DNA of 63,173 bases, filler included, from Atractiella rhizophila (lineage: Eukaryota): the NCBI GenBank assembly GCA_021432655.1. It is 9 parts of 9 records of this genome, joined end to end, with 100 filler letters (N's around TTAATTAATTAA, not from the genome) between each part and the next. Parts side by side here need not be neighbours in the genome. Positions count along the whole stretch, not along the records: positions 16,398 to 24,482 come from MU272173.1; 8 more parts are not named here. One strand, given 5' to 3'. Under the pieces are notes generated by a model. That model made no database searches and was not told the origin of the DNA. It worked only from the letters and a program-made list of their open reading frames with translations. Made by a program: the position numbers and the translations under genes. How positions within the stretch are numbered: the stretch's first letter is position 1; each line of letters starts with the position of its first letter. Positions 1 through 63,173 of the stretch are shown piece after piece.

Positions 1-502
1 ATCTGCAGTGTCTCAGCTTACAACATTGGGAAATCCATACTTCTTTTCATTGTCCCCCATATAGACTTCAGAAAGGACCTCGTTTGTCGCCGCTCCTGCA
101 TTCTGTAATTAACAAAACGGTGGAGATTTCAGAGGACAGAAACTGACGACGAATCGACATTCTTTGGAACTCTACGCCATCACTCTTCACTTCGTCCCAA
201 ACTCGCAAACGATCCAAAATCCTCGCCATGTTAGGTGCACACTATAAATCTCACCGATCAGGCACGATTAGATATGAGACAGGTAAATCGGACCTGTATC
301 CCCACACCAACTACTCCTAAATCCTTTGCTTGCTCAACGACCTGAACATTACTAAATCCCATCTTCGCAAGTGCGAGGCCGGTGCTGAGCCCAGCCTAAA
401 CCAAAGGAAATAAATGCTGTTTTGGCAATCGAAGGGGAGACGTACCAATCCTGCGCCGATGATCAGTACGCGAAGCCCCTGCCTCAACGAGTCCGTGGCC
501 AT
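1..502 (-). CDS. FAD-dependent monooxygenase (salicylate hydroxylase-like), 5' part, runs off window start
   Basis: Manual splicing gives MATDSLRQGLRVLIIGAGL|AGLSTGLALAKMGFSNVQVVEQAKDLGVVGVGIQ..PNMARILDRL: a GxGxxG-type FAD-binding Rossmann motif (GAGLAG) followed by the GxGIQxxPN motif of class A flavoprotein monooxygenases. Confidence 0.8.
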
Positions 503-1389
503 TTTACAAAACTAAGCAATGCAAAGGACCGTGAGATATGATATTATTGGTGAGATATAAAATCACAGGGAAAGGATCGGCACCAGCTTCCGTGGCAGGG
601 AAGGAGTCACAGTCCGATAGAGTTGGATTTAAAACCACTGCAGTACTGTCCATCAAGCCTTTCGAGCGACATTTGGATTGGACAAATTCATGAAAAGCTG
701 GAGGCACAAGAAGGCAATTGTACAAAGGGGAAACTGGAATTGAGTCCTAACTCAGCTTGGGCAACATGGTTGCTCCTCTCAGTAGTAAGAGCAACACAAA
801 GCGGGTGAAAACCTTGCTATCACTATTTAACTTTGGACATTTCAACGAAAGACTGGTATATTCGTGAAAGGGGTATGAAGTAAGAACGGAACTTGTAGTG
901 AGATATCACAACACATATTACAATGACAAAAGGGAATGGGTCCGACCATACCTTGCAATAAACTCACGCAAGCAATAAGTCGTAGGGTTTAGAATTGCTG
1001 GGACTGCACAGCACCTGGGTATGGGGTCATTTATGCGTTGGAGTGTTTGCGAACGAAGCTTGGAACTAGAGGCCACCTAAAATGGTGGCCATGATATATT
1101 ATCATAGCTTAGAGACAAGGAAGACAGCTAAGTGTTCAAGTATTTCGGTCTAGACTGAACATGCTACGCAGCATCGAGACTCTCACGATATTGCAATCCA
1201 AAAGCCTTCGCAAGTTATGCTTTATTATTTGCTCAAAACCCTTGAAAGCTTCCGAGGTGTACTAATGATCAAGTAGGAGCCAACCTACTCGTTGTAAAGG
1301 AGCTCAGTTGATGCTCTCCTTTTCTGACAAGCACTCCTATTACAATAATTAGACCAGCCCAAATAAAATGGCAATGAGATGCAGCAGTT

Positions 1390-2685
1390 CTACCAGATCC
1401 CACAAACCATATGGTCGCGTGGGGCTTTGCAAAGGAATTCAAAAGCACACTCCTTCCTCCTATCGTTTAGCTTTCGTTCCAAATCCGTGCAACTTGTATA
1501 ATCCCATAGTGGGTCCGCGCGCGTAAGGTCGAGCTCCGACACACACTTAAAGAGTGTGAGGAGAGGGACATGTTCCCAGGTGTATTCCGTCCTTTTAAGA
1601 ATGGCCGCCTCGACCTCGGTAGGTGTGATGTAGCAGGCATCAGGAATGGACAGGGCGAGGGAGAGCAACGTGTGTGGCAAGTGAGAAAACAAACGAGCGG
1701 TCCATCCAATTTCGTCCAAACTAAGAAACTCCAATGTTTGGCATGCAGAAATGAGTCTGTTAAGGGCTGGTTCTGGGCAGATGAATTTTCGAAGAGAGAG
1801 ACGCTTGAGAGTTCTGATCGTATATATATCGCAGGGCAGCTGAAGGCTCGTTATCGAAAAATCACCCAGCTTCAATTCTTCTATTGAAGCTGTACAGCTT
1901 AGTAGGCTCTCGAGAGCTTCCAGCGAGTGGACATTTCGACCGAAACCACAGGAGTCATAATTAAAACTGAGAGTTCGTAAAGGAGGCAACTGAAGCTTTT
2001 CCTCTCCTTCTTGGAAGCTGAAACCTTCTCTCATTTCGATGCGAAAGCTCTTTAGAGTAAGGGTGTTGAGAAAGGCGATGCATCCGGGAAAGAAAGGGGA
2101 GGAAGTATCGTCATTTATAGAGAAATAATCGAGTGACGGTCCACGAAAAGGAAGCAGAACGTTCTCTGTCGTAAAACATGGTGCATTTGAGGATCGGAAA
2201 ATCAGAACGTTCCTGAGTGCTGGCAGTTTGCTGGGATAGTCCTCGAGACAGACTAAGTTCTTTGCAATCGCTTTTTGATCTGAAATCTGCCTCCGACGCT
2301 GGGAAAGATAGGACCTCATTATCTGCTTCCACTTAGATGGCTTTTCTCGCATCGGAAATGGGTGTTGGCACTCGATTATGAGAGATTGAATTGTTTCCTT
2401 GAGCCACGAGCACCCCTGCGTTTCAAATGCACGTTTGAAAGCCTTAACGGAAGGACAATCGACGCGGCTGGTGCTCCACGTATACAAGATTACGAGGCGA
2501 AAGAAAACTCGTCGAACCTCGTGGGTCCAATTTCGTGCACTGTAATATCGTCTTCGGTAACATAGCAGATTGAGGGAACACATAGAAACGCACATGAGCG
2601 ACCAAGAAATATCGATTTGTCGCTCGCAAGTCGAAAGAATGTGGGCAACAATCTCGGGAGGGAGATTTTGAGCCATTTCAGTCAC
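1390..2685 (-). CDS. F-box/LRR-like hypothetical protein
   Basis: 431-aa ORF with N-terminal LPPEIVAHIL (F-box-like) and degenerate LxxLxL repeats (LRTLSF, IEELKL, LKRLSL, LEFLSL). Confidence 0.6.
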   Translation of the reverse strand: MTEMAQNLPPEIVAHILSTCERQIDISWSLMCVSMCSLNLLCYRRRYYSARNWTHEVRRVFFRLVILYTWSTSRVDCPSVKAFKRAFETQGCSWLKETIQSLIIECQHPFPMREKPSKWKQIMRSYLSQRRRQISDQKAIAKNLVCLEDYPSKLPALRNVLIFRSSNAPCFTTENVLLPFRGPSLDYFSINDDTSSPFFPGCIAFLNTLTLKSFRIEMREGFSFQEGEEKLQLPPLRTLSFNYDSCGFGRNVHSLEALESLLSCTASIEELKLGDFSITSLQLPCDIYTIRTLKRLSLRKFICPEPALNRLISACQTLEFLSLDEIGWTARLFSHLPHTLLSLALSIPDACYITPTEVEAAILKRTEYTWEHVPLLTLFKCVSELDLTRADPLWDYTSCTDLERKLNDRRKECAFEFLCKAPRDHMVCGIW

Positions 2686-3459
2686 CTTTTTGCTACCATC
2701 AGACTAAATGATTCCGAAACGAAACAAAAACAGTTTGGAAGTGTTAGCAGAGTTTACTGGAAAGAAAAATAACAAGGAGTTATTAAAATATTGCTCCTAG
2801 AAGGCTCAAGCAGCTGATATAGGCTCTATTATGACTATTAGCCATAAACCGTGTGACATAGTCGAGAAACCGTTTTGATTACTATGTAAGAACGCAACCG
2901 AGTAAGAAAAGAACTCCGCAAATGGGAGGCTGAAAGATCAATTCTTGAACAGAGATGGAAAGGCACGAAGGACGAATGCAGGGCTTGAGCTTGAACCTCC
3001 ATTGCAGGTGGTTCGACTCTCTGAAGGATGCCGCTGAATGGCAGCCAAATGGAAGTGAAAGCTTACCTCCAATTCACCTGATCCCTGCAGCGCAAACCAC
3101 AAACTAGTTCACCCTTGTATCTCCTAGTCGTTCCTTGATAGAACGAGTGGAAGGATGGCCTAGGATAGGACACTCTCTGGTCTTGGTCACAGCTGAAACA
3201 TCCGAAATAGGCAGTCGATCAAGAAGAGTAAGGGTCTCGATAAGACTGAGACAGAGGAAGAAGTCCGTTGTTGGAAAAACATTGATTTGCAAGCTTTGTT
3301 ATTCGATGACAGGTCGTGATCATGATGAGTTTCGACCTCTGATTACGTTACAATGCTGGAAGAGCAAGAGCCACAGAAAGACAGTTGAAACGAAACAAAA
3401 TGAATTGCAACGGACTGATGCAAAGATGAATAACGAACTGCAATCGACGCTTGAAAACA

Positions 3460-6172
3460 TCAACGTGGGAACGACCTTGCTTCATGCCGCTGTTGCTGCT
3501 CGATGTTTCGTGGTATCGGAATTTTTTCGTGTTCGTCGTCGTCGAGTTGAGTGAACCTTTCGAAGCCAATGACGCTTTGGCTTCCTTCTTCATGCAATCT
3601 AATTCTCCCCATTTCTACTCCCTCATAATCATCATCACCCTCGTCTCCTGGAAGAAGGTCGAAATCGTATGGTCGATCTCCTACTGCTTTCCGCCGTCGT
3701 CGATCTATGAGAAAGTAGGCAGCGGTCGATCCACCAGCGACGATGAGGAGTCCAATCAGGGCAAAAACCCATGTAGGTATGCGAAATTGTCGCGAAGGTA
3801 ATATGTCTCCCTCATCCGACTCGTGAAATACCGAATCAGTGTCTCCAATGGCGATGGAATGATCTGCTGGCAGTTCGTCTGCTGGTTTGACAAGAGTTTT
3901 CGTCGGGAGGGGTACTCCCAGATCCTCCTCCTCCACAGGATTAGGCCGCTCGTCTTCCGGTGTTTCTGGCATCGGCTCCTCTGATTGGTCATCAGTAGAG
4001 GAGGAGGAATCTTGTGTCTGCGTTGGTTGTTCCACTGCTGCTTCTGTGGGATTGGCTGGCAGCTGAATATCTTCGTCCTCAGGAATCTTGTACTCCCTCG
4101 CACGAGACGGATCCACGACTTGTCCCCAAAGCATGAGTTGCCAATCTTTGAATGATCCCTTTGCCTCTTTCGCATTCTTGTGCAAGACGGTAAGTTTCCA
4201 TTTGCCAACAGGGTTCTCTCCCCTGTCAAGTCAAGCTAGCATTAATGGACGGAGATAGGAAGGGAGAGGAAGCGCACCAATGCTTCAACGTCATGAATGT
4301 CCAATCTTTAAAGCCGTCTCTGTCTTCATCCCACCTCCTCGATTTAGCCAACACACTCTTGACACCATGTGGACTTTCAAGGATGACCTCCACGTTGCCT
4401 CTTCGCTCATGTTCGATATTGACCGTCACCTGCACATGTTCCGTGGCAGATTTATCGAAATTAGCATCGAACAAGTTCTGTTCAGTGACCTCGATAACGC
4501 GCACGACGCCATTTTCTGACATCTCCGCTTCTTGCGCTTGAACTTCTGATTGATACCATCCTTGCGGTTTAACGAGCTGCCAGGTACGAGCCGCCTCGAC
4601 ATACTTGACGGCGTCAAGCTTACCGTAGCCGTATTTGTACGAGAATTGCCTTCGAGGAGTAGAAGCAGTACGGTCCCAGTCGGGATCTTTGGGATTAATG
4701 GGAACAGCGGTGACCACGCAAAGGTATTGGATGTCTCGCCACGTAAGATCTGGCCGGACCTGCAGAGCAAGGGCGAAAATACCTGAAGCTAGGAAGACGA
4801 GCTCGTTCAAGTTCCTTTAAATTGGAGAAGAAAATCATACCGAGTGGAGCGGCAGCACTAGTTCCACCATGTCCTCCCGTACATTTATTCTTATGCACAT
4901 CCGTCGTAAAGATGCTCGCTCCACCACCAGAGCTCCAAGCCACGGCCATGAGGGCAGCACAGCTCTCACTGTACTCGGGATGAGCGCCTTTGTGATCCAG
5001 CGCGCCAATAGTCACCGTCCAGATCGAGTTGGTGTATCCGTCAAAGTTGCACTGGTCTTCATATGTCCCTCCGTTCCCAGATGCAAAGACGAAAATGCTC
5101 CCCAAGCCTTGTCGACCGACTTGGACGCCAGTGAGGAAAGCTTTCTGGATCAATGGAGACGGGGCTCCAAGTGCGCGACCAGTGTCTGGCGGTCCCTTCA
5201 TAATCCCGATCAGTCACTCAATGTAAAGATATGCAGGAGAATAGGCGAACGAACCCAAGAACAGCTGTAAATTGCGTTGGTCTGAAAACCATGATTCAAA
5301 GCCATCGCCTCATCCGCGTCAGTAATATCTCCACTGAGGATCCTGATCGCCGCCAAACCCGCCTCCCAGGCCACTCCAACACCACAAACATCGTTCGGAC
5401 GCGCTGCAATCTCTCCCGCGCACCTCGTACCATGGAAGTCATCGGCAAGTCTGGCAAGCGGGGTCGGGACATGGTCGTTGTAATCCCAACTTCCGACCTT
5501 CCCAATGGCATAGCCCGCTTTGATGTCATCGTGGTATATATCCAATCCATCGTCTATGAGCGCTACCGTCACCCCCTTTCCTGTGACTGTGGGCCAAAGA
5601 GACAGCACGTTCAAGTCGTTTCCGTGTTCAGTGGGATTGAGGAGGTGCCACTGTTTGGGGAAAAGCGGATCGTTAATCTGGGAGGCGAAAGAAGGAGGAG
5701 GAGCTGGAGCACGCTTAACAAGCGAGACGTTGAACGCGTCGGAGCGGATCTCTAGGTCGACATCGTCGTCGGAAGAGTCCTCATCGATGTAATATCTTTT
5801 CGTTCGCCGCTTCGGCGTCTGAGGAATAAGCTCCATCGCACCACTCCACCCTTCGTGTCTCTTTGCGAGACGCCGACTTTCCCAGCCACGTCGTACTCGC
5901 CTCTCTTCTTCTTCCTCCTCTTCTAGCCGCTCTAGCTTCCGCCGACGGACGAGGTAATGATCAGGGAGTGCGTTAAAGGGCTCCACGAGCTCCACTGTGG
6001 TGTTTGGGAATAAATCGGACAATGTGCGATGGGGGAACGGGGAAAGGGACGAAGGGAGGTTGAGAACATAGTATTGATGTGTGGAATAGGTACGCGGTTG
6101 GGGAACGGCGGGTTGGGTGAAGGGAAGGAGGAGGGAGAAGGCGAGAAGAAGAGAGCTGGAGAGCTGGAGCAT
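3460..6172 (-). CDS. KEX2: Kexin (subtilisin-like S8B proprotein convertase), multi-exon
   Basis: Signal peptide MLQLSSSLLLAFSLLL, prodomain with KR sites, catalytic motifs IDDG, HGTRCAGEIA, ASGNGG and GGTSAAAP, P-domain (EHVQVTVNIEHERRG), S/T/E-rich stalk, transmembrane helix and an acidic tail with YDF. Confidence 0.95.
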
Positions 6173-7285
6173 GATGAATCGTGGGTAGTGGAGGTATTTT
6201 TCGTTATTAATGGGCACAAAGCCTCTTGTTCTGATCCTGAAAGGCAAACAAGTCATCAATATGTATCCCCGCTATCTCGATGCATCGGAGAAATTATGCA
6301 GAAGGAGTGCGTCTGTCAATTGCACAAATTGCGAAATTCAGAGACTCGTCAAACAGTTGCAAGCGTGAAATCGTTTCGCACAGCTTCAGCAAGAATTTAC
6401 TGTTGAAACTTGGTATCACAAGTATCATAATAGCTACCACGTTACGACAGGCGCAGAAGCAGTCAACGCAGTATGAACGAGAGGATCCTCATTTTGCTCC
6501 TTCCAGAATCAATGTAACAAGGAAAAAATGTTACAAAGTAAACTAGCTCTTGATGGCTCACCTTGATAGCCTAATACAACGGATATTGAGAAAATGTCTA
6601 TCGATAGCTTTTTCTCCAATCGAAACCTTCAAATACACTTAGAAGAGCTTCTCATGAATTACAGGCTCATTGAAAGACTCACGAAAGAAAGGAGGAGAGT
6701 CACAAAATGCCGTAACTAAGCAAGTGTTCTTCGTACTGCGAGAATCAAATGCCTTCTGCGAGAGATAAATGGATGAATATTGAATATAGGGATTCGCTAG
6801 AAATGATGAAATAGGAGGAATATCTCGAGCTCCTGATATTTGACGGTCAGCTTTCTGATCAGCTGCTCTTCGGGGTCGAGGGTCAGGTCGAAGCAGGTTG
6901 GAGTTCGTGGAGCGCTGGATTTGGATGCAGCCCTGTTTTTGGTATACGAGAATATTTTGTTTGCAGAGATGTACTGCCTGGACTGGATGTGCGCCGTTTA
7001 TAAGAAGATACAAGAAGAACGGGCAAGTCAAGTCCAGTGATGAGTCTTTGGACGCGCAAAACAATTCAATAGTGTTGAAAAGGCAACAACAATGACGGGG
7101 CGACTCACTTGAAGACGTACTATCTTACCCACAGGGATATCTTCCTCTATCCTGCCTCTTTGACTGTTACTACTGCCCTGGCTACTGCCACGTCCTGCCT
7201 CCTTGAGGTCACCAGTTTCTTCGTTGCGGTTGCAATATAATCGAATAAGGTTTCGGTGCAACGGATGCCTAGTCAAGATCTTTGC

Positions 7286-7300
7286 CCCTAACCCTAACCT
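7286..7300 (+). promoter_or_regulatory. Telobox-like (CCCTAA)2.5 motif upstream of VMA1
   Basis: CCCTAACCCTAACCT lies about 55 nt upstream of the inferred ATG at 7353. Function is inferred. Confidence 0.3.
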
Positions 7301-7352
7301 GTGCCTTTTCCACTCCTGATCCTCTTGCTCGTCAGCCCTTCATTCATCCGAA

Positions 7353-8101
7353 ATGGTATGTAATAGCTGTTATCCAACCCTCAGAATGCTGTGACTGACT
7401 CTCTTTTGCGCATAGTCTACCCTCGAAGACGCCAAGCGATCCGCGCCAAAGATTCGAGGTGCGTCTCCTCCACACATCAATACTCAGGTCCTTGCTAATG
7501 TGAACTGTACTGTGGTGATAGATGCTTCCGAAAGGCAACTGGGCTCGGTTTACTCCGTTTCCGGACCTGTAGTGGTGGCAGAGAACATGGTGGGGGCGGC
7601 CATGTACGAGTTGGTCAGAGTCGGACACGATGAGTTGGTGGGAGAGATTATCAGGATCGATAAAGATAAGGTATCGATCCAGGTCTATGAGGAAACTAGG
7701 TGCGTTCAGATTCTGCCATTCTGTGGGTGTAGTGAACGTCCTGTGCATTTTGCTACCACAAAAGATGGCACGAAGTGCGAGCCTCCATCCGTGCCTTCCT
7801 CTTGCTTCAAGCTTTTTAGAGCAGCTCCTATAGTATAGAATGAAGAAGGCTTTGATTTCTGGGACCCTGCTGGGGATCAGCTTGAAATTATTTGTTGGGT
7901 TACTCAACAGTTATTGCGCAAACGCTGCAGCATACAGCAGGGTGCTTTCAATCATATACTAATCGTTGGCTTTTGCAGCGGTATGACGATTGGTGACCCT
8001 GTATTGCGCACTGGCAAACCACTATCAGTCGAGCTGGGGCCAGGACTCATGTCCAACATCTACGACGGTATCCAACGCCCTCTTAAGTCCATTCACGACC
8101 T
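7353..8101 (+). CDS. VMA1: V-type ATPase catalytic subunit A, 5' part, truncated by scaffold end
   Basis: Spliced translation [110 protein letters not shown] matches the conserved V-ATPase A N-terminus. Confidence 0.95.
7714..7961 (+). ncRNA. Candidate intronic H/ACA-like snoRNA or structured RNA in VMA1 intron 3
   Basis: The intron (7700-7978) is 279 nt versus about 55 nt elsewhere. It holds a hairpin at 7714-7770, ANANNA boxes at 7830-7840, a second hairpin (ACCCTGCTG/CAGCAGGGT, TGATT/AATCA) and ATA at 7956-7958 next to the branch point. Confidence 0.45.
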
Positions 8102-8201
8102 NNNNNNNNNNNNNNNNNNNNNNNNNNNNNNNNNNNNNNNNNNNNTTAATTAATTAANNNNNNNNNNNNNNNNNNNNNNNNNNNNNNNNNNNNNNNNNNN
8201 N
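8102..8201. other. Artificial scaffold linker (N-run, TTAATTAATTAA, N-run); also at 16298-16397, 24483-24582, 32641-32740, 40759-40858, 48874-48973, 56986-57085 and 59861-59960
   Basis: Identical 100-nt spacer with a six-frame stop core; genes are cut off at these points. Confidence 0.97.
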
Positions 8202-8437
8202 GGGTTACCCGTATTCGGAGTGCTTGTGGTGGTGGTGGTGGTGGTTGTGCTCTCATTAGGGTTACCCGTATTCGGAGTGCTTGTGGTGGTGGTGGTCGTG
8301 GTTGTGCTCTCATTAGGGTTACCTGTATTCGGAGTGCTTGTGGTGGTGGTGGTCGTGGTTGTGCTCTCATTAGGGTTACCCGTGTTGGGAGGGCCTGTAG
8401 TGGTTGTGGTTGTGGTTGTACTATCATTCGGGTTACC
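8202..8437 (-). repeat. Misplaced duplicate of the mucin repeat block (matches about 10981-11217)
   Basis: Same repeat units in the same order, bounded by N gaps on both sides; likely an assembly artefact. Confidence 0.8.
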
Positions 8438-9188
8438 NNNNNNNNNNNNNNNNNNNNNNNNNNNNNTCTAAAAAGTGGAAAGGATTTCGGTGCAAACGGA
8501 TTCCGGTATGTGATTGTTAAGGAATTGGTCTCTAATTCTTTTGATATTTCCCAGGCTTGGAGTCGTGGTTTCTCAACACAATCACGATGTGATTGAAGCG
8601 CTATGTGGGGTTTCTGTTGTTGGTAGACCCTCAAGTGTACCTGTTAGAGTTTCACCGTATTCGTGGGTTGTGTTGTATGCTAAGCATTGGAAAGGACGCC
8701 ATCTTCTCTGCGCTTTTCACGTCCACATACCTCACGGAATATATCACACTCAAACCGACAACGCCTCTCGCGAGCTCGTGCTTTCGTAGCTTCCCGCCTC
8801 ACCCCAACTTGGGATACCTTATTACAAGAGCAATGCAGGCCTGTTCCTTTGGATTGATTTGAGGAGATGGATGCGCGAAGGTGGGAGAGATGGAGCTGCG
8901 AGATAAAATGGCTGCAAACGGCGTTTACGTGACTCCTGGCAACACTTATGGGGGGAACTATAAAAGGCTTTTTCAGATTGACGTTCTCTCTCCTGCCTGA
9001 GTATACTAAGGTGGGTTTGGATAGAATAGAGACGGCCCTTAATGAGATCTGATGAAAATTGCCAATTTCTTTTTTCTGACGGAATGATAATATTGGTAGC
9101 AAAATTCATTCCTCTGGTAACAGTTTTGGTATGTACAAAGCAAGTCGGCGTGAAAAAACGTCGCTGTCCATCAGCTGAGAAGTATGCT

Positions 9189-12100
9189 TCACAACATTGT
9201 TATGCCAAAGGCAAGAGCAATCATAACAGTAAAGATTGATGCTTTGTCTACTGTGTGAATAACAGAGGAATCAGAGTTGTCCGTTCGCGAACCATCCTGA
9301 GAAAACAGTTTCAGGTGATAATGTCAAAGGGCGACAAATAACTCACTGTGTTGTTCGTGCTTGGGGTTGATTCGACAATTGCGGCAGTCCCAATACCACT
9401 TGTGCAGTTGATGGTTGGGTCCGAGATGACAATATCGTCGATTCTCAGAGTAAAGGCACTATAATCACGGTTTAGCTTAGCTTCCTCTGGATTGCATGTA
9501 ACTGCCGTACCTGAGGGGAGAGATAGAGAACACATCGTTTCCGGCAGCAGTTGCGGTGAAATTGTAACGAACAAACGGGCCTTTTCAAGGTTAGCGCTTT
9601 CAGGACTTGAGACACATTAAGAAACCAACCATTTTCATCGCTTCCGCTGGCGACCAGGAACGTCTCGTTCAGCGACCCAAATGTGACAACCGTAGATATC
9701 GGGCTATCTGTGAGCGCGAAAGCAGAGAAGGTAATGGTACTACATCATTCTGTTAGGAAAATCAAGCAGGGATGAGCAATCACGGACTAGTTTGTTCCTG
9801 CTTCAGCTGGTGTGGCTTGAGAGAGCGTTGTGTGATTGAACAACGTTCCCCAGTTGCCATCTCCATCTGGAGCTAAAGGCCTATCGGAATCCACACCGCA
9901 CTGGGGAAAGTCGGTTCCTGTGGCGTTCGCACAAGTCCAAGGAGCAATGCTCGTGCTCGAAAGAGTGAAACCACCATCCGTCAAAAGATTCGGGTAGCAA
10001 GTGCAAACGGCGGCCGCCCTATATATATTCAAGTTCCTGAAACTGAGGGTTGCGGAGTCCAGAGGCGTTATCGCAAAATCGTCATTTCCCGAAGCGACAG
10101 CATAAAAGGTTATGTTATTGAACCCTCCTACTCCTTCTTCAGCGAAACAAAACGCCACCAGAAGAGCGACCTACCGACTGTCAAAGAATTGGGAACCGAA
10201 ATTGTTTGATGGAACGATCCAAATTGCACAAGCACGTCCACAGCTGAGATGCCAGAAACGTAGGCTTCGAATGTGATGGAATAATTGGTCCCAGCTACAG
10301 CGGCAGTTTGATAGTTCACAGTTGAAAAGTTTCCTACTGAAAGATAGTTGGAGCCAGCCTCGGTATCCTGAGCATTCAACAGCTCTGTGTCATTGATGTC
10401 AGCAAACAACTTCATCAATGTCAAGAACTACGTACGACAAGAGTCAGTGTTCGTGCAGGTAAAAGGTGCGTAAGACGTGTTCGAGGCCCCCAGACCTCCA
10501 TTGCTAATAATTTTTGGAGCGCACTCAGTTAAATTGCCTATCGGTGTCACCGTTGGAATCGGTCCAACAGATGTAGGAAATGTTGGAGTTGCTTGACTTG
10601 CACTTGAAGAGCTCGGAACTGGAATCGGGACAACCACTGACGGAGTAGTCGGTACTGCGCCATAAACATCAGAGCGGTCAACGGACTAGGCAATGCAGAT
10701 GACTATTTACCAGCTCCATTGCTTGTCGATGGACTCGTCGGTGGCGGAGCTGGGTTAGACGGGGTTATAACCGTGGGCTGGCCAGAGGCAGAAGTGGCTG
10801 TCCCCGTGCTGGCGGTTGCGGTACCGCCAGGGTTACCCGTATTCGGAGTGCTCGTGGTGGCTATCTTGGGGTTACCCGTATTCGGAGTGCTGGTGGTGGT
10901 GGTTACCCGTATTCGGCTCATTAGGGTTACCCGTATTCGGAGTGCTTGTGGTGGTGGTGGTGGTGGTTGTGCTCTCATTAGGGTTACCCGTATTCGGAGT
11001 GCTTGTGGTGGTGGTGGTGGTGGTTGTGCTCTCATTAGGGTTACCCGTATTCGGAGTGCTTGTGGTGGTGGTGGTCGTGGTTGTGCTCTCATTAGGGTTA
11101 CCTGTATTCGGAGTGCTTGTGGTGGTGGTGGTCGTGGTTGTGCTCTCATTAGGGTTACCCGTGTTGGGAGGGCCTGTAGTGGTTGTGGTTGTGGTTGTAC
11201 TATCATTCGGGTTACCCGTATTCGGAGTGCTTGTGGTGGTCGTGGTCGTGGTTGTACCATCATTCGGGTTACCCGTGTTGGGAGGGCCTGTAGTGGTTGT
11301 GGTGGTAGTAGGGGAGTCGGAGGGAGGAGACGTCGTTGTCGTCGTCGTTGTCGGGCTATCAGATGGCGGTGGGCCATTGGTGGTGGTTGTGGGCGAATCG
11401 GAAGGGGGTGGTCCATCGTTGCTAGTGGTTGTTGGCGAGTCAGATGGCGGTGGCCCATCGTTACTTGTTGTGGTGGGTGAGTCGGATGGAGGGGGACCGT
11501 CGTTCCGTGTGGTGGTCGGTGAATCAGATGGTGGAGGTCCGTCGTTTCGTGTCGTAGTCGGCGAGTCAGACGGAGGAGGTCCATCGTTCTGTGTCGTAGT
11601 CGGCGTATCAGATGGAGGGGGACCATCATTCCGAGTGGTAGTGGGGGAATCGGACGGGGGTGGCCCATCGTCCTGTCGCTTTCTGTATTGATGAGAGGGA
11701 ACGATGGACACAGAGGACAGGAGGAGGGAGCCTTCGTTACTTTAACTTTTGTTTAGAGGTTTCACGGAGGACACGGAGCAAACGTACCATAAGGGCGTCA
11801 GACGAAGTTCAGGCTGCCCCTTCGTTCGCGTGTAGATCGTGTACTCTTCAAAACCTGATTTCGTCATCACCATCAGATCTTTCTTCCAAGCGAGAGAAGA
11901 GAGCGTGCTAACCGCCGTTCCCATGAACGTCTACTTTCCCAGCCCAATCTCCAAACTGGACAAGGGTCTCTACCTTTTCCTTTCCTCCGGTAGAAGCGAA
12001 GAAAGAAAGCGCGCTGCAAAACATGCATTAGAACTTCCAAGTCAGGGTAAAGTAGAAAGCGCACTATTCTTCTCCTTCCTCAAGAGATGAAGAAAGAACG

Positions 12101-12353
12101 CGCGACAGAGTCGCGAATGAGGACACTCTGATATGCTCTCCTTTGTTCGAGAACCAAGGGAGGACGCCATTTCCTGTGCGCAGACAAAGTATCAGATCGT
12201 CTCTCCATCGCTATGGGAGAGCAGATGAGGGATGGACGTACGGCAAAGAGAAGGGTTGGAGCATTTCCATCCATCATTCAAATCACCGATCGCGAATTGA
12301 GCCTTCACCGCAACTGCAGTCACTCCAACTATCCAAGCAAGTTGGAGCCTCAT
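9189..12353 (-). CDS. Secreted, probably GPI-anchored mucin-like protein with repeated carbohydrate-binding-module-like domains
   Basis: Signal peptide MRLQLAWIVGVTAVAVKA (ATG 12353); beta-rich domain with EYALSFFAS..VETLVQFG echoed later by NYSITFEAY..VDVLVQFG; KR site before DGPPPSDSPTTT and PNTGNPNESTTT repeats; hydrophobic C-terminus ASIFTVMIALAFGITML* (stop 9189). There is one frameshift inside the repeats near 10900. Confidence 0.75.
10830..11670 (-). repeat. Coding minisatellites: 39-nt (NDGPPPSDSPTTT) and about 57-nt (PNTGNPNESTTTTTTTTST) units
   Basis: Tandem repeats are directly visible, with synonymous variation in the 39-nt array. Confidence 0.92.
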
Positions 12354-14244
12354 GATGACCTTCTATCACCGTTTAACGGTCTCACAGGTCAATTTCTGCA
12401 CGTCCGTCTCTTGAGAGAGAAGTCGAAAGAGATCGACAGGACGACCCTCTGGACCCTTTTATATCTCATCATGAATCATCGGGTCCCTCTGTAAGAGGCC
12501 GTCCAACGTTCCGGACAGAACAATGGCGGCTCTGCTAAACGCAGTCTAAGACCACCTTGGCAGGACTCAACACACAACAACAAGAGCGAAAGCGCAGTCT
12601 GTTCGTTCAGCCTGTCCAGCACGACAACACCCACAAAGGGACTAAAGAATTAGCTCCCTCGCTGAGGACGTGAGAGAACATAGGAGCAGAGCCGCAACGG
12701 CATGTGGATGTGGACAAGAGGCCGAATCGGTGCTAGCACCTACCGAGGAATTTCGAAATGGAATCCAGCTAGAATGTCGGCGTTGATCGATTGATTAATC
12801 TGAGCCTGCAAAGTTGCTATGATGCCCAAGTTCAACAGCGTTCGATATTCAATGCCAATGAAAGAGTCAAGTCCCGAAGAGCGAAATCGAGAACGGGAGA
12901 CAAGGACAATCGGGATAAAACTGAGGCAACCAGAACACTATGGAGAGGTTTCCCTGTTCTGGGAAATGGTGTTGCTTCACCCTCGCTCTACCTGCGCTCT
13001 TTTCATGAGCTCATAACTCACACGCTCTTCTAGATGTTCACAATAATCGTTGAAACTCGTCTGACAGGAGTGTGGCACGTGACATTGAGGAACGCCGGGA
13101 GGGCATGAGTTCCCGGGTTTAATTGTCTTCAGAAACTCGCTTGTGTGTTGTTGTACTTTATCCATGAAAAAGCGACGAAATACTTCTTTCTCCAGTCACG
13201 GATTATTGTTGCGTCCTTTGGTGCAGAGAAGGGTGTGCTAATTAAGCAGACATCTTTGCTTCTGAAAGGAAGGCAGATCAATGGGTTTACCTGTCTATCT
13301 GATATGTGCTGATATGCTTCGGAATCTCAACTTCACGTTAAGTTGCTAACAGGTACGTGAAAACCTTGGAGCCAAGGGTTCCTTTGTTGCAGGCAATTGT
13401 TGCACTCTTTCTAGTCAGTTTCAAGGAATCCAAGTTCTACATGAGTCCTTGTTATGAACACCTATCCATGTTAATTGGACATCCGCGCCATCATTACATG
13501 CCACCACCTGGCAGGCGGGTGGTACACTTGTGCGCAACAGAATACTGCTCTACCCTTAGAGGACGAATGTTCGATTGAATCGTTGTGCCAAAATCACAGC
13601 TTTGGATACTAGTATACTATTATGTGGAGTCGGAGTTGGACATACAGAGAAGGCACACCTGAAGTCGTTTTCCCTATTTCGTCTTGTCTTGATGGCCCGT
13701 CTTCACAAACAGGGTTCACACTGGCACGTCAGAATCCGCGCTGTCATGGCTGACCTTCGCCGGCAGACATTGACAGCAGCTCAAGCTCAAGGGTTGAGTG
13801 GCTCGAAACATTTAGGGAGTCACTGTGGGGTCAATCACCCCCACTCAGAGGCATCATCATTGACCTAATGACGATAGTACTGGTGTCTGTCGCAGCATCA
13901 TGACCGCGAGGATGACTCTGACTAGGAATCGCAAGCGTAATTCCAAGGTCTTACGAATGCCAGGATTCCTTGACGGCTTGGTGTTCTCGTTGGTAGGTAC
14001 CACAACTACAAAATCGCTGTCATCAAGACTCTCTTCAGTGTGTCGAGGATAGAATATGAATTAGAATGTTAAAACGTATCACTGTGGCGCCACTTCCATA
14101 CCTGGATACCATACCATCTCATTCCAGATCAATTTTCCTGTTCGCTTTAGCGTTCTCTGGCCACGGCCTCCCAATGTTGCCTTCGCTCCCCCAAATCTGC
14201 TAACCTTTCGGTTTCTTTGACATATGCCTTCCTCTGTCGCGAAG

Positions 14245-14787
14245 TCACATTTGGAGGGTATCTAATGCAGTAGTAGTCAAAAGATGTAACGCCCGTTTTG
14301 GAGTGTCATACCCGTACCGCTCAACACGCTCGTACCAGTGCTTATCAAAGCCGACGCACTTCAGCATAACCAATGGCATCGTGAGAAGGCCTTTCGCGAA
14401 ACCGTCTCGTTCCACCGACTCAAGCTTGGAAGAATCGATGAATCCGTCGCACCAACCTTGATTTTCCAACTTCTCAGAGAGCTCCTTGTTCCGCTTCGAA
14501 ATTAGGGATTGGCCCCAGCCCTCGTAACCTGCTACGCGAGACCACAACTTCCGAACCTTCTCTCTGTGGATCAGACAATATCTGTAGAATCGTGAGAGAT
14601 CACTAACTGCGACTGGGAGATCGAGATAAGATGTTGCATTCACTTCTCCCCTCCCAATCACCTTGTACACTCCTGACCTCAATTTGAGCTTCGCCATAAG
14701 TGATAGGTAAGTGCATACCGCCATACCACCATTCACCTGGCCCATCCCGTTTGAAAAAGCAGTTGAGTTGTCTGACTTCTGTACCAT
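14245..14787 (-). CDS. Hypothetical protein fragment
   Basis: 180-aa ORF next to an internal N gap; no motif recognised. Confidence 0.25.
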   Translation of the reverse strand: MVQKSDNSTAFSNGMGQVNGGMAVCTYLSLMAKLKLRSGVYKVIGRGEVNATSYLDLPVAVSDLSRFYRYCLIHREKVRKLWSRVAGYEGWGQSLISKRNKELSEKLENQGWCDGFIDSSKLESVERDGFAKGLLTMPLVMLKCVGFDKHWYERVERYGYDTPKRALHLLTTTALDTLQM

Positions 14788-16397
14788 CGTCTAGCTGCTC
14801 CAGACGCTGCACTTCGCATTGTGGAATGTAAAGCAGCCCATGTTTTCCGGGTGCTANNNNNNNNNNNNNNNNNNNNNNNNNCCTCCGAATACCTGTACAT
14901 AGTGAGGTTGAAAGGTGTGCAAAGAACTGTAGACCAATATATCGAGAATCATTTAATGAGAGGAGGCAAAGGGCTAATGCATCTAAAGGTCAAAAGCGAC
15001 TCTGGACAATGATATTAGTATGGTCCATAATATAGTTCAAATCACATGATAGATGGTAGATAGATTATATCGTCAGTTCTTTGATCACTTCCTCCTTTGA
15101 ACAGTGAGATTGTACGCATGAAGTAGCTTAACTGCGAGGTACAGCTCTAGCAAGTTCAGACGAAGAACCACTCCAGTACAGCGCAAAGAAAATGCCCACT
15201 CAACTTTGTCGTCTAAAACGGTAAATCTTCCTCAGGAAAGGATGTACCATGGAAGTGATGGCTCCTGGGGCATATCATTTATAGGCGAAGGTATGAAGCC
15301 GACAATCAATGACAAATCCCATCAACAGAGCTAGACAGTTAATCGACACATCCCGTCCTCAAGCTTTGTCAGTGGAGAAATGCCGGAGCACTGGTATTTG
15401 TCTGCAATGTGAAGCTGAACTATTGAGGCCAGCTATTTGCATTTTTCAAAATCTAGGAGGCATTTGATTCTGGTGAAGGGCCGTTGACTATTAATGATGA
15501 TCGAATCTGGTCGACTAGAGACCAACAGTAGTTAAAGCCGCATTGCGCGATTAAACAAATTTGTCTTCTCTAGTCCGCAATATGAGTGTCACCCATTCTT
15601 GCCGAATGCAAATGGAACGAGCGGACATGAAGGTCCTACCCTTTCATCCAGCTCCTCTGCTTTCTTAGGAGAGAAGTGAGTAGCTCTGAATCCGGCCAGA
15701 ATACGTGCAAAACAGGGAACAACCAGTCTGCTTGTACAAAGACATGTTTCAGGGGAAAACCCCTTCCGATCGGGACGAAAAAGAAGAGTTCTGGATTGAG
15801 GTAAACTACGTGCTTTTGCTGTGACACCACGCCGCAGGCTCCGGCGTATTCTCATCTTATATCGCGCGCTTAAGAAAGTGGAGCCGACGATTGAATGCTC
15901 CTGAGAGTACTGCCTTCCATTCCTGGGAGATACAATGCTGAGTGAGGAGCACTCCAAACCCATTAGACACGCTTTTCCTTGGGCGCGGAGTGGTTTGGAC
16001 CACTATAGCAACCCGGCCCCAATGTCAGTTGGCACAGATCTCTCTCCTCCTCTCGCAGAAAGAAAAAGAATCTGCTGCAGAGAAAGGCAAGATAAAAGTG
16101 TGGCCACGCGATCAATGCGTTGTGCCATGTCACAATGTAATGAACACCATCAAAGTGAGGAGTCCTTCAGACTCTATCAGGAGAGTTGCACTTCCATGGC
16201 CCAGATAGCGGACCTCTTTCCACCTGCAAGAACTCTTGCCCACGCTTTCACACATAAGAAGGAACGCACCTTACAAATATCAGCATGACTAAACCTCNNN
16301 NNNNNNNNNNNNNNNNNNNNNNNNNNNNNNNNNNNNNNNNNTTAATTAATTAANNNNNNNNNNNNNNNNNNNNNNNNNNNNNNNNNNNNNNNNNNNN

Positions 16398-18033
16398 CAA
16401 ACAATACTACAAGACGGTGCTCGAGGATGATTTACGGGCCGAATTCCGTTTTGAAGAGGAGAAGAATCTGTGCATGATCACCGGTGTCATCAAATCACAG
16501 GATTGGCTTCATGCCGTGTTTCATCAGTCTGGGAGTAGCTTTGGTCTTAACGTAGGGGTTCAGCCTGCCGGCTTCCAGTTACGTCGTGATTACGGTAACA
16601 TCGGGGATCAAACATTGTTTATTAGCAGAATCACTTTCAAGGGTAGACTGATACATCGCTTGCTGAAAGCAGGCGGCTCGAGACCACCATCTCCATCGGA
16701 GAGACCTCCAGAGGAAGGCGTCGATGAAGTTTCTTGCGATGAGTCTACTGAAAGGCTGGTATGGGTCTCTTTTCGCTGCATTTAGTGCAACACTGATTTC
16801 TAGTAGTTTCCCGACCCGCTAGACGTTCTTCTTGAGGCCATGTTGACGGTGCTGACTTCTTTCCAACCAAGCGCATGCACTCATGACCTCCTACAGTTGC
16901 GTCCCGATGCTGAAGCTGCTATTGCTTCGGACAACGATTTGGGTGCTCTTTGTCAAAAGGTATGCAGCCATACAATGATATTCAGTTCTCGATGCGAGTA
17001 CCAGGCTCTCTGGAACTTCCAATATATAGAATGGACAACTCAGAAAGCGATTGAGCTGCTTCAAACTTGTGCTGAGTGCATCGAAGAGCAAGAGCAAGGT
17101 AAGTGCCACCTCGCCCAATTTGAAGGTAATTCTGATGTGCCTTTGTAGTCATGACCCTGAACTTCTCCAACGACTTAGCAGATGTCACAATGGATATATC
17201 ACTAGGGGAAGACTCTCAATACCTACAACCTTCCAATCATGGTATCCCATTCGTCAATTCTCCAGCCTTCAACGAATCGCTCCGGTTTCCATCCTTCTTG
17301 GATGACGATGCTATCGACACTGAGAGCAACTCTTCCTACCGTGAGGTGCAGCATGAGGAAGACAGTAAAATTCGCCCATGCAGGAAACGGAAGACAAATT
17401 GCGGAGCTCACGGTCGTCCCCCCTCGATTGTCCACCCTGTGGGAACGCATGAACGAAAGGGACTGAGGGAAGGAGAGCTGAACGGCTCCCATGCAACAAC
17501 GTTCGACCTCGTTACATGGCCCAAACCTGGAAACAATGCTGAACCAAGAACCCTATTCTTCTTCGAAGGAGTTGACGGCCCTGTGTGCCATGACTATTTT
17601 CAGCTAAAGGCGTAAGTTTTCGGGTTCCATCAGACAATAAGACTGACTGTGACACACAGCAAAGGTAACATCCTGGAAGCATCGGTATTCTTCGATACGA
17701 GAACGTATAATGTCGTACACAACTCTGATGGAAAGGAGATTCTGCCCTCGTTAAAGTCGAAACCCCACATCTGGCTGCAAGGTACTGCTCTCATAAGCTG
17801 TCTCTGATGAAGGGTAATGTTGAGAACAGCCCAAAAATGTGCATCCCCTTGCAGCTGGAGATTCAAAGGAAAGCAGGATTCTGAAAGTACGCATTTAATG
17901 TCTACCTCGAGCGAAAGCGAAACTAAGCCATCGAGCAGTTTTTGATCACGTCTTGACTTGCAAGTTCAGAAACACTAACGACCCACTGAATAAATTGTGT
18001 ACGGTATGGAAGGCACAAAGGATCAGAAGTTGA
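16398..18033 (+). CDS. Gasdermin-like protein A (5' truncated) with C-terminal Cys/His module; frameshift near 3' end
   Basis: QYYKTVLEDD..NLCMITGVIKSQDWLHAVF..DQTLFISRITFKGRL..DPLDVLLEAML..AEAAIASDND is closely paralogous to 20649-23488. The C-terminal exons (RTLFFFEG..KEILPS..WLQ..CASPCSWRF..HVLTCKFR) match the repeats at 18440-20129. Confidence 0.6.
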
Positions 18034-18439
18034 ACATGGAATGGGCTAATGAAATTGTTTTCGCGATTGTATTCTACCACATCTGCAATCACTATTGGAG
18101 TAGGTCCTAAAGGCAGGATGCTTGATTATCTGCATTGAAACTGTGAAGTGAAATCGAAGACGTTAACTTGAGGCTTGATGGTGATCTCACTCGTGCATCT
18201 CCTGTTTGTGTGTCTTCCGGTCCCACAACAAACTGTTGGCTGATCAAGATGCAATAAGAGGACAGAGCTCCTAGTAACACATCAGCACGATCTGACCAAC
18301 GTAACCCGGAAAACGTCAATTCCCCTTCATGCACTATTCAAAAGTGCTAGATCTCAAGTTTTCCTACAGGATACCTTCAGACAGTGCTGACTATGGGCTA
18401 CAACGAAGGCGCTGTTCACACGGTCCAAACTGTCCGTAC

Positions 18440-19064
18440 TCTTGATGGGTTTCCTTTTTTACATATAACCCGCACGAGATACTCGAGAAAGAATTCGCTC
18501 TCCCTGCCTTCGACGTCAGCAAATTTTCTGCATCCGCTGCTTCCAAGCTTCAATGGTCATGAACGTAATGGGAAGAAACTTTTACTTCTTTCAGGAACTT
18601 GGGTCCCCAGCGAGTGATGAATATTTTCTCCTACATAGGTGAGTTTGGATCCCATTACCTCATGCTTTGCGCTGAATGAGACATAGTAAGGGTCAAATCC
18701 AGGAAAACTTCGTGTATTTCCAACCTGGAACGTATCACGTCGTTCTCGACTCCAGCGGCAAGGAGATTCTGCCGTCACCGGAGTTCGCAACCGCCAACCA
18801 CAAGCTGTGGTTGCAAGGTACTGTTCTAACACACTGTCTGACCGAGGACTAACGTTGCGACCAGGTCAACAATGTCCATCCCCTTGCACTTGGATATTCA
18901 AAGGAAAGCAGGCTCATGAAAGTACGTATTTGACGTCTACCTCGAGGGAAACTCAGCCACCGAGCACAGTTATTCTGCACGTCTCGACTTGTAAGTTCAG
19001 AAATTACAGTGATCCCTTGAAGAAATTGTGTACCCTATGGAGGGCCAAGAGATCCAGAAATTGA
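18440..19064 (+). pseudogene. Stand-alone copy 2 of the Cys/His module
   Basis: RNFYFFQELGSPASDEYFLL|..GKEILPS..LWLQ|GQQCPSPCTWIF..HVSTCKFRNYSDPLKKLCTLW, with the same intron positions as in gene A and an in-frame TAA upstream near 18466. Confidence 0.55.
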
Positions 19065-19429
19065 ATCCAATTGGGTCTGTTGTTCTTGATACATTGTAAT
19101 GCAATCACATTTTGTATGGAATCGGCACAGTTCAGACTACGCCCTTCTTAGCGGGGAGGGTAGCTCCGGTACGTCCCAAACACGATTTCATCTGTCGCCG
19201 AGAAATTGAACGTCTCGACTTCGAAGTTGTGTAGTGAAAGCCTAAGACTTCGTGCTCTGTGATCTCCTGTTGACCAGCCTGCCTTCTGTTCGTGCCCCGT
19301 GGCTGACTAAGATGTACTATTTCTCTCAGATGGACAGAACCACTTGATGGCAACGTCAACGTTCGCATCAGCATCTCGCCAACACCTTCAAACAGCAAGG
19401 CGACAGAAAGTTGTTGGTGCCGTTCATTC

Positions 19430-20129
19430 ATGCGCAAGTCTTATTGGAGACTTTGCTTAGACGACGAGATACGTTTAGAGGACTCTTTCGCGCCGAGGCC
19501 ATCCAAACTCTCCATCTTGGATGCGTTTCTCTTCTGCATATATAGCGCACGAGATGCCGGAGAGGAAATTCGCGTTCCCTGTCTTCCAGGTCTGCGCTTT
19601 GCATCGCTACCTCGGAGCTTCGAAACTGCAACCCTCATGAATAGGAACGCAAGAAACTTTTACTTCTTCAAGGAACTTGACTTCCCCGCGAGCGATGAGT
19701 ATTTCCTCCTAAAAGCGTAAGTTTTTGTGCCATTACCGTATGCTCTAAGCTAACTGAGACAGGAGGGGTCTCACATTGGAAGATGCCGTGTTGTTCCCTC
19801 CTGGAACTTATAAAATTGTTCTGGACTCCAACGGGAAGGAGATTCTGCCTTCGATAGATTCCACTCCCAAACTATGGCTGCAATGTACTGTCCGGATGAC
19901 CTGTCTCTGAGAGGGACTAATAATCTGAGTAGGTCAGGAATGCCCATCCCCCTGCTCTTGGAGATTTGGCGGAAAGAATCCTGACGAAAGTACGCGTTTA
20001 ACTTCCTTCTCGAGCCAAACTCAGCCATGGAACACAGTTTTCCGTCATGTATCCACTTGTCAATTCAGAAGTCCCCAGGATCCCTTGAGGAAGTTGTGTC
20101 TACTATGGAAGGGAAGAAGATCCAGGTGA
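19430..20129 (+). pseudogene. Stand-alone copy 3 of the Cys/His module
   Basis: RNFYFFKELDFPASDEYFLLKA|..GKEILPS..LWLQ|..QECPSPCSWRF..HVSTCQFRSPQDPLRKLCLLW, with a 1-nt frameshift near 19798 relative to the other two copies. Confidence 0.55.
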
Positions 20130-20648
20130 ACATGCACAATAGGTTTACTATTCACAAAGGCTTGAATCATGATGCTTCTGAGGGTTTGGCTACTGAATTA
20201 GCGAAGCTGACAGCAGAGGATGCTTAGTGACCGGAACGCCTACTAAATAAGAGTTGCTGGAGTAAGTAAAAATGACATTATTACCTACTTGATTTCTTTG
20301 AGTCAACGCGAGAGCCCAAGAAAGCTCACATCAAGTGGGCGGAAAAGTCGCACAGATGGACCGAGCTTGAGAGTGGGAGCAGAGTCGCAGCCGCAATCGC
20401 TCCCCTTCATCGAGGAAGGAATGCGTTCGCTTCCCTTCACGACTGGGATTTGCGAGTGCTCAATGTGAAGTTTTCCTGCGGGATTCGTTCAGACGATGTT
20501 GTGTACGGGGGTGGCACCTCGTTCACACTGTCCGTCTGGGATGTATTTTGCTCTTTGCATATAATCCTCACCAGATGTCTGGGAGTGAATTCTTGTCCCT
20601 ACCTTCCAGGTTTTCAAACTTCAGTCTGAACCCGCAACTTGAACTATC

Positions 20649-23488
20649 ATGTCTTACGAACCTCATTACATCTATGAAACACTTATGTATGACTCTTTGC
20701 TCCACTGGCCCATTTACAACCCGTCGTACACCGAAGCTGATCCAGTCGCGCTACCACCAAGAAACGGGAGTCCCCCAATCTCCACACCAGAGACTGGGAC
20801 GTCTGGGACGCCCTCGAGCACGACTGTCCGTCCCTTCTCTACCCAAGAAAGAAACCAAAGTGATCCTTCAAATTCAATTGATTCAAGAGATCCATCTATC
20901 AGTGTGGAGGATTCAGGTACTGTGACTCCTCATACCTCTTCTCCAGTCTTATTGAAGTCATTCTTCCGCCGTCGCTTTCCACACGGTACAGGTGTTGCCA
21001 GTCCCGCCGTTCAACCGTCTTTTGGTAGTCGCTTAGCTAGTAGTCTCTTTGGCCGTTGGCTCCCAGGTACTCCTCCGTCGCCTGCCCCACCTCCTCGGAC
21101 TTCAGGCAGAAGCCAGGGCCGAGGTGGTGAATGGCGCATTGGAGATTTCGGATACTGCGCCAACGGCACGTTTAGATATTCGCGAAACGCAGATGACTTC
21201 TTAGGCCCAGAGGACGCTCCCCTCAGCTACTCCTTAGATGGTGTCGCTTGGGGCTACCAGACGCCACTCCAGAGAGGTGAATTTGAGTCTGTCAGGGACG
21301 TCAGGGTCGGGATCGATACTACTCCTACGGTGTGCGTTGCCCCTCCCCGTGCTTGTAGCGTTATTAAAAAGATGTTGCATGCAGCAGTATTGACCCCTTC
21401 CCTACTCTTGCGCTCCAATACTACAATCGGTCCCAGCATGCCGCCGTATTGGCCACCAAATCGAACCCCCTTCGTTTCGCCGTCACGCATCAGCTGCTTG
21501 CGGTTCAATACTTCAAGCAATACTACAAGACCGTGCTCGAAGACGATTTAAGCGCCGGATTCTCTTTTGGACAGAACAAAAATCTGTGCATGATTATTGG
21601 GGTCGTCAAATCGCATGATTGGCTTCATGCAGTGTTTCATCAGTCAGGCAGTAGCTTTCGTCTCAACATGGGGGTTCAAGCTGCCGGCTTCCAGTTAAAT
21701 CGTGATTATGATTATGGCGATATCTCAAGGCCCTCCGTCCGAACTGGACCCACCAACCACCAACCACGTTCGTTTACAGTACATAGCTCAATAAGCATAG
21801 TCTTACCATGTCGCAGGAAATGGAATCTTCTCGGCCCACAATAACGTCGACGTCGGGGATCAAACATTGTTTATTAGCAGAATCATGTTCAAGGGTAGAC
21901 TGATGCCTCGCTTGCTAGTGGCCGGCGGCTTCAAACCACCCTCGCCATCCCAGGGACATCCAGATAAAAAAATAGATGAAATTCGCTGCGATCAATCAAG
22001 TGAACAGCCCGTGCGTGCTTCTTTCGTTCAATCCCGGTGATAGCACCACTAATCCCTCGGTAGGCTACGGACCCTCTTGATGTTCTTCTTGAGGCGATGT
22101 TGATGGTCTGCAATTTTTTTTTGGAGAGATTGCCTCAATTCATAAACTCAACAGTTACGTCCCGATGTTGGAGCCGCTATTGCCTCGGACAACGACGTGG
22201 ATTCTCTTTGTCAAAAGGTATGCTGCGTGCACAATGTTATGACGGCGATTGATGCGAGTGTTAGGCTCTCTGGACCTTCAAATATGCAGAATGGACAACT
22301 CAAAAAGCGATGGAGTTGCTTCAAACATGTGTTGCGTGCATCGAAGAGGAAGACAAAGGTGTCTCATTCCATTCCACATCCGTGGAGAAGGTTGAAACCA
22401 TTGGTTCTTTGTAGTGCTAACCTTGAACTTCCCCATCAAATCACCAAACAGAGAAGAATTGTTGGAAGAGGACTCGGAACAGCAAAAGGTTCTGTCTGAC
22501 TCCGCCGTGCACAATTTAAAATCAGTCCACCAATCAGGCAGGCCAGAGTTGAGGTGGAATTTCTCCTCTATTCTGTGGAAAGCACAAAGTTTGATTGGTT
22601 TGGTGCATAGACCCAAGATCCCTTACAATGTCCCTGGGTATACCAATCACAACAATCATAACCGAGGGTGGCATCAGCATGGTGAGGATGCTCAGGCTTC
22701 TTTGCACAGAATCAAGAAAGTGATACCCGTCAACAGGATCTGGAATACCTGCAGAGGAGCGCTTACGGCAATTAAGCGAACTCATCGGATATCCTTTCGA
22801 TCGACAGAACTACCACCTGTGGATCACCGCAATTACAAATGCAAGTTATATTGGAAGACCTGAAGGCTCAAACGGAGGGCTTGCACGGTACGATGATTGC
22901 ATGAGTCAGAGGCTAACTGCTAACTCAAATCGCCTACAGTCTGGGAGATTTGGCAATGAAAACGGTTCAGACCGCGGTTTGCCCTGAACCTACACCCATT
23001 GCAACCCTCATTTTTTGTAGGTCCTTCACCGGGTCGGCCTGGGAGACGACGGAAGTGAGTATTTCAACATGTGCCTTGTCTTTTGTGATGAGCTCGATCT
23101 TCAGAGCGACACAACGAAACGATCCAGAGCCGCCTGAGCCAATTTCCCCTGGAGTTAATATGCAGGAAGTACAGGCTCCAGGAACTTGTTTATCATCGGC
23201 TGTCAGGGTTTCCAGGAAGGCATTGTGCAGATTTGGTCCGGGCTATCATCGGGGCTGTGTACCTCGACGTTCAGTTCCCCCTGATTCAAGTAAGAATGCT
23301 AAAGGGAGAGATAGTGTGTTGCTCATGGCTGCAACCCTATGGAAATGGTCGAAATGGTCATGAATAATCTGGATCTTCTTTGTGATCCCTCTCCACCACT
23401 GCAAGAGCAAGCAGCCAGTTACTACCAGCCAAGTAGCCACCTGAGTTACTGCGATGACTACCAACCGAGCAGCAGCCGAGGCTACTAG
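20649..23488 (+). CDS. Gasdermin-like protein B fused to a degenerate RNase III-like domain (multi-exon)
   Basis: N-terminal motifs WPIYNPS, RIGDFGY..GTF, AAVL..YFKQYY, LCMIIGVVKSHDW..AVF, DQTLFISRIMFKGR and DPLDVLLEAML..AAIASDND resemble the basidiomycete gasdermin-like family. C-terminal LSELIGYPF..AITNASY..NGGLARLGDLAMK..CADLVRAIIGAVYLD..VEMVMNNL follows the RNase III pattern. The frame is continuous through GT-AG introns. Confidence 0.65.
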
Positions 23489-25450
23489 AAGCCCAACAAA
23501 GGATATTACAAGCCACTAATCTCAAATACACGGAGACAAGCTTTCACTTCAGCGATTGAAAGGTGAGGGAGCCATGTCCTTGAAGCCTGCTATCAATTAT
23601 CAGTCGCATTGATGTCAGTTTCTATTCAACTATTCTTTCTCATTCGTTACCTACTTCTCATTTCGGGTTTTTCATCTCGTCCTGTTTCACTCAATTAATT
23701 CAGCGAGATTGACATCCTCTCCTCGATTCAGTTCTGAGGTATATTTGGTATATGTCCAATGTACATTTCCGGTCGTGAGTTAAATGATACCTGTTCCTCT
23801 GCACTTCCCTGCGTATTCGTCTTCTTCATGTTTTCGACGTGACCATCAAGTCTTTTGTCGAAGGAATTTTCGATGTACACTCTTTACTTCACAGTCTCGA
23901 TTAGGTACGGTATGATGTAGACTAGCTCCATCTGCGAACGTTCACATGTTTCAGACCTGTCAATCAAATAAATACGAACCTCTCTTGACTTTCTGACTCG
24001 TTACACGAAGGTAGCGGCAGACCTTTCGGTCCGAAAGATGCCTTCAAGGCAAGCTAACCATTAACTTATCGAATTAATCAAACGCTTAGAATCGCATGAA
24101 TTTGAAAAACAGCACAAAAGAAAGAGAGAATGCTAAAGCTGGCGAGAGGCACCCGAGTTGGATTGGAAGGTAAAAAGTGTTTATGACTATAACACGTAGT
24201 CGATTCTCATAGCCTCTTCTCCAGTCACGCACCATGTATAAGGGGTTGTACTGCGAAATGATTGCTGCTGCGAATTGTGTGTTGCAGCCTGAACGAGAAG
24301 CCAAGTGGGCGGAAAAGCGGGATCGACGGCTGCCAGGACACCAAGGGTCGGCGAAGCTGGTGAATGGTGAAGTGGCAGGAAGGAGAGTTGTGAGTGGAGA
24401 TGGTAGGTGTCGCTGCATAGCAGTTGGGGTCCTACACTGATTTGCTGGGTGACAGAAGCACTATAAGAATGCATACAACCTCNNNNNNNNNNNNNNNNNN
24501 NNNNNNNNNNNNNNNNNNNNNNNNNNTTAATTAATTAANNNNNNNNNNNNNNNNNNNNNNNNNNNNNNNNNNNNNNNNNNNNAGCTCTACTGCTGAACTA
24601 AAAGACGTGTTTCCTATGAAGTAATTGTTGAATGGATAATTGAGACCCTTAATGAGGTATTCCGGGTATACCAAACCACTGACAATCCGAGGTAGGCACA
24701 AAATCACGCGATGTTAAAGATCTATGTAAAATTTCAACCTTAGGTGTTAAGTTTCTGGGTACCACATAGTAGGTCGTTCTCTTTTCGTATCTCACACTCT
24801 CACCAACAAACTACCTTTGAGAACCGATCGTGTTCCTTGATTCTACATGTGCTGGCAATTAGAGTCGCATACGCATAAGTAACGAGTTTCACAACCATTC
24901 AGATGTTGAAAGTCTAGCACTTTGTCGGAGGGTGGGGCGGTGCAGAGGAAGGGAAGGTGCGCTGCGACCGTCTCCAGGAGTCAGGAGACCGCCGCGTTCA
25001 AATCTTGCTCGCCACTTGTCGCAAATTAATTCGAAACCTTGTGCAAATTGATTTATTAAGCAGCGGACACCGTAATGAGGCCGAGATGCGAAAGCGTGCG
25101 AACGGGCCGGCATCTAGCTGAACCTTGACTGAACCATGGCACATGTGCGTCATCATAGAGCCGAGAACAGGAATGCGACCTGATACTTAGAACCAGTACG
25201 TTACTTTTCTGTAAAGTGTAAAGCTGTACAGAGAGGTACTGCGTGAAGGAATGCGCTCGCGCAGTCTCGGCCTCGGCCGCTCCGCCTGCCTCGCCTTTAC
25301 AGCTTTTGCCCCTTTCAAAAATCGACGACGACTTGATCTGTAAAGAGTATCGCCCTTAAAAAATGGAGCTCGTTCGACGGCACCCTCCCTTTCCCACTCT
25401 CCTCTTACATCCAAACCACCTGCACCACCCTCCTTCGTTAATTTCAAGCC

Positions 25451-26557
25451 ATGAGTCGCAACCAGACTGAATGGCTCTCGGATGCATGGCTGGAGCAGGA
25501 TGCTCCCAGTTTGATCCGTGATGCAGACCTCATCAAGGTGTGTCCCTTTTCCTCTCCCCCTTTTGCCTTGCCCTTTACTCTGATGCTAATGAACTTTTAC
25601 AGCTCCTCCATGCGCTCCCTCTTGAGCAGCGAACGAACGTCTTCGCTTTCTACCTTGCCTCCCTCGATAACGGCGCCGCACATTCCACGTCCCAATCACC
25701 TCCCTCTTCCACCCTCTCCTCCCCGGTCAAGGTGAAGCAAGAGGATGAGGGAAAGGAGCGTGTCGTCATTGACCTAGAAGCTCCGTTCCCGATGCAGTTC
25801 CCTACGCAGTTCGCCAACGAGCATGAGGATGTCAAACCATCCCTCGCTGTTGAGACGGATCCCTTGGAAAGTGATGAGGAGGAGGCCGGTTTCTTGAGGG
25901 AGGAAATCAACGGGAAGAGATGTCCTTTTCGAAATAGTGTGGGTCCTCCGTGTGGAGGAGGTTTTGTTATGAAGCGATTTGGGCCGGTATGTTTTTTCCT
26001 TCATGTAAGGAGGATAGGAACGGAAGCTGAGAGCGATGAAGGGGCACCCCAAGCAGCACTCTCTGCTTCACAGCAACAGCCATTTCATGGGCTGCGAGAA
26101 CTACTCTGACCTCGACCCCCCTTACTCGCACATGTTCACTCGTATTCCCGCTCACATCGACCTGAAGAGGCTTGGACGGCACTTGGATCAACTGCCGAAG
26201 GCTCTCACCTTCTTAGGTGAGTTTCTTTTCTTTTCTTTCAAGTCAACATCTGCTGATATTCATACAGGGTCTTCATCATTGAAAGGGAAGGGTAAAGCTG
26301 CACCGACCACCTCCGCTCGCTATACCCCGTACCCTCCCTCCAGCGGCAGGTCCTCCAGCAGGGCCTCCACCTCTGCCTCCACCATCCCATCCTCATCTAG
26401 CTCTCCTACCCTCAGCAGCCCTTCTATTAGCCGCTCGACCAAGCGTACCCGACATGGAGCAACTACGGTAAAGGAAAGGCTGGAAGCACTTGAAGAGAGA
26501 TTTATTGGCATGGACGAGAAATTGACTCTGCTGTTAGATACCATGGTAGAAAAATAA
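25451..26557 (+). CDS. Transposon-associated Cys-rich hypothetical protein
   Basis: Spliced gene with CPF..CGG..KRF..FMGCENY..HMFTRIP (putative Zn-binding), a Ser-rich region and a C-terminal coiled coil (VKERLEALEERFIGMDEKL). Confidence 0.55.
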
Positions 26558-27160
26558 TAGACTCTTTAATCATAATGTTATTTGTTTCTTGATTACCTGC
26601 TTGGAGATAACGAGAGAATTGGTGAATTGTGTCCCAAAGTTATGGTCCAGAGAAAGTTAAGGCATCCGCAATACTAAAACTTAAAACTAAGTGTAAAACT
26701 CTGCAACGTCGCACATGATTTTTGCATTACAGAATTCCGAAAGAGTTTAACAGCCATTCAATTGGATTGAATTGAAAGGAGTGTGATCTCAAGATGGACA
26801 AAAGACCAGATTCAACAGGTGTGCGCCTCTCATTTGGGAAATGTTGGGGCGGTATTCATTTTTCTGTGATTACAGAACTTCCTGTTCAAATTCCTCAACA
26901 TTTATTGAATGCCTTGGAGCCAGACACCCCCAGGACATGTGAGCACAAACATAAATCATGAAAGCCGGCTGAAATTGATTGCAGTGTCTACCTCTGTCTA
27001 CTTTCCGAATGCAATAAATCCTATTATACCTCGCTCAACAACCCCTCCCCCAAATGTCAAACGAGGCCTGGATCATATCTCTCCCCAGCGACAATCAAAC
27101 CCGAAGCCATCCCAAATTCCTCGACTCTTAGCTCGAAGAACTGCACCTGCCCCCGCTGCC

Positions 27161-30100
27161 ATGGCAAGCTTAACCAGTATTGCCGCTCCCTCCTCCAGCG
27201 GCACACAAATTAGTCAAGCATTAGGACCGTCGGTCATCATCGATGGAGTTGATCTGGCTGCCCAAGCTGATCACCTAGCAGCTGCAAATCCACCCTCGTA
27301 TCCTCCTCCTGGTCTGTCTATCTTAGACCCATGGGCGCCTCTCTTTGTCGATTACAGTCAATACACTGGTTTCGACCGCTACCTCTTCGGAAAGGATTTG
27401 GACCTTGAGGCGTTCAAAAGAACCAAGGACGAAAAATCCCTGGGCACCGGATTCTATCATGTGGCCAACAGTCTTTGCCGATCAGTGGTCATGATTGTGG
27501 TGGTAAAAGGTGATGTGTGGCCATATCTGCCATCGACAATGGGAGGACGCCTTGGGTTCATGTTTTGTACTGAAAAGAAGACGGACTCAAAGGGAAAGCG
27601 GTATGAGGTTAGTGATGATGTGAGTTTACGGGTTTCTAGCATATTGCATTGTGTTGAAAGACTCACACGCATCCATTTAGCTTCAAGGATCTTGGCCGAA
27701 AGTGACATCTGGTCCCATTAATGGCAAGTGTTACGAAAACCTATCATCTCTTGAATGGCGTCACTATACCCTTGGGTGTGGATCATTTGCGAAACTGTGC
27801 CCCAACTTCGAATTTTCGCTCCTTGGAGATTCCCTACGCTATTTTCCTGACGTCAGCCAAATTGGCCCGTTGCACGCGGCGAGAGAACAATTTATTGGAA
27901 AACAAGTTCAATCTTGGAGTATGGCAGAGGTCACCGCTAAGTATGTTCTCTCTTTGATAGCTCTCCTTGCTTATAACAGTACCTAGTTGGTGGGGTGCCG
28001 TTATTGACAAGAAATATGGACGAAAGTGCCACAAGCTAGGATGTGGTGGTGATCTGAAGTTACTTGATCTCCGCCAGGTAACTATCCCGCACATCAGTGT
28101 GATAACTGCTGACATACTAGATAGTCCGGAACAGAGCGTAATGGCTTTGATGTTGAGATCCGCTGCTCGAAGATTGAGGAGAGCATTCCTCCACTCTTTC
28201 CCACCGAAGACGACTATGCTCAGCTGAAACATCAACACCACCTTCGTATTTCCCTTCCGGTCAGAACCTGCTTGGAGGTTCTGTATGGCTTGATGAACCA
28301 TGGGAAAGTGCCCGCAGACTTTCATCATGACTGGAAGCATGTGGCGAATTCTTGCAAGTATTGGCAGCCCACAGCATCTACTTTCCCACACTGTCGTAAG
28401 CCATTTCACTCTCCATTTATTTCAAGTTGAACTCGATACAAATTAGTATATCTCACATTGGACGACCATGGTACAGTAAAGCATCCAGCTTTGATACCTG
28501 GAAAGAAAGCTGGTTGTCAAGTCAAAATGCAGGTGCTAGAAGAACTAGAGCCAAAGGAGATGGTGCAGCTAGACACAACAACAGGTCCAAGGAAACGTCT
28601 TCAAACTGGTACTCTCTCACAAATTATCTAATTGAAAAGCTGATGATTACTACTTCTAGGAACATTTTTTCTCATACCTACGGGAGGCCACAATCATCCC
28701 TCACCACCACCAACAAAGCTTACATCTCAAGGGCTTGATTTTGTGACAGCGTGTCTCAAGCTATTGTCTAAGGCCGAGAAACCAACTAGTAGTAGCCTGC
28801 TCAACAGTATGTGGTATTGTTGAACCCTTTAGTCACCTGAGCTCAGATTACTCTAGGCCGTCTTTTACGATCTCTACTTCCACACAATGCAACAGTTGCC
28901 GAAATATTACCTTCACTAGGAAATCAAAACAAACGGAAGAGGACGACAGAAAAGTTTCGACAATATCAACCTTCAACAATGAGCATGACAACAACATCCA
29001 CTTTTCAAGGTATGAAATGCTATTGAAGTATATGTGGTGGCACATATACTTAACCTTTCTCAGAGCTATTCACTCTTTGGGACGAAGATCGGCGACAGTC
29101 TGATGTGAACGACCGATTTCTTCGGGAAGTTCGACAATTCGCTGATGGTTTCCAGCTAGTTGTCTGCTTCACCCAGTTTCAAGCAGAACAGTTTCACAAG
29201 TGTGAACTCATTTATGTCGATGTCACCTACAAGGCTGTAGAACATCTGAGTGGATTAAAGGAGTGGAATGTGGCTACTATGTTGCCTAGTAGAGAGCGTA
29301 AGTTGTCTGCTTCGTCCTGTGATCACTAGTTCAACAGTGGAAAGGAACGACTCTTGCGCATGTCTTCTTAAACTTGGAGACAACAGTGGCATTTGGTCGG
29401 GTTTTCGAAACATATTTCAGACTGGTTGAAGAGGTTTCAGGAAAGCCGGTCAAATTCGCATTCTACGATGGATGGAACTCCGGTCGCAGTCTCTTGGGGA
29501 TTGTGGCAGATCTTCAGAAATCTCAGATGGATAGTGCGGGAACCTGGACTCGAAATCAGATAATCAAGCTCGAAATCCCTGCGCCAGCTGGTTGGGGACC
29601 GAATGAATGGCCGCCTTCAAAGCTAGAATGCATAAGAAATATGGCTCTGGCTTGCAAGACCCATATTGGACGGTGCGAGACTAATTGGTTCCATTGATCT
29701 ATTGAGATTTCAAACTGATTGCTGCTGTTGATAATTAGTGGCCTTATCCCAATCAAGTCGGCACTTATGACTGATAGTGCTAGCCAGTCTATATTCGAAC
29801 AATGCCGAAAAGACTCCGCACAGAGTGATTCCTCGAAAAGAGTGTTATTAACCAATCCCATTACCTTTTCAGCTCCCGCAATCAACACAGAGCGCCTGCG
29901 TGATTTTATATCTAATTTTTCAGAAATTTCAGACATTAATGTTTGGGAACAATGGATTGCAGTTGTGAAACTGATTCCTAATCATAATTTCCAAAGTAAG
30001 TCTTTTGAATGATGTGCTAACTTGCTAACTTTTTGTTGGTTTGTGCCAGATTGGCTACGAAACAAAGAGAGTCTCGGATGGTTCTGGTCAGTCTCCGTCA

Positions 30101-30880
30101 GATGCCTTTCGGGCTTTCCGTCGCACATCTGGGATCAACTCAATGCTAAATCTTCTAATATCGTTGAATCATCTCACAAGACGACATACGAACGGGCCGG
30201 CATTTTATTATCTATCAAACAGTGTATTCTTAAGTAATTATATCAGCCACCTCCTAGTTCATTACTGACTTTGTTGTGGTAGCCGGCGCAATATTGACCT
30301 AGATATAGCACGTCGCATTATATCTTCAGATCACCACGGCATTTCCAATCGGGGTCCAAGTCAAAACACCTTCTTTAGTCGCTCAGTTGACAAGGATGCT
30401 CGACAGCAACGTGCAGTTCAACAATCTCAGCCATCAGCCAAAGCATCTCTCTCTGAGCGCAACATCAACAGGGTTGTCGCTGTGATTAAAATGTGGTATA
30501 GTGATTATAGACAACAACAGAAGAACACGGTGGCTTACAGTGGGGAGAGGAAGGAAGTGAATAGATTATTAAGTGCGATAAAAGCAAAATTGGGCGAGTG
30601 GAGGCGACTGGAGAAGTTGTTTGAGCCTAGACTGACTATGTCTGAGGATGAGGTGAAGAAAATGCTGGCAGAGGCGTGGAGTGGGCTTATGGATGATGGT
30701 TCACCACTGTTTGCATTGGTGCAGTCGTCGGAAAGTCTCCAAGCACTCGAAAATGAGAAGGTATGTCATTTCCTTTCTCATCTTGTTGTAGTAGTCTCAT
30801 ATCAGTGTGCAATCTCTAGTTCTTCTATTTTCGAGCCACTTCACACAGGGTTTGTATTCCCTTCTAAACAAAGATGCTAA
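27161..30880 (+). CDS. MULE-family DDE transposase-like protein (multi-exon; ends approximate)
   Basis: HNHPSPPPTK, YVDVTYK (D1), GIVAD (D2), CKTH (CxxH), W..K and SNIVESSH (E) appear in the order typical of Mutator transposases. Confidence 0.7.
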
Positions 30881-32740
30881 TGTTGTTGATTATTAAGTTT
30901 AGAGCCCCTCGCCCACATTAAGGGACTATTCCGTCACTCTGGACCTTGTTCTTAACTCGAAATGAGGCATAATGATATATTTAGAATTAAAGCTCTTGCT
31001 TACAAATAAATTTTACATCTGTTTCAATCTGCTGAAGAAGAAAGAGATAAAGCAGTATCAAGACGGCGCATAGAACAATGAACTCTACGGTATGCTTCAT
31101 GTGGAATGAATGCCCTTTCGAGTGCGCTGATCTTCATCTTGACTTTACAAACAATGACCGGAGCTACAGCGAGCCACCTAATGGTGTTCCTTTACACTCC
31201 GGTCACTGAACGACTACTTCATCTCTTACTCCAACTGAAACCCATTTACGAAAGAAAGCATGAACAAAAAACTCAGCTCATCAGCAACCGGTCCCTTCTT
31301 CCCAATCCGACTACTATCCAAATATCAAATATCCAGACACAGCTCACATTCCTTCATGCTCAAACTACGTGGTTGGATGTGAAATAGGCATGAATATCTA
31401 TAATCCTTGTCAGTTCAGTCTTACTGCCTTAAATGAGAAAGTTAATGGGCCAAAACATACCTTCTGTGCGCCTACTAATGTAAATAAGATAAAATGAGTG
31501 GCTGATGAGGCAAGCGAGGAGCCTGCATATGTTTCTCAACTCAATTAGCATTGCAATCCATATTTCCTTATTTTACAGCCCTTCAACCCGATCTGTCGCA
31601 TCCTCTATCAATGAAATGGTATCACCTATCCCCAATACTAAGTTAGAAAGTGTTAAAAACAACATGACAAAGTAACCGTCTTTCTTTCCCCTTCCAGTGT
31701 TAGAAACTGATGCTGGAAATGGATTGACATATCTTGGGAGTTCCAGCAAGCTATGCCGCCCTTCCAGCATTCTAGGCTACCTACTGCAGGAGTTCCAGTG
31801 CAGGAGAGGAGCCCATAACAGCATGAAAAGGCACGACGGGAACGAAAAAACCAAAAACTCTCATTCAGACCTGTTGGCAAGGAAAGCTGAAGACGTACCG
31901 TTGTGATGTTGGAGAGAAAGCAAAGTAAAACAACCCAAACACCTTTGAATAGCTTAATAACGCGCGTCGTCAACTGAAAGAATAGCGCCGCTCGTCTAGT
32001 TTGGAAAGAGAAGGTGAGGAGAAAGGCTGAGCGGCGCTTTATGCTATCATAAAGTGCAGTGGAGTGGAGGGGAGGAGGGAGGAGCAGGAAGGAGGGTTTG
32101 GCGTCGAAAGCAGTATTGAAAGGGAGAAGGGGGAGGAAAACACGAAGAGAGTTGGAAAGAGGGGAGAGCGAGAACGAACGAGGATAACATGCTGACACAT
32201 TGAGCTGACGTGTTCGGAAGAAGGGGACCCGACGCCGTTGTAACGGCCAGGCGTTCGGTACCCTAATCGTACTTTACACTTTACAGAAAAGGTACTTACT
32301 CGGGTCAAAATAGTCGAAGTTATGTTAAGTCAATTCTTAATTTAGGCGGTTCGATTTGCCGCTCGGTCTCGCAACGATCACTCCATTTTGAAGGTTATTG
32401 CAGATATTACAGTTGAAAGGGATTGAATGGAGATCAGTAGTGAGCGCTGCTTACGAGCTTACGACGTGAAGGAGTTATTTCTCACACGCTCACTTAAAAC
32501 GGCGCACCTCATGAAACTTTTTCTCCTCCAACGTTTTCAAACTCAGCTTCGCTCTAAGAATAGTGACGACGACACGCACCAACGCGCTTCCCTTTGTTGC
32601 CAGTTCCCTGGAAAAACCGTCTCCGGCTCCTCCTACACAANNNNNNNNNNNNNNNNNNNNNNNNNNNNNNNNNNNNNNNNNNNNTTAATTAATTAANNNN
32701 NNNNNNNNNNNNNNNNNNNNNNNNNNNNNNNNNNNNNNNN

Positions 32741-35483
32741 GGACGGACTGAAAACTGATGAAAGTTAACTGTGAACATAATCTTGGTGACAATCGGCACG
32801 GGTATTGGAGGCATCAGGTGTATGGCTGGTGTTTGCAGTGGACATGGAACGGCGCTGAGTGCTGGGCCTGTCACACGGTTTGGCGGCGTGCAAGCTGTCT
32901 TAAGATTGCTTTCCAAACCTTTGCATGTGGGATTGGGTCAAGGGTTCTGTACCTATCTCTGAATATTTGTAGGAGGTCCCAGATCCAATGACTGATGACT
33001 GAATGCGGGATTGCCATCTATTGTTCTCTTCTTGCACTTGCTACCGATAGAATAGCAGCTCAGTGCATGTGACTGACGATTGTGCAAGGAAAAAAAACGG
33101 GAATGTAGCTTACGATAATATGCTGACAAGCTTTTCTGAGAATGGTGGCTCTTGGATCTTTCGCACTAGACAGGACTGTCAGGATGGCTACAGACCAACA
33201 GCTAACCAACTGAACTAAAAGAGCTAATGATGGGTGTTTACACCCATCTTGGTCTGTACCTAAGATATATCAGGGGCTCGAACCCTGACATCACCCCCTT
33301 GTTCTTTGTATCTTTGTGTCTGTGTGCTTTCTGGTCTGACTCACAGCCTATGGCTGCTAGGACAGCCCCTTTTGGGTCTTACTCTTCTCTAGACTTACAA
33401 CCTGCACAGGACAAGCAGCCACACAACAGAACACAACAGAATGCAACAGAACAAAGTTAACTTAAGAAGCTGACCCCCCAGCTCCGTAACCCCCCTACAA
33501 GGTCACCACTCCTGGACCGGGGCCCAGGGAGCTGTAAGCAGCTGGGACTGGGATTCGAACCAACGACCCACGTAACCCATCATTCTGTCAGGATGGCTAC
33601 AGATCAACACCTAACCAACTGAACTAAAAGAGCTAATGATGGGTGTTTACACCCATCTTGGTCTGTACTTAAGGTATATCAGGGGCTCGAACCCTGACAA
33701 GGACGAGCCGGCGAAGCTCCTCGAAACTTCGATTAATGGTTTCCCTACGTTTTTGTTCTGCAAACTGCAATCATCAGCGTCCCTGAAGGCATACATCAAC
33801 AGGCTAGCCACTAACCATAAACAACGTGAGCTAGTTACCGGGGAGTTCGCTCAAGAGCTGCAACTTCACCGATGTAGCTTTTTCTCATTGCAGATCCTCT
33901 GCCGGTGACTTCCTGATGGTCTTCACTAACTGGAGAAGATCGCTCTGATACTCCTTCGGAAGTTGATGTAAATGGTTGGCTGTAGAGAGGATGTACAACG
34001 GCAGCAGAGTATGGAGTCGGTGGAGGGGATCTTTCCTGGTGAAGCGGAAAACCTGCAATGCGGCAGAAAGTGAAAGGCTTTCCCTAGGGTCGAATACGTG
34101 GCGCAGATCTAAGATCTGGGGGTGATTGGTACGAGAAAGATTGATCAGACCTTTCTGCTTCGACATCTTTTGTGTTGAAGGGATTTGATGCTGCTTTACA
34201 TAGGAAAACAAAAATGCAATGTGTCCACACCAATTCTCTTGCCTGTATAAGCACAGAACTTGTAAGAGGAAGACTGTAATCCGAGAATTGAGCAACGAGT
34301 GGAGTCGACAGAAGGAAGAAGGGATAGTCAGGTAACAGATGACAGCGGCTTGAGGATGTCGACTGTTATGATGTGATGAAATCTTGACTGAGACCAATTC
34401 TTACTATGTGACGAACAGGAGTGTTCATTTTTATTCGGTGTCCTCCCCAAGCTATGATGATCATGATGGCAGAAACCCATGGCAAAGAAACGTTCTACTT
34501 ACTACTTGACAACATTGGCTAAGAAAAGATTGGAACCGTCTTGTCTTAGGCTGTTTCTGGCCACGCAGATTCCACGCAAAACAAAGTCAGTTCGTGCAAG
34601 TGGGCTGTTTGCGGGCCGAAGGGGTCGAGAGTTTGCTGATAGTGCCAGCAGGAACTCCGTTTTCCAAAATGATTTTCGACACATTTGTCAACCTCCATTG
34701 AAGTTTCAGCGTGACAGTGAACGAACAAGTGCGATGGTCACATCCAAACCGGGAAGGTTTTTGGGCCCTTAACCAAAGGTCGTGCTTTGGCGTTCCTCCT
34801 TAAAAGTTGATATTTTGATGTCGACCGAACTGCAAACAGCCTAAGCAGTCCAAATAACGGTCTTTCTTTCGGTCTTTGCCCTCTTTCCATTGTTTGCCAC
34901 ATCACTCAATATTCCTAATTACATGACTCGATCCTGTTTACGTTCTTTGGCCTAATTCAACATGGTAAGCCCAGCGGAACATTGTGGCATATGCGGATGA
35001 AGTGGCACAATAAGGACTTTGGAGTAGGTTCCTTCAAATTTACGGTCCATTATCATGACTGAAGCAAAACGAGGCGTAATATGGAACAACACTGGTTCTC
35101 CATCAGGCGACAAGCACAACTATGTCTCCATTTGTCCTAGTAAGTATGAATTCAAGGGCTGCTAGATGGCTTATTCATGTAAGTTGGTGGCCAGCCAAAG
35201 TAAAAATACCACAGTACTCTCATTGAGATTGAGGTTAAATTCGTTTACAGACAGCATGATGGAGGAGATAGGTACAGAACCCTTGACCCAATCCCACATG
35301 CAAAGGATTGGAAAGCAATCTTAAGACAGCTTGCACGCCGCCAAACCGTGTGACAGGCCCAGCACTCAGCGCCGTTCCATGTCCACTACAAACACCAGCC
35401 ATACACCTGATGCCTCCAATACCCGTGCCGATTGTCACCAAGATTATGTTCACAGTTAACTTTCATCAGTTTTCAGTCCGTCC
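32741..35483. repeat. 219-bp inverted repeat pair (32741-32959 and 35265-35483)
   Basis: Reverse-complement copies with 2 mismatches; the left copy starts exactly at the scaffold start. Confidence 0.9.
33177..33699 (-). mobile_element. TRIM (non-autonomous miniature LTR retrotransposon)
   Basis: 114-bp LTRs at 33177-33290 and 33586-33699 (TGTCAGG...CCTGACA, 4 mismatches), 5-bp target-site duplication AGGAC on both sides, polypurine tract AGAACAAGGGGGTGA on the minus strand, no coding capacity. Confidence 0.92.
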
Positions 35484-35577
35484 ACAATCAATATCAATAC
35501 TTTTGCTTACAAGAAAGAGACTGCTACTCCTTTGCCTCCTCGGCAAGACGGAGTTGAATCAGTGATATCTTAAAAGG

Positions 35578-36906
35578 ATGGACTCCTCCATCAAGAACAA
35601 AGGCAACAAAGAGCTCGAGAAGGAAGCACACTTTCCAAAACAACTGTTTACCTATCTAACCACGATCCTCAAAGGATCACCTTGACACTCAGGCCTCTGG
35701 GCCACATGGACTCGCTTCAAATTTGGATGTCCAATCGTCCGATCTCGCAGGTGCGTTCCACCATCTTATGTAATGCAGCCAGCCTGAGCCTTCTTCTGTC
35801 TGCGGGGTTTGATTTAGGACCAATTTCCAAAAGCAAAATTTCTTCCCATCGAATTGGTTCAACATGCATTATCCTTCCTCACCGCGAACGAGCTCGTACC
35901 TGCCTCGCTTGCTTGCAGAGCGGGAATCAATGCGCCGAATCTTTCCCGTATTCCTCCCTTCCCCTCAGCTCCTCCATAAAGACAACAAAGCTCGCTACTA
36001 CCTTAGAACGCAGGATTTACCTTTCACATTCGGTATCTTCTTTATTAGATCCCAGACATTTAGATCAGTTGGGCCTAGCTCATCTGGAAAGCTGGGAGAA
36101 GGCGTTAGCCATCTGCCCTAATGTCCGAACCATGCATTTTAAGCGAGGACTCGCACATGACATATGTGTCAAACTCATGCAGCCTTTCTCACAAAATCTG
36201 CTCGAAATCTCCCTGGACGAAACTGGGTCCCAGCATCGAAAGGAATTTATCGCTGGAACTAATCTTTTGGTCTACTGTCTTGGCCTCCCCAATCTCCAAA
36301 AGCTTTCAGTCACGAGGATTAAGCTTCTGCTTCTCTCTTTCATGCGCCAATAGCTCCTCTCCGGCACCTTACTTGGATTGACTACTCCATGACACCAGTC
36401 TTACCAGCCATTCTCAATACCTGTAAAGGCGCTCTGTTACGCCTCCACCTTGCTCACCTGGCATTCCCAACTTCACGGATTGACGACCCGCTGACACACG
36501 ATTTTCGAATTGCTCTACGCCAACTGCATAGGCTCAAGGAGTTTACCTTTGAGCCGAATCCCCACTCTGGCTTCGTAGCAGCCATGGACAATCTCATTGT
36601 TGACGTTCCAACGGTCAGAAGGCTCAAATGCGGATGGAAGAGCTACACTCGGTGTCTGTTCGTGAGACTTCCTGACGGTTTGGAGGCCCTCGAGGTTGAG
36701 ATTACTTCGGAGACGAGCGTGATGGCAGCGGAGGCACTAATCCAGAGAGGGAAGAAGAATATTAAATAAAGATCGCTCTCGTACATGGTGACAAGGATCC
36801 ATCCTGTGATGTTAGGAAAGCTTTCAAGTTGGAAAGTCTTGAGAGGGTCTGTGACATGCTGGATGTGCGCTTGGTACTTTTGCGTAATGCTACATTTCCC
36901 CGCTGA
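35578..36906 (+). pseudogene. F-box/LRR-like gene, disrupted
   Basis: Fragments CPNVRTMHF, LPNLQKLSV, LHRLKEFTF and LPDGLEALEV lie in different frames with stops between them. Confidence 0.5.
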
Positions 36907-37855
36907 GGATTAGTTATTTGTCATGTTCAGATTCGACGGTGCGAGGAGTGGACAAGAAGGCCAACGGTGGTGCTCTTTGATTTCTCTTTCGTGTCATAGA
37001 TGGCAGCAAGGCCGTGCAGTACAACGTGCACCGCCTACATGACGCTGCAATCATATTAATATCACATTTACCTCGTCCTCCAACCGTCCTCGCCGTCCTG
37101 CTTCGTCCCGTCCTTCAAACCGCCCAACCTCGATTGTCAAGGACGAAGTCTAGGATGGGGTGAGGACTATGGAAACCTCGTCCTGGCTGAATCCAAAAGC
37201 CGGTATGGACAAGACAACAGCCATCCCTAATTCTTGCGCCTATGTCCAAAGCGATCGAACCCAAACAACCATACTTTTTGCTCCATTTGTTCGCAAATCC
37301 CTCTTTTGTATGCCTCTCTATGATGGTGAGAATTTCGAACACCTTACTGTTATAGCTGAACAATAGAATAGGCCTCTTGGCTTATTCTGCCCTCCGTCTG
37401 AGCAGAAAAATAGATCGACCTGATCTCCTTACGACTGCCCATTCCAAACATCAAAGGTCCCTGATGCTTCTGGAGTTCCTGGGACACCTGTGTCGCCTTC
37501 CCCAACATCGATCTATCCTCCGGTACTTTATGTTCTATGGGAGGTCAGTCACAGGACGACTTCTCAAACAATGAACCTCGTCTTCGACATGGTACAACAA
37601 GCACTAACCTTTGCCAACCAGACTTTTGCGAGTTTATCTTCTACCAGACAATCCTGTGTCAGGCTGACGGTCAGCTCATAGGAAGGCTTGCAGTCGAACT
37701 GGACGGCGAGTTGAGTATGATCTGCCCAGCTTTACCTATGGCGTAAGTCCCCATTGTTGATGGCGCTGGTGTATTGCTAACAAAGAGGTTGGTCCCTTAT
37801 GCAGACTCAAAAAGAGGTCTCAATCGAATCCCTCTTTTTTCCTGCTGCTCGCAAA

Positions 37856-37976
37856 CGTCCAATGTCGTCGTGGGATTCTGACAGCACCATTATCGCTAAT
37901 AGATAGGCAGCTGCTCCGCTAATAGATAGGCAGCTGCTCATGAACGTCCAACGTCATCGTTAGGATACTGACAGCA
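37856..37976. repeat. Local duplications
   Basis: CGCTAATAGATAGGCAGCTGCTC occurs twice in tandem, flanked by two similar copies of about 33 nt (AACGTCCAA..CTGACAGCA). Confidence 0.8.
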
Positions 37977-38398
37977 ATTTTTTGCTGTCCAGCCCTCCTC
38001 TCCCTTTGGTTTTCTTCTTGGCTAGATTACGACCAATATGTCAGGCTTGCCCCCACGCATTACTGAAATGCACCATCCGAGGTCACGTGACCCACCTTAC
38101 CGTGTCATGTGATCACGTACCTACACATCGCCGCTCTGCTCTGTTCGCCGCTTTTCCATTCCTCACACAAATCGCCGCTCAGCAGACCTTATACATTTCG
38201 CCGATCTGCATCGTCTCCATTTTCGCATTATTGTCCTTTCTCACTAGTACTGCCCAGTGTATCTTATTTCCGAGTATTCCCTTTATTACTTTCCTGATCT
38301 AGCTATCTTACACGTTTCAAGCAACGTATATTACAGTTTATGGCAGTGCCTTTACTTATGTATATATACATCGCGATGAAGTGGAGGTGACCTCAGAG

Positions 38399-38521
38399 TA
38401 TTCTCTTAGGTTTACCTCCACTACAGGTTAGTCTTCTCATGCCATACTATTCTCTTAGGTTTACCACTACAGGTTAGTCTTCTCATGCCATACTATTCTC
38501 TTAGGTTTACCTCCACTACAG
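38399..38521. repeat. 49-bp minisatellite, about 2.6 units
   Basis: TATTCTCTTAGGTTTACCTCCACTACAGGTTAGTCTTCTCATGCCATAC is repeated; the second unit lacks 3 nt. Confidence 0.88.
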
Positions 38522-39495
38522 ACGCATCGCCTATCGGCGACCGCACATAGTGTCAGCCCTAACACAATAATGCCTTTCGGTTTCTCTTGCCTGCAGTTCA
38601 TATAACAGTTTCCACTCATTAACATGGTGTGGTTCTGTTTCTGTCTCTTCAAGCTGCTTTCGGTTCCATTTTAGCTCACTTTCTTACAGCAGTTCCTCTT
38701 CATCAGCTTTTTGTTTGCAGCATGAGATGGTTCTGTCTGATGTGTTAACAGCGCTTCTATTTCATCACACTCTCCGGATTATTTGAATGCTCTGGTGAAG
38801 TTTCATCACTCTCAGTTCTCAGCCTCTTGTATTTCTCTTGGTGTAGCTCTCAGTTCATCCACTCCGTAATCACAACCGTCCTGGTACAACGCTATTCGTT
38901 ATCGCTCCAAAGCTCGCACGTTCAAAAGCTAGTAGCCCCGTGAGGGGCTCGGATGTAAGTCGGTAAGTGCTGCGTGCAGCAGGAATGTCACCGGATGATC
39001 GTGAGCTCGACAAAGACCCTCCTAAACTTCGTTCAGGTCGGGGATCGAGACGAACCGAGCGTCGCTGGTTGCAATGTCTTGAGTTGCTGTATCCGACCGA
39101 GGACGGAATTGAACTTGCACCCACAGGCGATTGATTCCTGCGATTTGCGTTTACATAACGTGGAAAACAAGTTAACAGCATCGGCGTCAGGCTGAGCCAA
39201 CGCCTGCATTGCAAGTGCAACGATAACAAGTGGCATAAGAACTACCCAGAGAAAGAAAAGGAGAAAGATGTATGGATGAAGGTATGCGCCAGAATAACAC
39301 GGGATTGGTCGCTGTGTGTGTGGTTGGAGCACTGTACCGCTTGGACATCACACCGCCCGGAGTTAATTTCTACACCGCCAAACCATCGGTCGTTTAAAAA
39401 GGTATCCCCCATTCTTTTCCTCCCTTCGATCCCATCCTCCTCCTCCTTTTCGCCTCTCCTCTCCCTTTTCGCTAGCCAAGACAACAAAATTCGCC

Positions 39496-40758
39496 ATGCT
39501 CAAGCGAACAGTCACCTCCCTTATCGCCACGTCCATCTCCTCCGTCCTCGCCGTAGACATCCAGACGGCCCCTCCCCCAGATGGAATCGTTCCCTTCGGT
39601 ATCAACTCCGAGCTCGCTCCCCTCATCCAGGACCTCGTAACGACCCCCATTCAGGCGGTGAGGTACCAGAAGATCGTGGAGAGCGGAAATGGGTTCACTT
39701 TCGACTTCATTAACTCGCCCGTCAACCTATTCAACGGAAAGGGCGCGTCTTCTTCCTTTGGTTTGGAGGTGGGAGAGCTGAAGAGCGGTGTAAAGGTGGA
39801 ACTTTCACTTTGGCCGATGACAGTGACTACCCCGGAGGCATTGGCAGCGGTATGGCCTCCGTCGTCCTCGTCCTCGCAGTGAGTTGTCCTCCACGTTGCA
39901 CTCTCCTTCCTCTAAAGCTATGATGTGACAGCCATGCGCTATGATTCAACCGCATTATCAACCACGAGCGAACGAGATTGGTTACCTCATTTCCGGAGGT
40001 CCCATGCGGTGGGCCACTCAATTTGAGGCTGGAGGACCTCTCGACTACGAGTTCCTCCAAGTCGGACAAGCTCTTATGGTGCGTTTTTTACTCTTCCATC
40101 TCAGCGTAATCCAAAGATATTGAAGAGAATTGCAGCTGCCTAAGGGATCTATGCACTATGGTCTCGTCCTGGGTTGCGACCCTACCCTTGTGTTGGCCGC
40201 TTTCGAGTATGTCTTTACTAACCCCATTGTATGGCATTGTTGAGTTGACAAAAATGATCAGTGTGGAGGACCCTGGATTCAACTTGGTCCCCTTCGCCTT
40301 CTGGGGCTTCGACGACGAGGCCATTGCCGCCTCTGAGGGAACATACGGTGTCCAACCCGTAGACTGTAAGTTTTCCGCTTCTCTCAAAAATGTGACAGGC
40401 AATAACGTCAGATGGTCTCTAGTCTCCCAGTTCCCGCAACCGCTCAACTTGGGCGCCCAACAATGTCTCGACCGCTGCGGCATCGACCGTTCCGCCTTCG
40501 ATGTCGGACAGACGACCAAGCTCCAACTCATGCAAGCCTCCTTCACCGCTTACGCCAAGCGAGTCCTTGCCGGCAACCTCTCCACCTTCGAGCCTCTGCC
40601 AGACCTCGACCTCACCCAGACTACTCGCACCAACCAAGGACCGTATAGCAACTATGGTATCCCTGAAGTAGCCACCGCCGCCAGGTTAGTATTCTCCTGC
40701 CTTCCATCATCACAACTAACTGACGATTCGATTCTGCAACACAGCGGTCCAGGGTCCA
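39496..40758 (+). CDS. Secreted germin/spherulin-like cupin, 3' truncated
   Basis: Signal peptide, FTFDF, PCAMIQPHYQPRANE (cupin motif 1), PKGSMHY (motif 2), AAFDVEDPG and CLDRCGI. Confidence 0.8.
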
Positions 40759-40858
40759 NNNNNNNNNNNNNNNNNNNNNNNNNNNNNNNNNNNNNNNNNN
40801 NNTTAATTAATTAANNNNNNNNNNNNNNNNNNNNNNNNNNNNNNNNNNNNNNNNNNNN

Positions 40859-42699
40859 GATTGATGTGTAGCGCAACGGAAGACGTAGTCCGTTCCGAGC
40901 TGGAAGAAATATAGTTGGCGCAGAGAAGTAGGACAATAAGGAAACATACATCGTCCAAAGCGTCCCTTGTGGCATCGGCGTCTCCCGAGTATGGTGCAGC
41001 GGTGTCAGGGTCATATTTAGCGGAAGATACTATGTTGTCTGCTCGATATTGAGGGGGAGCAAGAAGAGCCGAGACAACAGGGGCAAAATAGGCAGACGGA
41101 AGGGGAGATGAAGAGACTGAGCTCTCAACGGTAGCACATTCTAAACTTGAAGATTCAGAGAAATAAAGCAAATGAGTGACGGGACGCACGCTCATTTGCT
41201 ACTGTCGTGAAGATACCCTTTCGATTCTTCCTTGACAGTCCTCCATTCAGGCCATTCATGAGGTGACTAAACTCCCCGGTAACGAAAGCACCATCAACGA
41301 CCGGATTGTAAACCTGCCCTCAAATCAACTTGTGTGATTCCTACGAACATGAACGCAGTACCTGACCAACTGAGACGGAGGAGTCGACGTAGTGAGCATT
41401 GTAGATGACATTATCCTGAGCCGAAAGAAGGTCGGCCACGGTCTTGCTCCGCAAGCACGCAAGGTCGGTACAGGCAACTTCAGTTAGGGTCATAGTGCCA
41501 ACAGATTCAGCGGTCGCAATGGTTTGGTCGGGGTAGTCAAATGTCCCTGAGTGCGCGATGAATTGGTTAAAAAGGCTGTCGGAGGACGAAACAGCGAGTT
41601 GAGTTTTGACCTTTGTCAACGAATGAGATCGCATCTGGATACAAAAGAGTGAAAACAGACCATGGAAGCTCCAGAGCTTTGACCAGCCAGTGTCACTTTT
41701 GCTGGATCTCCACCATATGCGGCGATGTTTGACTGAACCCATTCTGAGAAAAGTCGGCAGTGATCAGCATACAGAGATTTGGAACCGCAGGTTGGAAGGC
41801 GTACGAAGAGCAAGCTGTACATCGCGGGTGCCGTAATTGCCATCCACTCCAATCCCACTAGCTCGGAGGAATCCTAGCATTCCAAGGCGGTATTGCACGA
41901 AGATGACTATTGTTCCGGTTGCAGCAACCTTGCTGCCGTCGAGTCCTTTGGATAGTCAGCTCGCAAACAGTATGTTAGGAGGAGAGGACAAACCAGGGTT
42001 CATGATTCCCCCAGAAGCAAAGGATCCGCCATGCACCCTAACTTCCCTCTTGAGCGAGGAAGAGAACTTAGGAGGAGAAGAAAATGGACCAAATCATGAC
42101 AGGCAAGTTGGAGTTGGCATCCGCATTTCGAGGAGTGTACACCGTCAACCAGAGACAGTCCTCGTTATTGGAAGGCAGAGAAGGATTGTAGTAGTTGGTT
42201 TGAGGACAGGAATTAGGAGTCACCGTTCCATCAAATCTATGAACAATAATATTTGTCACTCTGTAGAACTGGAAGTGCAAGATACTCACACTCCAGAGTA
42301 CGAGGTCACTGCAACAGGGTTTGCGAATCTTAGGGCACCGACAGGAGGCTGGGCATAAGGAGTGGAGAACCTATCACATCCATCATGGTTAACAACGAAA
42401 ACGTTGAGACCTGGTGTCTACAAACCTCCTGGCGATCAGGTTCCGGACCCCCTTGATCTGACCCAATGGAGTAGAAATGGTGATGGTCGAAGAGCCTTGC
42501 CGTCTCTGTACCCCTTGCACCTGGCCAACAGGTGCTCCATGAGCTCGAAACCATTGAGGTCGGAGCGCTGTCCCATTCGATGGAAAGGCTGGAACAGCCA
42601 AGCTGATTAAGAGGGAAACATGAGCACATCATCTTCGAAGGATGGAGAGAGACCTCACGCGAATGGCACAAAGAGAGCAATGAGGGTTGTAATCAACAT
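40859..42699 (-). CDS. Secreted type-B carboxylesterase/lipase, 3' truncated
   Basis: [16 protein letters not shown] signal peptide; [41 protein letters not shown] and [17 protein letters not shown] (GxSxG nucleophile). Confidence 0.92.
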
Positions 42700-44190
42700 G
42701 CTAATTCAGTCTGTGAAGTGCTTGTAGAGCGTAGGAACAGACTGGAAGCGATTGGAAACAGTCGAAATGACGACTGATGACCAGGAAGAAGGGAAACGAG
42801 AGGCCCTTTTATAGCTTTGGGCTCAAGCATGGTCCTTGTTTAACCGAGCACGGCTGAGAAGAAAGAGCACGCTCTTGCGTTGAACCCAGGCTGCCAATTC
42901 ATTCTCGGAGCGAGCGAAAATCATCAAACCTCCCGATGCGTCGAAGAAACAGAAGTGAGAAGAATTAGAAATTCGAAAGCTCGGATGATTCTGCGATGGA
43001 ATTTCATGGGAGGAGGCTGCAAACCGGTGCTCTGGGATTGGGTCTTTACAGTTTTGCTGAGATCCCTTTGTACCAAATCTAGCGACGAGGCGCACAGACG
43101 CTTAATTTGCCTTGGTGGGATGTAGAATTAACCGTTGAACTGATGTTTCTAAACTCTGCCCATTTGCTTGCGCATTGACAGTGTTAGAGTTTGTGTAGGA
43201 TTTTGATTTTCGTGGATTATCGTCACAGCTTCCGCATAACCAGAACGTTGAGTCCCAGGCATAGAACTTAGAACAGAAAACAGAAAAGGCGACCGGGAAG
43301 GTTGAGAGAACAAAGAGTCGCTCAACTCTGATTTGTTTGCATCCTCGGCATAGAGGAAGGCACAGAAAGATAAGGATTATCAGAATGTTAGACTCTGATG
43401 AGACAGGCTGCGAGGAGAATAATGGAACAGCAAGCTTGAACCAGACAAGGAAAGGAACAAGGAACTTGGTTGAGGACACATAACTGGGCTTCTACTGTTA
43501 CTCTGTGATATGATCTCCGGTATGAATAGGAGATTCGAGCCAGAATCTTGCCCGTTTCATACGTTATCGGATTCCTGAGCTCAGCTGAGCTTAGGGTTAT
43601 GCTAAGTTTGATGGTCAGTGCCAAAGCGTCGTCTGAATTCTCTGAAGCATATGAGATCAAAAGGTTCCAAACCTGCTGTGGTTGAGGCAGCAGAGGGGTT
43701 GAAACTCAAACTCACTCGATGCCAGGTGTCTATTCCACCAAGGCCGCATTTCGCTCGAAGCCTCATACCTTCACCGGGATCGTGGGCGAGTGCCAAGTGT
43801 TGCATGTCGCTGATAAAGGGCATTAGCAGATAGCTGGAGCTATGAGTTGGAAGTGGTGTCATTTCATGGCCACCACTCATAACCCTTAATAGCTGTTCTT
43901 CCTTTTTTCAGCTTTTTGTCACTTTGCTGCCAGTCAGAAGGTGGTTTGAGCAAACATCGAGTACAGTAGTAGCATGTAACCCGATGGAGAGTACGCTGCC
44001 GAAGCAACAACTAAAACGTTGTGATGTGGCGCTGAACAAACATATGGATCTTGATTTACCGTCACACCAATACCTGAACGCTCCTGTACATTTGCGTCTG
44101 GGTTTGAAAGGAGCTTGCTATTGACAAGCGACAGAGGACTTGGCAAGCTGGATTGTCGCAAGAAATATACTAATGGGAAAGGATGCAGAT

Positions 44191-46409
44191 TCACCTGAAT
44201 TGGCGCATAAAGTTGCTAGGAATAGAACCGCTTTCGTGAAAACTCAGCTTCTTTCCTATCCACCAGCCATCTTGCTCGTTCATGTAAGTTCCAGTAATAG
44301 CCAACATGTCTCCCTTTTTGAATCGAAGGTCTCCATGCCTCTCCGAGCTGAAATCATATAAAGCTAGTGCTGTTTCCAATCAGGATCCACATCAACGCAC
44401 AAGAATGATGAAGCTACCATAGAAGAGAATGAGTTCCTCAAACGACGCGCGATGACCTTCGCTCCTCGTCTGGATTCTTCTAACAAAATTACTTGGGATG
44501 TCCCCATGCATGGAAAAGCGACAGCGAACCCCTACAATACTTCAACATGGGGCGATAACAGACACAAATGTACTTACCCTCCCACCAGCCAGTATCTCTG
44601 ACGGCAGTAACGCCAACGACATCCCCTCTTTCGAGTCTCAAGTCTCCTTCCTCGTCACCGAACCACGAATAAAGAGCTTCGGCTGGAAAACATTAGTCCT
44701 CCTCCATCGGCACAATCATAATACGGACCATAGAAAAGAATTGTGGTATCAAATGTCCATGTTCGGTCTTCCACAGTTTCCAAAGGCCAATCCCGTTCCT
44801 CAACTCCTTCGAATTGTTCTCTGAGCTCAGACTCAGGGAAATGATCTGTTAATCGCGTAAAATAAGCCTGTGCTTCCTGGAGATGTTCTTCCTCCCAATC
44901 TCCGAAGAAAAGATGTAGGCGGAATTCGAAGAGGTCGTCCGTTTCGAAAATGATATCGAAAAAGTCCGTGAAGCCTTGAAAATCCATCGAGCACCATTTG
45001 ATTTGTACCTTCTGCCATGTTAAGCGTCTCTGCGAAACTGCCCTTCTCATAGCGAGGAAAAAATCTGGGGAGACGACATGGCTATTGTCGTGACCACCGT
45101 CAAGATCGATATCTGTGATACTGGAGAAGTTATGTAGTTGAATTGCTTGCTGGAGGCGACTGGAGAGGATAATATCAAGATCATCTGGGTGGAAAGAAGA
45201 AAAGTGGACGACCAGAGCCTGCAGACTTTCTTGATGTCGAGCATTAAAAACAACATCTTCAAGTGGAGCGGGAACCGGCCAACAATATGATAGCTCAAGA
45301 AACTGCAAACCCTGAAATTCTGCAATTGACAGGCATTCAATGAAGCTAGGTCGGTTAATGTCGCAACCTTGAATAACAAGCTTACGCAAAGAGTTGTATT
45401 TGCTTGAAAATCGTCGCCTCCTGTTAAAAACAAAATCGGACAATCCCAATAGCACAAGTGCCTTCCAAGGTTCGTTCCCTTTGGTGTTCCTCAAGAACCA
45501 GGAAACATCCTCCATCGTCCAACCTAAACAAGAGTAGTTACAACGCCCTGTAACCTCTAACTCCGAGAGCTTGATTAGAAAGGTTAAGCTCTCCAAAACG
45601 TCTATCTTCCTAAACCATATTCGAGGGCAATGATATAGGGCTACTCTGGATACATTTGGAGCAGCAGAGACCAATGTTTTCACATCGACGTCGTCCTCGT
45701 CGTCACGGGAGGTATAAAGTATGTTCTTCCAAAGCCGTCCAGAGCAAGGCAACCGCTTCAGTCGTTGCGCTTTTTGACGGCTGCTCGACGGTTCCTTCAA
45801 GTAAGGTGACCAAGTATGGAGCCACTTTCGACAAACGAGAGGGATTGATAAAAAATCAACAACCTCCTCCGTTAGTAGGAGATTGAAATAGCAAAAAATC
45901 GCTTCTAGTAATTCATCGGGCAAGCGAGCGATAGGAGATTGAAAAGAATGAAGCTGAAGTTGGACGAAGTGATGCGCATGCATGCTTTGTTCATACGTTC
46001 CGTCACGATCAGCGACTTTTCGGATTCTTCCTTGCACCGACAGCAGTGAGGTAAGGTAGAAGGACTGCGTTTCCTTTACGTCCAAAACTATCTCTTGATC
46101 GAACTGTTCGAAAGGTTTTCGTGAACTAACGATGCCAAGGTGGCTTCCTTGTCCATTGAGCTCCGTATGGCGATGATCTTGAAGCAATGTAAGATAGAGA
46201 CGATGAGCAATCTGACTAGGAATGGAGACAGATATAACGCTGGAGGCTCGATGTTGGAAGGATCGGGAGGCAGGGTGGACTAATATGACGAGTTTCTTGA
46301 GCGTCAATTGCCGGATGAGCTGTGGACTGATGTGGACACCGATGAAGTATGCAGGCGAGCTGTTCCCGCTGTTGGGATACCATTCGGAGCATAAGATATG
46401 GCTCGCCAT
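44191..46409 (-). CDS. F-box/LRR protein followed by two SH3 domains (1-nt frameshift at 44687-44690; true ends uncertain)
   Basis: IARLPDELLEAIF F-box and LRR-like region; SH3-1 AEALYSWFGDEEGDLRLERGDVV..GWWEG..GDIPSNFV; SH3-2 ALALYDF..GDLRFKKGD..GWWIG..GSIPSNFM. Confidence 0.7.
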
Positions 46410-48169
46410 AGAAAATCATGATCCCTGCAATGCCAGCAACATTCAGCAAAGAAGTTGTGAATCTTGCACCATGTACATACAGTAGGAGTCTGCTCTGCGA
46501 TCCTCTCCCAATTCTACTCGCAAGCGGTCGCTACTCAGGGAATAAGCTGCAAAAGTGAAGGTGTTTCGTAAAGGCAATTCTCGGACCTCCACCTTGCTGC
46601 GGACGGCTTTAGTGGGACGAAATTCAACTTGATCGTGGCAGATCATGTTGTTCCTCATAAGCAAATGCGCGTCTACATGGCAATTAATCCTACGGAAGCA
46701 ATTCATAGTGAGTTGTTTTAACAAACCACAACGCAGGTAGAAATACAACAGGATGCAATGTGTTCGTGGTTGGACAAAAAAGGAATGTACTACACAGTGA
46801 ATATAGGCAACGAATAGACGAAGAAGAGTTGCAGCAGATTAAAATAGGCACGATATTGCTTGTTCTATTAGACACGAACCATGTGCTCCTCATTCTGTTG
46901 AACCGTTCCGATGGCGAGAACGTTCGAGAACGTGCCTCGCAGCCAAGCCATTAGCTTAGAGAGAAGAACAGTTTGGTGGTACCTTCATGACCATCCTCTG
47001 TAATCGCACGGACCATGACCGATAGATTTTCCCCTTGTGTGCAAAGATAGGAAGAAGTTCGAAAGCAAACTGCTCTGGATACGGCGTCTGTATTTCGCGA
47101 AATGACCTCCCACCTGGTCTGATCATTTGCCATTAGCATTGACCCAGAGCTCATAGCTCGAGGCCCATGTCGAACCTCGCCATACGAATTTGCTGCCACT
47201 CTCAAGGAGCAAGACTTCTGGAGCGTTAGTAGTCAGATCAGGCAGTATTGCATCGCACATTCCCTCACCCTGTGGGGATCAGAATTTGCAGGCTACGGAC
47301 GAAAACTTTACAATTTACAATATTTTGTGCAATAAAGTCGAAACTATAGAAAAAGCCTGGTATTGCACGTTAGTGAAATTCCTTTGCATCTGCTATACCT
47401 AGTATGCGTTCTAAGTTCTACGTCACAGCCACAAGCTCGAAGTACTGAACTCTATTACACCAACGGAGCAAAAGGTACAGAAGATACGTTTGTCGAGACA
47501 GGAGTTCAAGAGAAGAATCTAAGAAGATGCTAATTTATCAGACGAAGCGGCGCTGAAGGCAACATTGAGTTGCAATCATGTGCATGACGTGAAATGTCTG
47601 CATATCTTCAAGAAAAGCGTTCGTAAGCCACTTCAACGGAGCCACTTCGAAGCTGCGAAAACATGCTTCGAGAACATGAGAAAACACAGAGACTTCGAGC
47701 CGATTCCCATTTCCGCGATCACCACAGCATGAGGAAGGAAGGCAGAGACGCAGACGGGAGGATCCCAGAAGAAGTGCCATTTGGAAGCCCCTACCAAGAT
47801 TACTCTGTGTCTTCATCTGTAAACATCGCGTTCATTTGCGATATGTTCATTTGATCCATGAGACTAATTCACTTTCAAATTCATTGGAGCCTACAGGACT
47901 GAACCAGGCCTTGCCTTTGTTCGAAGCAGATTCTTTGGTGAGAATGAAAATTTCATGATGAGTTCGCAGTAGGTTTTGGCGTTGCATCGGGAAATAGCCT
48001 GATGTATCACAGCAGAGGTTGTTGTGAAAGTAAGTCTGAGTTATTATAACAGAAGTTATTGTAAAGGGGAAGCGGCATATGGAGTCGATCTCAGAAAATG
48101 ACCAACTTGCGATGACTATCCGCTAGTCCTGACGAACCAGACTAACCTGTTGAGATAAATTTGCACATT

Positions 48170-48873
48170 GATGCAGAGGCTTGCGGTCCCTTACTCTCGC
48201 TGGCCCTCGCTCCTTCGCGCAATGTCGTCTCTTCACCCGAATCCACAGATATCAGCTGCCCAAGTCAGGCCGCACACTCCCCCGACGCCTCCTCTGCCTC
48301 CGACTGCTGCACTAAAGAAGTTCAAACCTGAGCCAACTGCCAAAGGCCATCGCAATGAAAGGAAAGGGAATGTGAAGAAGAAAGGGAAAGGGAAGAAGGG
48401 GAAAGGAAAGGACCTCGATCCAGTGCTCGAGAAGGTATTAGAGAGCTATTTTGGACCATTGGCTAGCTGGACTCAGGAGGAAGACGACGCGTTGGACGCA
48501 AGAGAGCCGAATAAAGGAGAGGTAATGAGGGGCAGAGTCAGCGATCTTACGCCTTCCGGTAACCATTTGTTTCTTGCTTTTAACACCTAACTGATATTCT
48601 CTTCTCCGGAAGGGGATGGCATCGTACCGATCTATGCTTCAGCTTCCACTTCGTTGATAGATACAGCAGACGGGGCTAGGGTGGGAACACCAGATTGGCT
48701 CGTTTTCGTGCCGTTCTCCCTTCCGGAAGAAGAAGTGGAATACAAAATATACCGTCACGAAGCACAGTTAAAACACAGCTTCGCCGATCTTGTCACCGTG
48801 AGCCTCTCTCTTCGTACTTTCAGCCTCTTCGCTCAATTCGCTCATGTTTTGTGCGATTAGGTTGTCAAGCGCA
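48170..48873 (+). CDS. TRM2: TRM2-like tRNA (uracil-5)-methyltransferase, N-terminal TRAM domain, 3' truncated
   Basis: Lys-rich N-terminus followed by VSDLTPSGDGI..VFVPFSLPEEEVEYKIYR..SFADLVTVV, the TRAM pattern of the Trm2/RlmD family. The catalytic domain is not in the window. Confidence 0.65.
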
Positions 48874-49617
48874 ANNNNNNNNNNNNNNNNNNNNNNNNNN
48901 NNNNNNNNNNNNNNNNNNTTAATTAATTAANNNNNNNNNNNNNNNNNNNNNNNNNNNNNNNNNNNNNNNNNNNNGTCGTATCGGCGAAATTGAGTTTCGA
49001 CTGAGCGACTTAAACCCTTCGTTAGCCCAAGAGGCCTATGACAATTCCAATTATGATGCATATTCCGTTTCTTCTTCGAGCAGCAGCGATAGTGAGGAGT
49101 CAGTCCAGAGTGGTGATTTTGATCTCTGAAATGTATGCGTTTTGCGTCTCCGTATTAGCGGCGAATTGCCGGGCGGCGACAGATGTAAATGTGTCGTAGT
49201 GGCAAAAGGATTGTAGTGAGTGGGGAGAACAAAGGCAAGGGTGATGCAGGACTCACACTCCCCTGTCTAGGGGAGGACCCTCAGGCGTTCCTCCCACTAG
49301 CTACCCAAGCTTATTTTGGAGCTCGCAACCAAACAGGCCTGGGCCACGCGCTCGTGGACACAACGCGCAGTATAACGGGTCGGCGATTTGCAAGCTCGCC
49401 GCCGGTCTGTCTTCTTTGTGGAAGAATGTGTTGTCGAGCGAACAAACATGGGGAAGCAAAGATAAAAGCAAAAATAGGAACCAATAAACGTCAAAATCAG
49501 AACAGAGTGTAGGACGAGGGGAAGCCTTTGTGTACCTCGTAATGGAGGGATTTTTTGAAGTTTGACCGGTGTTGTTTTGGTGCAGTAAGCAACCATTTGT
49601 GAAAATGGGTTGAGTAA

Positions 49618-49975
49618 CTCACCAACAAACCGGTCGCCGATCTGTCCGTTGAGGAACAGACCGGCGCCTCGCCTAGACCTATGTTCAACAATGTGACTAG
49701 GGATTCACCCAGCGAGGCGTGTAGAGGAGTAGGACCTCTTAAAGTGAGGGGGAGGGGACCTCGCGATTGAGGGCGATTTTTGTAAATGCGACATTGGTGA
49801 TGGTGCAAGAACGCAATGAGCATTCGTCTTTGACGGGCGACGAATGGACTCACCAACGACCAAGTCGCCGACTTGTCCGTTGAGGAACAAGTCGGCGCCT
49901 TGCCTTGACCTAAGTATCAAAGACTAGGATTTCACCCGGCAAGGCATATAGGGGTGTTGGACCCCTTAAAGTGAG
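49618..49975. repeat. Two diverged copies of a structured element of about 130 nt (49618-49748 and 49849-49975)
   Basis: Aligned copies share stems with four compensatory base-pair changes. Confidence 0.8.
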
Positions 49976-50073
49976 GAAAACCCTTCAGCGCGTTTTCATC
50001 GAAAATTACAGAAACGCGCATTTGGGCGATTTTTGGCGCAGTTCGGTATGGAATCGGGACGAACTGCGACAGG

Positions 50074-50265
50074 GTGTGCAGTGTGATAGTCTTTTATGGC
50101 ATCCTGTGAGTTTTCTAGATCTGTGATGTTGATCCACTCGTCCTCAGATGGTGAATACCCTTTGTATCAGTGTGCAGTGTGATAGTCTTTTATGGCATCC
50201 TGTGAGTTTTCTAGATCTGTGATGTTGATCCACTCGTCCTCAGATGGTGAATACCCTTTGTATCA
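50074..50265. repeat. Exact 96-bp tandem duplication of the chromodomain 3' half
   Basis: 50074-50169 is identical to 50170-50265. Confidence 0.92.
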
Positions 50266-53200
50266 AACGCGATATTTGAAAACTCTATTTCGGGTACCGA
50301 ACCATTTCCCATCGACAATTCTTTCTACTTCCCATTCCTCAATTCCATTCACCAATTCCGGAGGTGGTTTGGGCAACTGGACTCTGCCAGGGATGTCGTC
50401 TTCGTTGACTTTTCGTATTCGGCCCACATGGAACACTGGATGTATCTTCCATGAGGATGGCAACTCGAGTTTAAGGTTGAGGGGACCCAAAACTTGCAGA
50501 ACTCGAAAAGGACCATGCCACTTGTCGTCCAGCTTTTTCACCGGTCTCGTCGACTTGATGTTTTTCGCACTCAACCAGACGAAATCGCCGATGTGGTATT
50601 CGGGCGCTGGTGCGCGTTTTCTGTCGTAATGTTTTGCCATGAGGTCTGCTGCTTGCTCGAGTGCCGCTCGTGCTTCCTAGTCGGCGATTTGCATCTTCTC
50701 GACGAATTGTGCCGCTGCTGGAACGGCTTCGTCGGGGATGGGTTCAAAGGCCATGCGTGGATGTTGGCCACAATCGAGCGAAAATGGAGTTACGCCTGTC
50801 GCCGAACTGACACGATTGTTGAGCGCAAATTCTGCATTGGGAAGTCCTTCCACCCAATTATCCTGAAGGTGATTGCAGAAGATGCGCAAATATTGTTCAA
50901 CCTCTTGGTTCATGCGTTCAGTCTGACCATCACTCTGCGGGTGATAGGCTGTCGATGGTGAGCCTTTGATACCTAATAGGCGAAAAAGCGCGGATGTGAA
51001 TTTGGACACAAACTCTTTGCCACGATCGAAAATTGCGACATCGAAAAGTCCATGTAACTTCCATACGTGATCACGAAAAAGTCTTGCAGGGCCTTCTGCA
51101 TCCATCGTCGAATGGGTGGGGATGAGATGGGTGCGTTTTGAGAGTCTGTCAACTATGACGAAAATCGTGTCGAACCCCCCAGATTCTGGGAGTGGTCCTA
51201 CCAAGTCCATGCTGACAATTTGCCAGCAACGTGTGGGAATGTCATTTGGTTGCAAAAACCCGACAGGTGGGGAAGGAAAGTTTTTCGTTCTGTGGCNNNN
51301 NNNNNNNNNNNNNNNNNNNNNAGTAACGTGCAGCAAGAGAGAGATAGGCTGGTTGAACAGAGAGGAAAGAATTATGGGACCGTTGAGAGAACGGATGAGA
51401 GCTTGGAGAGGGATTGATGGGCGTATTAGATGACGATCACAAGCTGAATCGTGGCAAGGAAACAGGTTAGAAGCACAATTCTCGGCATTCGTACGTTGTC
51501 CGCAACTTCCAATGAATGATCGTAAACGAACTATGAAAACTGGGAAGTAAGACAAAAGTCAAAGTCGTAGAAGCGCCGCAATTACTCGTCGCCCTGAAAG
51601 CATCCTCATATTCAAACGAGTTGCCCTCTACAAAACCTCAAGATCCAAGTTCCGTGAGCCAGCATTTATGCAACGAGGTCAGAACTAGAAAGCGGCGAGA
51701 CGGACGTAGTCGACGTGCTTAGATTTGGAGGATCAGAGATGCTGGAGTATCTTATAACGCTGGGTCGATCTGCCGATAAGTGAGGAATCCTCAAGGTGTC
51801 ATCAAAGACATAGGTCAGGGTGAGGGATTTGGCAGATACCTAGAGAATGAGAACTCCGAAGAACCTTAATTTTTACAAGAAAGCCTTTACATGCCGTCGA
51901 ATTGGAACCAATATACTCCTAGAAAATGTGCTTCGTTTGCGTTTAGTACTCAAGGCGTCAGAGATTCTTTCAGTGATCTTTTCTCAACAATGCTTTCACG
52001 ATGCTTCAATAGAACAACTATTGACCCACCATACTATCAGCTAACACTTAGAGTGTGCGGGAACTGAGTAAAAGTCTGGATCGTAAGGCAAGAAGATTCG
52101 AAAAAGATACATAGTGAGATTTCCAACTCTGTGTGAATCGCTATCGCAATCACCATCCTTGCTACACCCTACGATTAGGTTCTGCGTTCTTCTGACACAG
52201 TTTCCCTATCCTTGAGAACCGTAGCACACACTTCCCAGTCTAAGACTTGCCAAACTAAACAGTTGTGAGAGATATGGCTCTCATTAGGCACTCAGCATCG
52301 AATTTCAATGCTTCGACAAGTTCCGGTTAGGGTTAGCGTCTGCCTTCTGGATCCAAAGCATTTACACTATCATCTTCATGTACGATGTGGATCCAGGCAT
52401 GTAGTGCGCTTGGCACTGTAGACAGCGTTAGGACCACCATCTTCGTGTACGCAGTCGATCCAGATCCGAAATCATTCCAACAACGGGCGCCTTCGAACAA
52501 CATCAGCTGAGTCACTCAGAACCGTGTCAGACTCTTCTTCGAAAGCACCTTGTTGAGCCCTCATACCTCCCTGACCACTTGCACCTTGAAATGAAAGGAA
52601 GTACACACCTCTGAATAGTTTGCTCCTTCTGAAAGTGAAGAAAATTTTTCTTAAAGTCATTAGAAAAAATATTCCATCTTTGAATTACATCGTAGCCCTG
52701 CAATTCAGCGAAGCAATGTACTCTGTTTGCTCGTTACTCCATGACAATCCTGCTAGGTCATACAGACTAATTTCTACTTCCCCCACCATATTCTTTGACT
52801 CTACACGTTCATTGCTGCTTGTACGGTCATGAAGCCAGGACAAACGTGGATTGCCCTTTACAAAACAGCTCGTTGCAGGGAACTATTCCCCATTTTACTC
52901 GCAATTGCTATCAACTTCAACGCATGTACTAAACACTGACTTGCAAGACCAGTTGCGCGGGATTCTTCATGAGGACTGGCAACGTGCAAATATGTTGCCT
53001 CTGAAATGTCTGACGACATATTTCCTCTCCTATATTGGAACTTTGCTCCAACGTCAAATTGTAGCCAGGAGTAACGCTTTGTGTTCTTGTGGGCAATGGC
53101 GCAAGAACGCAGTTCGCGGTGTTCGCCATCGACAAAATCCAACAAGTAATACTTTTGACAGGGCATCGGATTTTGCTTTACCAGTAGCTGAATTGATATT

Positions 53201-54281
53201 GGTCAGTCCAATAGCTTTGAGGATCGAGTTTTGAATCCTATCGATATGAAAAATGCCCCGGGATTTGGTCAAGGGCATTAATGCCTGAACGTACTTGCTC
53301 CGATTTGGATGCTGATGCAAGTCCTCAGGCTCTGAACTAGATACCATTTACTAGAATGCTTGACCACATGATGAGATTTACAGTGCCATTTGATGACGCG
53401 ATAAAGCGCTCACATTTGTCTGTGGAGCAGCCCCTAGCGTTACAGCATTTTCGACTAGGAGGAGCTTTCTGCGTCCTTGCCATAAGCGTACTGCATAGAT
53501 CTGCTCGCCTACACTATCTTATCCTAGTCTCTTTCAAGTGAGTGAAAGGTAAGACATTAGTGGAAAGGAATATCAAGCCTGTCTTATTAGGCTTTGGAAG
53601 CCTTGTCTCACAGACATGGAACTGCTACTTAAGAGGGAACTAACAGCGGAGTCGAGAGTTAGGAACTGTTCGGATGCTATACCAAGCATATTCGACGACC
53701 TGTGGAAGAGAAACATACTGCCGGTTTGCATGGTTGGAGTTTCGAGAATCGATAGAGGTTAACGACACAGCTTCCTTCCAAGCTGAACTGTCGATAGAAC
53801 TGCAGCAGCTCGTGGACCAGATCGAGAGATCTGTTTGCTGCTCCAAAGTCAACATTCTCAGAACCTGCATTTTCGAAAAGCATAACATGAACTGTTGGCA
53901 ATGAAACGGACCAGCGCTGCCACCAGTAAGCGTCCGGATATGGTTTACGGCCGTATTGTACGGGATGTGCCGTATCCGTAATGCTCTCCTGAGCCCCTCA
54001 TTACTGGCAATATCGCTATTGCCATACCCATCCGCAATCAAGGTATGTTTTCCATATACTGCATATACTGCCGTGTCAACATTCTCTAAGAAGGGGCCAC
54101 AACACAGATCAGCCAGGTGCAGACGGTGTGTTGCCGGGATGCATTCAGTCTGGTGGGTCGAGGTGCGTTCTTCTTTTTTCTTTCATTTGCCCTTTCCGAC
54201 GACTTCCGACCCTGCAGCTTCCAGAAGATTCTATTCCAAGCGCTGTTGACGTGGAAGATTCTGCAGAGAGGGTTATAAAAG

Positions 54282-56985
54282 GTGTGCCACCTCTTTCTCC
54301 TCTTCATCCCAGCGTCGAATTTGATGCTCATGGTAGAGCCTGTCCGATCTGAGGAAATCAGGTCGTCCCCACGTCGCAACAAGGGGGCTCGCCCTCAATC
54401 TCTCGACGTGTTTTATGTCACCTCTGGCAGCAATGTTCTCCCCCCTGTCGAAATCGATCGTCCCCGATCCCCTTCCAGACCATCCCTCTGCCAACTTAAC
54501 GGAGATCACTATCCACATGAGAAATCACAGCTCCAGCAGACTCAACCATCGGATAAACCAGAACTTGGGAGTGAACAAGAGGAGGGGAGAGACCAGCTTA
54601 ATCTGAAGCGGAAGAGGACGACATATATGGACACAGAAGAGGAGGAGTCCAAAGAGGAACTGGAGAGTGAGGATGGGATGGAGATAGACTCAGAAGTTGA
54701 GATTATGAAGGTAGGTGTCACGTACTGTCTTTCACTTCAAAGCGACGCAGTGAGCTGAAGATCTACTATGTATTTAGGTGCGAGCAATGCCAAAGCGGAA
54801 GAGGGAACGCGACCATCCCGCTCCAAAGAAGGTACGCTGTCCTTGACTCTCTGCTGGTTAATTACTTATTTCTCTCATCATTGAAGAGTGCACGAGCAAC
54901 AAAGAAGCCTGCAGAAGCACAACTGAAAAAAGTAAAGAAGAAACTCAAAAAGAGTGTCCCCCAGTTACGTGCTGAAATGGATGCAAGTGGACCTCCTCCG
55001 GATGCAAGCGAGGATGATAGGGATGGTATGCCAAAGAAAGGAAGTGGCTTTAAGGGCAAAGGAAATCCACTGATATGGGGTTGCTGGAAGGTGCTTTGAT
55101 CCTGCAAAAGTCTCGTATTCATGACTTCTGACTGATGTGTCCTGTTGTAGCACGATCCAAATACACCTGCTTATCCGGAAGGCACGGAAGGTGACCGTTC
55201 GATTTATGAGTGCGCTCTAGGGTGTGGGTATGATATATCATCTCACATATTGAATACATCTAATAGGCATGCTAAAGGACAATCTATTCCTTCATTGGCA
55301 CGGAGTACTCAAACCTCAATAAGCACACCCATGAGTGCAAGAAACGGCACCTTGCCAATCAACTCGGTATTACCCTCCCGCCTCTCCCTCCGCGGCTGCA
55401 GAAACAGGAAGGAGACCGGAATGCGCTCAACAATTTCCTCATCAGGAAGCAGAGCAAGGAAGAGATTGATCAGCTCTTTCGCAAGATTGTCGAGTGGATC
55501 GTCCGAACAGATAAACCTTGGTCAGTAGTAGAGGAGAACGGTTTCCGAGAGATTCTCGAATCATTGGACGGCGGGGTGGCGGTCTATGGTCGAATGACAG
55601 CTTGTGCATGGGCATCACGCCTCCACAATGTGCTGAAGGAGCATGTGCAAGCAGAAATTGATGTGGGTGATTTGGTTTTATATTTCAATGGCTGTGCTTC
55701 ATGTGAAATAGACCCACGAAGGTGAAATCCACGTTAACACAGACTGCTGGACTAGCTTCGGGTCTATGCATGCGATTAGTGCAATGATTGGCTATTGGAT
55801 CGACAATGATTGGAATCATGTCCGACGTGTTCTTCGCTGCTCTATCCTTGAGGAGTCCCACACCTCAATCAATCTTGCGCGAAGAATGAGACAAATGTTG
55901 ATGGACCGGAAGATTGTGAATAAGCTAGGTATGATTCTCTTTCCATCCGTTACTCAACAAACTAATAAACTACAAGGAAATGTTGGCTCTGATCACGCAT
56001 CAAATATCATCTCTTCCCTGCCTTATCTTCAAGCCGGCTTAATCTCTGAACGACACGAAATCTGGGAGGCTGACAAGCGACATAACGGTTGCTCACTCCA
56101 CGCAATTGCTCTCTCTGCACAAGCTGGACTGTCAGCCATGGGAGTCGGAGATCCTCCGGAAGTCGAGGATCATTACTTGAAGGACAAGAATCTTGGATTG
56201 CGTGGAGGTGATATGGCTGATGAGGGAGTGGGAGAGGACGAGGAGCTGAAGGAGGTCACAGGTTTGGATAATGACAAGCTGTCCGATGTTGATGAGTCTG
56301 ATTGGGAGGATGAGATGGGAGGTGGAGGTGACGAAGAGGAGCTGAAGCGCCGCTTGTTTGTTAAAAAGAGTAAATGGTCAACACAGAATAAGGTGTGCCA
56401 GCATATTTCCTCTGCTCCTCCCCCATTCCTCTTCTTGAAAGAGGGGACAAACACTGCTGACAACTTGTATATAGCTCTTTAAACTTTGCCGCATCATTCG
56501 CTCGACTACAAATCGTCGTTGTGCCTTCAAGTGTGTCTCCAACGAGACCTATCCTGATGGCCATCGGAATCGAGGTGCCATGCCAAAGAGAAACAATACA
56601 ACACGCTGGAATTCTGAATATAATGTCCTGGCTAGAGGATATCGATTGAAGCAAGTGAGCAATTACTGCCTAAGTGCCCACTGCCTCCCCTCACCAAACT
56701 ATCCAGGCTCTGCATAGATTTGTTTATAAGTTTGTTGATTCATATGGCCGTTATGCGATGAAAGAAGCAGAGTGGAAGCAAGTTCAGGTAGTATCTAAAG
56801 GGCTGAAGGTCTGTTGTTCTTTGTTTTTGTTTCAGCAGGGAGTACATACTTAGTTAAATATGGTGTGCAGCCTTTCAAAGAGGTAACACTTATTCTGGAG
56901 AAAGAAGATGCATCTCTGTCAGAAGTCCTCCCCACTTTCGAGCGATTGCGGAAGACCCAAACCAACTTCAAGAGTGATCCAACTA
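54282..56985 (+). mobile_element. hAT-superfamily transposase gene, 3' truncated
   Basis: BED-like W..C..SNLNKH..C, then IVEWIVRTDKPWSVVEENGFRE, TDCWTS, HTSINLA, SDHASN, CSLH, TRWNS and FKEVTL..SLSEVLP. Confidence 0.9.
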
Positions 56986-57085
56986 NNNNNNNNNNNNNNN
57001 NNNNNNNNNNNNNNNNNNNNNNNNNNNNNTTAATTAATTAANNNNNNNNNNNNNNNNNNNNNNNNNNNNNNNNNNNNNNNNNNNN

Positions 57086-58046
57086 TCCTTCTCCAAAGAA
57101 TCAAAGGAAGTAATCCATTGTTCTTGTACAGAAATGTTCTCCCACGAATTACTGTCCACCTCCACAGTCAGCTTGAAAATTTCCAATGACGAAAGATGGT
57201 TCTGTTGGATTAAACCCCGTCGTACATGTTGCGGTCTTACCATAACTTTTTCGGGGTCCAGATGCATTTGTAGCCTCTTCAGAGATGCAGGTAAAATGCG
57301 GAAAACAGTCTCATCCCACCCCGCGCCGTGAAGATTGAGAGCTTGCAAATTCGAAAACAGGGATAGAAATTTGTTCACAGGCAGACGTTCCAGGGGAGGC
57401 GAATGTTCCGAGCGGAAAAACTTCTCCGTTGTGAGATTGAGACTCAATTCCTGAAGCTGCAAACTTAGAGTTGGAGGTAACCAAGGTACCGACATCTTCA
57501 TCAATACACACGGTAGTCTCGACTTTGAGAAATTTCAGGTGAGGCATGCAAGGAAGCAGGGTGGAGAAGAGCCATGGGTGAAGTATTTTCTCCCATCCCT
57601 CCTCATACATAAAGCATTCGAGATTGAGCTTTGGCAGACGGTCAGGAGTAGGATTGCCTCTGAGTTCCAAGAAGCACATCTCTAGCTCACGAAAGACATA
57701 TGCAAATTTGGAGACAGTTTAAAAGGTCCTGCAACTCCACGTCGCCGCCCAAGAACCGAAGTGATGTCAGATTAAGGGCAGAAAGCAGCTTGAGAATCGA
57801 AACCTGACAGCCTTGGAAAGGATCACCGGATAATTCAAATTTTCGCAATCTTGGAAATATTGCTGAGTTTGCGAAGGTTTGCAGTTGCTCCATCCCTGGG
57901 AAGCTGGGTATGTCTGTGCCTGGTTCTGATATCAACATGGAGATCCATGAACTTTCGCTGTCCAAACGTAACACGATGCAGGCGATCAACGGCGGGAGCC
58001 AATCACACGTCTTGCATGCCTTCAAAAACGACAGAATGGAGGGCGT
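57086..58046 (-). pseudogene. LRR-like gene fragment, copy 1 of a 961-bp direct duplication
   Basis: FPRLRKFEL, LRELEM, MPHLKFLKV and FSNLQALNL are spread over shifted frames; near-identical to 58900-59860. Confidence 0.6.
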
Positions 58047-58189
58047 GGAAAAAAAGAACCAAAAAAAAAAAGGAAATCCAACCCCCCAAAAAAAAGGTTT
58101 CGTACTTCTGACGGCCATCGTTTGCAGCCGCATTCATCTCAATACTATACGAGAATGGTATTGTAGGTGTACACTAGGGACAACGAAAG

Positions 58190-58281
58190 ATATTGCCGAT
58201 AAAAGCAATCGTACTGGAAGATCGTTGCACTCATCCCAAAACCAAGGACTCCAACCTTCAACGGTTGAGAAGATCGAGATG
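58190..58281 (-). pseudogene. Gfo/Idh/MocA oxidoreductase 5' fragment
   Basis: MASRSSQPLKVGVLGFGMSATIF is a Rossmann-fold start with no convincing continuation before low-quality sequence. Confidence 0.5.
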
Positions 58282-58682
58282 CCATTTTTTTGAGGTGTTG
58301 ATAAGATGTTACGGTGAAGATTTGGTGGCAATCGGGATGTGCACTTTTTCCTTTGATTTCCGCCCGACAGAACAGGAGACTTTGCCACTTTGGAACCACA
58401 AGTTTTTCAAAGCGGAGAATCAGAGATGTACTCATCTCATCCCAGCCCGACTCGCACTCTCTGCTGAGAAGTTGTCTTTCGGGAATTCAATTCTGAGCTA
58501 ATATTGATGAATCCAGTGATTGCTCTCATGCTAATTCTTGGACACAACTATATTATTTGCTCGTCGCTGCCTTTCAGCCTGCTTATTCTTGGGAAAATCG
58601 ATAGGATTACAGCAAATCAAGTAACTACGTTTGTGACTTTTGTGAAATTCAGAACTCCACACATATGTAGTTTACATGAAAT

Positions 58683-59860
58683 TCAGCACATCCAAACTGG
58701 TAGGCTACCACTACCACCAGCCATCGACAACTCCGTCCCAAAATCAACCTCATCGTCACTGCCCTCGGGAAAAATTTCGCTCATGGAACCTCCTTGTTCC
58801 AAATACTCGTGCAAGGATTCCAACATCCACTCACCAACAAGCGGAATCCTCCGAAGCGTCAAGTCACACACTGCCCAATGCCTTCCAGACTCTTTCAAGT
58901 CCTTCTCCAAAGAATCAAAGGAAGTAATCCATTGTTCTTGTACAGAAATGTTCTCCCACGAATTACTGTCCACCTCCACAGTCAGCTTGAAAATTTCCAA
59001 TGACAAAAGATGGTTCTGTTGGATTAAACCCCGTCGTACATGTGGCGGTCTTACCGTAACTTTTTCGGGGCCCAGATGCATTTGTAGCCTCTTCAGAGAT
59101 ACAGGTAAAATGCGGAAAACAGTCTCATCCCACCCCGCGCCGTGAAGATTGAGAGCTTGCAAATTCGAAAACAGGGATAGAAATTTGTTCACAGGCAGAC
59201 GTTCCAGGGGAGGCGAATGTTCCGAGCGGAAAAACTTCTCCGTTGTGAGATTGAGACTCAATTCCTGAAGCTGCAAACTTAGAGTTGGAGGTAACCAAGG
59301 TACCGACATCTTCATCAATACACACGGTAGTCTCGACTTTGAGAAATTTCAGGTGAGGCATGCAAGGAAGCAGGGTGGAGAAGAGCCATGGGTGAAGTAT
59401 TTTCTCCCATCCCTCCTCATACATAAAGCATTCGAGATTGAGCTTTGGCAGACGGTCAGGAGTAGGATTGCCTCTGAGTTCCAAGAAGCACATCTCTAGC
59501 TCACGAAAGACATATGCAAATTTGGAGACAGTTTAAAAGGTCCTGCAACTCCACGTCGCCGCCCAAGAACCGAAGTGATGTCAGATTAAGGGCAGAAAGC
59601 AGCTTGAGAATCGAAACCTGACAGCCTTGGAAAGGATCACCGGATAATTCAAATTTTCGCAATCTTGGAAATATTGCTGAGTTTGCGAAGGTTTGCAGTT
59701 GCTCCATCCCTGGGAAGCTGGGTATGTCTGTGCCTGGTTCTGATATCAACATGGAGATCCATGAACTTTCGCTGTCCAAACGTAACACGATGCAGGCGAT
59801 CAACGGCGGGAGCCAATCACACGTCTTGCATGCCTTCAAAAACGACAGAATGGAGGGCGT
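58683..59860 (-). pseudogene. LRR-like gene, copy 2 (includes the 3' end)
   Basis: Same frame breaks as copy 1; ends ..GSLPVWMC*. Confidence 0.6.
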
Positions 59861-59960
59861 NNNNNNNNNNNNNNNNNNNNNNNNNNNNNNNNNNNNNNNN
59901 NNNNTTAATTAATTAANNNNNNNNNNNNNNNNNNNNNNNNNNNNNNNNNNNNNNNNNNNN

Positions 59961-61481
59961 GCTACAGTCGCCTTTGGGTGCGCCAACTTACTTTCCTCGC
60001 GCAACAAGCAGATAAAAAGGTTGACCGTTGGTGAACAGAATGGGCATTGACAAAAAGGACTGCCGCTTCGTCGTGCACTTTGACATTCCGACCTCTTTCG
60101 AAGGCTACTATCAAGAAACCGGTTTGTTATTCTCAACCCTCACTCTTTCTCAGACTGCTAATGAAATCGCGACGGTTGAAGGGCGAGCTGGAAGAGATGG
60201 AAGAATTGCGCGATGCCTCCTCTATTACTCGAAAGATGACGCATGGGAAGTGACGCAGCTAATGGCGCGGGATAATTCAAAGGAAGTATCAAAGAGCAAG
60301 AAATTCCAGAGTGGACACAGCGTTTCCAAGGCATGTCTGCTTCCATTTATGCACGAAGTAAATAATGCCGACCACAGTTGATCCAATTCATCGAGAACGT
60401 CTCAGTCTGTCGTCACCTCTCTATCTGTTCCTACTTTGGCGAAGACGTACCCTCGGCAGGAAGTGTGGAAGCTGAAGACTATTGCAAGAAGATGTGCGAC
60501 GTGTGCAAGAAGTCGAAGCGCGAGAGAGAAAAAGTTCGACAAGAATTAGAAAAGCTGACAGTACCGGAGTCGACACAGAAAGTCTTAAAGGAGAGAGCAG
60601 AGGAGGAGAGGGAGGAAGTTAGATGTGAAGAGGAGTGGGCGAGGAGTCAAGAAGTCTTAATAAGAGGAGGTCAAGGGGGACAAGATGATGGAGAATCTGA
60701 GCAAAGAAGCCCAGATGAGAGTACGAACAGAAAGATCGGACAAGAAGAAGATGGCAATATGCCAAGGGAGACGATACGAAATATGGAGGAACTCGAGCAA
60801 CAGGGCTTAGAAAGGTTCGGCCGAGAACCTGTGGACAAGAAAGGGAGGAAGAGGAAGATTGTGGATACCGAAGAGTTAGACGGTTCAGAAACGGACGATG
60901 AAACTCCGTCGAGAAATAAGCAAGACCGGAGACCACCAATCATTTCGAGGGCGAAGAAGCGTAAACAAACGGCAGATGCTACCATGCAACCAATCTCTGC
61001 ATCCAACTCTCCTGAAATTGAAGACCAGCCGCCGAAGAATGGATGGGAAGGGGAGCAAGGTCGTAGACGAATGAAAAAATCGGACGCAATGATGCGATCC
61101 AACCCAGAAATCCATCCCCAGGAGGAAATCGCAGAGTCTCAAGTCACTAGTATAACTAGATTTAATGGTGGAGCCTCAACTTCAAAGTCTTCGAAGCCGG
61201 TGGCAATTTCAGATGAGTCTGAATGTTCCGATGGTACCTTTTTTCTTCACTGCAGGCGGTTGAAACTAATTGCTCTTGACGCTCGTTGTTGTTCAGAAGA
61301 TCCTATCCTTCAGCCTGACACCAACCTCTCTCGACCCTTCCTCAAGCGGTCCACCCGCCTTAAAACTGTTCAAGAAGAACTATTCCCCCCCATCCATCGC
61401 ACCTTAGAGACCACTGTCTCATGGGGACAATACCCCAAACACAAACTATCCAAATCCCAAAGGTCGCTCATTCAATCTTAA
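59961..61481 (+). CDS. RecQ-family DNA helicase, 3' part
   Basis: [40 protein letters not shown] (helicase motifs V-VI) and the RQC Zn site [15 protein letters not shown], followed by a charged tail. Confidence 0.92.
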
Positions 61482-62269
61482 CGACACCACAAAGGCTGAT
61501 GAAGGGATTGACAGGAAATCGCTGGCGATGCATACTGCCATTCGCATCGAATCCGACCTCTATTGGTTCTCGAGCAGTGAAGGGAGGTATCAGGAGAGAT
61601 TGGGAGAGGAGAAGAAAAAAATTAAAAGTTGGAAAGGCTGTGAAAACAAGGTGCCTTATAAATGGTTCATGGTTTCGCAGAAAACGAAGCGTTGATGTCT
61701 CTGTACACGCTTCTATGCCTTTTCAAGTCGTCTCCATCATCATGCAATTACTCCCCATCTTCGCACTCGTTTCCAAAAACAAGGCTCTCCATACTCCAAT
61801 AATTCTCTCGCGTCTTCTGTACGGAAGCACCGTTCAAAATCGTCTCCTTCTTAATCAAAAGGAGGCAAGTCATGCTGGAGCAAGGAAATTAAACGCGCGA
61901 GCGACGAGAGAGAGAAGTCAATAAAATCAAGTTCTTGTGTGTAATGCGAACCTGCCGACTAAGACAGTGCGTGATGGGAGCCTGCTTCATCGCTACGTGC
62001 GCCGGCAGGTATGGGCCGCTCGTGTGAGGTGCCTCATATACTCGCATCATCTTCTGAAACCGAACATGGTTCTCTGGCCTCGCCTCCTCTCCGCCTGATA
62101 TTGGAGTCGAATTTGGTGGAAGCGAGGGAGCGGTAAGAATGTCGAATCCTTTACTGAGAATAAGGTAGGTAAGAAGGCACTGCCTTGATCAATTCCACAA
62201 CAAATACACAAAGAGTGGTACAGACACGCATTCACATAAGCAGGCAGGCTCAGTCAAAAGATGGAGAGA

Positions 62270-62732
62270 TCATGTGCCCTGTTCCTCAGGATCTTTGTAA
62301 TCTTCATACTCTGTCTTTAAGGCAAAAAAAAACATTCCTGTTAGCTTCTCTCTACAACCTGAAAGGGAAGGGAGACAGCTCACCCAATCATAAATCACTC
62401 TTATTATTAGTGAGCAGCTAGGGCAAGTAGCTGTCTCATCTCCTTCGGCAAGTTGTTTCTGAACGGAACAAATTGGTGAATAACAAACACAGTAGTAAGG
62501 AGAGCCCGACACACCTTTGTGATCTCGAACCGGTCGCCACAGGGACATGGATAATGAAACACCCCTTTCTTCTCATCCCACACCATGTCTGCATTACACT
62601 TCATGTTAGGCCATCACTCTACGATCAAGTATTGGTAAAATGGTGCGCCAACCTTCGATCTCGATTTCGTCGTCTGCCAAAGGCAATCAGGTCGTCAATA
62701 GCGAAGAACAAAGTCTCACAATAACGCGGCAT
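62270..62732 (-). CDS. DPH3: Diphthamide biosynthesis protein 3 (CSL zinc finger)
   Basis: Spliced translation [61 protein letters not shown].. Confidence 0.95.
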
Positions 62733-63041
62733 TTGCCCAACTGATACAAATAATGCACTTCTTCCTCTCTCGTAACGCGGGATTGGCGAATATCGCACTT
62801 CGTCCTCAAAATTTTGCCACCCACCCAACTAATGAGCGAGTCATGGATTCCAAAGGGTTGATCATGATCATGACCTCATCGCCAGACCCCTGCCAAACAT
62901 CCAACTCACCCTCATCAACAATCTGACAACTTCGAACAGCTAACAAGCACACGTAAAGGCTTCGCAGCGGATCAACCACGTCCCTTGTTCACGACATCCC
63001 CAACCTTTGTAGAAGTTGAGTAAAGCTCACAACACGTACGA

Positions 63042-63173
63042 ATGGCACCTGCTTCTGAACCACCTATTACACTCAAACTTTTGCTCATAGGGGCGTCTTC
63101 TGTGAGCTCTTCACTTCTCATTGCATGAGGAACGCTGAGTTTGGGTCTTTGAAGGTCGGCAAATCCTCTCTGC
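63042..63173 (+). CDS. Rab small GTPase (Rab18-like N-terminus), runs off window end
   Basis: MAPASEPPITLKLLLIGASS|VGKSSL P-loop split by an intron; not in the ORF track; divergent from DPH3. Confidence 0.75.

Follow-up and report, generated by a model that had tools for sequence, protein, structure and literature searches.

What arrangement underlies two neighbouring fungal genes that share one front and end in unrelated tails, and what might such proteins do? Atractiella rhizophila is a root-associated fungus of the Atractiellomycetes, a little-studied lineage of rust-related basidiomycetes, and one of its scaffolds carries two genes of this kind, A and B, together with two small genes, C1 and C2 (Table 1). 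The window analysed, the whole stretch of 63,173 nt in which this scaffold is embedded, holds no additional copies of the gene family; A and B lie on one continuous N-free stretch, and the spacer in front of it recurs in identical form at positions 8102, 24483, 32641, 40759, 48875, 56986 and 59861. Relatives of the family were sought in protein databases, and splicing was read from the contigs of run X1, in which GT..AG introns are spliced out, the sole reason for taking the run as cDNA (the listing covers 15 of 26 joints and 8 of 36 contig pieces). Run X1 may come from the same strain as was used for annotation and is therefore not independent of the database protein P0002. Its contigs fall on all bins from 16398 to 18017; cover is zero in bin 18018-18287 and near zero in bin 19098-19367.

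Table 1. Features of the scaffold and its leading spacer (positions along the window)
Feature	Position	Strand	Description
Scaffold of Atractiella rhizophila	16398-24482		8,085 bp; carries gene A, C1, C2 and gene B
Inter-scaffold spacer	16298..16397	.	100 nt: 44 N + TTAATTAATTAA + 44 N; cuts gene A
Gene A, shared part	16399..17165	+	5' end missing; ends VMTLNF
Gene A, exons of shared part	16399-16758, 16807-16848, 16897-16959, 17005-17098, 17149 onwards	+	
Gene A, introns of shared part	16759-16806, 16849-16896, 16960-17004, 17099-17148	+	predicted
Gene A, linker	17166..17534	+	open frame, 123 codons
Gene A, Cys/His module	17535..18033	+	unit 1 of tandem array; stop 18031-18033
Gene A, exons of module	to 17611, 17660-17781, 17830-17886, 17939-18033	+	
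Tandem unit, three copies	17545-18034, 18572-19065, 19650-20133		first copy is the A module
Small gene C1	18553..19064	+	free-standing Cys/His protein, unit 2; 122 aa, 4 exons
Small gene C2	19637..20129	+	free-standing Cys/His protein, unit 3; 116 aa, 4 exons
Upstream region of B	20440..20648	+	homologous to upstream of C1 (about 18343-18540) and C2 (about 19500-19595)
Gene B	20649-23488	+	14 exons; 717-aa product, P0002
Gene B, front part	20649..22431	+	N-terminal motif, Pro/Ser-rich stretch, core (beta-rich, from about 21096), Pro/Ser linker, helical region, VLTLNF
Gene B, introns matching those of A	22011-22063, 22106-22154, 22218-22264, 22359-22414	+	GT..AG joints of run X1 contigs
Gene B, tail	22432..23488	+	acidic linker, then RNase III-like domain; stop 23486-23488
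Gene B, RNase III-like domain	22814-23317		residues 558-661

The common sequence and intron positions that the original prediction had reported up to the motif V(M/L)TLNF are borne out. In a DNA alignment of A (16398-17170) with B (21514-22435) the mean column identity is 77%, introns counted in, all four predicted A introns of the shared part sit at B intron positions, and repeat families D3, D5, D10, D12 and D15 link copies on the scaffold at identities of 74-87%. The motif ends at 17165 in A and at 22431 in B, directly 3' of a shared intron, and beyond it the C-terminal regions show no homology: BLASTP detects no similarity to B for either the A tail (best E 0.97) or the Cys/His protein P0009 from another contig (best E 6.9). 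The claim that the two genes diverge completely just after the shared intron thus holds for their unrelated tails, but not for the place of the break, which lies inside the exon, where DNA likeness fades across about 60-70 nt past TLNF; exon shuffling at the shared intron was rejected on account of this run of likeness into the exon. Within the core, A lacks 136 nt that are present in B (21715-21850, made up of a 49-nt intron and 87 nt of coding sequence), which leaves its core 29 residues shorter. Purifying selection acts on both the core and the Cys/His module, dN/dS being 0.33 for the A versus B core (192 codons), 0.37 and 0.24 for the A module against C1 and C2, and 0.27 for C2 against C1.

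Gene B is the better documented of the two genes, as the exon chain assembled with 13 GT..AG joints seen in contigs of that run yields P0002 exactly. In run X1, nine joints from 22010 to 23315 stand at a depth of 36.4, the same as that of a contig of 1,620 nt listed from 23315 to 23984. The RNase III-like ending ascribed to B is a real likeness, with PF14622 matching P0002 at E 2.6e-4, but its 21.6 bits fall below the gathering cut-off of 35, as do the 27.1 bits of the related P0003; the profile positions matched in B and P0003 are 3-111 and 1-30. The exon piece 23110-23289 on its own reaches the RNase III families PF14622 / PF00636 at E 0.028 and 0.05, and phmmer searches of the PDB with P0002 and P0003 returned no RNase III. 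Compared by eye with the catalytic signature of RNase III, the B tail has the stretch NGGLARLGD at the place where the signature carries two further acidic residues, and the domain is therefore probably not a nuclease.

Gene A begins at base 1 of its scaffold, directly behind the spacer. Its description as a gene that ends in a Cys/His module stands as far as the module is concerned, but the gene itself is incomplete, being cut by the scaffold start, and the first account missed this truncation along with the internal shortening, the break within the exon, the place of the tail in a tandem array and the two free-standing copies of the module. Over 155 of 155 aligned residues the product of the shared part is identical to P0001, apart from a gap of 33 aa. 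We consider it unlikely that A is a decaying or chimeric gene rather than a working fusion, with a product that may end before the tail and a module that is a small-gene remnant without a start. The missing 136 nt with their 29 core codons, and the 33 residues missing against P0001, would fit such decay, but the deletion is in frame and the eight exons of A join to 431 codons without a stop. Where C1 and C2 have their start ATG the module has none, and yet its dN/dS against these copies speaks for constraint. The linker has no relative on the rest of the scaffold or in B (BLASTP), and a variant run X1 contig differs from it by 5 synonymous and 10 non-synonymous substitutions, close to neutral; against decay, the variant contig keeps the frame with zero stops in spite of a 3-nt deletion and these 15 substitutions, and the frame from 17151 stays open for 131 codons, which is equalled in just 53 of 20,000 shuffles (the other two frames over the linker hold 6 and 7 stops). 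The annotated model of P0001, the near-identical sister of A, takes the downstream acceptor, translates the exon that precedes TLNF in a different frame and meets an early stop right after entry into the TLNF exon; the B contigs, on the other hand, are spliced to the upstream acceptor of the corresponding intron. No protein model of A is found among the protein-database matches, and no contig bridging its TLNF junction is among the 8 of 36 run X1 pieces listed; two joints inside the module (17611>17660 and 17779>17828) do appear in run X1 contigs. For the A intron that begins at 16960, candidate acceptors lie at 17004 (upstream) and at 17029/17030 (downstream), and use of the downstream one would end the product before the tail.

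The A module is one of three tandem units, the other two of which are C1 and C2. C1 is identical to P0009 at 115 of 122 residues; over C2 a run X1 contig spans 19432-19717, and the joint 19717>19766 is listed with two extra letters. Neither Pfam (best E 0.058) nor the protein atlas assigns the small Cys/His protein to a family. A TcpK-like identity suggested by bacterial atlas clusters (0.93-0.94) was regarded as chance in view of a low-quality structure model (pLDDT 0.34). The regions upstream of C1, C2 and B are covered by repeat families D13 and D14 and resemble one another (C1 and B, 80% over 40 nt and 68% over 118 nt; C2 and B, 73% over 90 nt; C1 and C2, 74% over 97 nt), which points to a putative promoter common to the three genes. 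The tail of A may have arisen by fusion with one unit of the adjoining small-gene array; alternatively, the array may have been made by repeated duplication of the A tail plus the B promoter.

The scaffold could also represent another haplotype of a locus on a contig of 145,873 bp, or a copy of that locus broken at a repeat, in which case the tandem would in part reflect where the assembly was cut and the A end might be collapsed or converted. That one contig bears an A-like (P0001), a C1-like (P0009) and a split B-like protein (P0010 and P0003), the scaffold starts within a repeated gene, and over the aligned residues identity is complete between the core of A and P0001, 94.3% between C1 and P0009, and 65.6-69.5% between B and P0003/P0010. 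The last divergence exceeds that of an ordinary allele, however, and this history seems to us somewhat improbable. The main finding would survive it: A and B share one uninterrupted stretch, the B junction is carried by run X1 contigs, and diverse tails also occur on four other contigs.

The nine database relatives are all named Atractiella rhizophila, and the protein-database searches found none outside this species. Seven of the nine reach the motif and, together with A, give eight proteins with five kinds of tail: RNase III-like (P0002 and P0003), a domain of roughly 240 aa without a Pfam match (P0004 and P0006), acidic low-complexity (P0005 and P0008), a different long tail (P0007), and linker plus Cys/His module (A). 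The expectation that other family members would carry further domains is thus fulfilled by this catalogue of what follows TLNF, compiled over the database relatives. Ahead of the core the proteins carry 100-280 additional aa, and the tails behind it measure 120-330 aa; Pfam detects NACHT, NB-ARC, LRR, WD40, ANK and TPR domains in none of eight family proteins. The conserved front opens with an N-terminal motif and a variable Pro/Ser stretch; a beta-rich, probably gasdermin-like core comes next, and a Pro/Ser linker connects it to a short helical region ending V/G-L-T-L-x-F. The tails may have been swapped through duplication and recombination within the acidic sequence that directly follows the motif.

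Is the core a gasdermin, as the original prediction had it? Profile searches and the protein atlas weakly suggest so. Against the PDB the core-only profile A3 has two matches, both bacterial gasdermins (8sl0_A, E 0.072; 7n51_A, E 0.12), with about 165 residues aligned to chain positions 72-234 of 237, and profile A2 reaches 7n51_A at E 1.3. In the atlas the core has, by features, no named neighbours other than Bact_GSDM (0.83) and Gasdermin (0.80), both below the atlas bars; by structure, from its own model, the atlas gives TM 0.34/0.40 for bGSDM and 0.34/0.24 for gasdermin D, below 0.5. On the other side, bacterial gasdermins were matched by two of six core-containing PDB queries (E 0.072-1.3) and by none of A4, P0005, P0006 and P0002; P0002, P0003, P0005, P0006 and P0007 gave chance-level PDB matches only. 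Pfam Gasdermin, the animal model (PF04598), gave no match to any of four core sequences (E up to 10) or of eight full proteins (E up to 0.1), and the core has no match in PADLOC or NCBIfam. AlphaFold gave unusable models both for whole B with 8 paralogs (mean pLDDT 34.4) and for the core with 10 rows (mean pLDDT 38.0), the helical region of B being the sole part modelled above pLDDT 58, and because of this the Foldseek and VIA fold searches carry no weight.

The front could instead be an orphan, a species-restricted domain unrelated to gasdermin in a fast birth-and-death family whose 3' ends were reshuffled without a common logic. The restriction of all relatives to one species, the unmatched core and the failure of AlphaFold to fold it are what such a domain would lead one to expect, and the gasdermin matches are no better than E 0.07, a level that chance matches also reach (the unrelated PsaQ at E 0.095). 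Several points nevertheless make an orphan front doubtful. The core profile reaches gasdermins alone in the PDB, over a near-full chain, and the gasdermin hypothesis predated the searches; the atlas, an independent method, named gasdermin families only; and the purifying selection on the core speaks against mere decay. The Pfam library used also lacks PF26164, the bacterial gasdermin model, and its silence therefore says little.

The reading we put forward is that of a fixed front, probably with a gasdermin-like core, that acts as executioner and whose exchanged tails set the cue for release, a proposal that we judge evenly balanced. The architecture, the splicing of B, the purifying selection and the diversity of tails are observed; a gasdermin fold, an autoinhibited state and a role of the tails in sensing are inferred. 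The front part would permeabilise membranes and, like other gasdermins, be kept inactive by the region after the core. The tail would set the cue that frees the executioner, whether binding of a partner, modification or the action of a protease, and the free-standing Cys/His proteins might pair or compete with the A tail. A more specific version, in which trigger recognition would reside in cis, with paralog-specific tails as baits or sensors (among them a degenerate RNase III fold and a Cys/His module) and, for one kind of tail, the adjacent free-standing copies as competitors or co-receptors, appears distinctly unlikely. Should the proposal of a fixed executioner with exchanged tails be true, long interchangeable tails would represent a second wiring of pore-forming death to different cues and a natural domain-swap set for asking what keeps such a pore former inactive, and gasdermin-type genes would extend to the Atractiellomycetes. 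Even without a gasdermin core, the locus is a clean, RNA-supported case of gene fusion and promoter capture via tandem duplication.

Among known systems, the core profile reaches no solved proteins other than the bacterial gasdermins (8SL0 and 7N51), which also form the nearest named atlas cluster, although the match (E 0.07-1.3, TM 0.34-0.40) lies below any membership level; bGSDMs measure about 240-270 aa and end in a short C-terminal peptide. Animal gasdermins likewise combine a pore-forming front with a sizeable C-terminal region in one chain, if the pore role of the Atractiella front is correctly inferred. Their C-terminal domains are mutually homologous (Pfam Gasdermin_C), whereas the Atractiella tails are mutually unrelated and Pfam Gasdermin is unmatched. 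The known fungal and bacterial systems pair a short executioner with variable sensing domains on a separate protease gene, and we know of no fungal gasdermins in which a conserved front is joined to unrelated back parts.

With the fungal gasdermins HET-Q1 of Podospora anserina and RCD-1 of Neurospora crassa, to which no sequence match was obtained, the family shares a probable beta-rich executioner core, birth-and-death expansion and a region behind the core that could keep it inactive. Inhibition by a short C-terminus and release through proteolysis characterise the microbial gasdermins (PMC10197012; PMC8851545), HET-Q1 with its 278 aa shedding a fragment of about 5 kDa (PMC8851545), and fungal gasdermins expand by birth and death within species, with a protease gene (S8 or CHAT) adjoining about 80% of their genes (PMC10197012); gasdermin genes are far commoner in ascomycetes according to the reviews. 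In contrast to HET-Q1, the Atractiella proteins have a long extension before the core and long tails, and their variable domains are fused in cis, unlike the sensing domains of fungal gasdermin clusters, which sit on the adjoining protease gene. Scans of exons and of four other open frames of the scaffold detected no protease family, although with only 8,085 bp of scaffold such a neighbour may lie past its ends. The long extension and the lack of a protease domain in these scans speak against the gasdermin reading. The likeness to plant integrated-decoy NLRs and to fungal NLR/effector pairs, a fixed part with exchangeable domains, is an analogy only, and with the fungal pairs the locus also has in common a module found in neighbouring genes (the A tail and C1/C2). 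Unlike NLR systems, the Atractiella proteins have no nucleotide-binding or repeat domain, and the module found in neighbouring genes, a Cys/His domain of about 110 aa, differs from the short amyloid motif of motif-sharing pairs. If the version with trigger recognition in cis is true, the family would parallel integrated-decoy receptors within a single chain, with a pore former in place of the NLR.

Genes A and B are paralogs on one small scaffold (8,085 bases, positions 16398-24482) of the basidiomycete Atractiella rhizophila; they have a front part in common and unrelated tails. According to the original prediction they share sequence and intron positions up to the motif V(M/L)TLNF (TLNF) and then diverge, and this description is correct. 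Over the shared part the mean column identity of the DNA is 77%, introns counted (A from 16398, B from 21514); a repeat finder resolves five collinear blocks of 74-87% identity, and four introns of the shared part of A match the positions of four B introns. Past TLNF, comparison of the A tail with B gives no significant match (best E 0.97). VMTLNF ends at 17165 in A and VLTLNF at 22431 in B, both right after a shared intron. The description needs additions, namely that the likeness fades across some 60-70 nt within the exon, not at the intron, that A is cut by the start of the scaffold, its 5' part lying outside the window, that A has lost 29 core residues, and that its core is, over the aligned residues, identical to that of the database relative P0001. 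Identical 100-nt spacers (44 N, TTAATTAATTAA, 44 N) link the separate scaffolds of which the window is composed, and the adjoining pieces thus supply no genomic context for this locus. The piece lengths drop steadily from about 8,101 to 8,011 nt through 56985, as though the scaffolds had been sorted by size, so that pieces adjoining in the window are not genomic neighbours.

Coordinates of the genes, repeats and spacers along the joined stretch
Feature	Positions	Strand	Description
Gene A, exons 1-4	16399-16758, 16807-16848, 16897-16959, 17005-17098	+	By homology
Gene A, exons 5-8	17149-17611, 17660-17781, 17830-17886, 17939-18033	+	By homology
Internal loss of gene A	16593-16597 (A), 21715-21850 (B)		49-nt intron with 87 flanking coding nt
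Gene B	20649-23488	+	14 exons; chain from 13 GT..AG joints in X1 contigs
C1	18553-19064	+	122 aa, four exons, own ATG; unit 2, free-standing
C2	19637-20129	+	116 aa, four exons, own ATG; unit 3, free-standing
Threefold tandem repeat	17545-18034, 18572-19065, 19650-20133		Period about 1.05 kb; unit 1 is the module of A
Homologous upstream regions	18343-18560 (C1), 19500-19640 (C2), 20440-20648 (B)	+
Spacers	8102-8201, 16298-16397, 24483-24582, 32641-32740, 40759-40858, 48875-48974, 56986-57085, 59861-59960

The contigs of the public sequencing run X1, whose run type is not recorded, skip GT..AG introns, from which we infer that they are cDNA. The translation of the B exon chain matches letter for letter P0002, a 717-aa 'hypothetical protein' named Atractiella rhizophila and encoded by this scaffold; X1 may come from the strain that was annotated and may have served the annotation, and is therefore not independent of P0002. 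Among the 15 of 26 joints and 8 of 36 contig pieces listed on the scaffold, nine joints between 22010 and 23315 flank the TLNF exon of B on either side, each at a depth of 36.4, and a 1,620-nt contig of depth 36.4 is listed from 23315 to 23984. Since X1 contigs span the junction, the fusion of the B core to its tail is not a misassembly of the genome, the reading that had been named as grounds for rejecting it.

The status of gene A is less certain. Its exons amount to 431 codons without a stop and are separated by seven GT..AG introns of 45-52 nt; compared with B, 136 nt are missing, and the core residues are lost in frame. All 155 aligned core residues are identical to those of P0001, which keeps the missing segment. 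The annotated model of P0001 reads the exon matching 17005-17098 in a different frame and terminates as soon as it reaches the TLNF exon. X1 contigs lie on every bin of A from 16398 to 18017 and show two introns of its terminal module. In the linker after TLNF the frame stays open for 131 codons (from 17151), as it does in only 53 of 20,000 shuffles, while the other two frames hold 6 and 7 stops. A variant X1 contig over 17332-17467 differs from the A linker by 15 substitutions (5 synonymous, 10 non-synonymous) and a 3-nt deletion, with the frame kept and no stop. At 17332-17467 and 18522-18602 X1 contigs show about 11% differences, the 3-nt deletion falling at 17370 and an insertion of 8 nt following 18544; the run thus contains a second, diverged copy of the A linker, one that is transcribed, and of the start region of C1.

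How far does the family extend? A phmmer search with the first exon of A against 1.84 billion representatives returned six proteins, word-based searches four (longer proteins) and five (core profile), and a cluster look-up one more. The nine relatives (P0001-P0008 and P0010) lie on seven contigs and are all named Atractiella rhizophila; none from another organism appeared in the phmmer, word-based or cluster searches. Seven of the nine reach a V/G-L-T-L-x-F motif, and in these seven and A five kinds of tail follow it: an RNase III-like tail (P0002, P0003), a domain of about 240 aa common to P0004 and P0006 and without a Pfam match, a low-complexity tail of acidic character (P0005, P0008), a long tail distinct from these (P0007), and the linker with Cys/His module of A. 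The unrelatedness of the A and B tails was judged pairwise, that of the other members from an eight-protein alignment (A2) without a conserved column past the motif. That other members may carry further domains after TLNF had been anticipated, and the five tails confirm it. A contig of 145,873 bases holds the same gene set as the scaffold, i.e. P0001 (A-like), P0009 (like the small Cys/His gene C1, 94.3% identity) and the B-like P0010 and P0003 (69.5% and 65.6% identity to B). The scaffold may be either a paralogous locus or a diverged haplotype. The B-like gene of the 145,873-base contig is annotated as two proteins (P0010, 216 aa; P0003, 387 aa), which together lack the central beta-rich stretch, either a broken gene copy or a split gene model.

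That B ends in an RNase III-like domain stands in so far as its tail matches the Pfam family PF14622 (E 2.6e-4), but the 21.6 bits fall under the cut-off of 35; the P0003 tail reaches E 5.2e-6 and 27.1 bits, likewise below 35, and phmmer searches of the PDB with P0002 and P0003 found no RNase III. The stretch NGGLARLGD of B occupies what we take to be the place where the family signature expects two more acidic residues, and judging from this the tail is probably an inactive RNase III-like fold. A ends in a Cys/His module, as predicted, of about 110 residues directly behind the linker, in which four Cys and one His are invariant; for the small Cys/His protein neither Pfam nor the protein atlas offers a credible family. 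C1, C2 and B have homologous sequence over roughly 250 nt upstream of their start codons, and the repeated unit is thus a small gene together with the promoter of the gene that follows. One promoter type is thus common to one large gene and two small unrelated ones, spread by tandem duplication. The three modules and the A and B cores evolve as coding sequence, with dN/dS of 0.24-0.37 among the modules and 0.33 between the cores.

Whether the front part is gasdermin-like, as had been proposed, is a question on which the searches divide. With an E limit of 10, the profile A3, built from four core sequences, retrieved only two PDB sequences. Both are bacterial gasdermins (8sl0_A, E 0.072; 7n51_A, E 0.12), and the alignment extends over about 165 residues, covering positions 72-234 in a chain of 237 residues; A2 listed 7n51_A at E 1.3. 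In the atlas the only feature neighbours with a Pfam family were gasdermins (Bact_GSDM 0.83, Gasdermin 0.80), and the structural scores were TM 0.34/0.40 to bGSDM and 0.34/0.24 to gasdermin D. All these scores, from the PDB and the atlas, are, however, below the bars of the respective tools, gasdermin was absent from four of six PDB searches with the core in the query, in one of which an unrelated match reached E 0.095, and Pfam Gasdermin did not match the core in a Pfam copy without the bacterial model PF26164. Two AlphaFold runs gave pLDDT of 34.4 and 38.0, and fold searches on those models are therefore void; only the helical region behind the core was modelled above 58. The hypothesis had been set in advance, and a gasdermin would rarely come top by chance; we therefore lean towards a gasdermin-like front. 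The atlas also holds unnamed basidiomycete clusters at 0.96. In one basidiomycete cluster, made up of 801-aa WD40-repeat proteins, the predicted structure of the front part aligns with the B core (TM 0.69, by query), and other fungi may therefore also have the front domain of A and B joined to repeat domains.

On such a reading the beta-rich core would act on the membrane, the Pro/Ser linker and helical region that come after the core could serve as hinge and lock, and the tail would tie unlocking to a cue specific to each paralog. Since the tail module of A also stands free in two adjoining copies, pairing or competition between copies of the module is suggested. According to the literature, microbial gasdermins are short proteins whose activity is blocked by a short piece at the C-terminus until a protease releases them; about 80% of the gasdermin genes of fungi adjoin a protease gene, and extra domains of the protease act as sensors (PMC8851545, PMC10197012, PMC12881547, PMC9815663). 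No protease family was found in the scanned parts of the 8,085-base scaffold. A gasdermin fold joined to cytolysin parts is described for bacterial chimeras in a preprint (10.64898/2026.10.05.756811); the literature searched yielded no account of gasdermin-type proteins in fungi whose long C-terminal domains are interchangeable. Whereas known microbial gasdermins have their sensing domains on the neighbouring protease, the A/B family carries its variable domains fused to the putative executioner itself.

What the first reader, a model, noticed from the sequence alone, without database searches (positions are those of the whole stretch)
20649..23488. Gasdermin-like pore-former fused to a catalytically degenerate RNase III domain
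Seen: hand-splicing (introns at 22682-22736, 22888-22939, 22965-23020, 23055-23104 and after YLD) joins a gasdermin-like region in frame to LSELIGYPFDRQNYHLWITAITNASY..NGGLARLGDLAMKTVLHRVG..RLSQFPLELICRKYRL..CADLVRAIIGAVYLD..MEMVEMVMNNL. The ORF track does not show this. Known: RNase III uses acidic residues in ERLEFLGD and ADxxE; here both Asp are kept but the Glu positions are Ala and Arg. Fungal gasdermins (RCD-1, HET-Q1) execute cell death and many are activated by a neighbouring protease; no protease gene was recognised on this scaffold. Inference: a one-component immune protein in which a non-cutting RNase III fold senses dsRNA (for example mycovirus) or acts as a decoy for Dicer-targeting suppressors and gates a pore. 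I am not aware of this architecture having been described.
Basis: partly seen in the sequence, partly recalled or inferred. Interest (0 to 1): 0.9.

Follow-up and report, generated by a model that had tools for sequence, protein, structure and literature searches.

The report
Putative pore-former fused to RNase III-like
A fungus (Atractiella rhizophila) makes one spliced messenger RNA that joins a basidiomycete-only domain, possibly related to the pore-forming cell-death protein gasdermin, to a double-stranded-RNA-nuclease domain that has lost half of its catalytic residues, an architecture not found in the papers searched.

Summary
The gene (window 20649-23488, + strand) has 14 exons. Spliced RNA contigs confirm all 13 GT..AG introns. 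The spliced translation equals the 717-aa Atractiella rhizophila protein BT69DRAFT_1290713.

The C part is an RNase III-like domain. Free-standing paralogs pass Pfam PF14622, and the family profile hits Aquifex RNase III at E 1e-6. Two of the four metal-binding carboxylates are lost (E40->A, E110->R). It is predicted to homodimerise.

The "gasdermin-like" label is plausible but unproven. Only ESM-Atlas neighbour lists point to gasdermins (TM 0.32-0.51). Pfam, PADLOC, NCBIfam, PDB profiles and hhalign against five bacterial gasdermins found nothing. Both AlphaFold runs failed.

The N domain defines an expanded basidiomycete family. Its conserved core, linker and helical segment are followed by interchangeable C-terminal modules: WD40, TPR, RNase III-like or unknown. 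This suggests an effector plus sensor/regulator layout.

The window is a concatenation of small scaffolds, so only 8,085 bp of true context exist. That context holds a tandem paralog and no recognisable protease. Function is untested. I rate it a new variant of a known kind, of moderate to high interest.

The parts
20649..23488 (+). Whole coding region: 14 exons (20649-20916, 20992-21331, 21385-21767, 21817-22010, 22064-22105, 22155-22217, 22265-22358, 22415-22553, 22611-22681, 22737-22887, 22940-22976, 23021-23054, 23105-23268, 23315-23488). It encodes the 717-aa protein P0001 (BT69DRAFT_1290713, KAH8914119.1).
   Evidence: RNA junctions; spliced translation equals P0001; names.
20649..20738 (+). 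Conserved N-terminal segment (aa 1-30), helical in the low-confidence models.
   Evidence: Alignments (Y9 and P25 nearly invariant); secondary structure of the poor models.
20739..21113 (+). S/P/T-rich insert (aa 31-130), seen only in the Atractiella paralogs and probably disordered. It spans intron 1.
   Evidence: Alignments; pLDDT under 50.
21114..21950 (+). Beta-rich core of the N domain (aa 131-375). It includes GEWRIGDFGY, LCMIIGVVKSHDWLHAVF, two alternating (amphipathic) stretches and GDQTLFISR. This is the putative gasdermin-like pore-forming part.
   Evidence: Family alignments; Atlas leads; amphipathic stretches. The fold is not confirmed.
21951..22010 (+). Pro/Ser/acidic linker (aa 376-395), variable in the family. 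It is a candidate cleavage or hinge region.
   Evidence: Alignments; the role is inferred.
22064..22440 (+). Conserved helical segment (aa 396-470): DPLDVLLEAML...AIASDNDVDSLCQK...EWTTQKAMELLQ. It is present in all family members and is a candidate autoinhibitory latch or adaptor.
   Evidence: Invariant D343, L348, A364, D366 and D368 of P0002; highest pLDDT (73-80) of the model; the role is inferred.
22441..22747 (+). Variable charged, His/Asn-rich linker (aa 471-535).
   Evidence: Alignment.
22748..23374 (+). RNase III-like domain (aa 536-680). The signature GGLARLGD (aa 578-585, 22874-22949 across an intron) has E37->G, E40->A and D44 kept. ADLVR (aa 647-651, 23227-23241) has D107 kept and E110->R.
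   Evidence: homodimer model with pLDDT 88.
23375..23485 (+). Y/Q/P/S-rich tail (aa 681-717) with repeated Y-x-Q-P-S-S-like motifs. The free RNase III-like paralogs P0008 and P0009 and the second fusion P0003 share it.
   Evidence: Sequences; alignment.
16399..17100 (+). 3' part of a tandem upstream paralog, cut by the scaffold end. Its exons are identical to P0002 aa 188-399 except for an in-frame loss of aa 256-288.

Best explanation
SHOWN. This is one expressed, 14-exon gene of Atractiella rhizophila encoding a 717-aa cytosolic protein. In order it has: a conserved basidiomycete-specific N domain (aa 1-375), a linker, a conserved helical segment (aa 396-470), a second linker, an RNase III-like domain (aa 536-680) with only two of the four metal-binding carboxylates, and a Y/Q/P/S-rich tail. 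The N domain plus helical segment forms an expanded family: at least 11 gene models in Atractiella, and many in Phanerochaete. The C-terminal end of the family is interchangeable (WD40, TPR, RNase III-like or unknown). The RNase III-like module comes from a small Atractiella family. That family also exists as three free-standing genes with the same substitutions.

INFERRED. The N domain is a gasdermin-fold-like membrane-permeabilising effector. The helical segment behind the linker holds it inactive. The C-terminal module is the regulatory or sensing part. The RNase III-like domain probably cannot cleave, because it lacks the essential E110. It dimerises like a normal RNase III domain and may still bind double-stranded RNA in its valley, where Arg/Lys replaces the metal-binding Glu. 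Binding of dsRNA, or pairing with the free paralogs, would bring two or more effector domains together or release the latch, and so trigger cell death. This would be a one-chain sensor-executor, possibly antiviral or used in non-self recognition.
For: Single transcript and ORF. There are 13 of 13 GT..AG junctions in spliced contigs of X5. One contig runs from exon 4 to beyond the stop. The two contigs have similar k-mer depth, 33.7 and 36.4. The spliced translation equals P0001.

Second locus. P0003 carries the same junction of N-domain end, helical segment and RNase III-like part at 66% identity. It sits next to P0006, the N-terminal part (KAH8927901 and KAH8927902).

RNase III-like domain. 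PF14622 scores 21.6 bits in P0001. It scores 41.2 and 40.1 bits (cut-off 35) in paralogs P0008 and P0010, which match P0001 at E 6.7e-54 and 1.3e-44. Profile A3 hits Aquifex RNase III at E 9e-7.

Substitutions. They are read. E110/E117 is described as 'functionally essential', and E40, D44, D107 and E110 as the metal ligands (PMC3867540, passages).

Homodimer. The model supports binding; it does not show it. The score is 0.82 against a best control of 0.01. The mark was reached by 21 of 30 proteins solved as pairs of one chain and by 0 of 23 solved as single chains. On eukaryotes it was reached by 17 of 29 and 0 of 30. The runs agree in at least 95% of contacts and the partner pLDDT is 88. The interface lies on the signature helix 573-608 plus 658-669. 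Like complexes are solved, so the pass may be from memory.

Modular family. WD40 fusions occur in 10 Phanerochaete proteins. TPR follows the helical segment in P0014 and P0016. Other tails are unrelated.

Gasdermin lead. For P0002 the Atlas lists Gasdermin D at TM 0.36/0.29 and bacterial gasdermin clusters at 0.33/0.47 and 0.32/0.44. For P0022 it lists a 'gasdermin family protein' at 0.41/0.51 over 205 residues and Gasdermin D at 0.32/0.23. Feature scores are 0.84-0.85 (Bact_GSDM) and 0.80-0.81 (Gasdermin). The core has two alternating hydrophobic/polar stretches.

Layout. Core, linker, then a short conserved helical segment matches what is written of fungal and bacterial gasdermins, which have small inhibitory C-terminal parts removed by cleavage (PMC8851545, passages).
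Against: No gasdermin link by sequence. PF04598 gave no hit at E up to 10 in 13 of 13 family members. PADLOC, which holds bGSDM model PDLC02986, gave none in 13 of 13. NCBIfam gave none. The PDB profile search gave none at E up to 10. hhalign against five bacterial gasdermin ORFs gave probabilities of 0.23% and 0.07%. The family profile against 401 cyanobacterial genomes gave only chance-level hits: 8 of 401 at E<=1, best 0.076.

The fold is unconfirmed. AlphaFold2 gave mean pLDDT 44.8 and 39.6. Foldseek on those models found nothing, best E 3.9.

The Atlas evidence is weak. Its TM values are mostly under 0.5, MACPF models are equally near for P0022 (0.38/0.30), and the tool itself calls such rows leads.

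Other points. The N-terminal helix has no basic residues. There is no dsRBD, so RNA binding is a guess. Atypical fungal RNase III-like proteins can remain functional (Mucor R3B2, PMC4395119, passages), so 'dead' is not proven. No activating protease, toxicity or RNA binding has been observed. The fusion is known from one species, plus partial transcripts of a relative (X1).
Confidence: 0.45

Rival explanations
1. This is a protease-activated effector with a passive C-terminal cap. As in HET-Q1, bacterial and animal gasdermins, a protease encoded elsewhere cuts the linker (aa 376-395 or 471-535). The RNase III-like domain only dimerises, stabilises, localises or helps to autoinhibit, and senses no RNA.
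For: Known fungal gasdermins are switched on by cleavage and mostly sit next to S8 or CHAT protease genes (PMC8851545, passages). The family keeps a variable Pro/Ser/acidic linker before the conserved helical segment. Stand-alone members with no C-terminal module are common: 9 in Phanerochaete carnosa. The RNase III-like domain has no dsRBD and is predicted to dimerise.
Against: No protease domain was found among 52 of 52 ORFs of 45 aa or more on the rest of the 8,085-bp scaffold, though the scaffold is too short to judge. The variety of sensor-type modules (WD40, TPR) at the same position argues for more than a passive cap. The substitutions E110->R/K/K/Q are kept in 4 of the 5 RNase III-like family members (P0001, P0008, P0009, P0010). 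P0003 is the fifth; its residue at that position is Q, but its gene model lacks the middle of the domain. This suggests a selected surface.
Confidence: 0.25
2. The N domain is not a pore-former at all. The protein is an RNA-metabolism or RNA-silencing accessory factor: a lineage-specific atypical RNase III-like protein in the manner of Mucor R3B2 or the mitoribosomal mL44/mL57. It is carried on an unrelated beta-rich basidiomycete domain of unknown role.
For: No sequence method ties the N domain to any known family. AlphaFold could not fold it. Lineage-specific RNase III-like proteins with non-canonical signatures act in fungal RNA silencing (PMC4395119, passages). The family profile weakly hits NFD2 (E 0.016) and mL57 (E 0.11-0.3).
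Against: Two family members only 22-24% identical to each other both have gasdermin and MACPF models as their only named structural neighbours. The same N domain is joined to WD40 or TPR repeats, or stands alone, which does not fit an RNA-specific role. The tandem, expanded and divergent paralogs resemble fungal cell-death and non-self gene families.
Confidence: 0.15
3. Integrated decoy. The RNase III-like domain mimics the Dicer/RNase III domain targeted by viral or microbial suppressors of RNA silencing. Binding or modification of the decoy releases the effector.
For: This is by analogy only (plant NLR integrated decoys, recalled). The catalytic residues are lost but the fold and dimer interface are kept. 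Free-standing copies exist.
Against: The domain is only distantly like any canonical RNase III (26% identity to P0017; best PDB E about 1e-6 with a profile). A decoy would be expected to stay close to the host's own Dicer or Rnt1, and that was not compared here. No suppressor is known for this fungus.
Confidence: 0.08
4. Artefact: two neighbouring genes are merged by the gene model or by read-through, with the RNase III-like part translated separately.
For: Contigs cannot prove a single molecule, and the tool warns that a contig across two genes shows no single transcript. Free-standing RNase III-like genes exist. The paralogous locus is annotated as two models, P0006 and P0003.
Against: One spliced contig bridges exon 4 to the 3' end with every intron removed, and the frame stays open for 717 codons. 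The split at the paralogous locus falls inside the N domain, not between the N and C parts. P0003 itself contains the junction.
Confidence: 0.03

Closest known systems
Fungal gasdermin-like proteins RCD-1 (Neurospora) and HET-Q1 (Podospora)
   Same: It is a cytosolic fungal protein of an expanded, divergent gene family. It has a beta-rich core of about 250 aa followed by a linker and a short conserved C-terminal segment (PMC8851545 and PMC10197012, passages). Atlas structural neighbours include a 'gasdermin family protein' cluster whose commonest phylum is Ascomycota.
   Different: There is no detectable sequence or profile similarity, whereas RCD-1 was linked to gasdermin by HHpred at about 95% (PMC7414189, passage). 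Known fGSDMs are about 250-280 aa with no extra domain, are mostly ascomycete and are usually next to a protease gene. This protein is 717 aa, basidiomycete, carries an RNase III-like module, and has no protease on its short scaffold.
Bacterial gasdermins (bGSDM, PADLOC PDLC02986)
   Same: They have a similar core size, a short inhibitory C-terminal peptide logic (recalled and PMC8851545 passage), and Atlas TM up to 0.47-0.51 when normalised by the bacterial protein.
   Different: hhalign probability is under 1% against five bGSDM ORFs fetched here. There is no N-terminal Cys. The gene is eukaryotic, intron-rich and multi-domain.
Class 1 RNase III / Mini-III (RNase III domain, PF00636/PF14622)
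   Same: The domain has the same length and helix order. The signature-motif Gly-Asp and the second Asp are kept. The predicted homodimer forms through the signature helix. Like Mini-III it has no dsRBD (PMC3867540, passage).
   Different: E40->A and the essential E110->R. E37->G. It is fused behind a large unrelated N-terminal part. It carries a Y/Q/P/S-rich tail.
Mucor R3B2 family (lineage-specific atypical fungal RNase III-like proteins)
   Same: It is a small, lineage-restricted fungal family with a non-canonical RNase III signature, hardly detected by standard models. Some of its paralogs have Lys at a catalytic position (PMC4395119, passages).
   Different: R3B2 has two dsRBDs and acts in RNA silencing. 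This one has no dsRBD and sits in a different phylum. No sequence relation was tested here.
Mitoribosomal mL44/mL57 and plant NFD2 (degenerate RNase III-like proteins)
   Same: The RNase III fold is used without canonical catalysis. The family profile gives weak hits (NFD2 E 0.016; mL57 E 0.11-0.3).
   Different: The hits are much weaker than those to bacterial RNase III. Nothing suggests a ribosomal role.

Membership tests
RNase III domain (Pfam PF14622 / PF00636) | Profile match above the curated threshold | tested here: met
   P0001 alone is below threshold: PF14622 scores 21.6 bits against a cut-off of 35, E 2.6e-4, covering profile positions 3-111 of 128. Its paralogs P0008 (41.2 bits) and P0010 (40.1 bits) pass, and P0009 scores 34.6. 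They match P0001 at E 6.7e-54, 1.3e-44 and 8.5e-48. Profile A3 hits Aquifex RNase III at E 9.3e-7.
RNase III domain (Pfam PF14622 / PF00636) | Four metal-binding carboxylates (Aquifex E40, D44, D107, E110), with E110 essential | tested here: not met
   A581, D585, D648 and R651 give 2 of 4. The free paralogs have A/D/D/Q (P0008) and A/D/D/K (P0009, P0010). The role of the residues comes from PMC3867540 (passages).
RNase III domain (Pfam PF14622 / PF00636) | Homodimer through the signature-motif helix | tested here: met
   This rests on a model only. The score is 0.82 against a best control of 0.01. The mark was reached by 21 of 30 solved pairs of one chain and 0 of 23 single chains (eukaryotes 17 of 29 and 0 of 30). 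Runs agree in at least 95% of contacts and pLDDT is 88. The interface is 573-608 and 658-669. Similar dimers are solved, so the pass may be from memory.
RNase III domain (Pfam PF14622 / PF00636) | dsRNA binding and Mg-dependent cleavage | not testable with these tools
   This needs EMSA and cleavage assays.
Gasdermin (N-terminal pore-forming domain; PF04598, PF26164, PADLOC bGSDM) | Match to a gasdermin profile | tested here: not met
   PF04598 gave no hit at E<=10 in 13 of 13 members. PADLOC gave none in 13 of 13. PF26164 is not in the Pfam copy held. hhalign against 5 bGSDM ORFs gave probabilities of 0.23% and 0.07%. The profiles are thin (Neff 2.6-3.6 and 2.9), so this is weak negative evidence.
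Gasdermin (N-terminal pore-forming domain; PF04598, PF26164, PADLOC bGSDM) | Gasdermin-N fold | tested here: inconclusive
   AlphaFold2 gave mean pLDDT 44.8 and 39.6, and Foldseek on those models found no match. The ESM-Atlas models of its own (pTM 0.62 and 0.66) have gasdermin clusters among the 30 nearest models, at TM 0.32-0.41 by query and 0.23-0.51 by target. MACPF is also near for P0022.
Gasdermin (N-terminal pore-forming domain; PF04598, PF26164, PADLOC bGSDM) | Inhibitory C-terminal segment behind a cleavable linker | tested here: inconclusive
   A variable linker is followed by a conserved helical segment (DPLDxLL...) in all members. Its role is inferred, not shown.
Gasdermin (N-terminal pore-forming domain; PF04598, PF26164, PADLOC bGSDM) | Neighbouring activating protease (S8, CHAT or caspase-like) | tested here: inconclusive
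   None was found among the ORFs of the 8,085-bp scaffold. The scaffold is too short to judge, and the larger paralogous scaffold could not be read.
Gasdermin (N-terminal pore-forming domain; PF04598, PF26164, PADLOC bGSDM) | Membrane permeabilisation or toxicity of the freed N domain | not testable with these tools
   This needs expression and liposome assays.
Fungal NLR / STAND receptors | Central NACHT or NB-ARC nucleotide-binding domain | tested here: not met
   No such Pfam family is found in P0001. None appears in the precomputed Pfam lists of the WD40 fusions as far as they are shown; some of those lists are cut.

The most novel reading that the evidence does not exclude
Basidiomycetes have a family of one-chain 'sensor-executor' cell-death proteins. 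In them a very divergent gasdermin-fold pore-former is wired directly, without a protease, to swappable C-terminal sensors (WD40, TPR). In Atractiella the sensor is a catalytically dead, dimeric RNase III domain that reads double-stranded RNA. This gene would then be a fungal antiviral suicide switch that couples dsRNA sensing to membrane pores.
Probability: 0.15. Interest if true: 0.9.

Novelty: new variant of a known kind. Interest (0 to 1): 0.6.

Why it matters
According to the passages read, fungal regulated cell death is known mainly from ascomycete het genes, NLRs and protease-gated gasdermins. A basidiomycete family could join a pore-former-like domain directly to sensor-type modules, one of them an inactivated dsRNA-nuclease fold. 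That would be a new way of gating a gasdermin-like effector. It would also be a candidate link between RNA (virus) sensing and cell death in fungi, where antiviral defence beyond RNAi is poorly understood.

Two results stand even if the gasdermin reading fails. The gene documents a lineage-specific RNase III pseudo-enzyme family, both free and fused. It also documents a large unannotated basidiomycete domain family that deserves a structure.

Tried and rejected
1. Whole genome: none is held, so the larger scaffold with the paralogous locus could not be read.

2. AlphaFold2 of P0002 (26-sequence alignment A2) and of P0022 (A5) gave mean pLDDT 44.8 and 39.6. Foldseek against PDB with both models found 0 matches at E<=0.001, with TM about 0.05-0.1. 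These results are meaningless and were not used.

3. The third homolog search used alignment A2. It was swamped by WD40 columns and added only two N-domain proteins (P0040, P0041).

4. Pfam, PADLOC and NCBIfam scans of N-domain proteins at E<=10 found nothing relevant. The PDB sequence and profile searches found nothing either.

5. Looking for bacterial gasdermins next to caspase/WD40 genes found none among 10 plus 48 ORFs (loci L001-L015).

6. The PADLOC bGSDM model was then found by trying the accessions next to the 'caspase' model. It was run over genomes. Hits were 2 of 401, 1 of 401, 1 of 4, 0 of 401 and 2 of 121, one of them already seen. The five ORFs were aligned as A7. hhalign against A4 and A5 showed no similarity.

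7. Family profile A4 was run against bacterial genomes: 0 of 5 and 8 of 401 at E<=1, best 0.076. This is chance level.

8. Earlier notes of this scan held nothing on this genome or sequence. The word search returned only bacterial gasdermin notes, which were not used.

9. RNA runs X1-X3 hold small shares only. When laid, they gave partial support. X1, a 90-99% identical relative, is spliced at 3 of the 13 junctions. X2 has a 100% identical contig ending with 8 letters that fit exon 5. No claim about habitat is made. Parts without cover in X1-X3 are not counted as evidence.

10. The kexin-like S8 gene at 3463-6271 was rejected as a partner because it lies on a different scaffold.
Full report
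WHAT IS THERE

The window is not one piece of genome. Pairs of 44-N runs around the spacer TTAATTAATTAA recur about every 8.1 kb. The stretch 16398-24482 is exactly 8,085 bp, the contig length recorded for the protein found. Real context is therefore limited to that scaffold.

An exon translation (21440-21766) retrieved, at 100% identity, the 717-aa hypothetical protein BT69DRAFT_1290713 of Atractiella rhizophila (P0001). It also retrieved a 399-aa paralog, P0002. P0001 maps onto the window as 14 exons.

TRANSCRIPT

One public run (X5) holds spliced contigs of this gene, and 13 junctions are seen, all GT..AG. Record 12 covers 20660-21885. Record 13 covers 21856 to beyond 23900 with every intron removed. 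The two overlap by 30 nt and have similar k-mer depth (33.7 and 36.4).

Resolving each junction to its only GT..AG position and translating gives P0001 exactly.

A related organism (X1, 90-99% identical contigs) shows 3 of the 13 junctions, including the last one inside the RNase III-like part. A soil metatranscriptome contig (X2) is identical, and its loose end fits the next exon. Contigs cannot prove single molecules. However, a second locus in the same genome (P0003) encodes the same junction of N-domain end, helical segment and RNase III-like part at 66% identity. An artefact is therefore unlikely.

THE C PART

P0001 alone scores below the Pfam threshold for PF14622: 21.6 against 35 bits, E 2.6e-4, over nearly the whole profile. 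The exhaustive search of 1.84 billion representatives found 19 proteins at E<=0.001:
- 13 match only the N or middle part.
- 1 (P0003) matches both parts.
- 5 match only the C part.

Three of those five are free-standing Atractiella proteins of 181-263 aa (P0008, P0009, P0010). They score 41.2, 34.6 and 40.1 bits on PF14622. A profile of them hits Aquifex aeolicus RNase III at E about 1e-6, and then Drosha and Dicer-2.

The residue-by-residue alignments give these equivalents:
- E37 -> G
- E40 -> A581
- D44 = D585
- D107 = D648
- E110 -> R651 (Q, K and K in the free paralogs)

According to the review passages read (PMC3867540), E40, D44, D107 and E110 hold the two Mg2+ ions, and E110 is functionally essential. 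Canonical cleavage is therefore improbable. The same review notes that the domain dimerises, and that Mini-III works without a dsRBD.

A homodimer of aa 536-690 is supported by the complex model, which does not show binding. The score is 0.82 against a best control of 0.01. The mark was reached by 21 of 30 solved pairs of one chain and 0 of 23 single chains; on eukaryotes by 17 of 29 and 0 of 30. The runs agree in at least 95% of contacts, and pLDDT is 88. The interface is the signature helix. Since RNase III dimers are solved, the pass may reflect memory of those structures.

No dsRBD is present. The tail is Y/Q/P/S-rich, with repeated Y-x-Q-P-S-like motifs shared with P0003, P0008 and P0009. 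Mucor R3B2 shows that lineage-specific, non-canonical fungal RNase III-like proteins can still be functional (PMC4395119, passages). 'Degenerate' is therefore safer than 'dead'.

THE N PART

No library recognises it. The blanks were Pfam, PADLOC, NCBIfam, PDB sequences and PDB with a family profile.

Homologs are Atractiella paralogs and proteins of Phanerochaete and Peniophora. Alignments show a conserved order:
- an N-terminal segment
- GDxGY..G.F
- a beta-rich core with LxMIxGxVK..W
- TGP
- (G/R)DQ(T/S)(L/V)F
- a variable Pro/Ser/acidic linker
- a conserved helical segment, DPLDxLL...

What follows that segment differs:
- Nothing: 9 P. carnosa proteins (P0022-P0027, P0029, P0030, P0036).
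- WD40 repeats: 10 Phanerochaete proteins.
- TPR: P0014 and P0016.
- RNase III-like: P0001 and P0003.
- Unrelated tails: P0004/P0007, P0011/P0015, P0012, P0013 and P0005.

Some of these models are partial, so the counts are of gene models, not proven proteins.

IS IT A GASDERMIN?

The only positive evidence is the ESM Atlas.

For P0002 (the Atlas's own model, pTM 0.62), the named families among the 30 nearest models are WD40 (the fusions), Gasdermin D (TM 0.36/0.29, 211 aligned) and two bacterial-gasdermin clusters (0.33/0.47 and 0.32/0.44). The nearest named clusters by language-model features are Bact_GSDM (0.84) and Gasdermin/PJVK (0.80).

For P0022, only 22-24% identical to P0002, the result repeats. 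A 'gasdermin family protein' cluster scores 0.41/0.51 over 205 residues, and Gasdermin D scores 0.32/0.23. Two MACPF clusters also appear, at 0.38/0.30 and 0.36/0.29. Feature scores are 0.85 and 0.81. The tool calls such rows leads.

The core also has two stretches of alternating hydrophobic and polar residues. The order of core, linker and short conserved helix resembles the small inhibitory C-termini described for fungal and bacterial gasdermins (PMC8851545, passages).

Against this stand several results:
- Two AlphaFold2 runs failed, with pLDDT 44.8 and 39.6, and Foldseek on them was empty.
- I fetched five bacterial gasdermin ORFs with the PADLOC model. hhalign gave 0.23% and 0.07%, though the profiles are thin.
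- The family profile found only chance hits in 401 cyanobacterial genomes.

I put the gasdermin-like fold at roughly 60%.

CONTEXT

The scaffold begins inside another family member. Positions 16399-17100 encode P0002 aa 188-399 identically, except for an in-frame loss of aa 256-288. The family is therefore tandemly arranged.

On the 145,873-bp scaffold, P0003 and P0006 are adjacent (KAH8927901 and KAH8927902), and P0002 is four accessions further on (KAH8927906). The order there looks like that on the small scaffold. The small scaffold may thus be a haplotig or a duplicate of that region. In that case P0001 and P0006+P0003 are 66-71% identical beside a neighbour that is 100% identical apart from an in-frame 33-aa loss. 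I could not test this.

No Pfam domain, protease or other, was found in 52 of 52 ORFs of 45 aa or more on the rest of the scaffold. The one hit, a coiled-coil family at E 0.006 below its cut-off, is not meaningful. The S8/P-domain gene at 3463-6271 is on another scaffold.

HOW IT MOST LIKELY WORKS

This section is inferred. The N domain is the effector. The helical segment keeps it closed. The C-terminal module decides when it opens.

For this gene that module is a dimerising RNase III fold. It has traded the metal-binding Glu for Arg, which could favour holding rather than cutting an RNA duplex. Clustering on dsRNA, or pairing with the free paralogs, would then activate the effector.

The main rival is classical protease activation, with the C part as a passive or dimerising cap. 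Less likely rivals are an RNA-metabolism role with a non-lytic N domain, an integrated decoy, and a model artefact.

NOVELTY

Five full-text searches and the passages read listed no paper describing a gasdermin-like domain fused to an RNase III-like, WD40 or TPR module in fungi. The passages came from PMC9815663, PMC8851545 (including a search of its three spreadsheets), PMC10197012, PMC7414189, PMC3867540 and PMC4395119.

The reviews read place fungal gasdermins mainly in Ascomycota. In the spreadsheets of PMC8851545, 'Phanerochaete' and 'Atractiella' do not occur. The SI PDFs were not readable.

I class the finding as a new variant of a known kind. That rating is conditional on the fold. It is of moderate to high interest because the key label and the function are unproven.

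Noticed in passing
window 8102-8201, 16298-16397, 24483-24582, 32641-32740, 40759-40858, 48875-48974, 56986-57085, 59861-59960: The window is a concatenation of separate small scaffolds of about 8.0-8.1 kb, in falling size. They are joined by N44-TTAATTAATTAA-N44 spacers, so genes on either side of a spacer are not neighbours.
   Followed up: yes
window 16399-17100 (+), and 17005-17097: This is a tandem upstream paralog fragment identical to P0002, except for an in-frame 33-aa loss. The database model of P0002 ends in a frame (NGQLRKRL...) that skips the conserved ALWNFQYIEWTTQKAIELLQ exon, which is readable in another frame. The 399-aa model is therefore probably mis-spliced at its 3' end, and the real protein is longer.
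   Followed up: partly
window 3463-6271 (-): A kexin-like proprotein convertase (Peptidase_S8 plus P_proprotein domains over several ORFs) lies on a different scaffold, so it is not linked to the gene.
   Followed up: partly
window 23375-23485 (+); proteins P0003, P0008, P0009: A Tyr/Gln/Pro/Ser-rich tail carries repeated Y-x-Q-P-S-(S/G)-like motifs behind both the fused and the free RNase III-like domains. It is longest in P0009. It may be a low-complexity or prion-like region or an interaction motif.
   Followed up: no
proteins P0014, P0016, P0013 (Atractiella; not in the window): The conserved helical segment (DPLDxLL...EWTxQKA) stands at the start of gene models that continue into TPR repeats or long unknown tails, without the beta-rich core. 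Either the models are truncated, or the segment is an independent adaptor shared between effector-like and repeat proteins.
   Followed up: partly
proteins P0009 (KAH8922267) and P0010 (KAH8922264): Two of the three free-standing degenerate RNase III-like genes lie three accessions apart on one 83,635-bp contig, which suggests a local cluster.
   Followed up: no
window 50266-50676 (-), 60366-61478 (+), 7416-7835 (+), 14248-14790 (-): Other scaffolds of the window carry a Tf2-type retroelement SH3 domain, a RecQ zinc-binding domain, an ATP synthase alpha/beta N-terminal domain and a DUF6697 domain.
   Followed up: no
window 21535-22011 and 23650-23893 (runs X2, X3): Soil metatranscriptome contigs are 100% identical to exons 3-4 and to the 3' untranslated region. 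One ends with 8 letters that fit exon 5, i.e. it is spliced. The gene therefore seems to be expressed in environmental samples. The shares are small and no habitat is claimed.
   Followed up: partly
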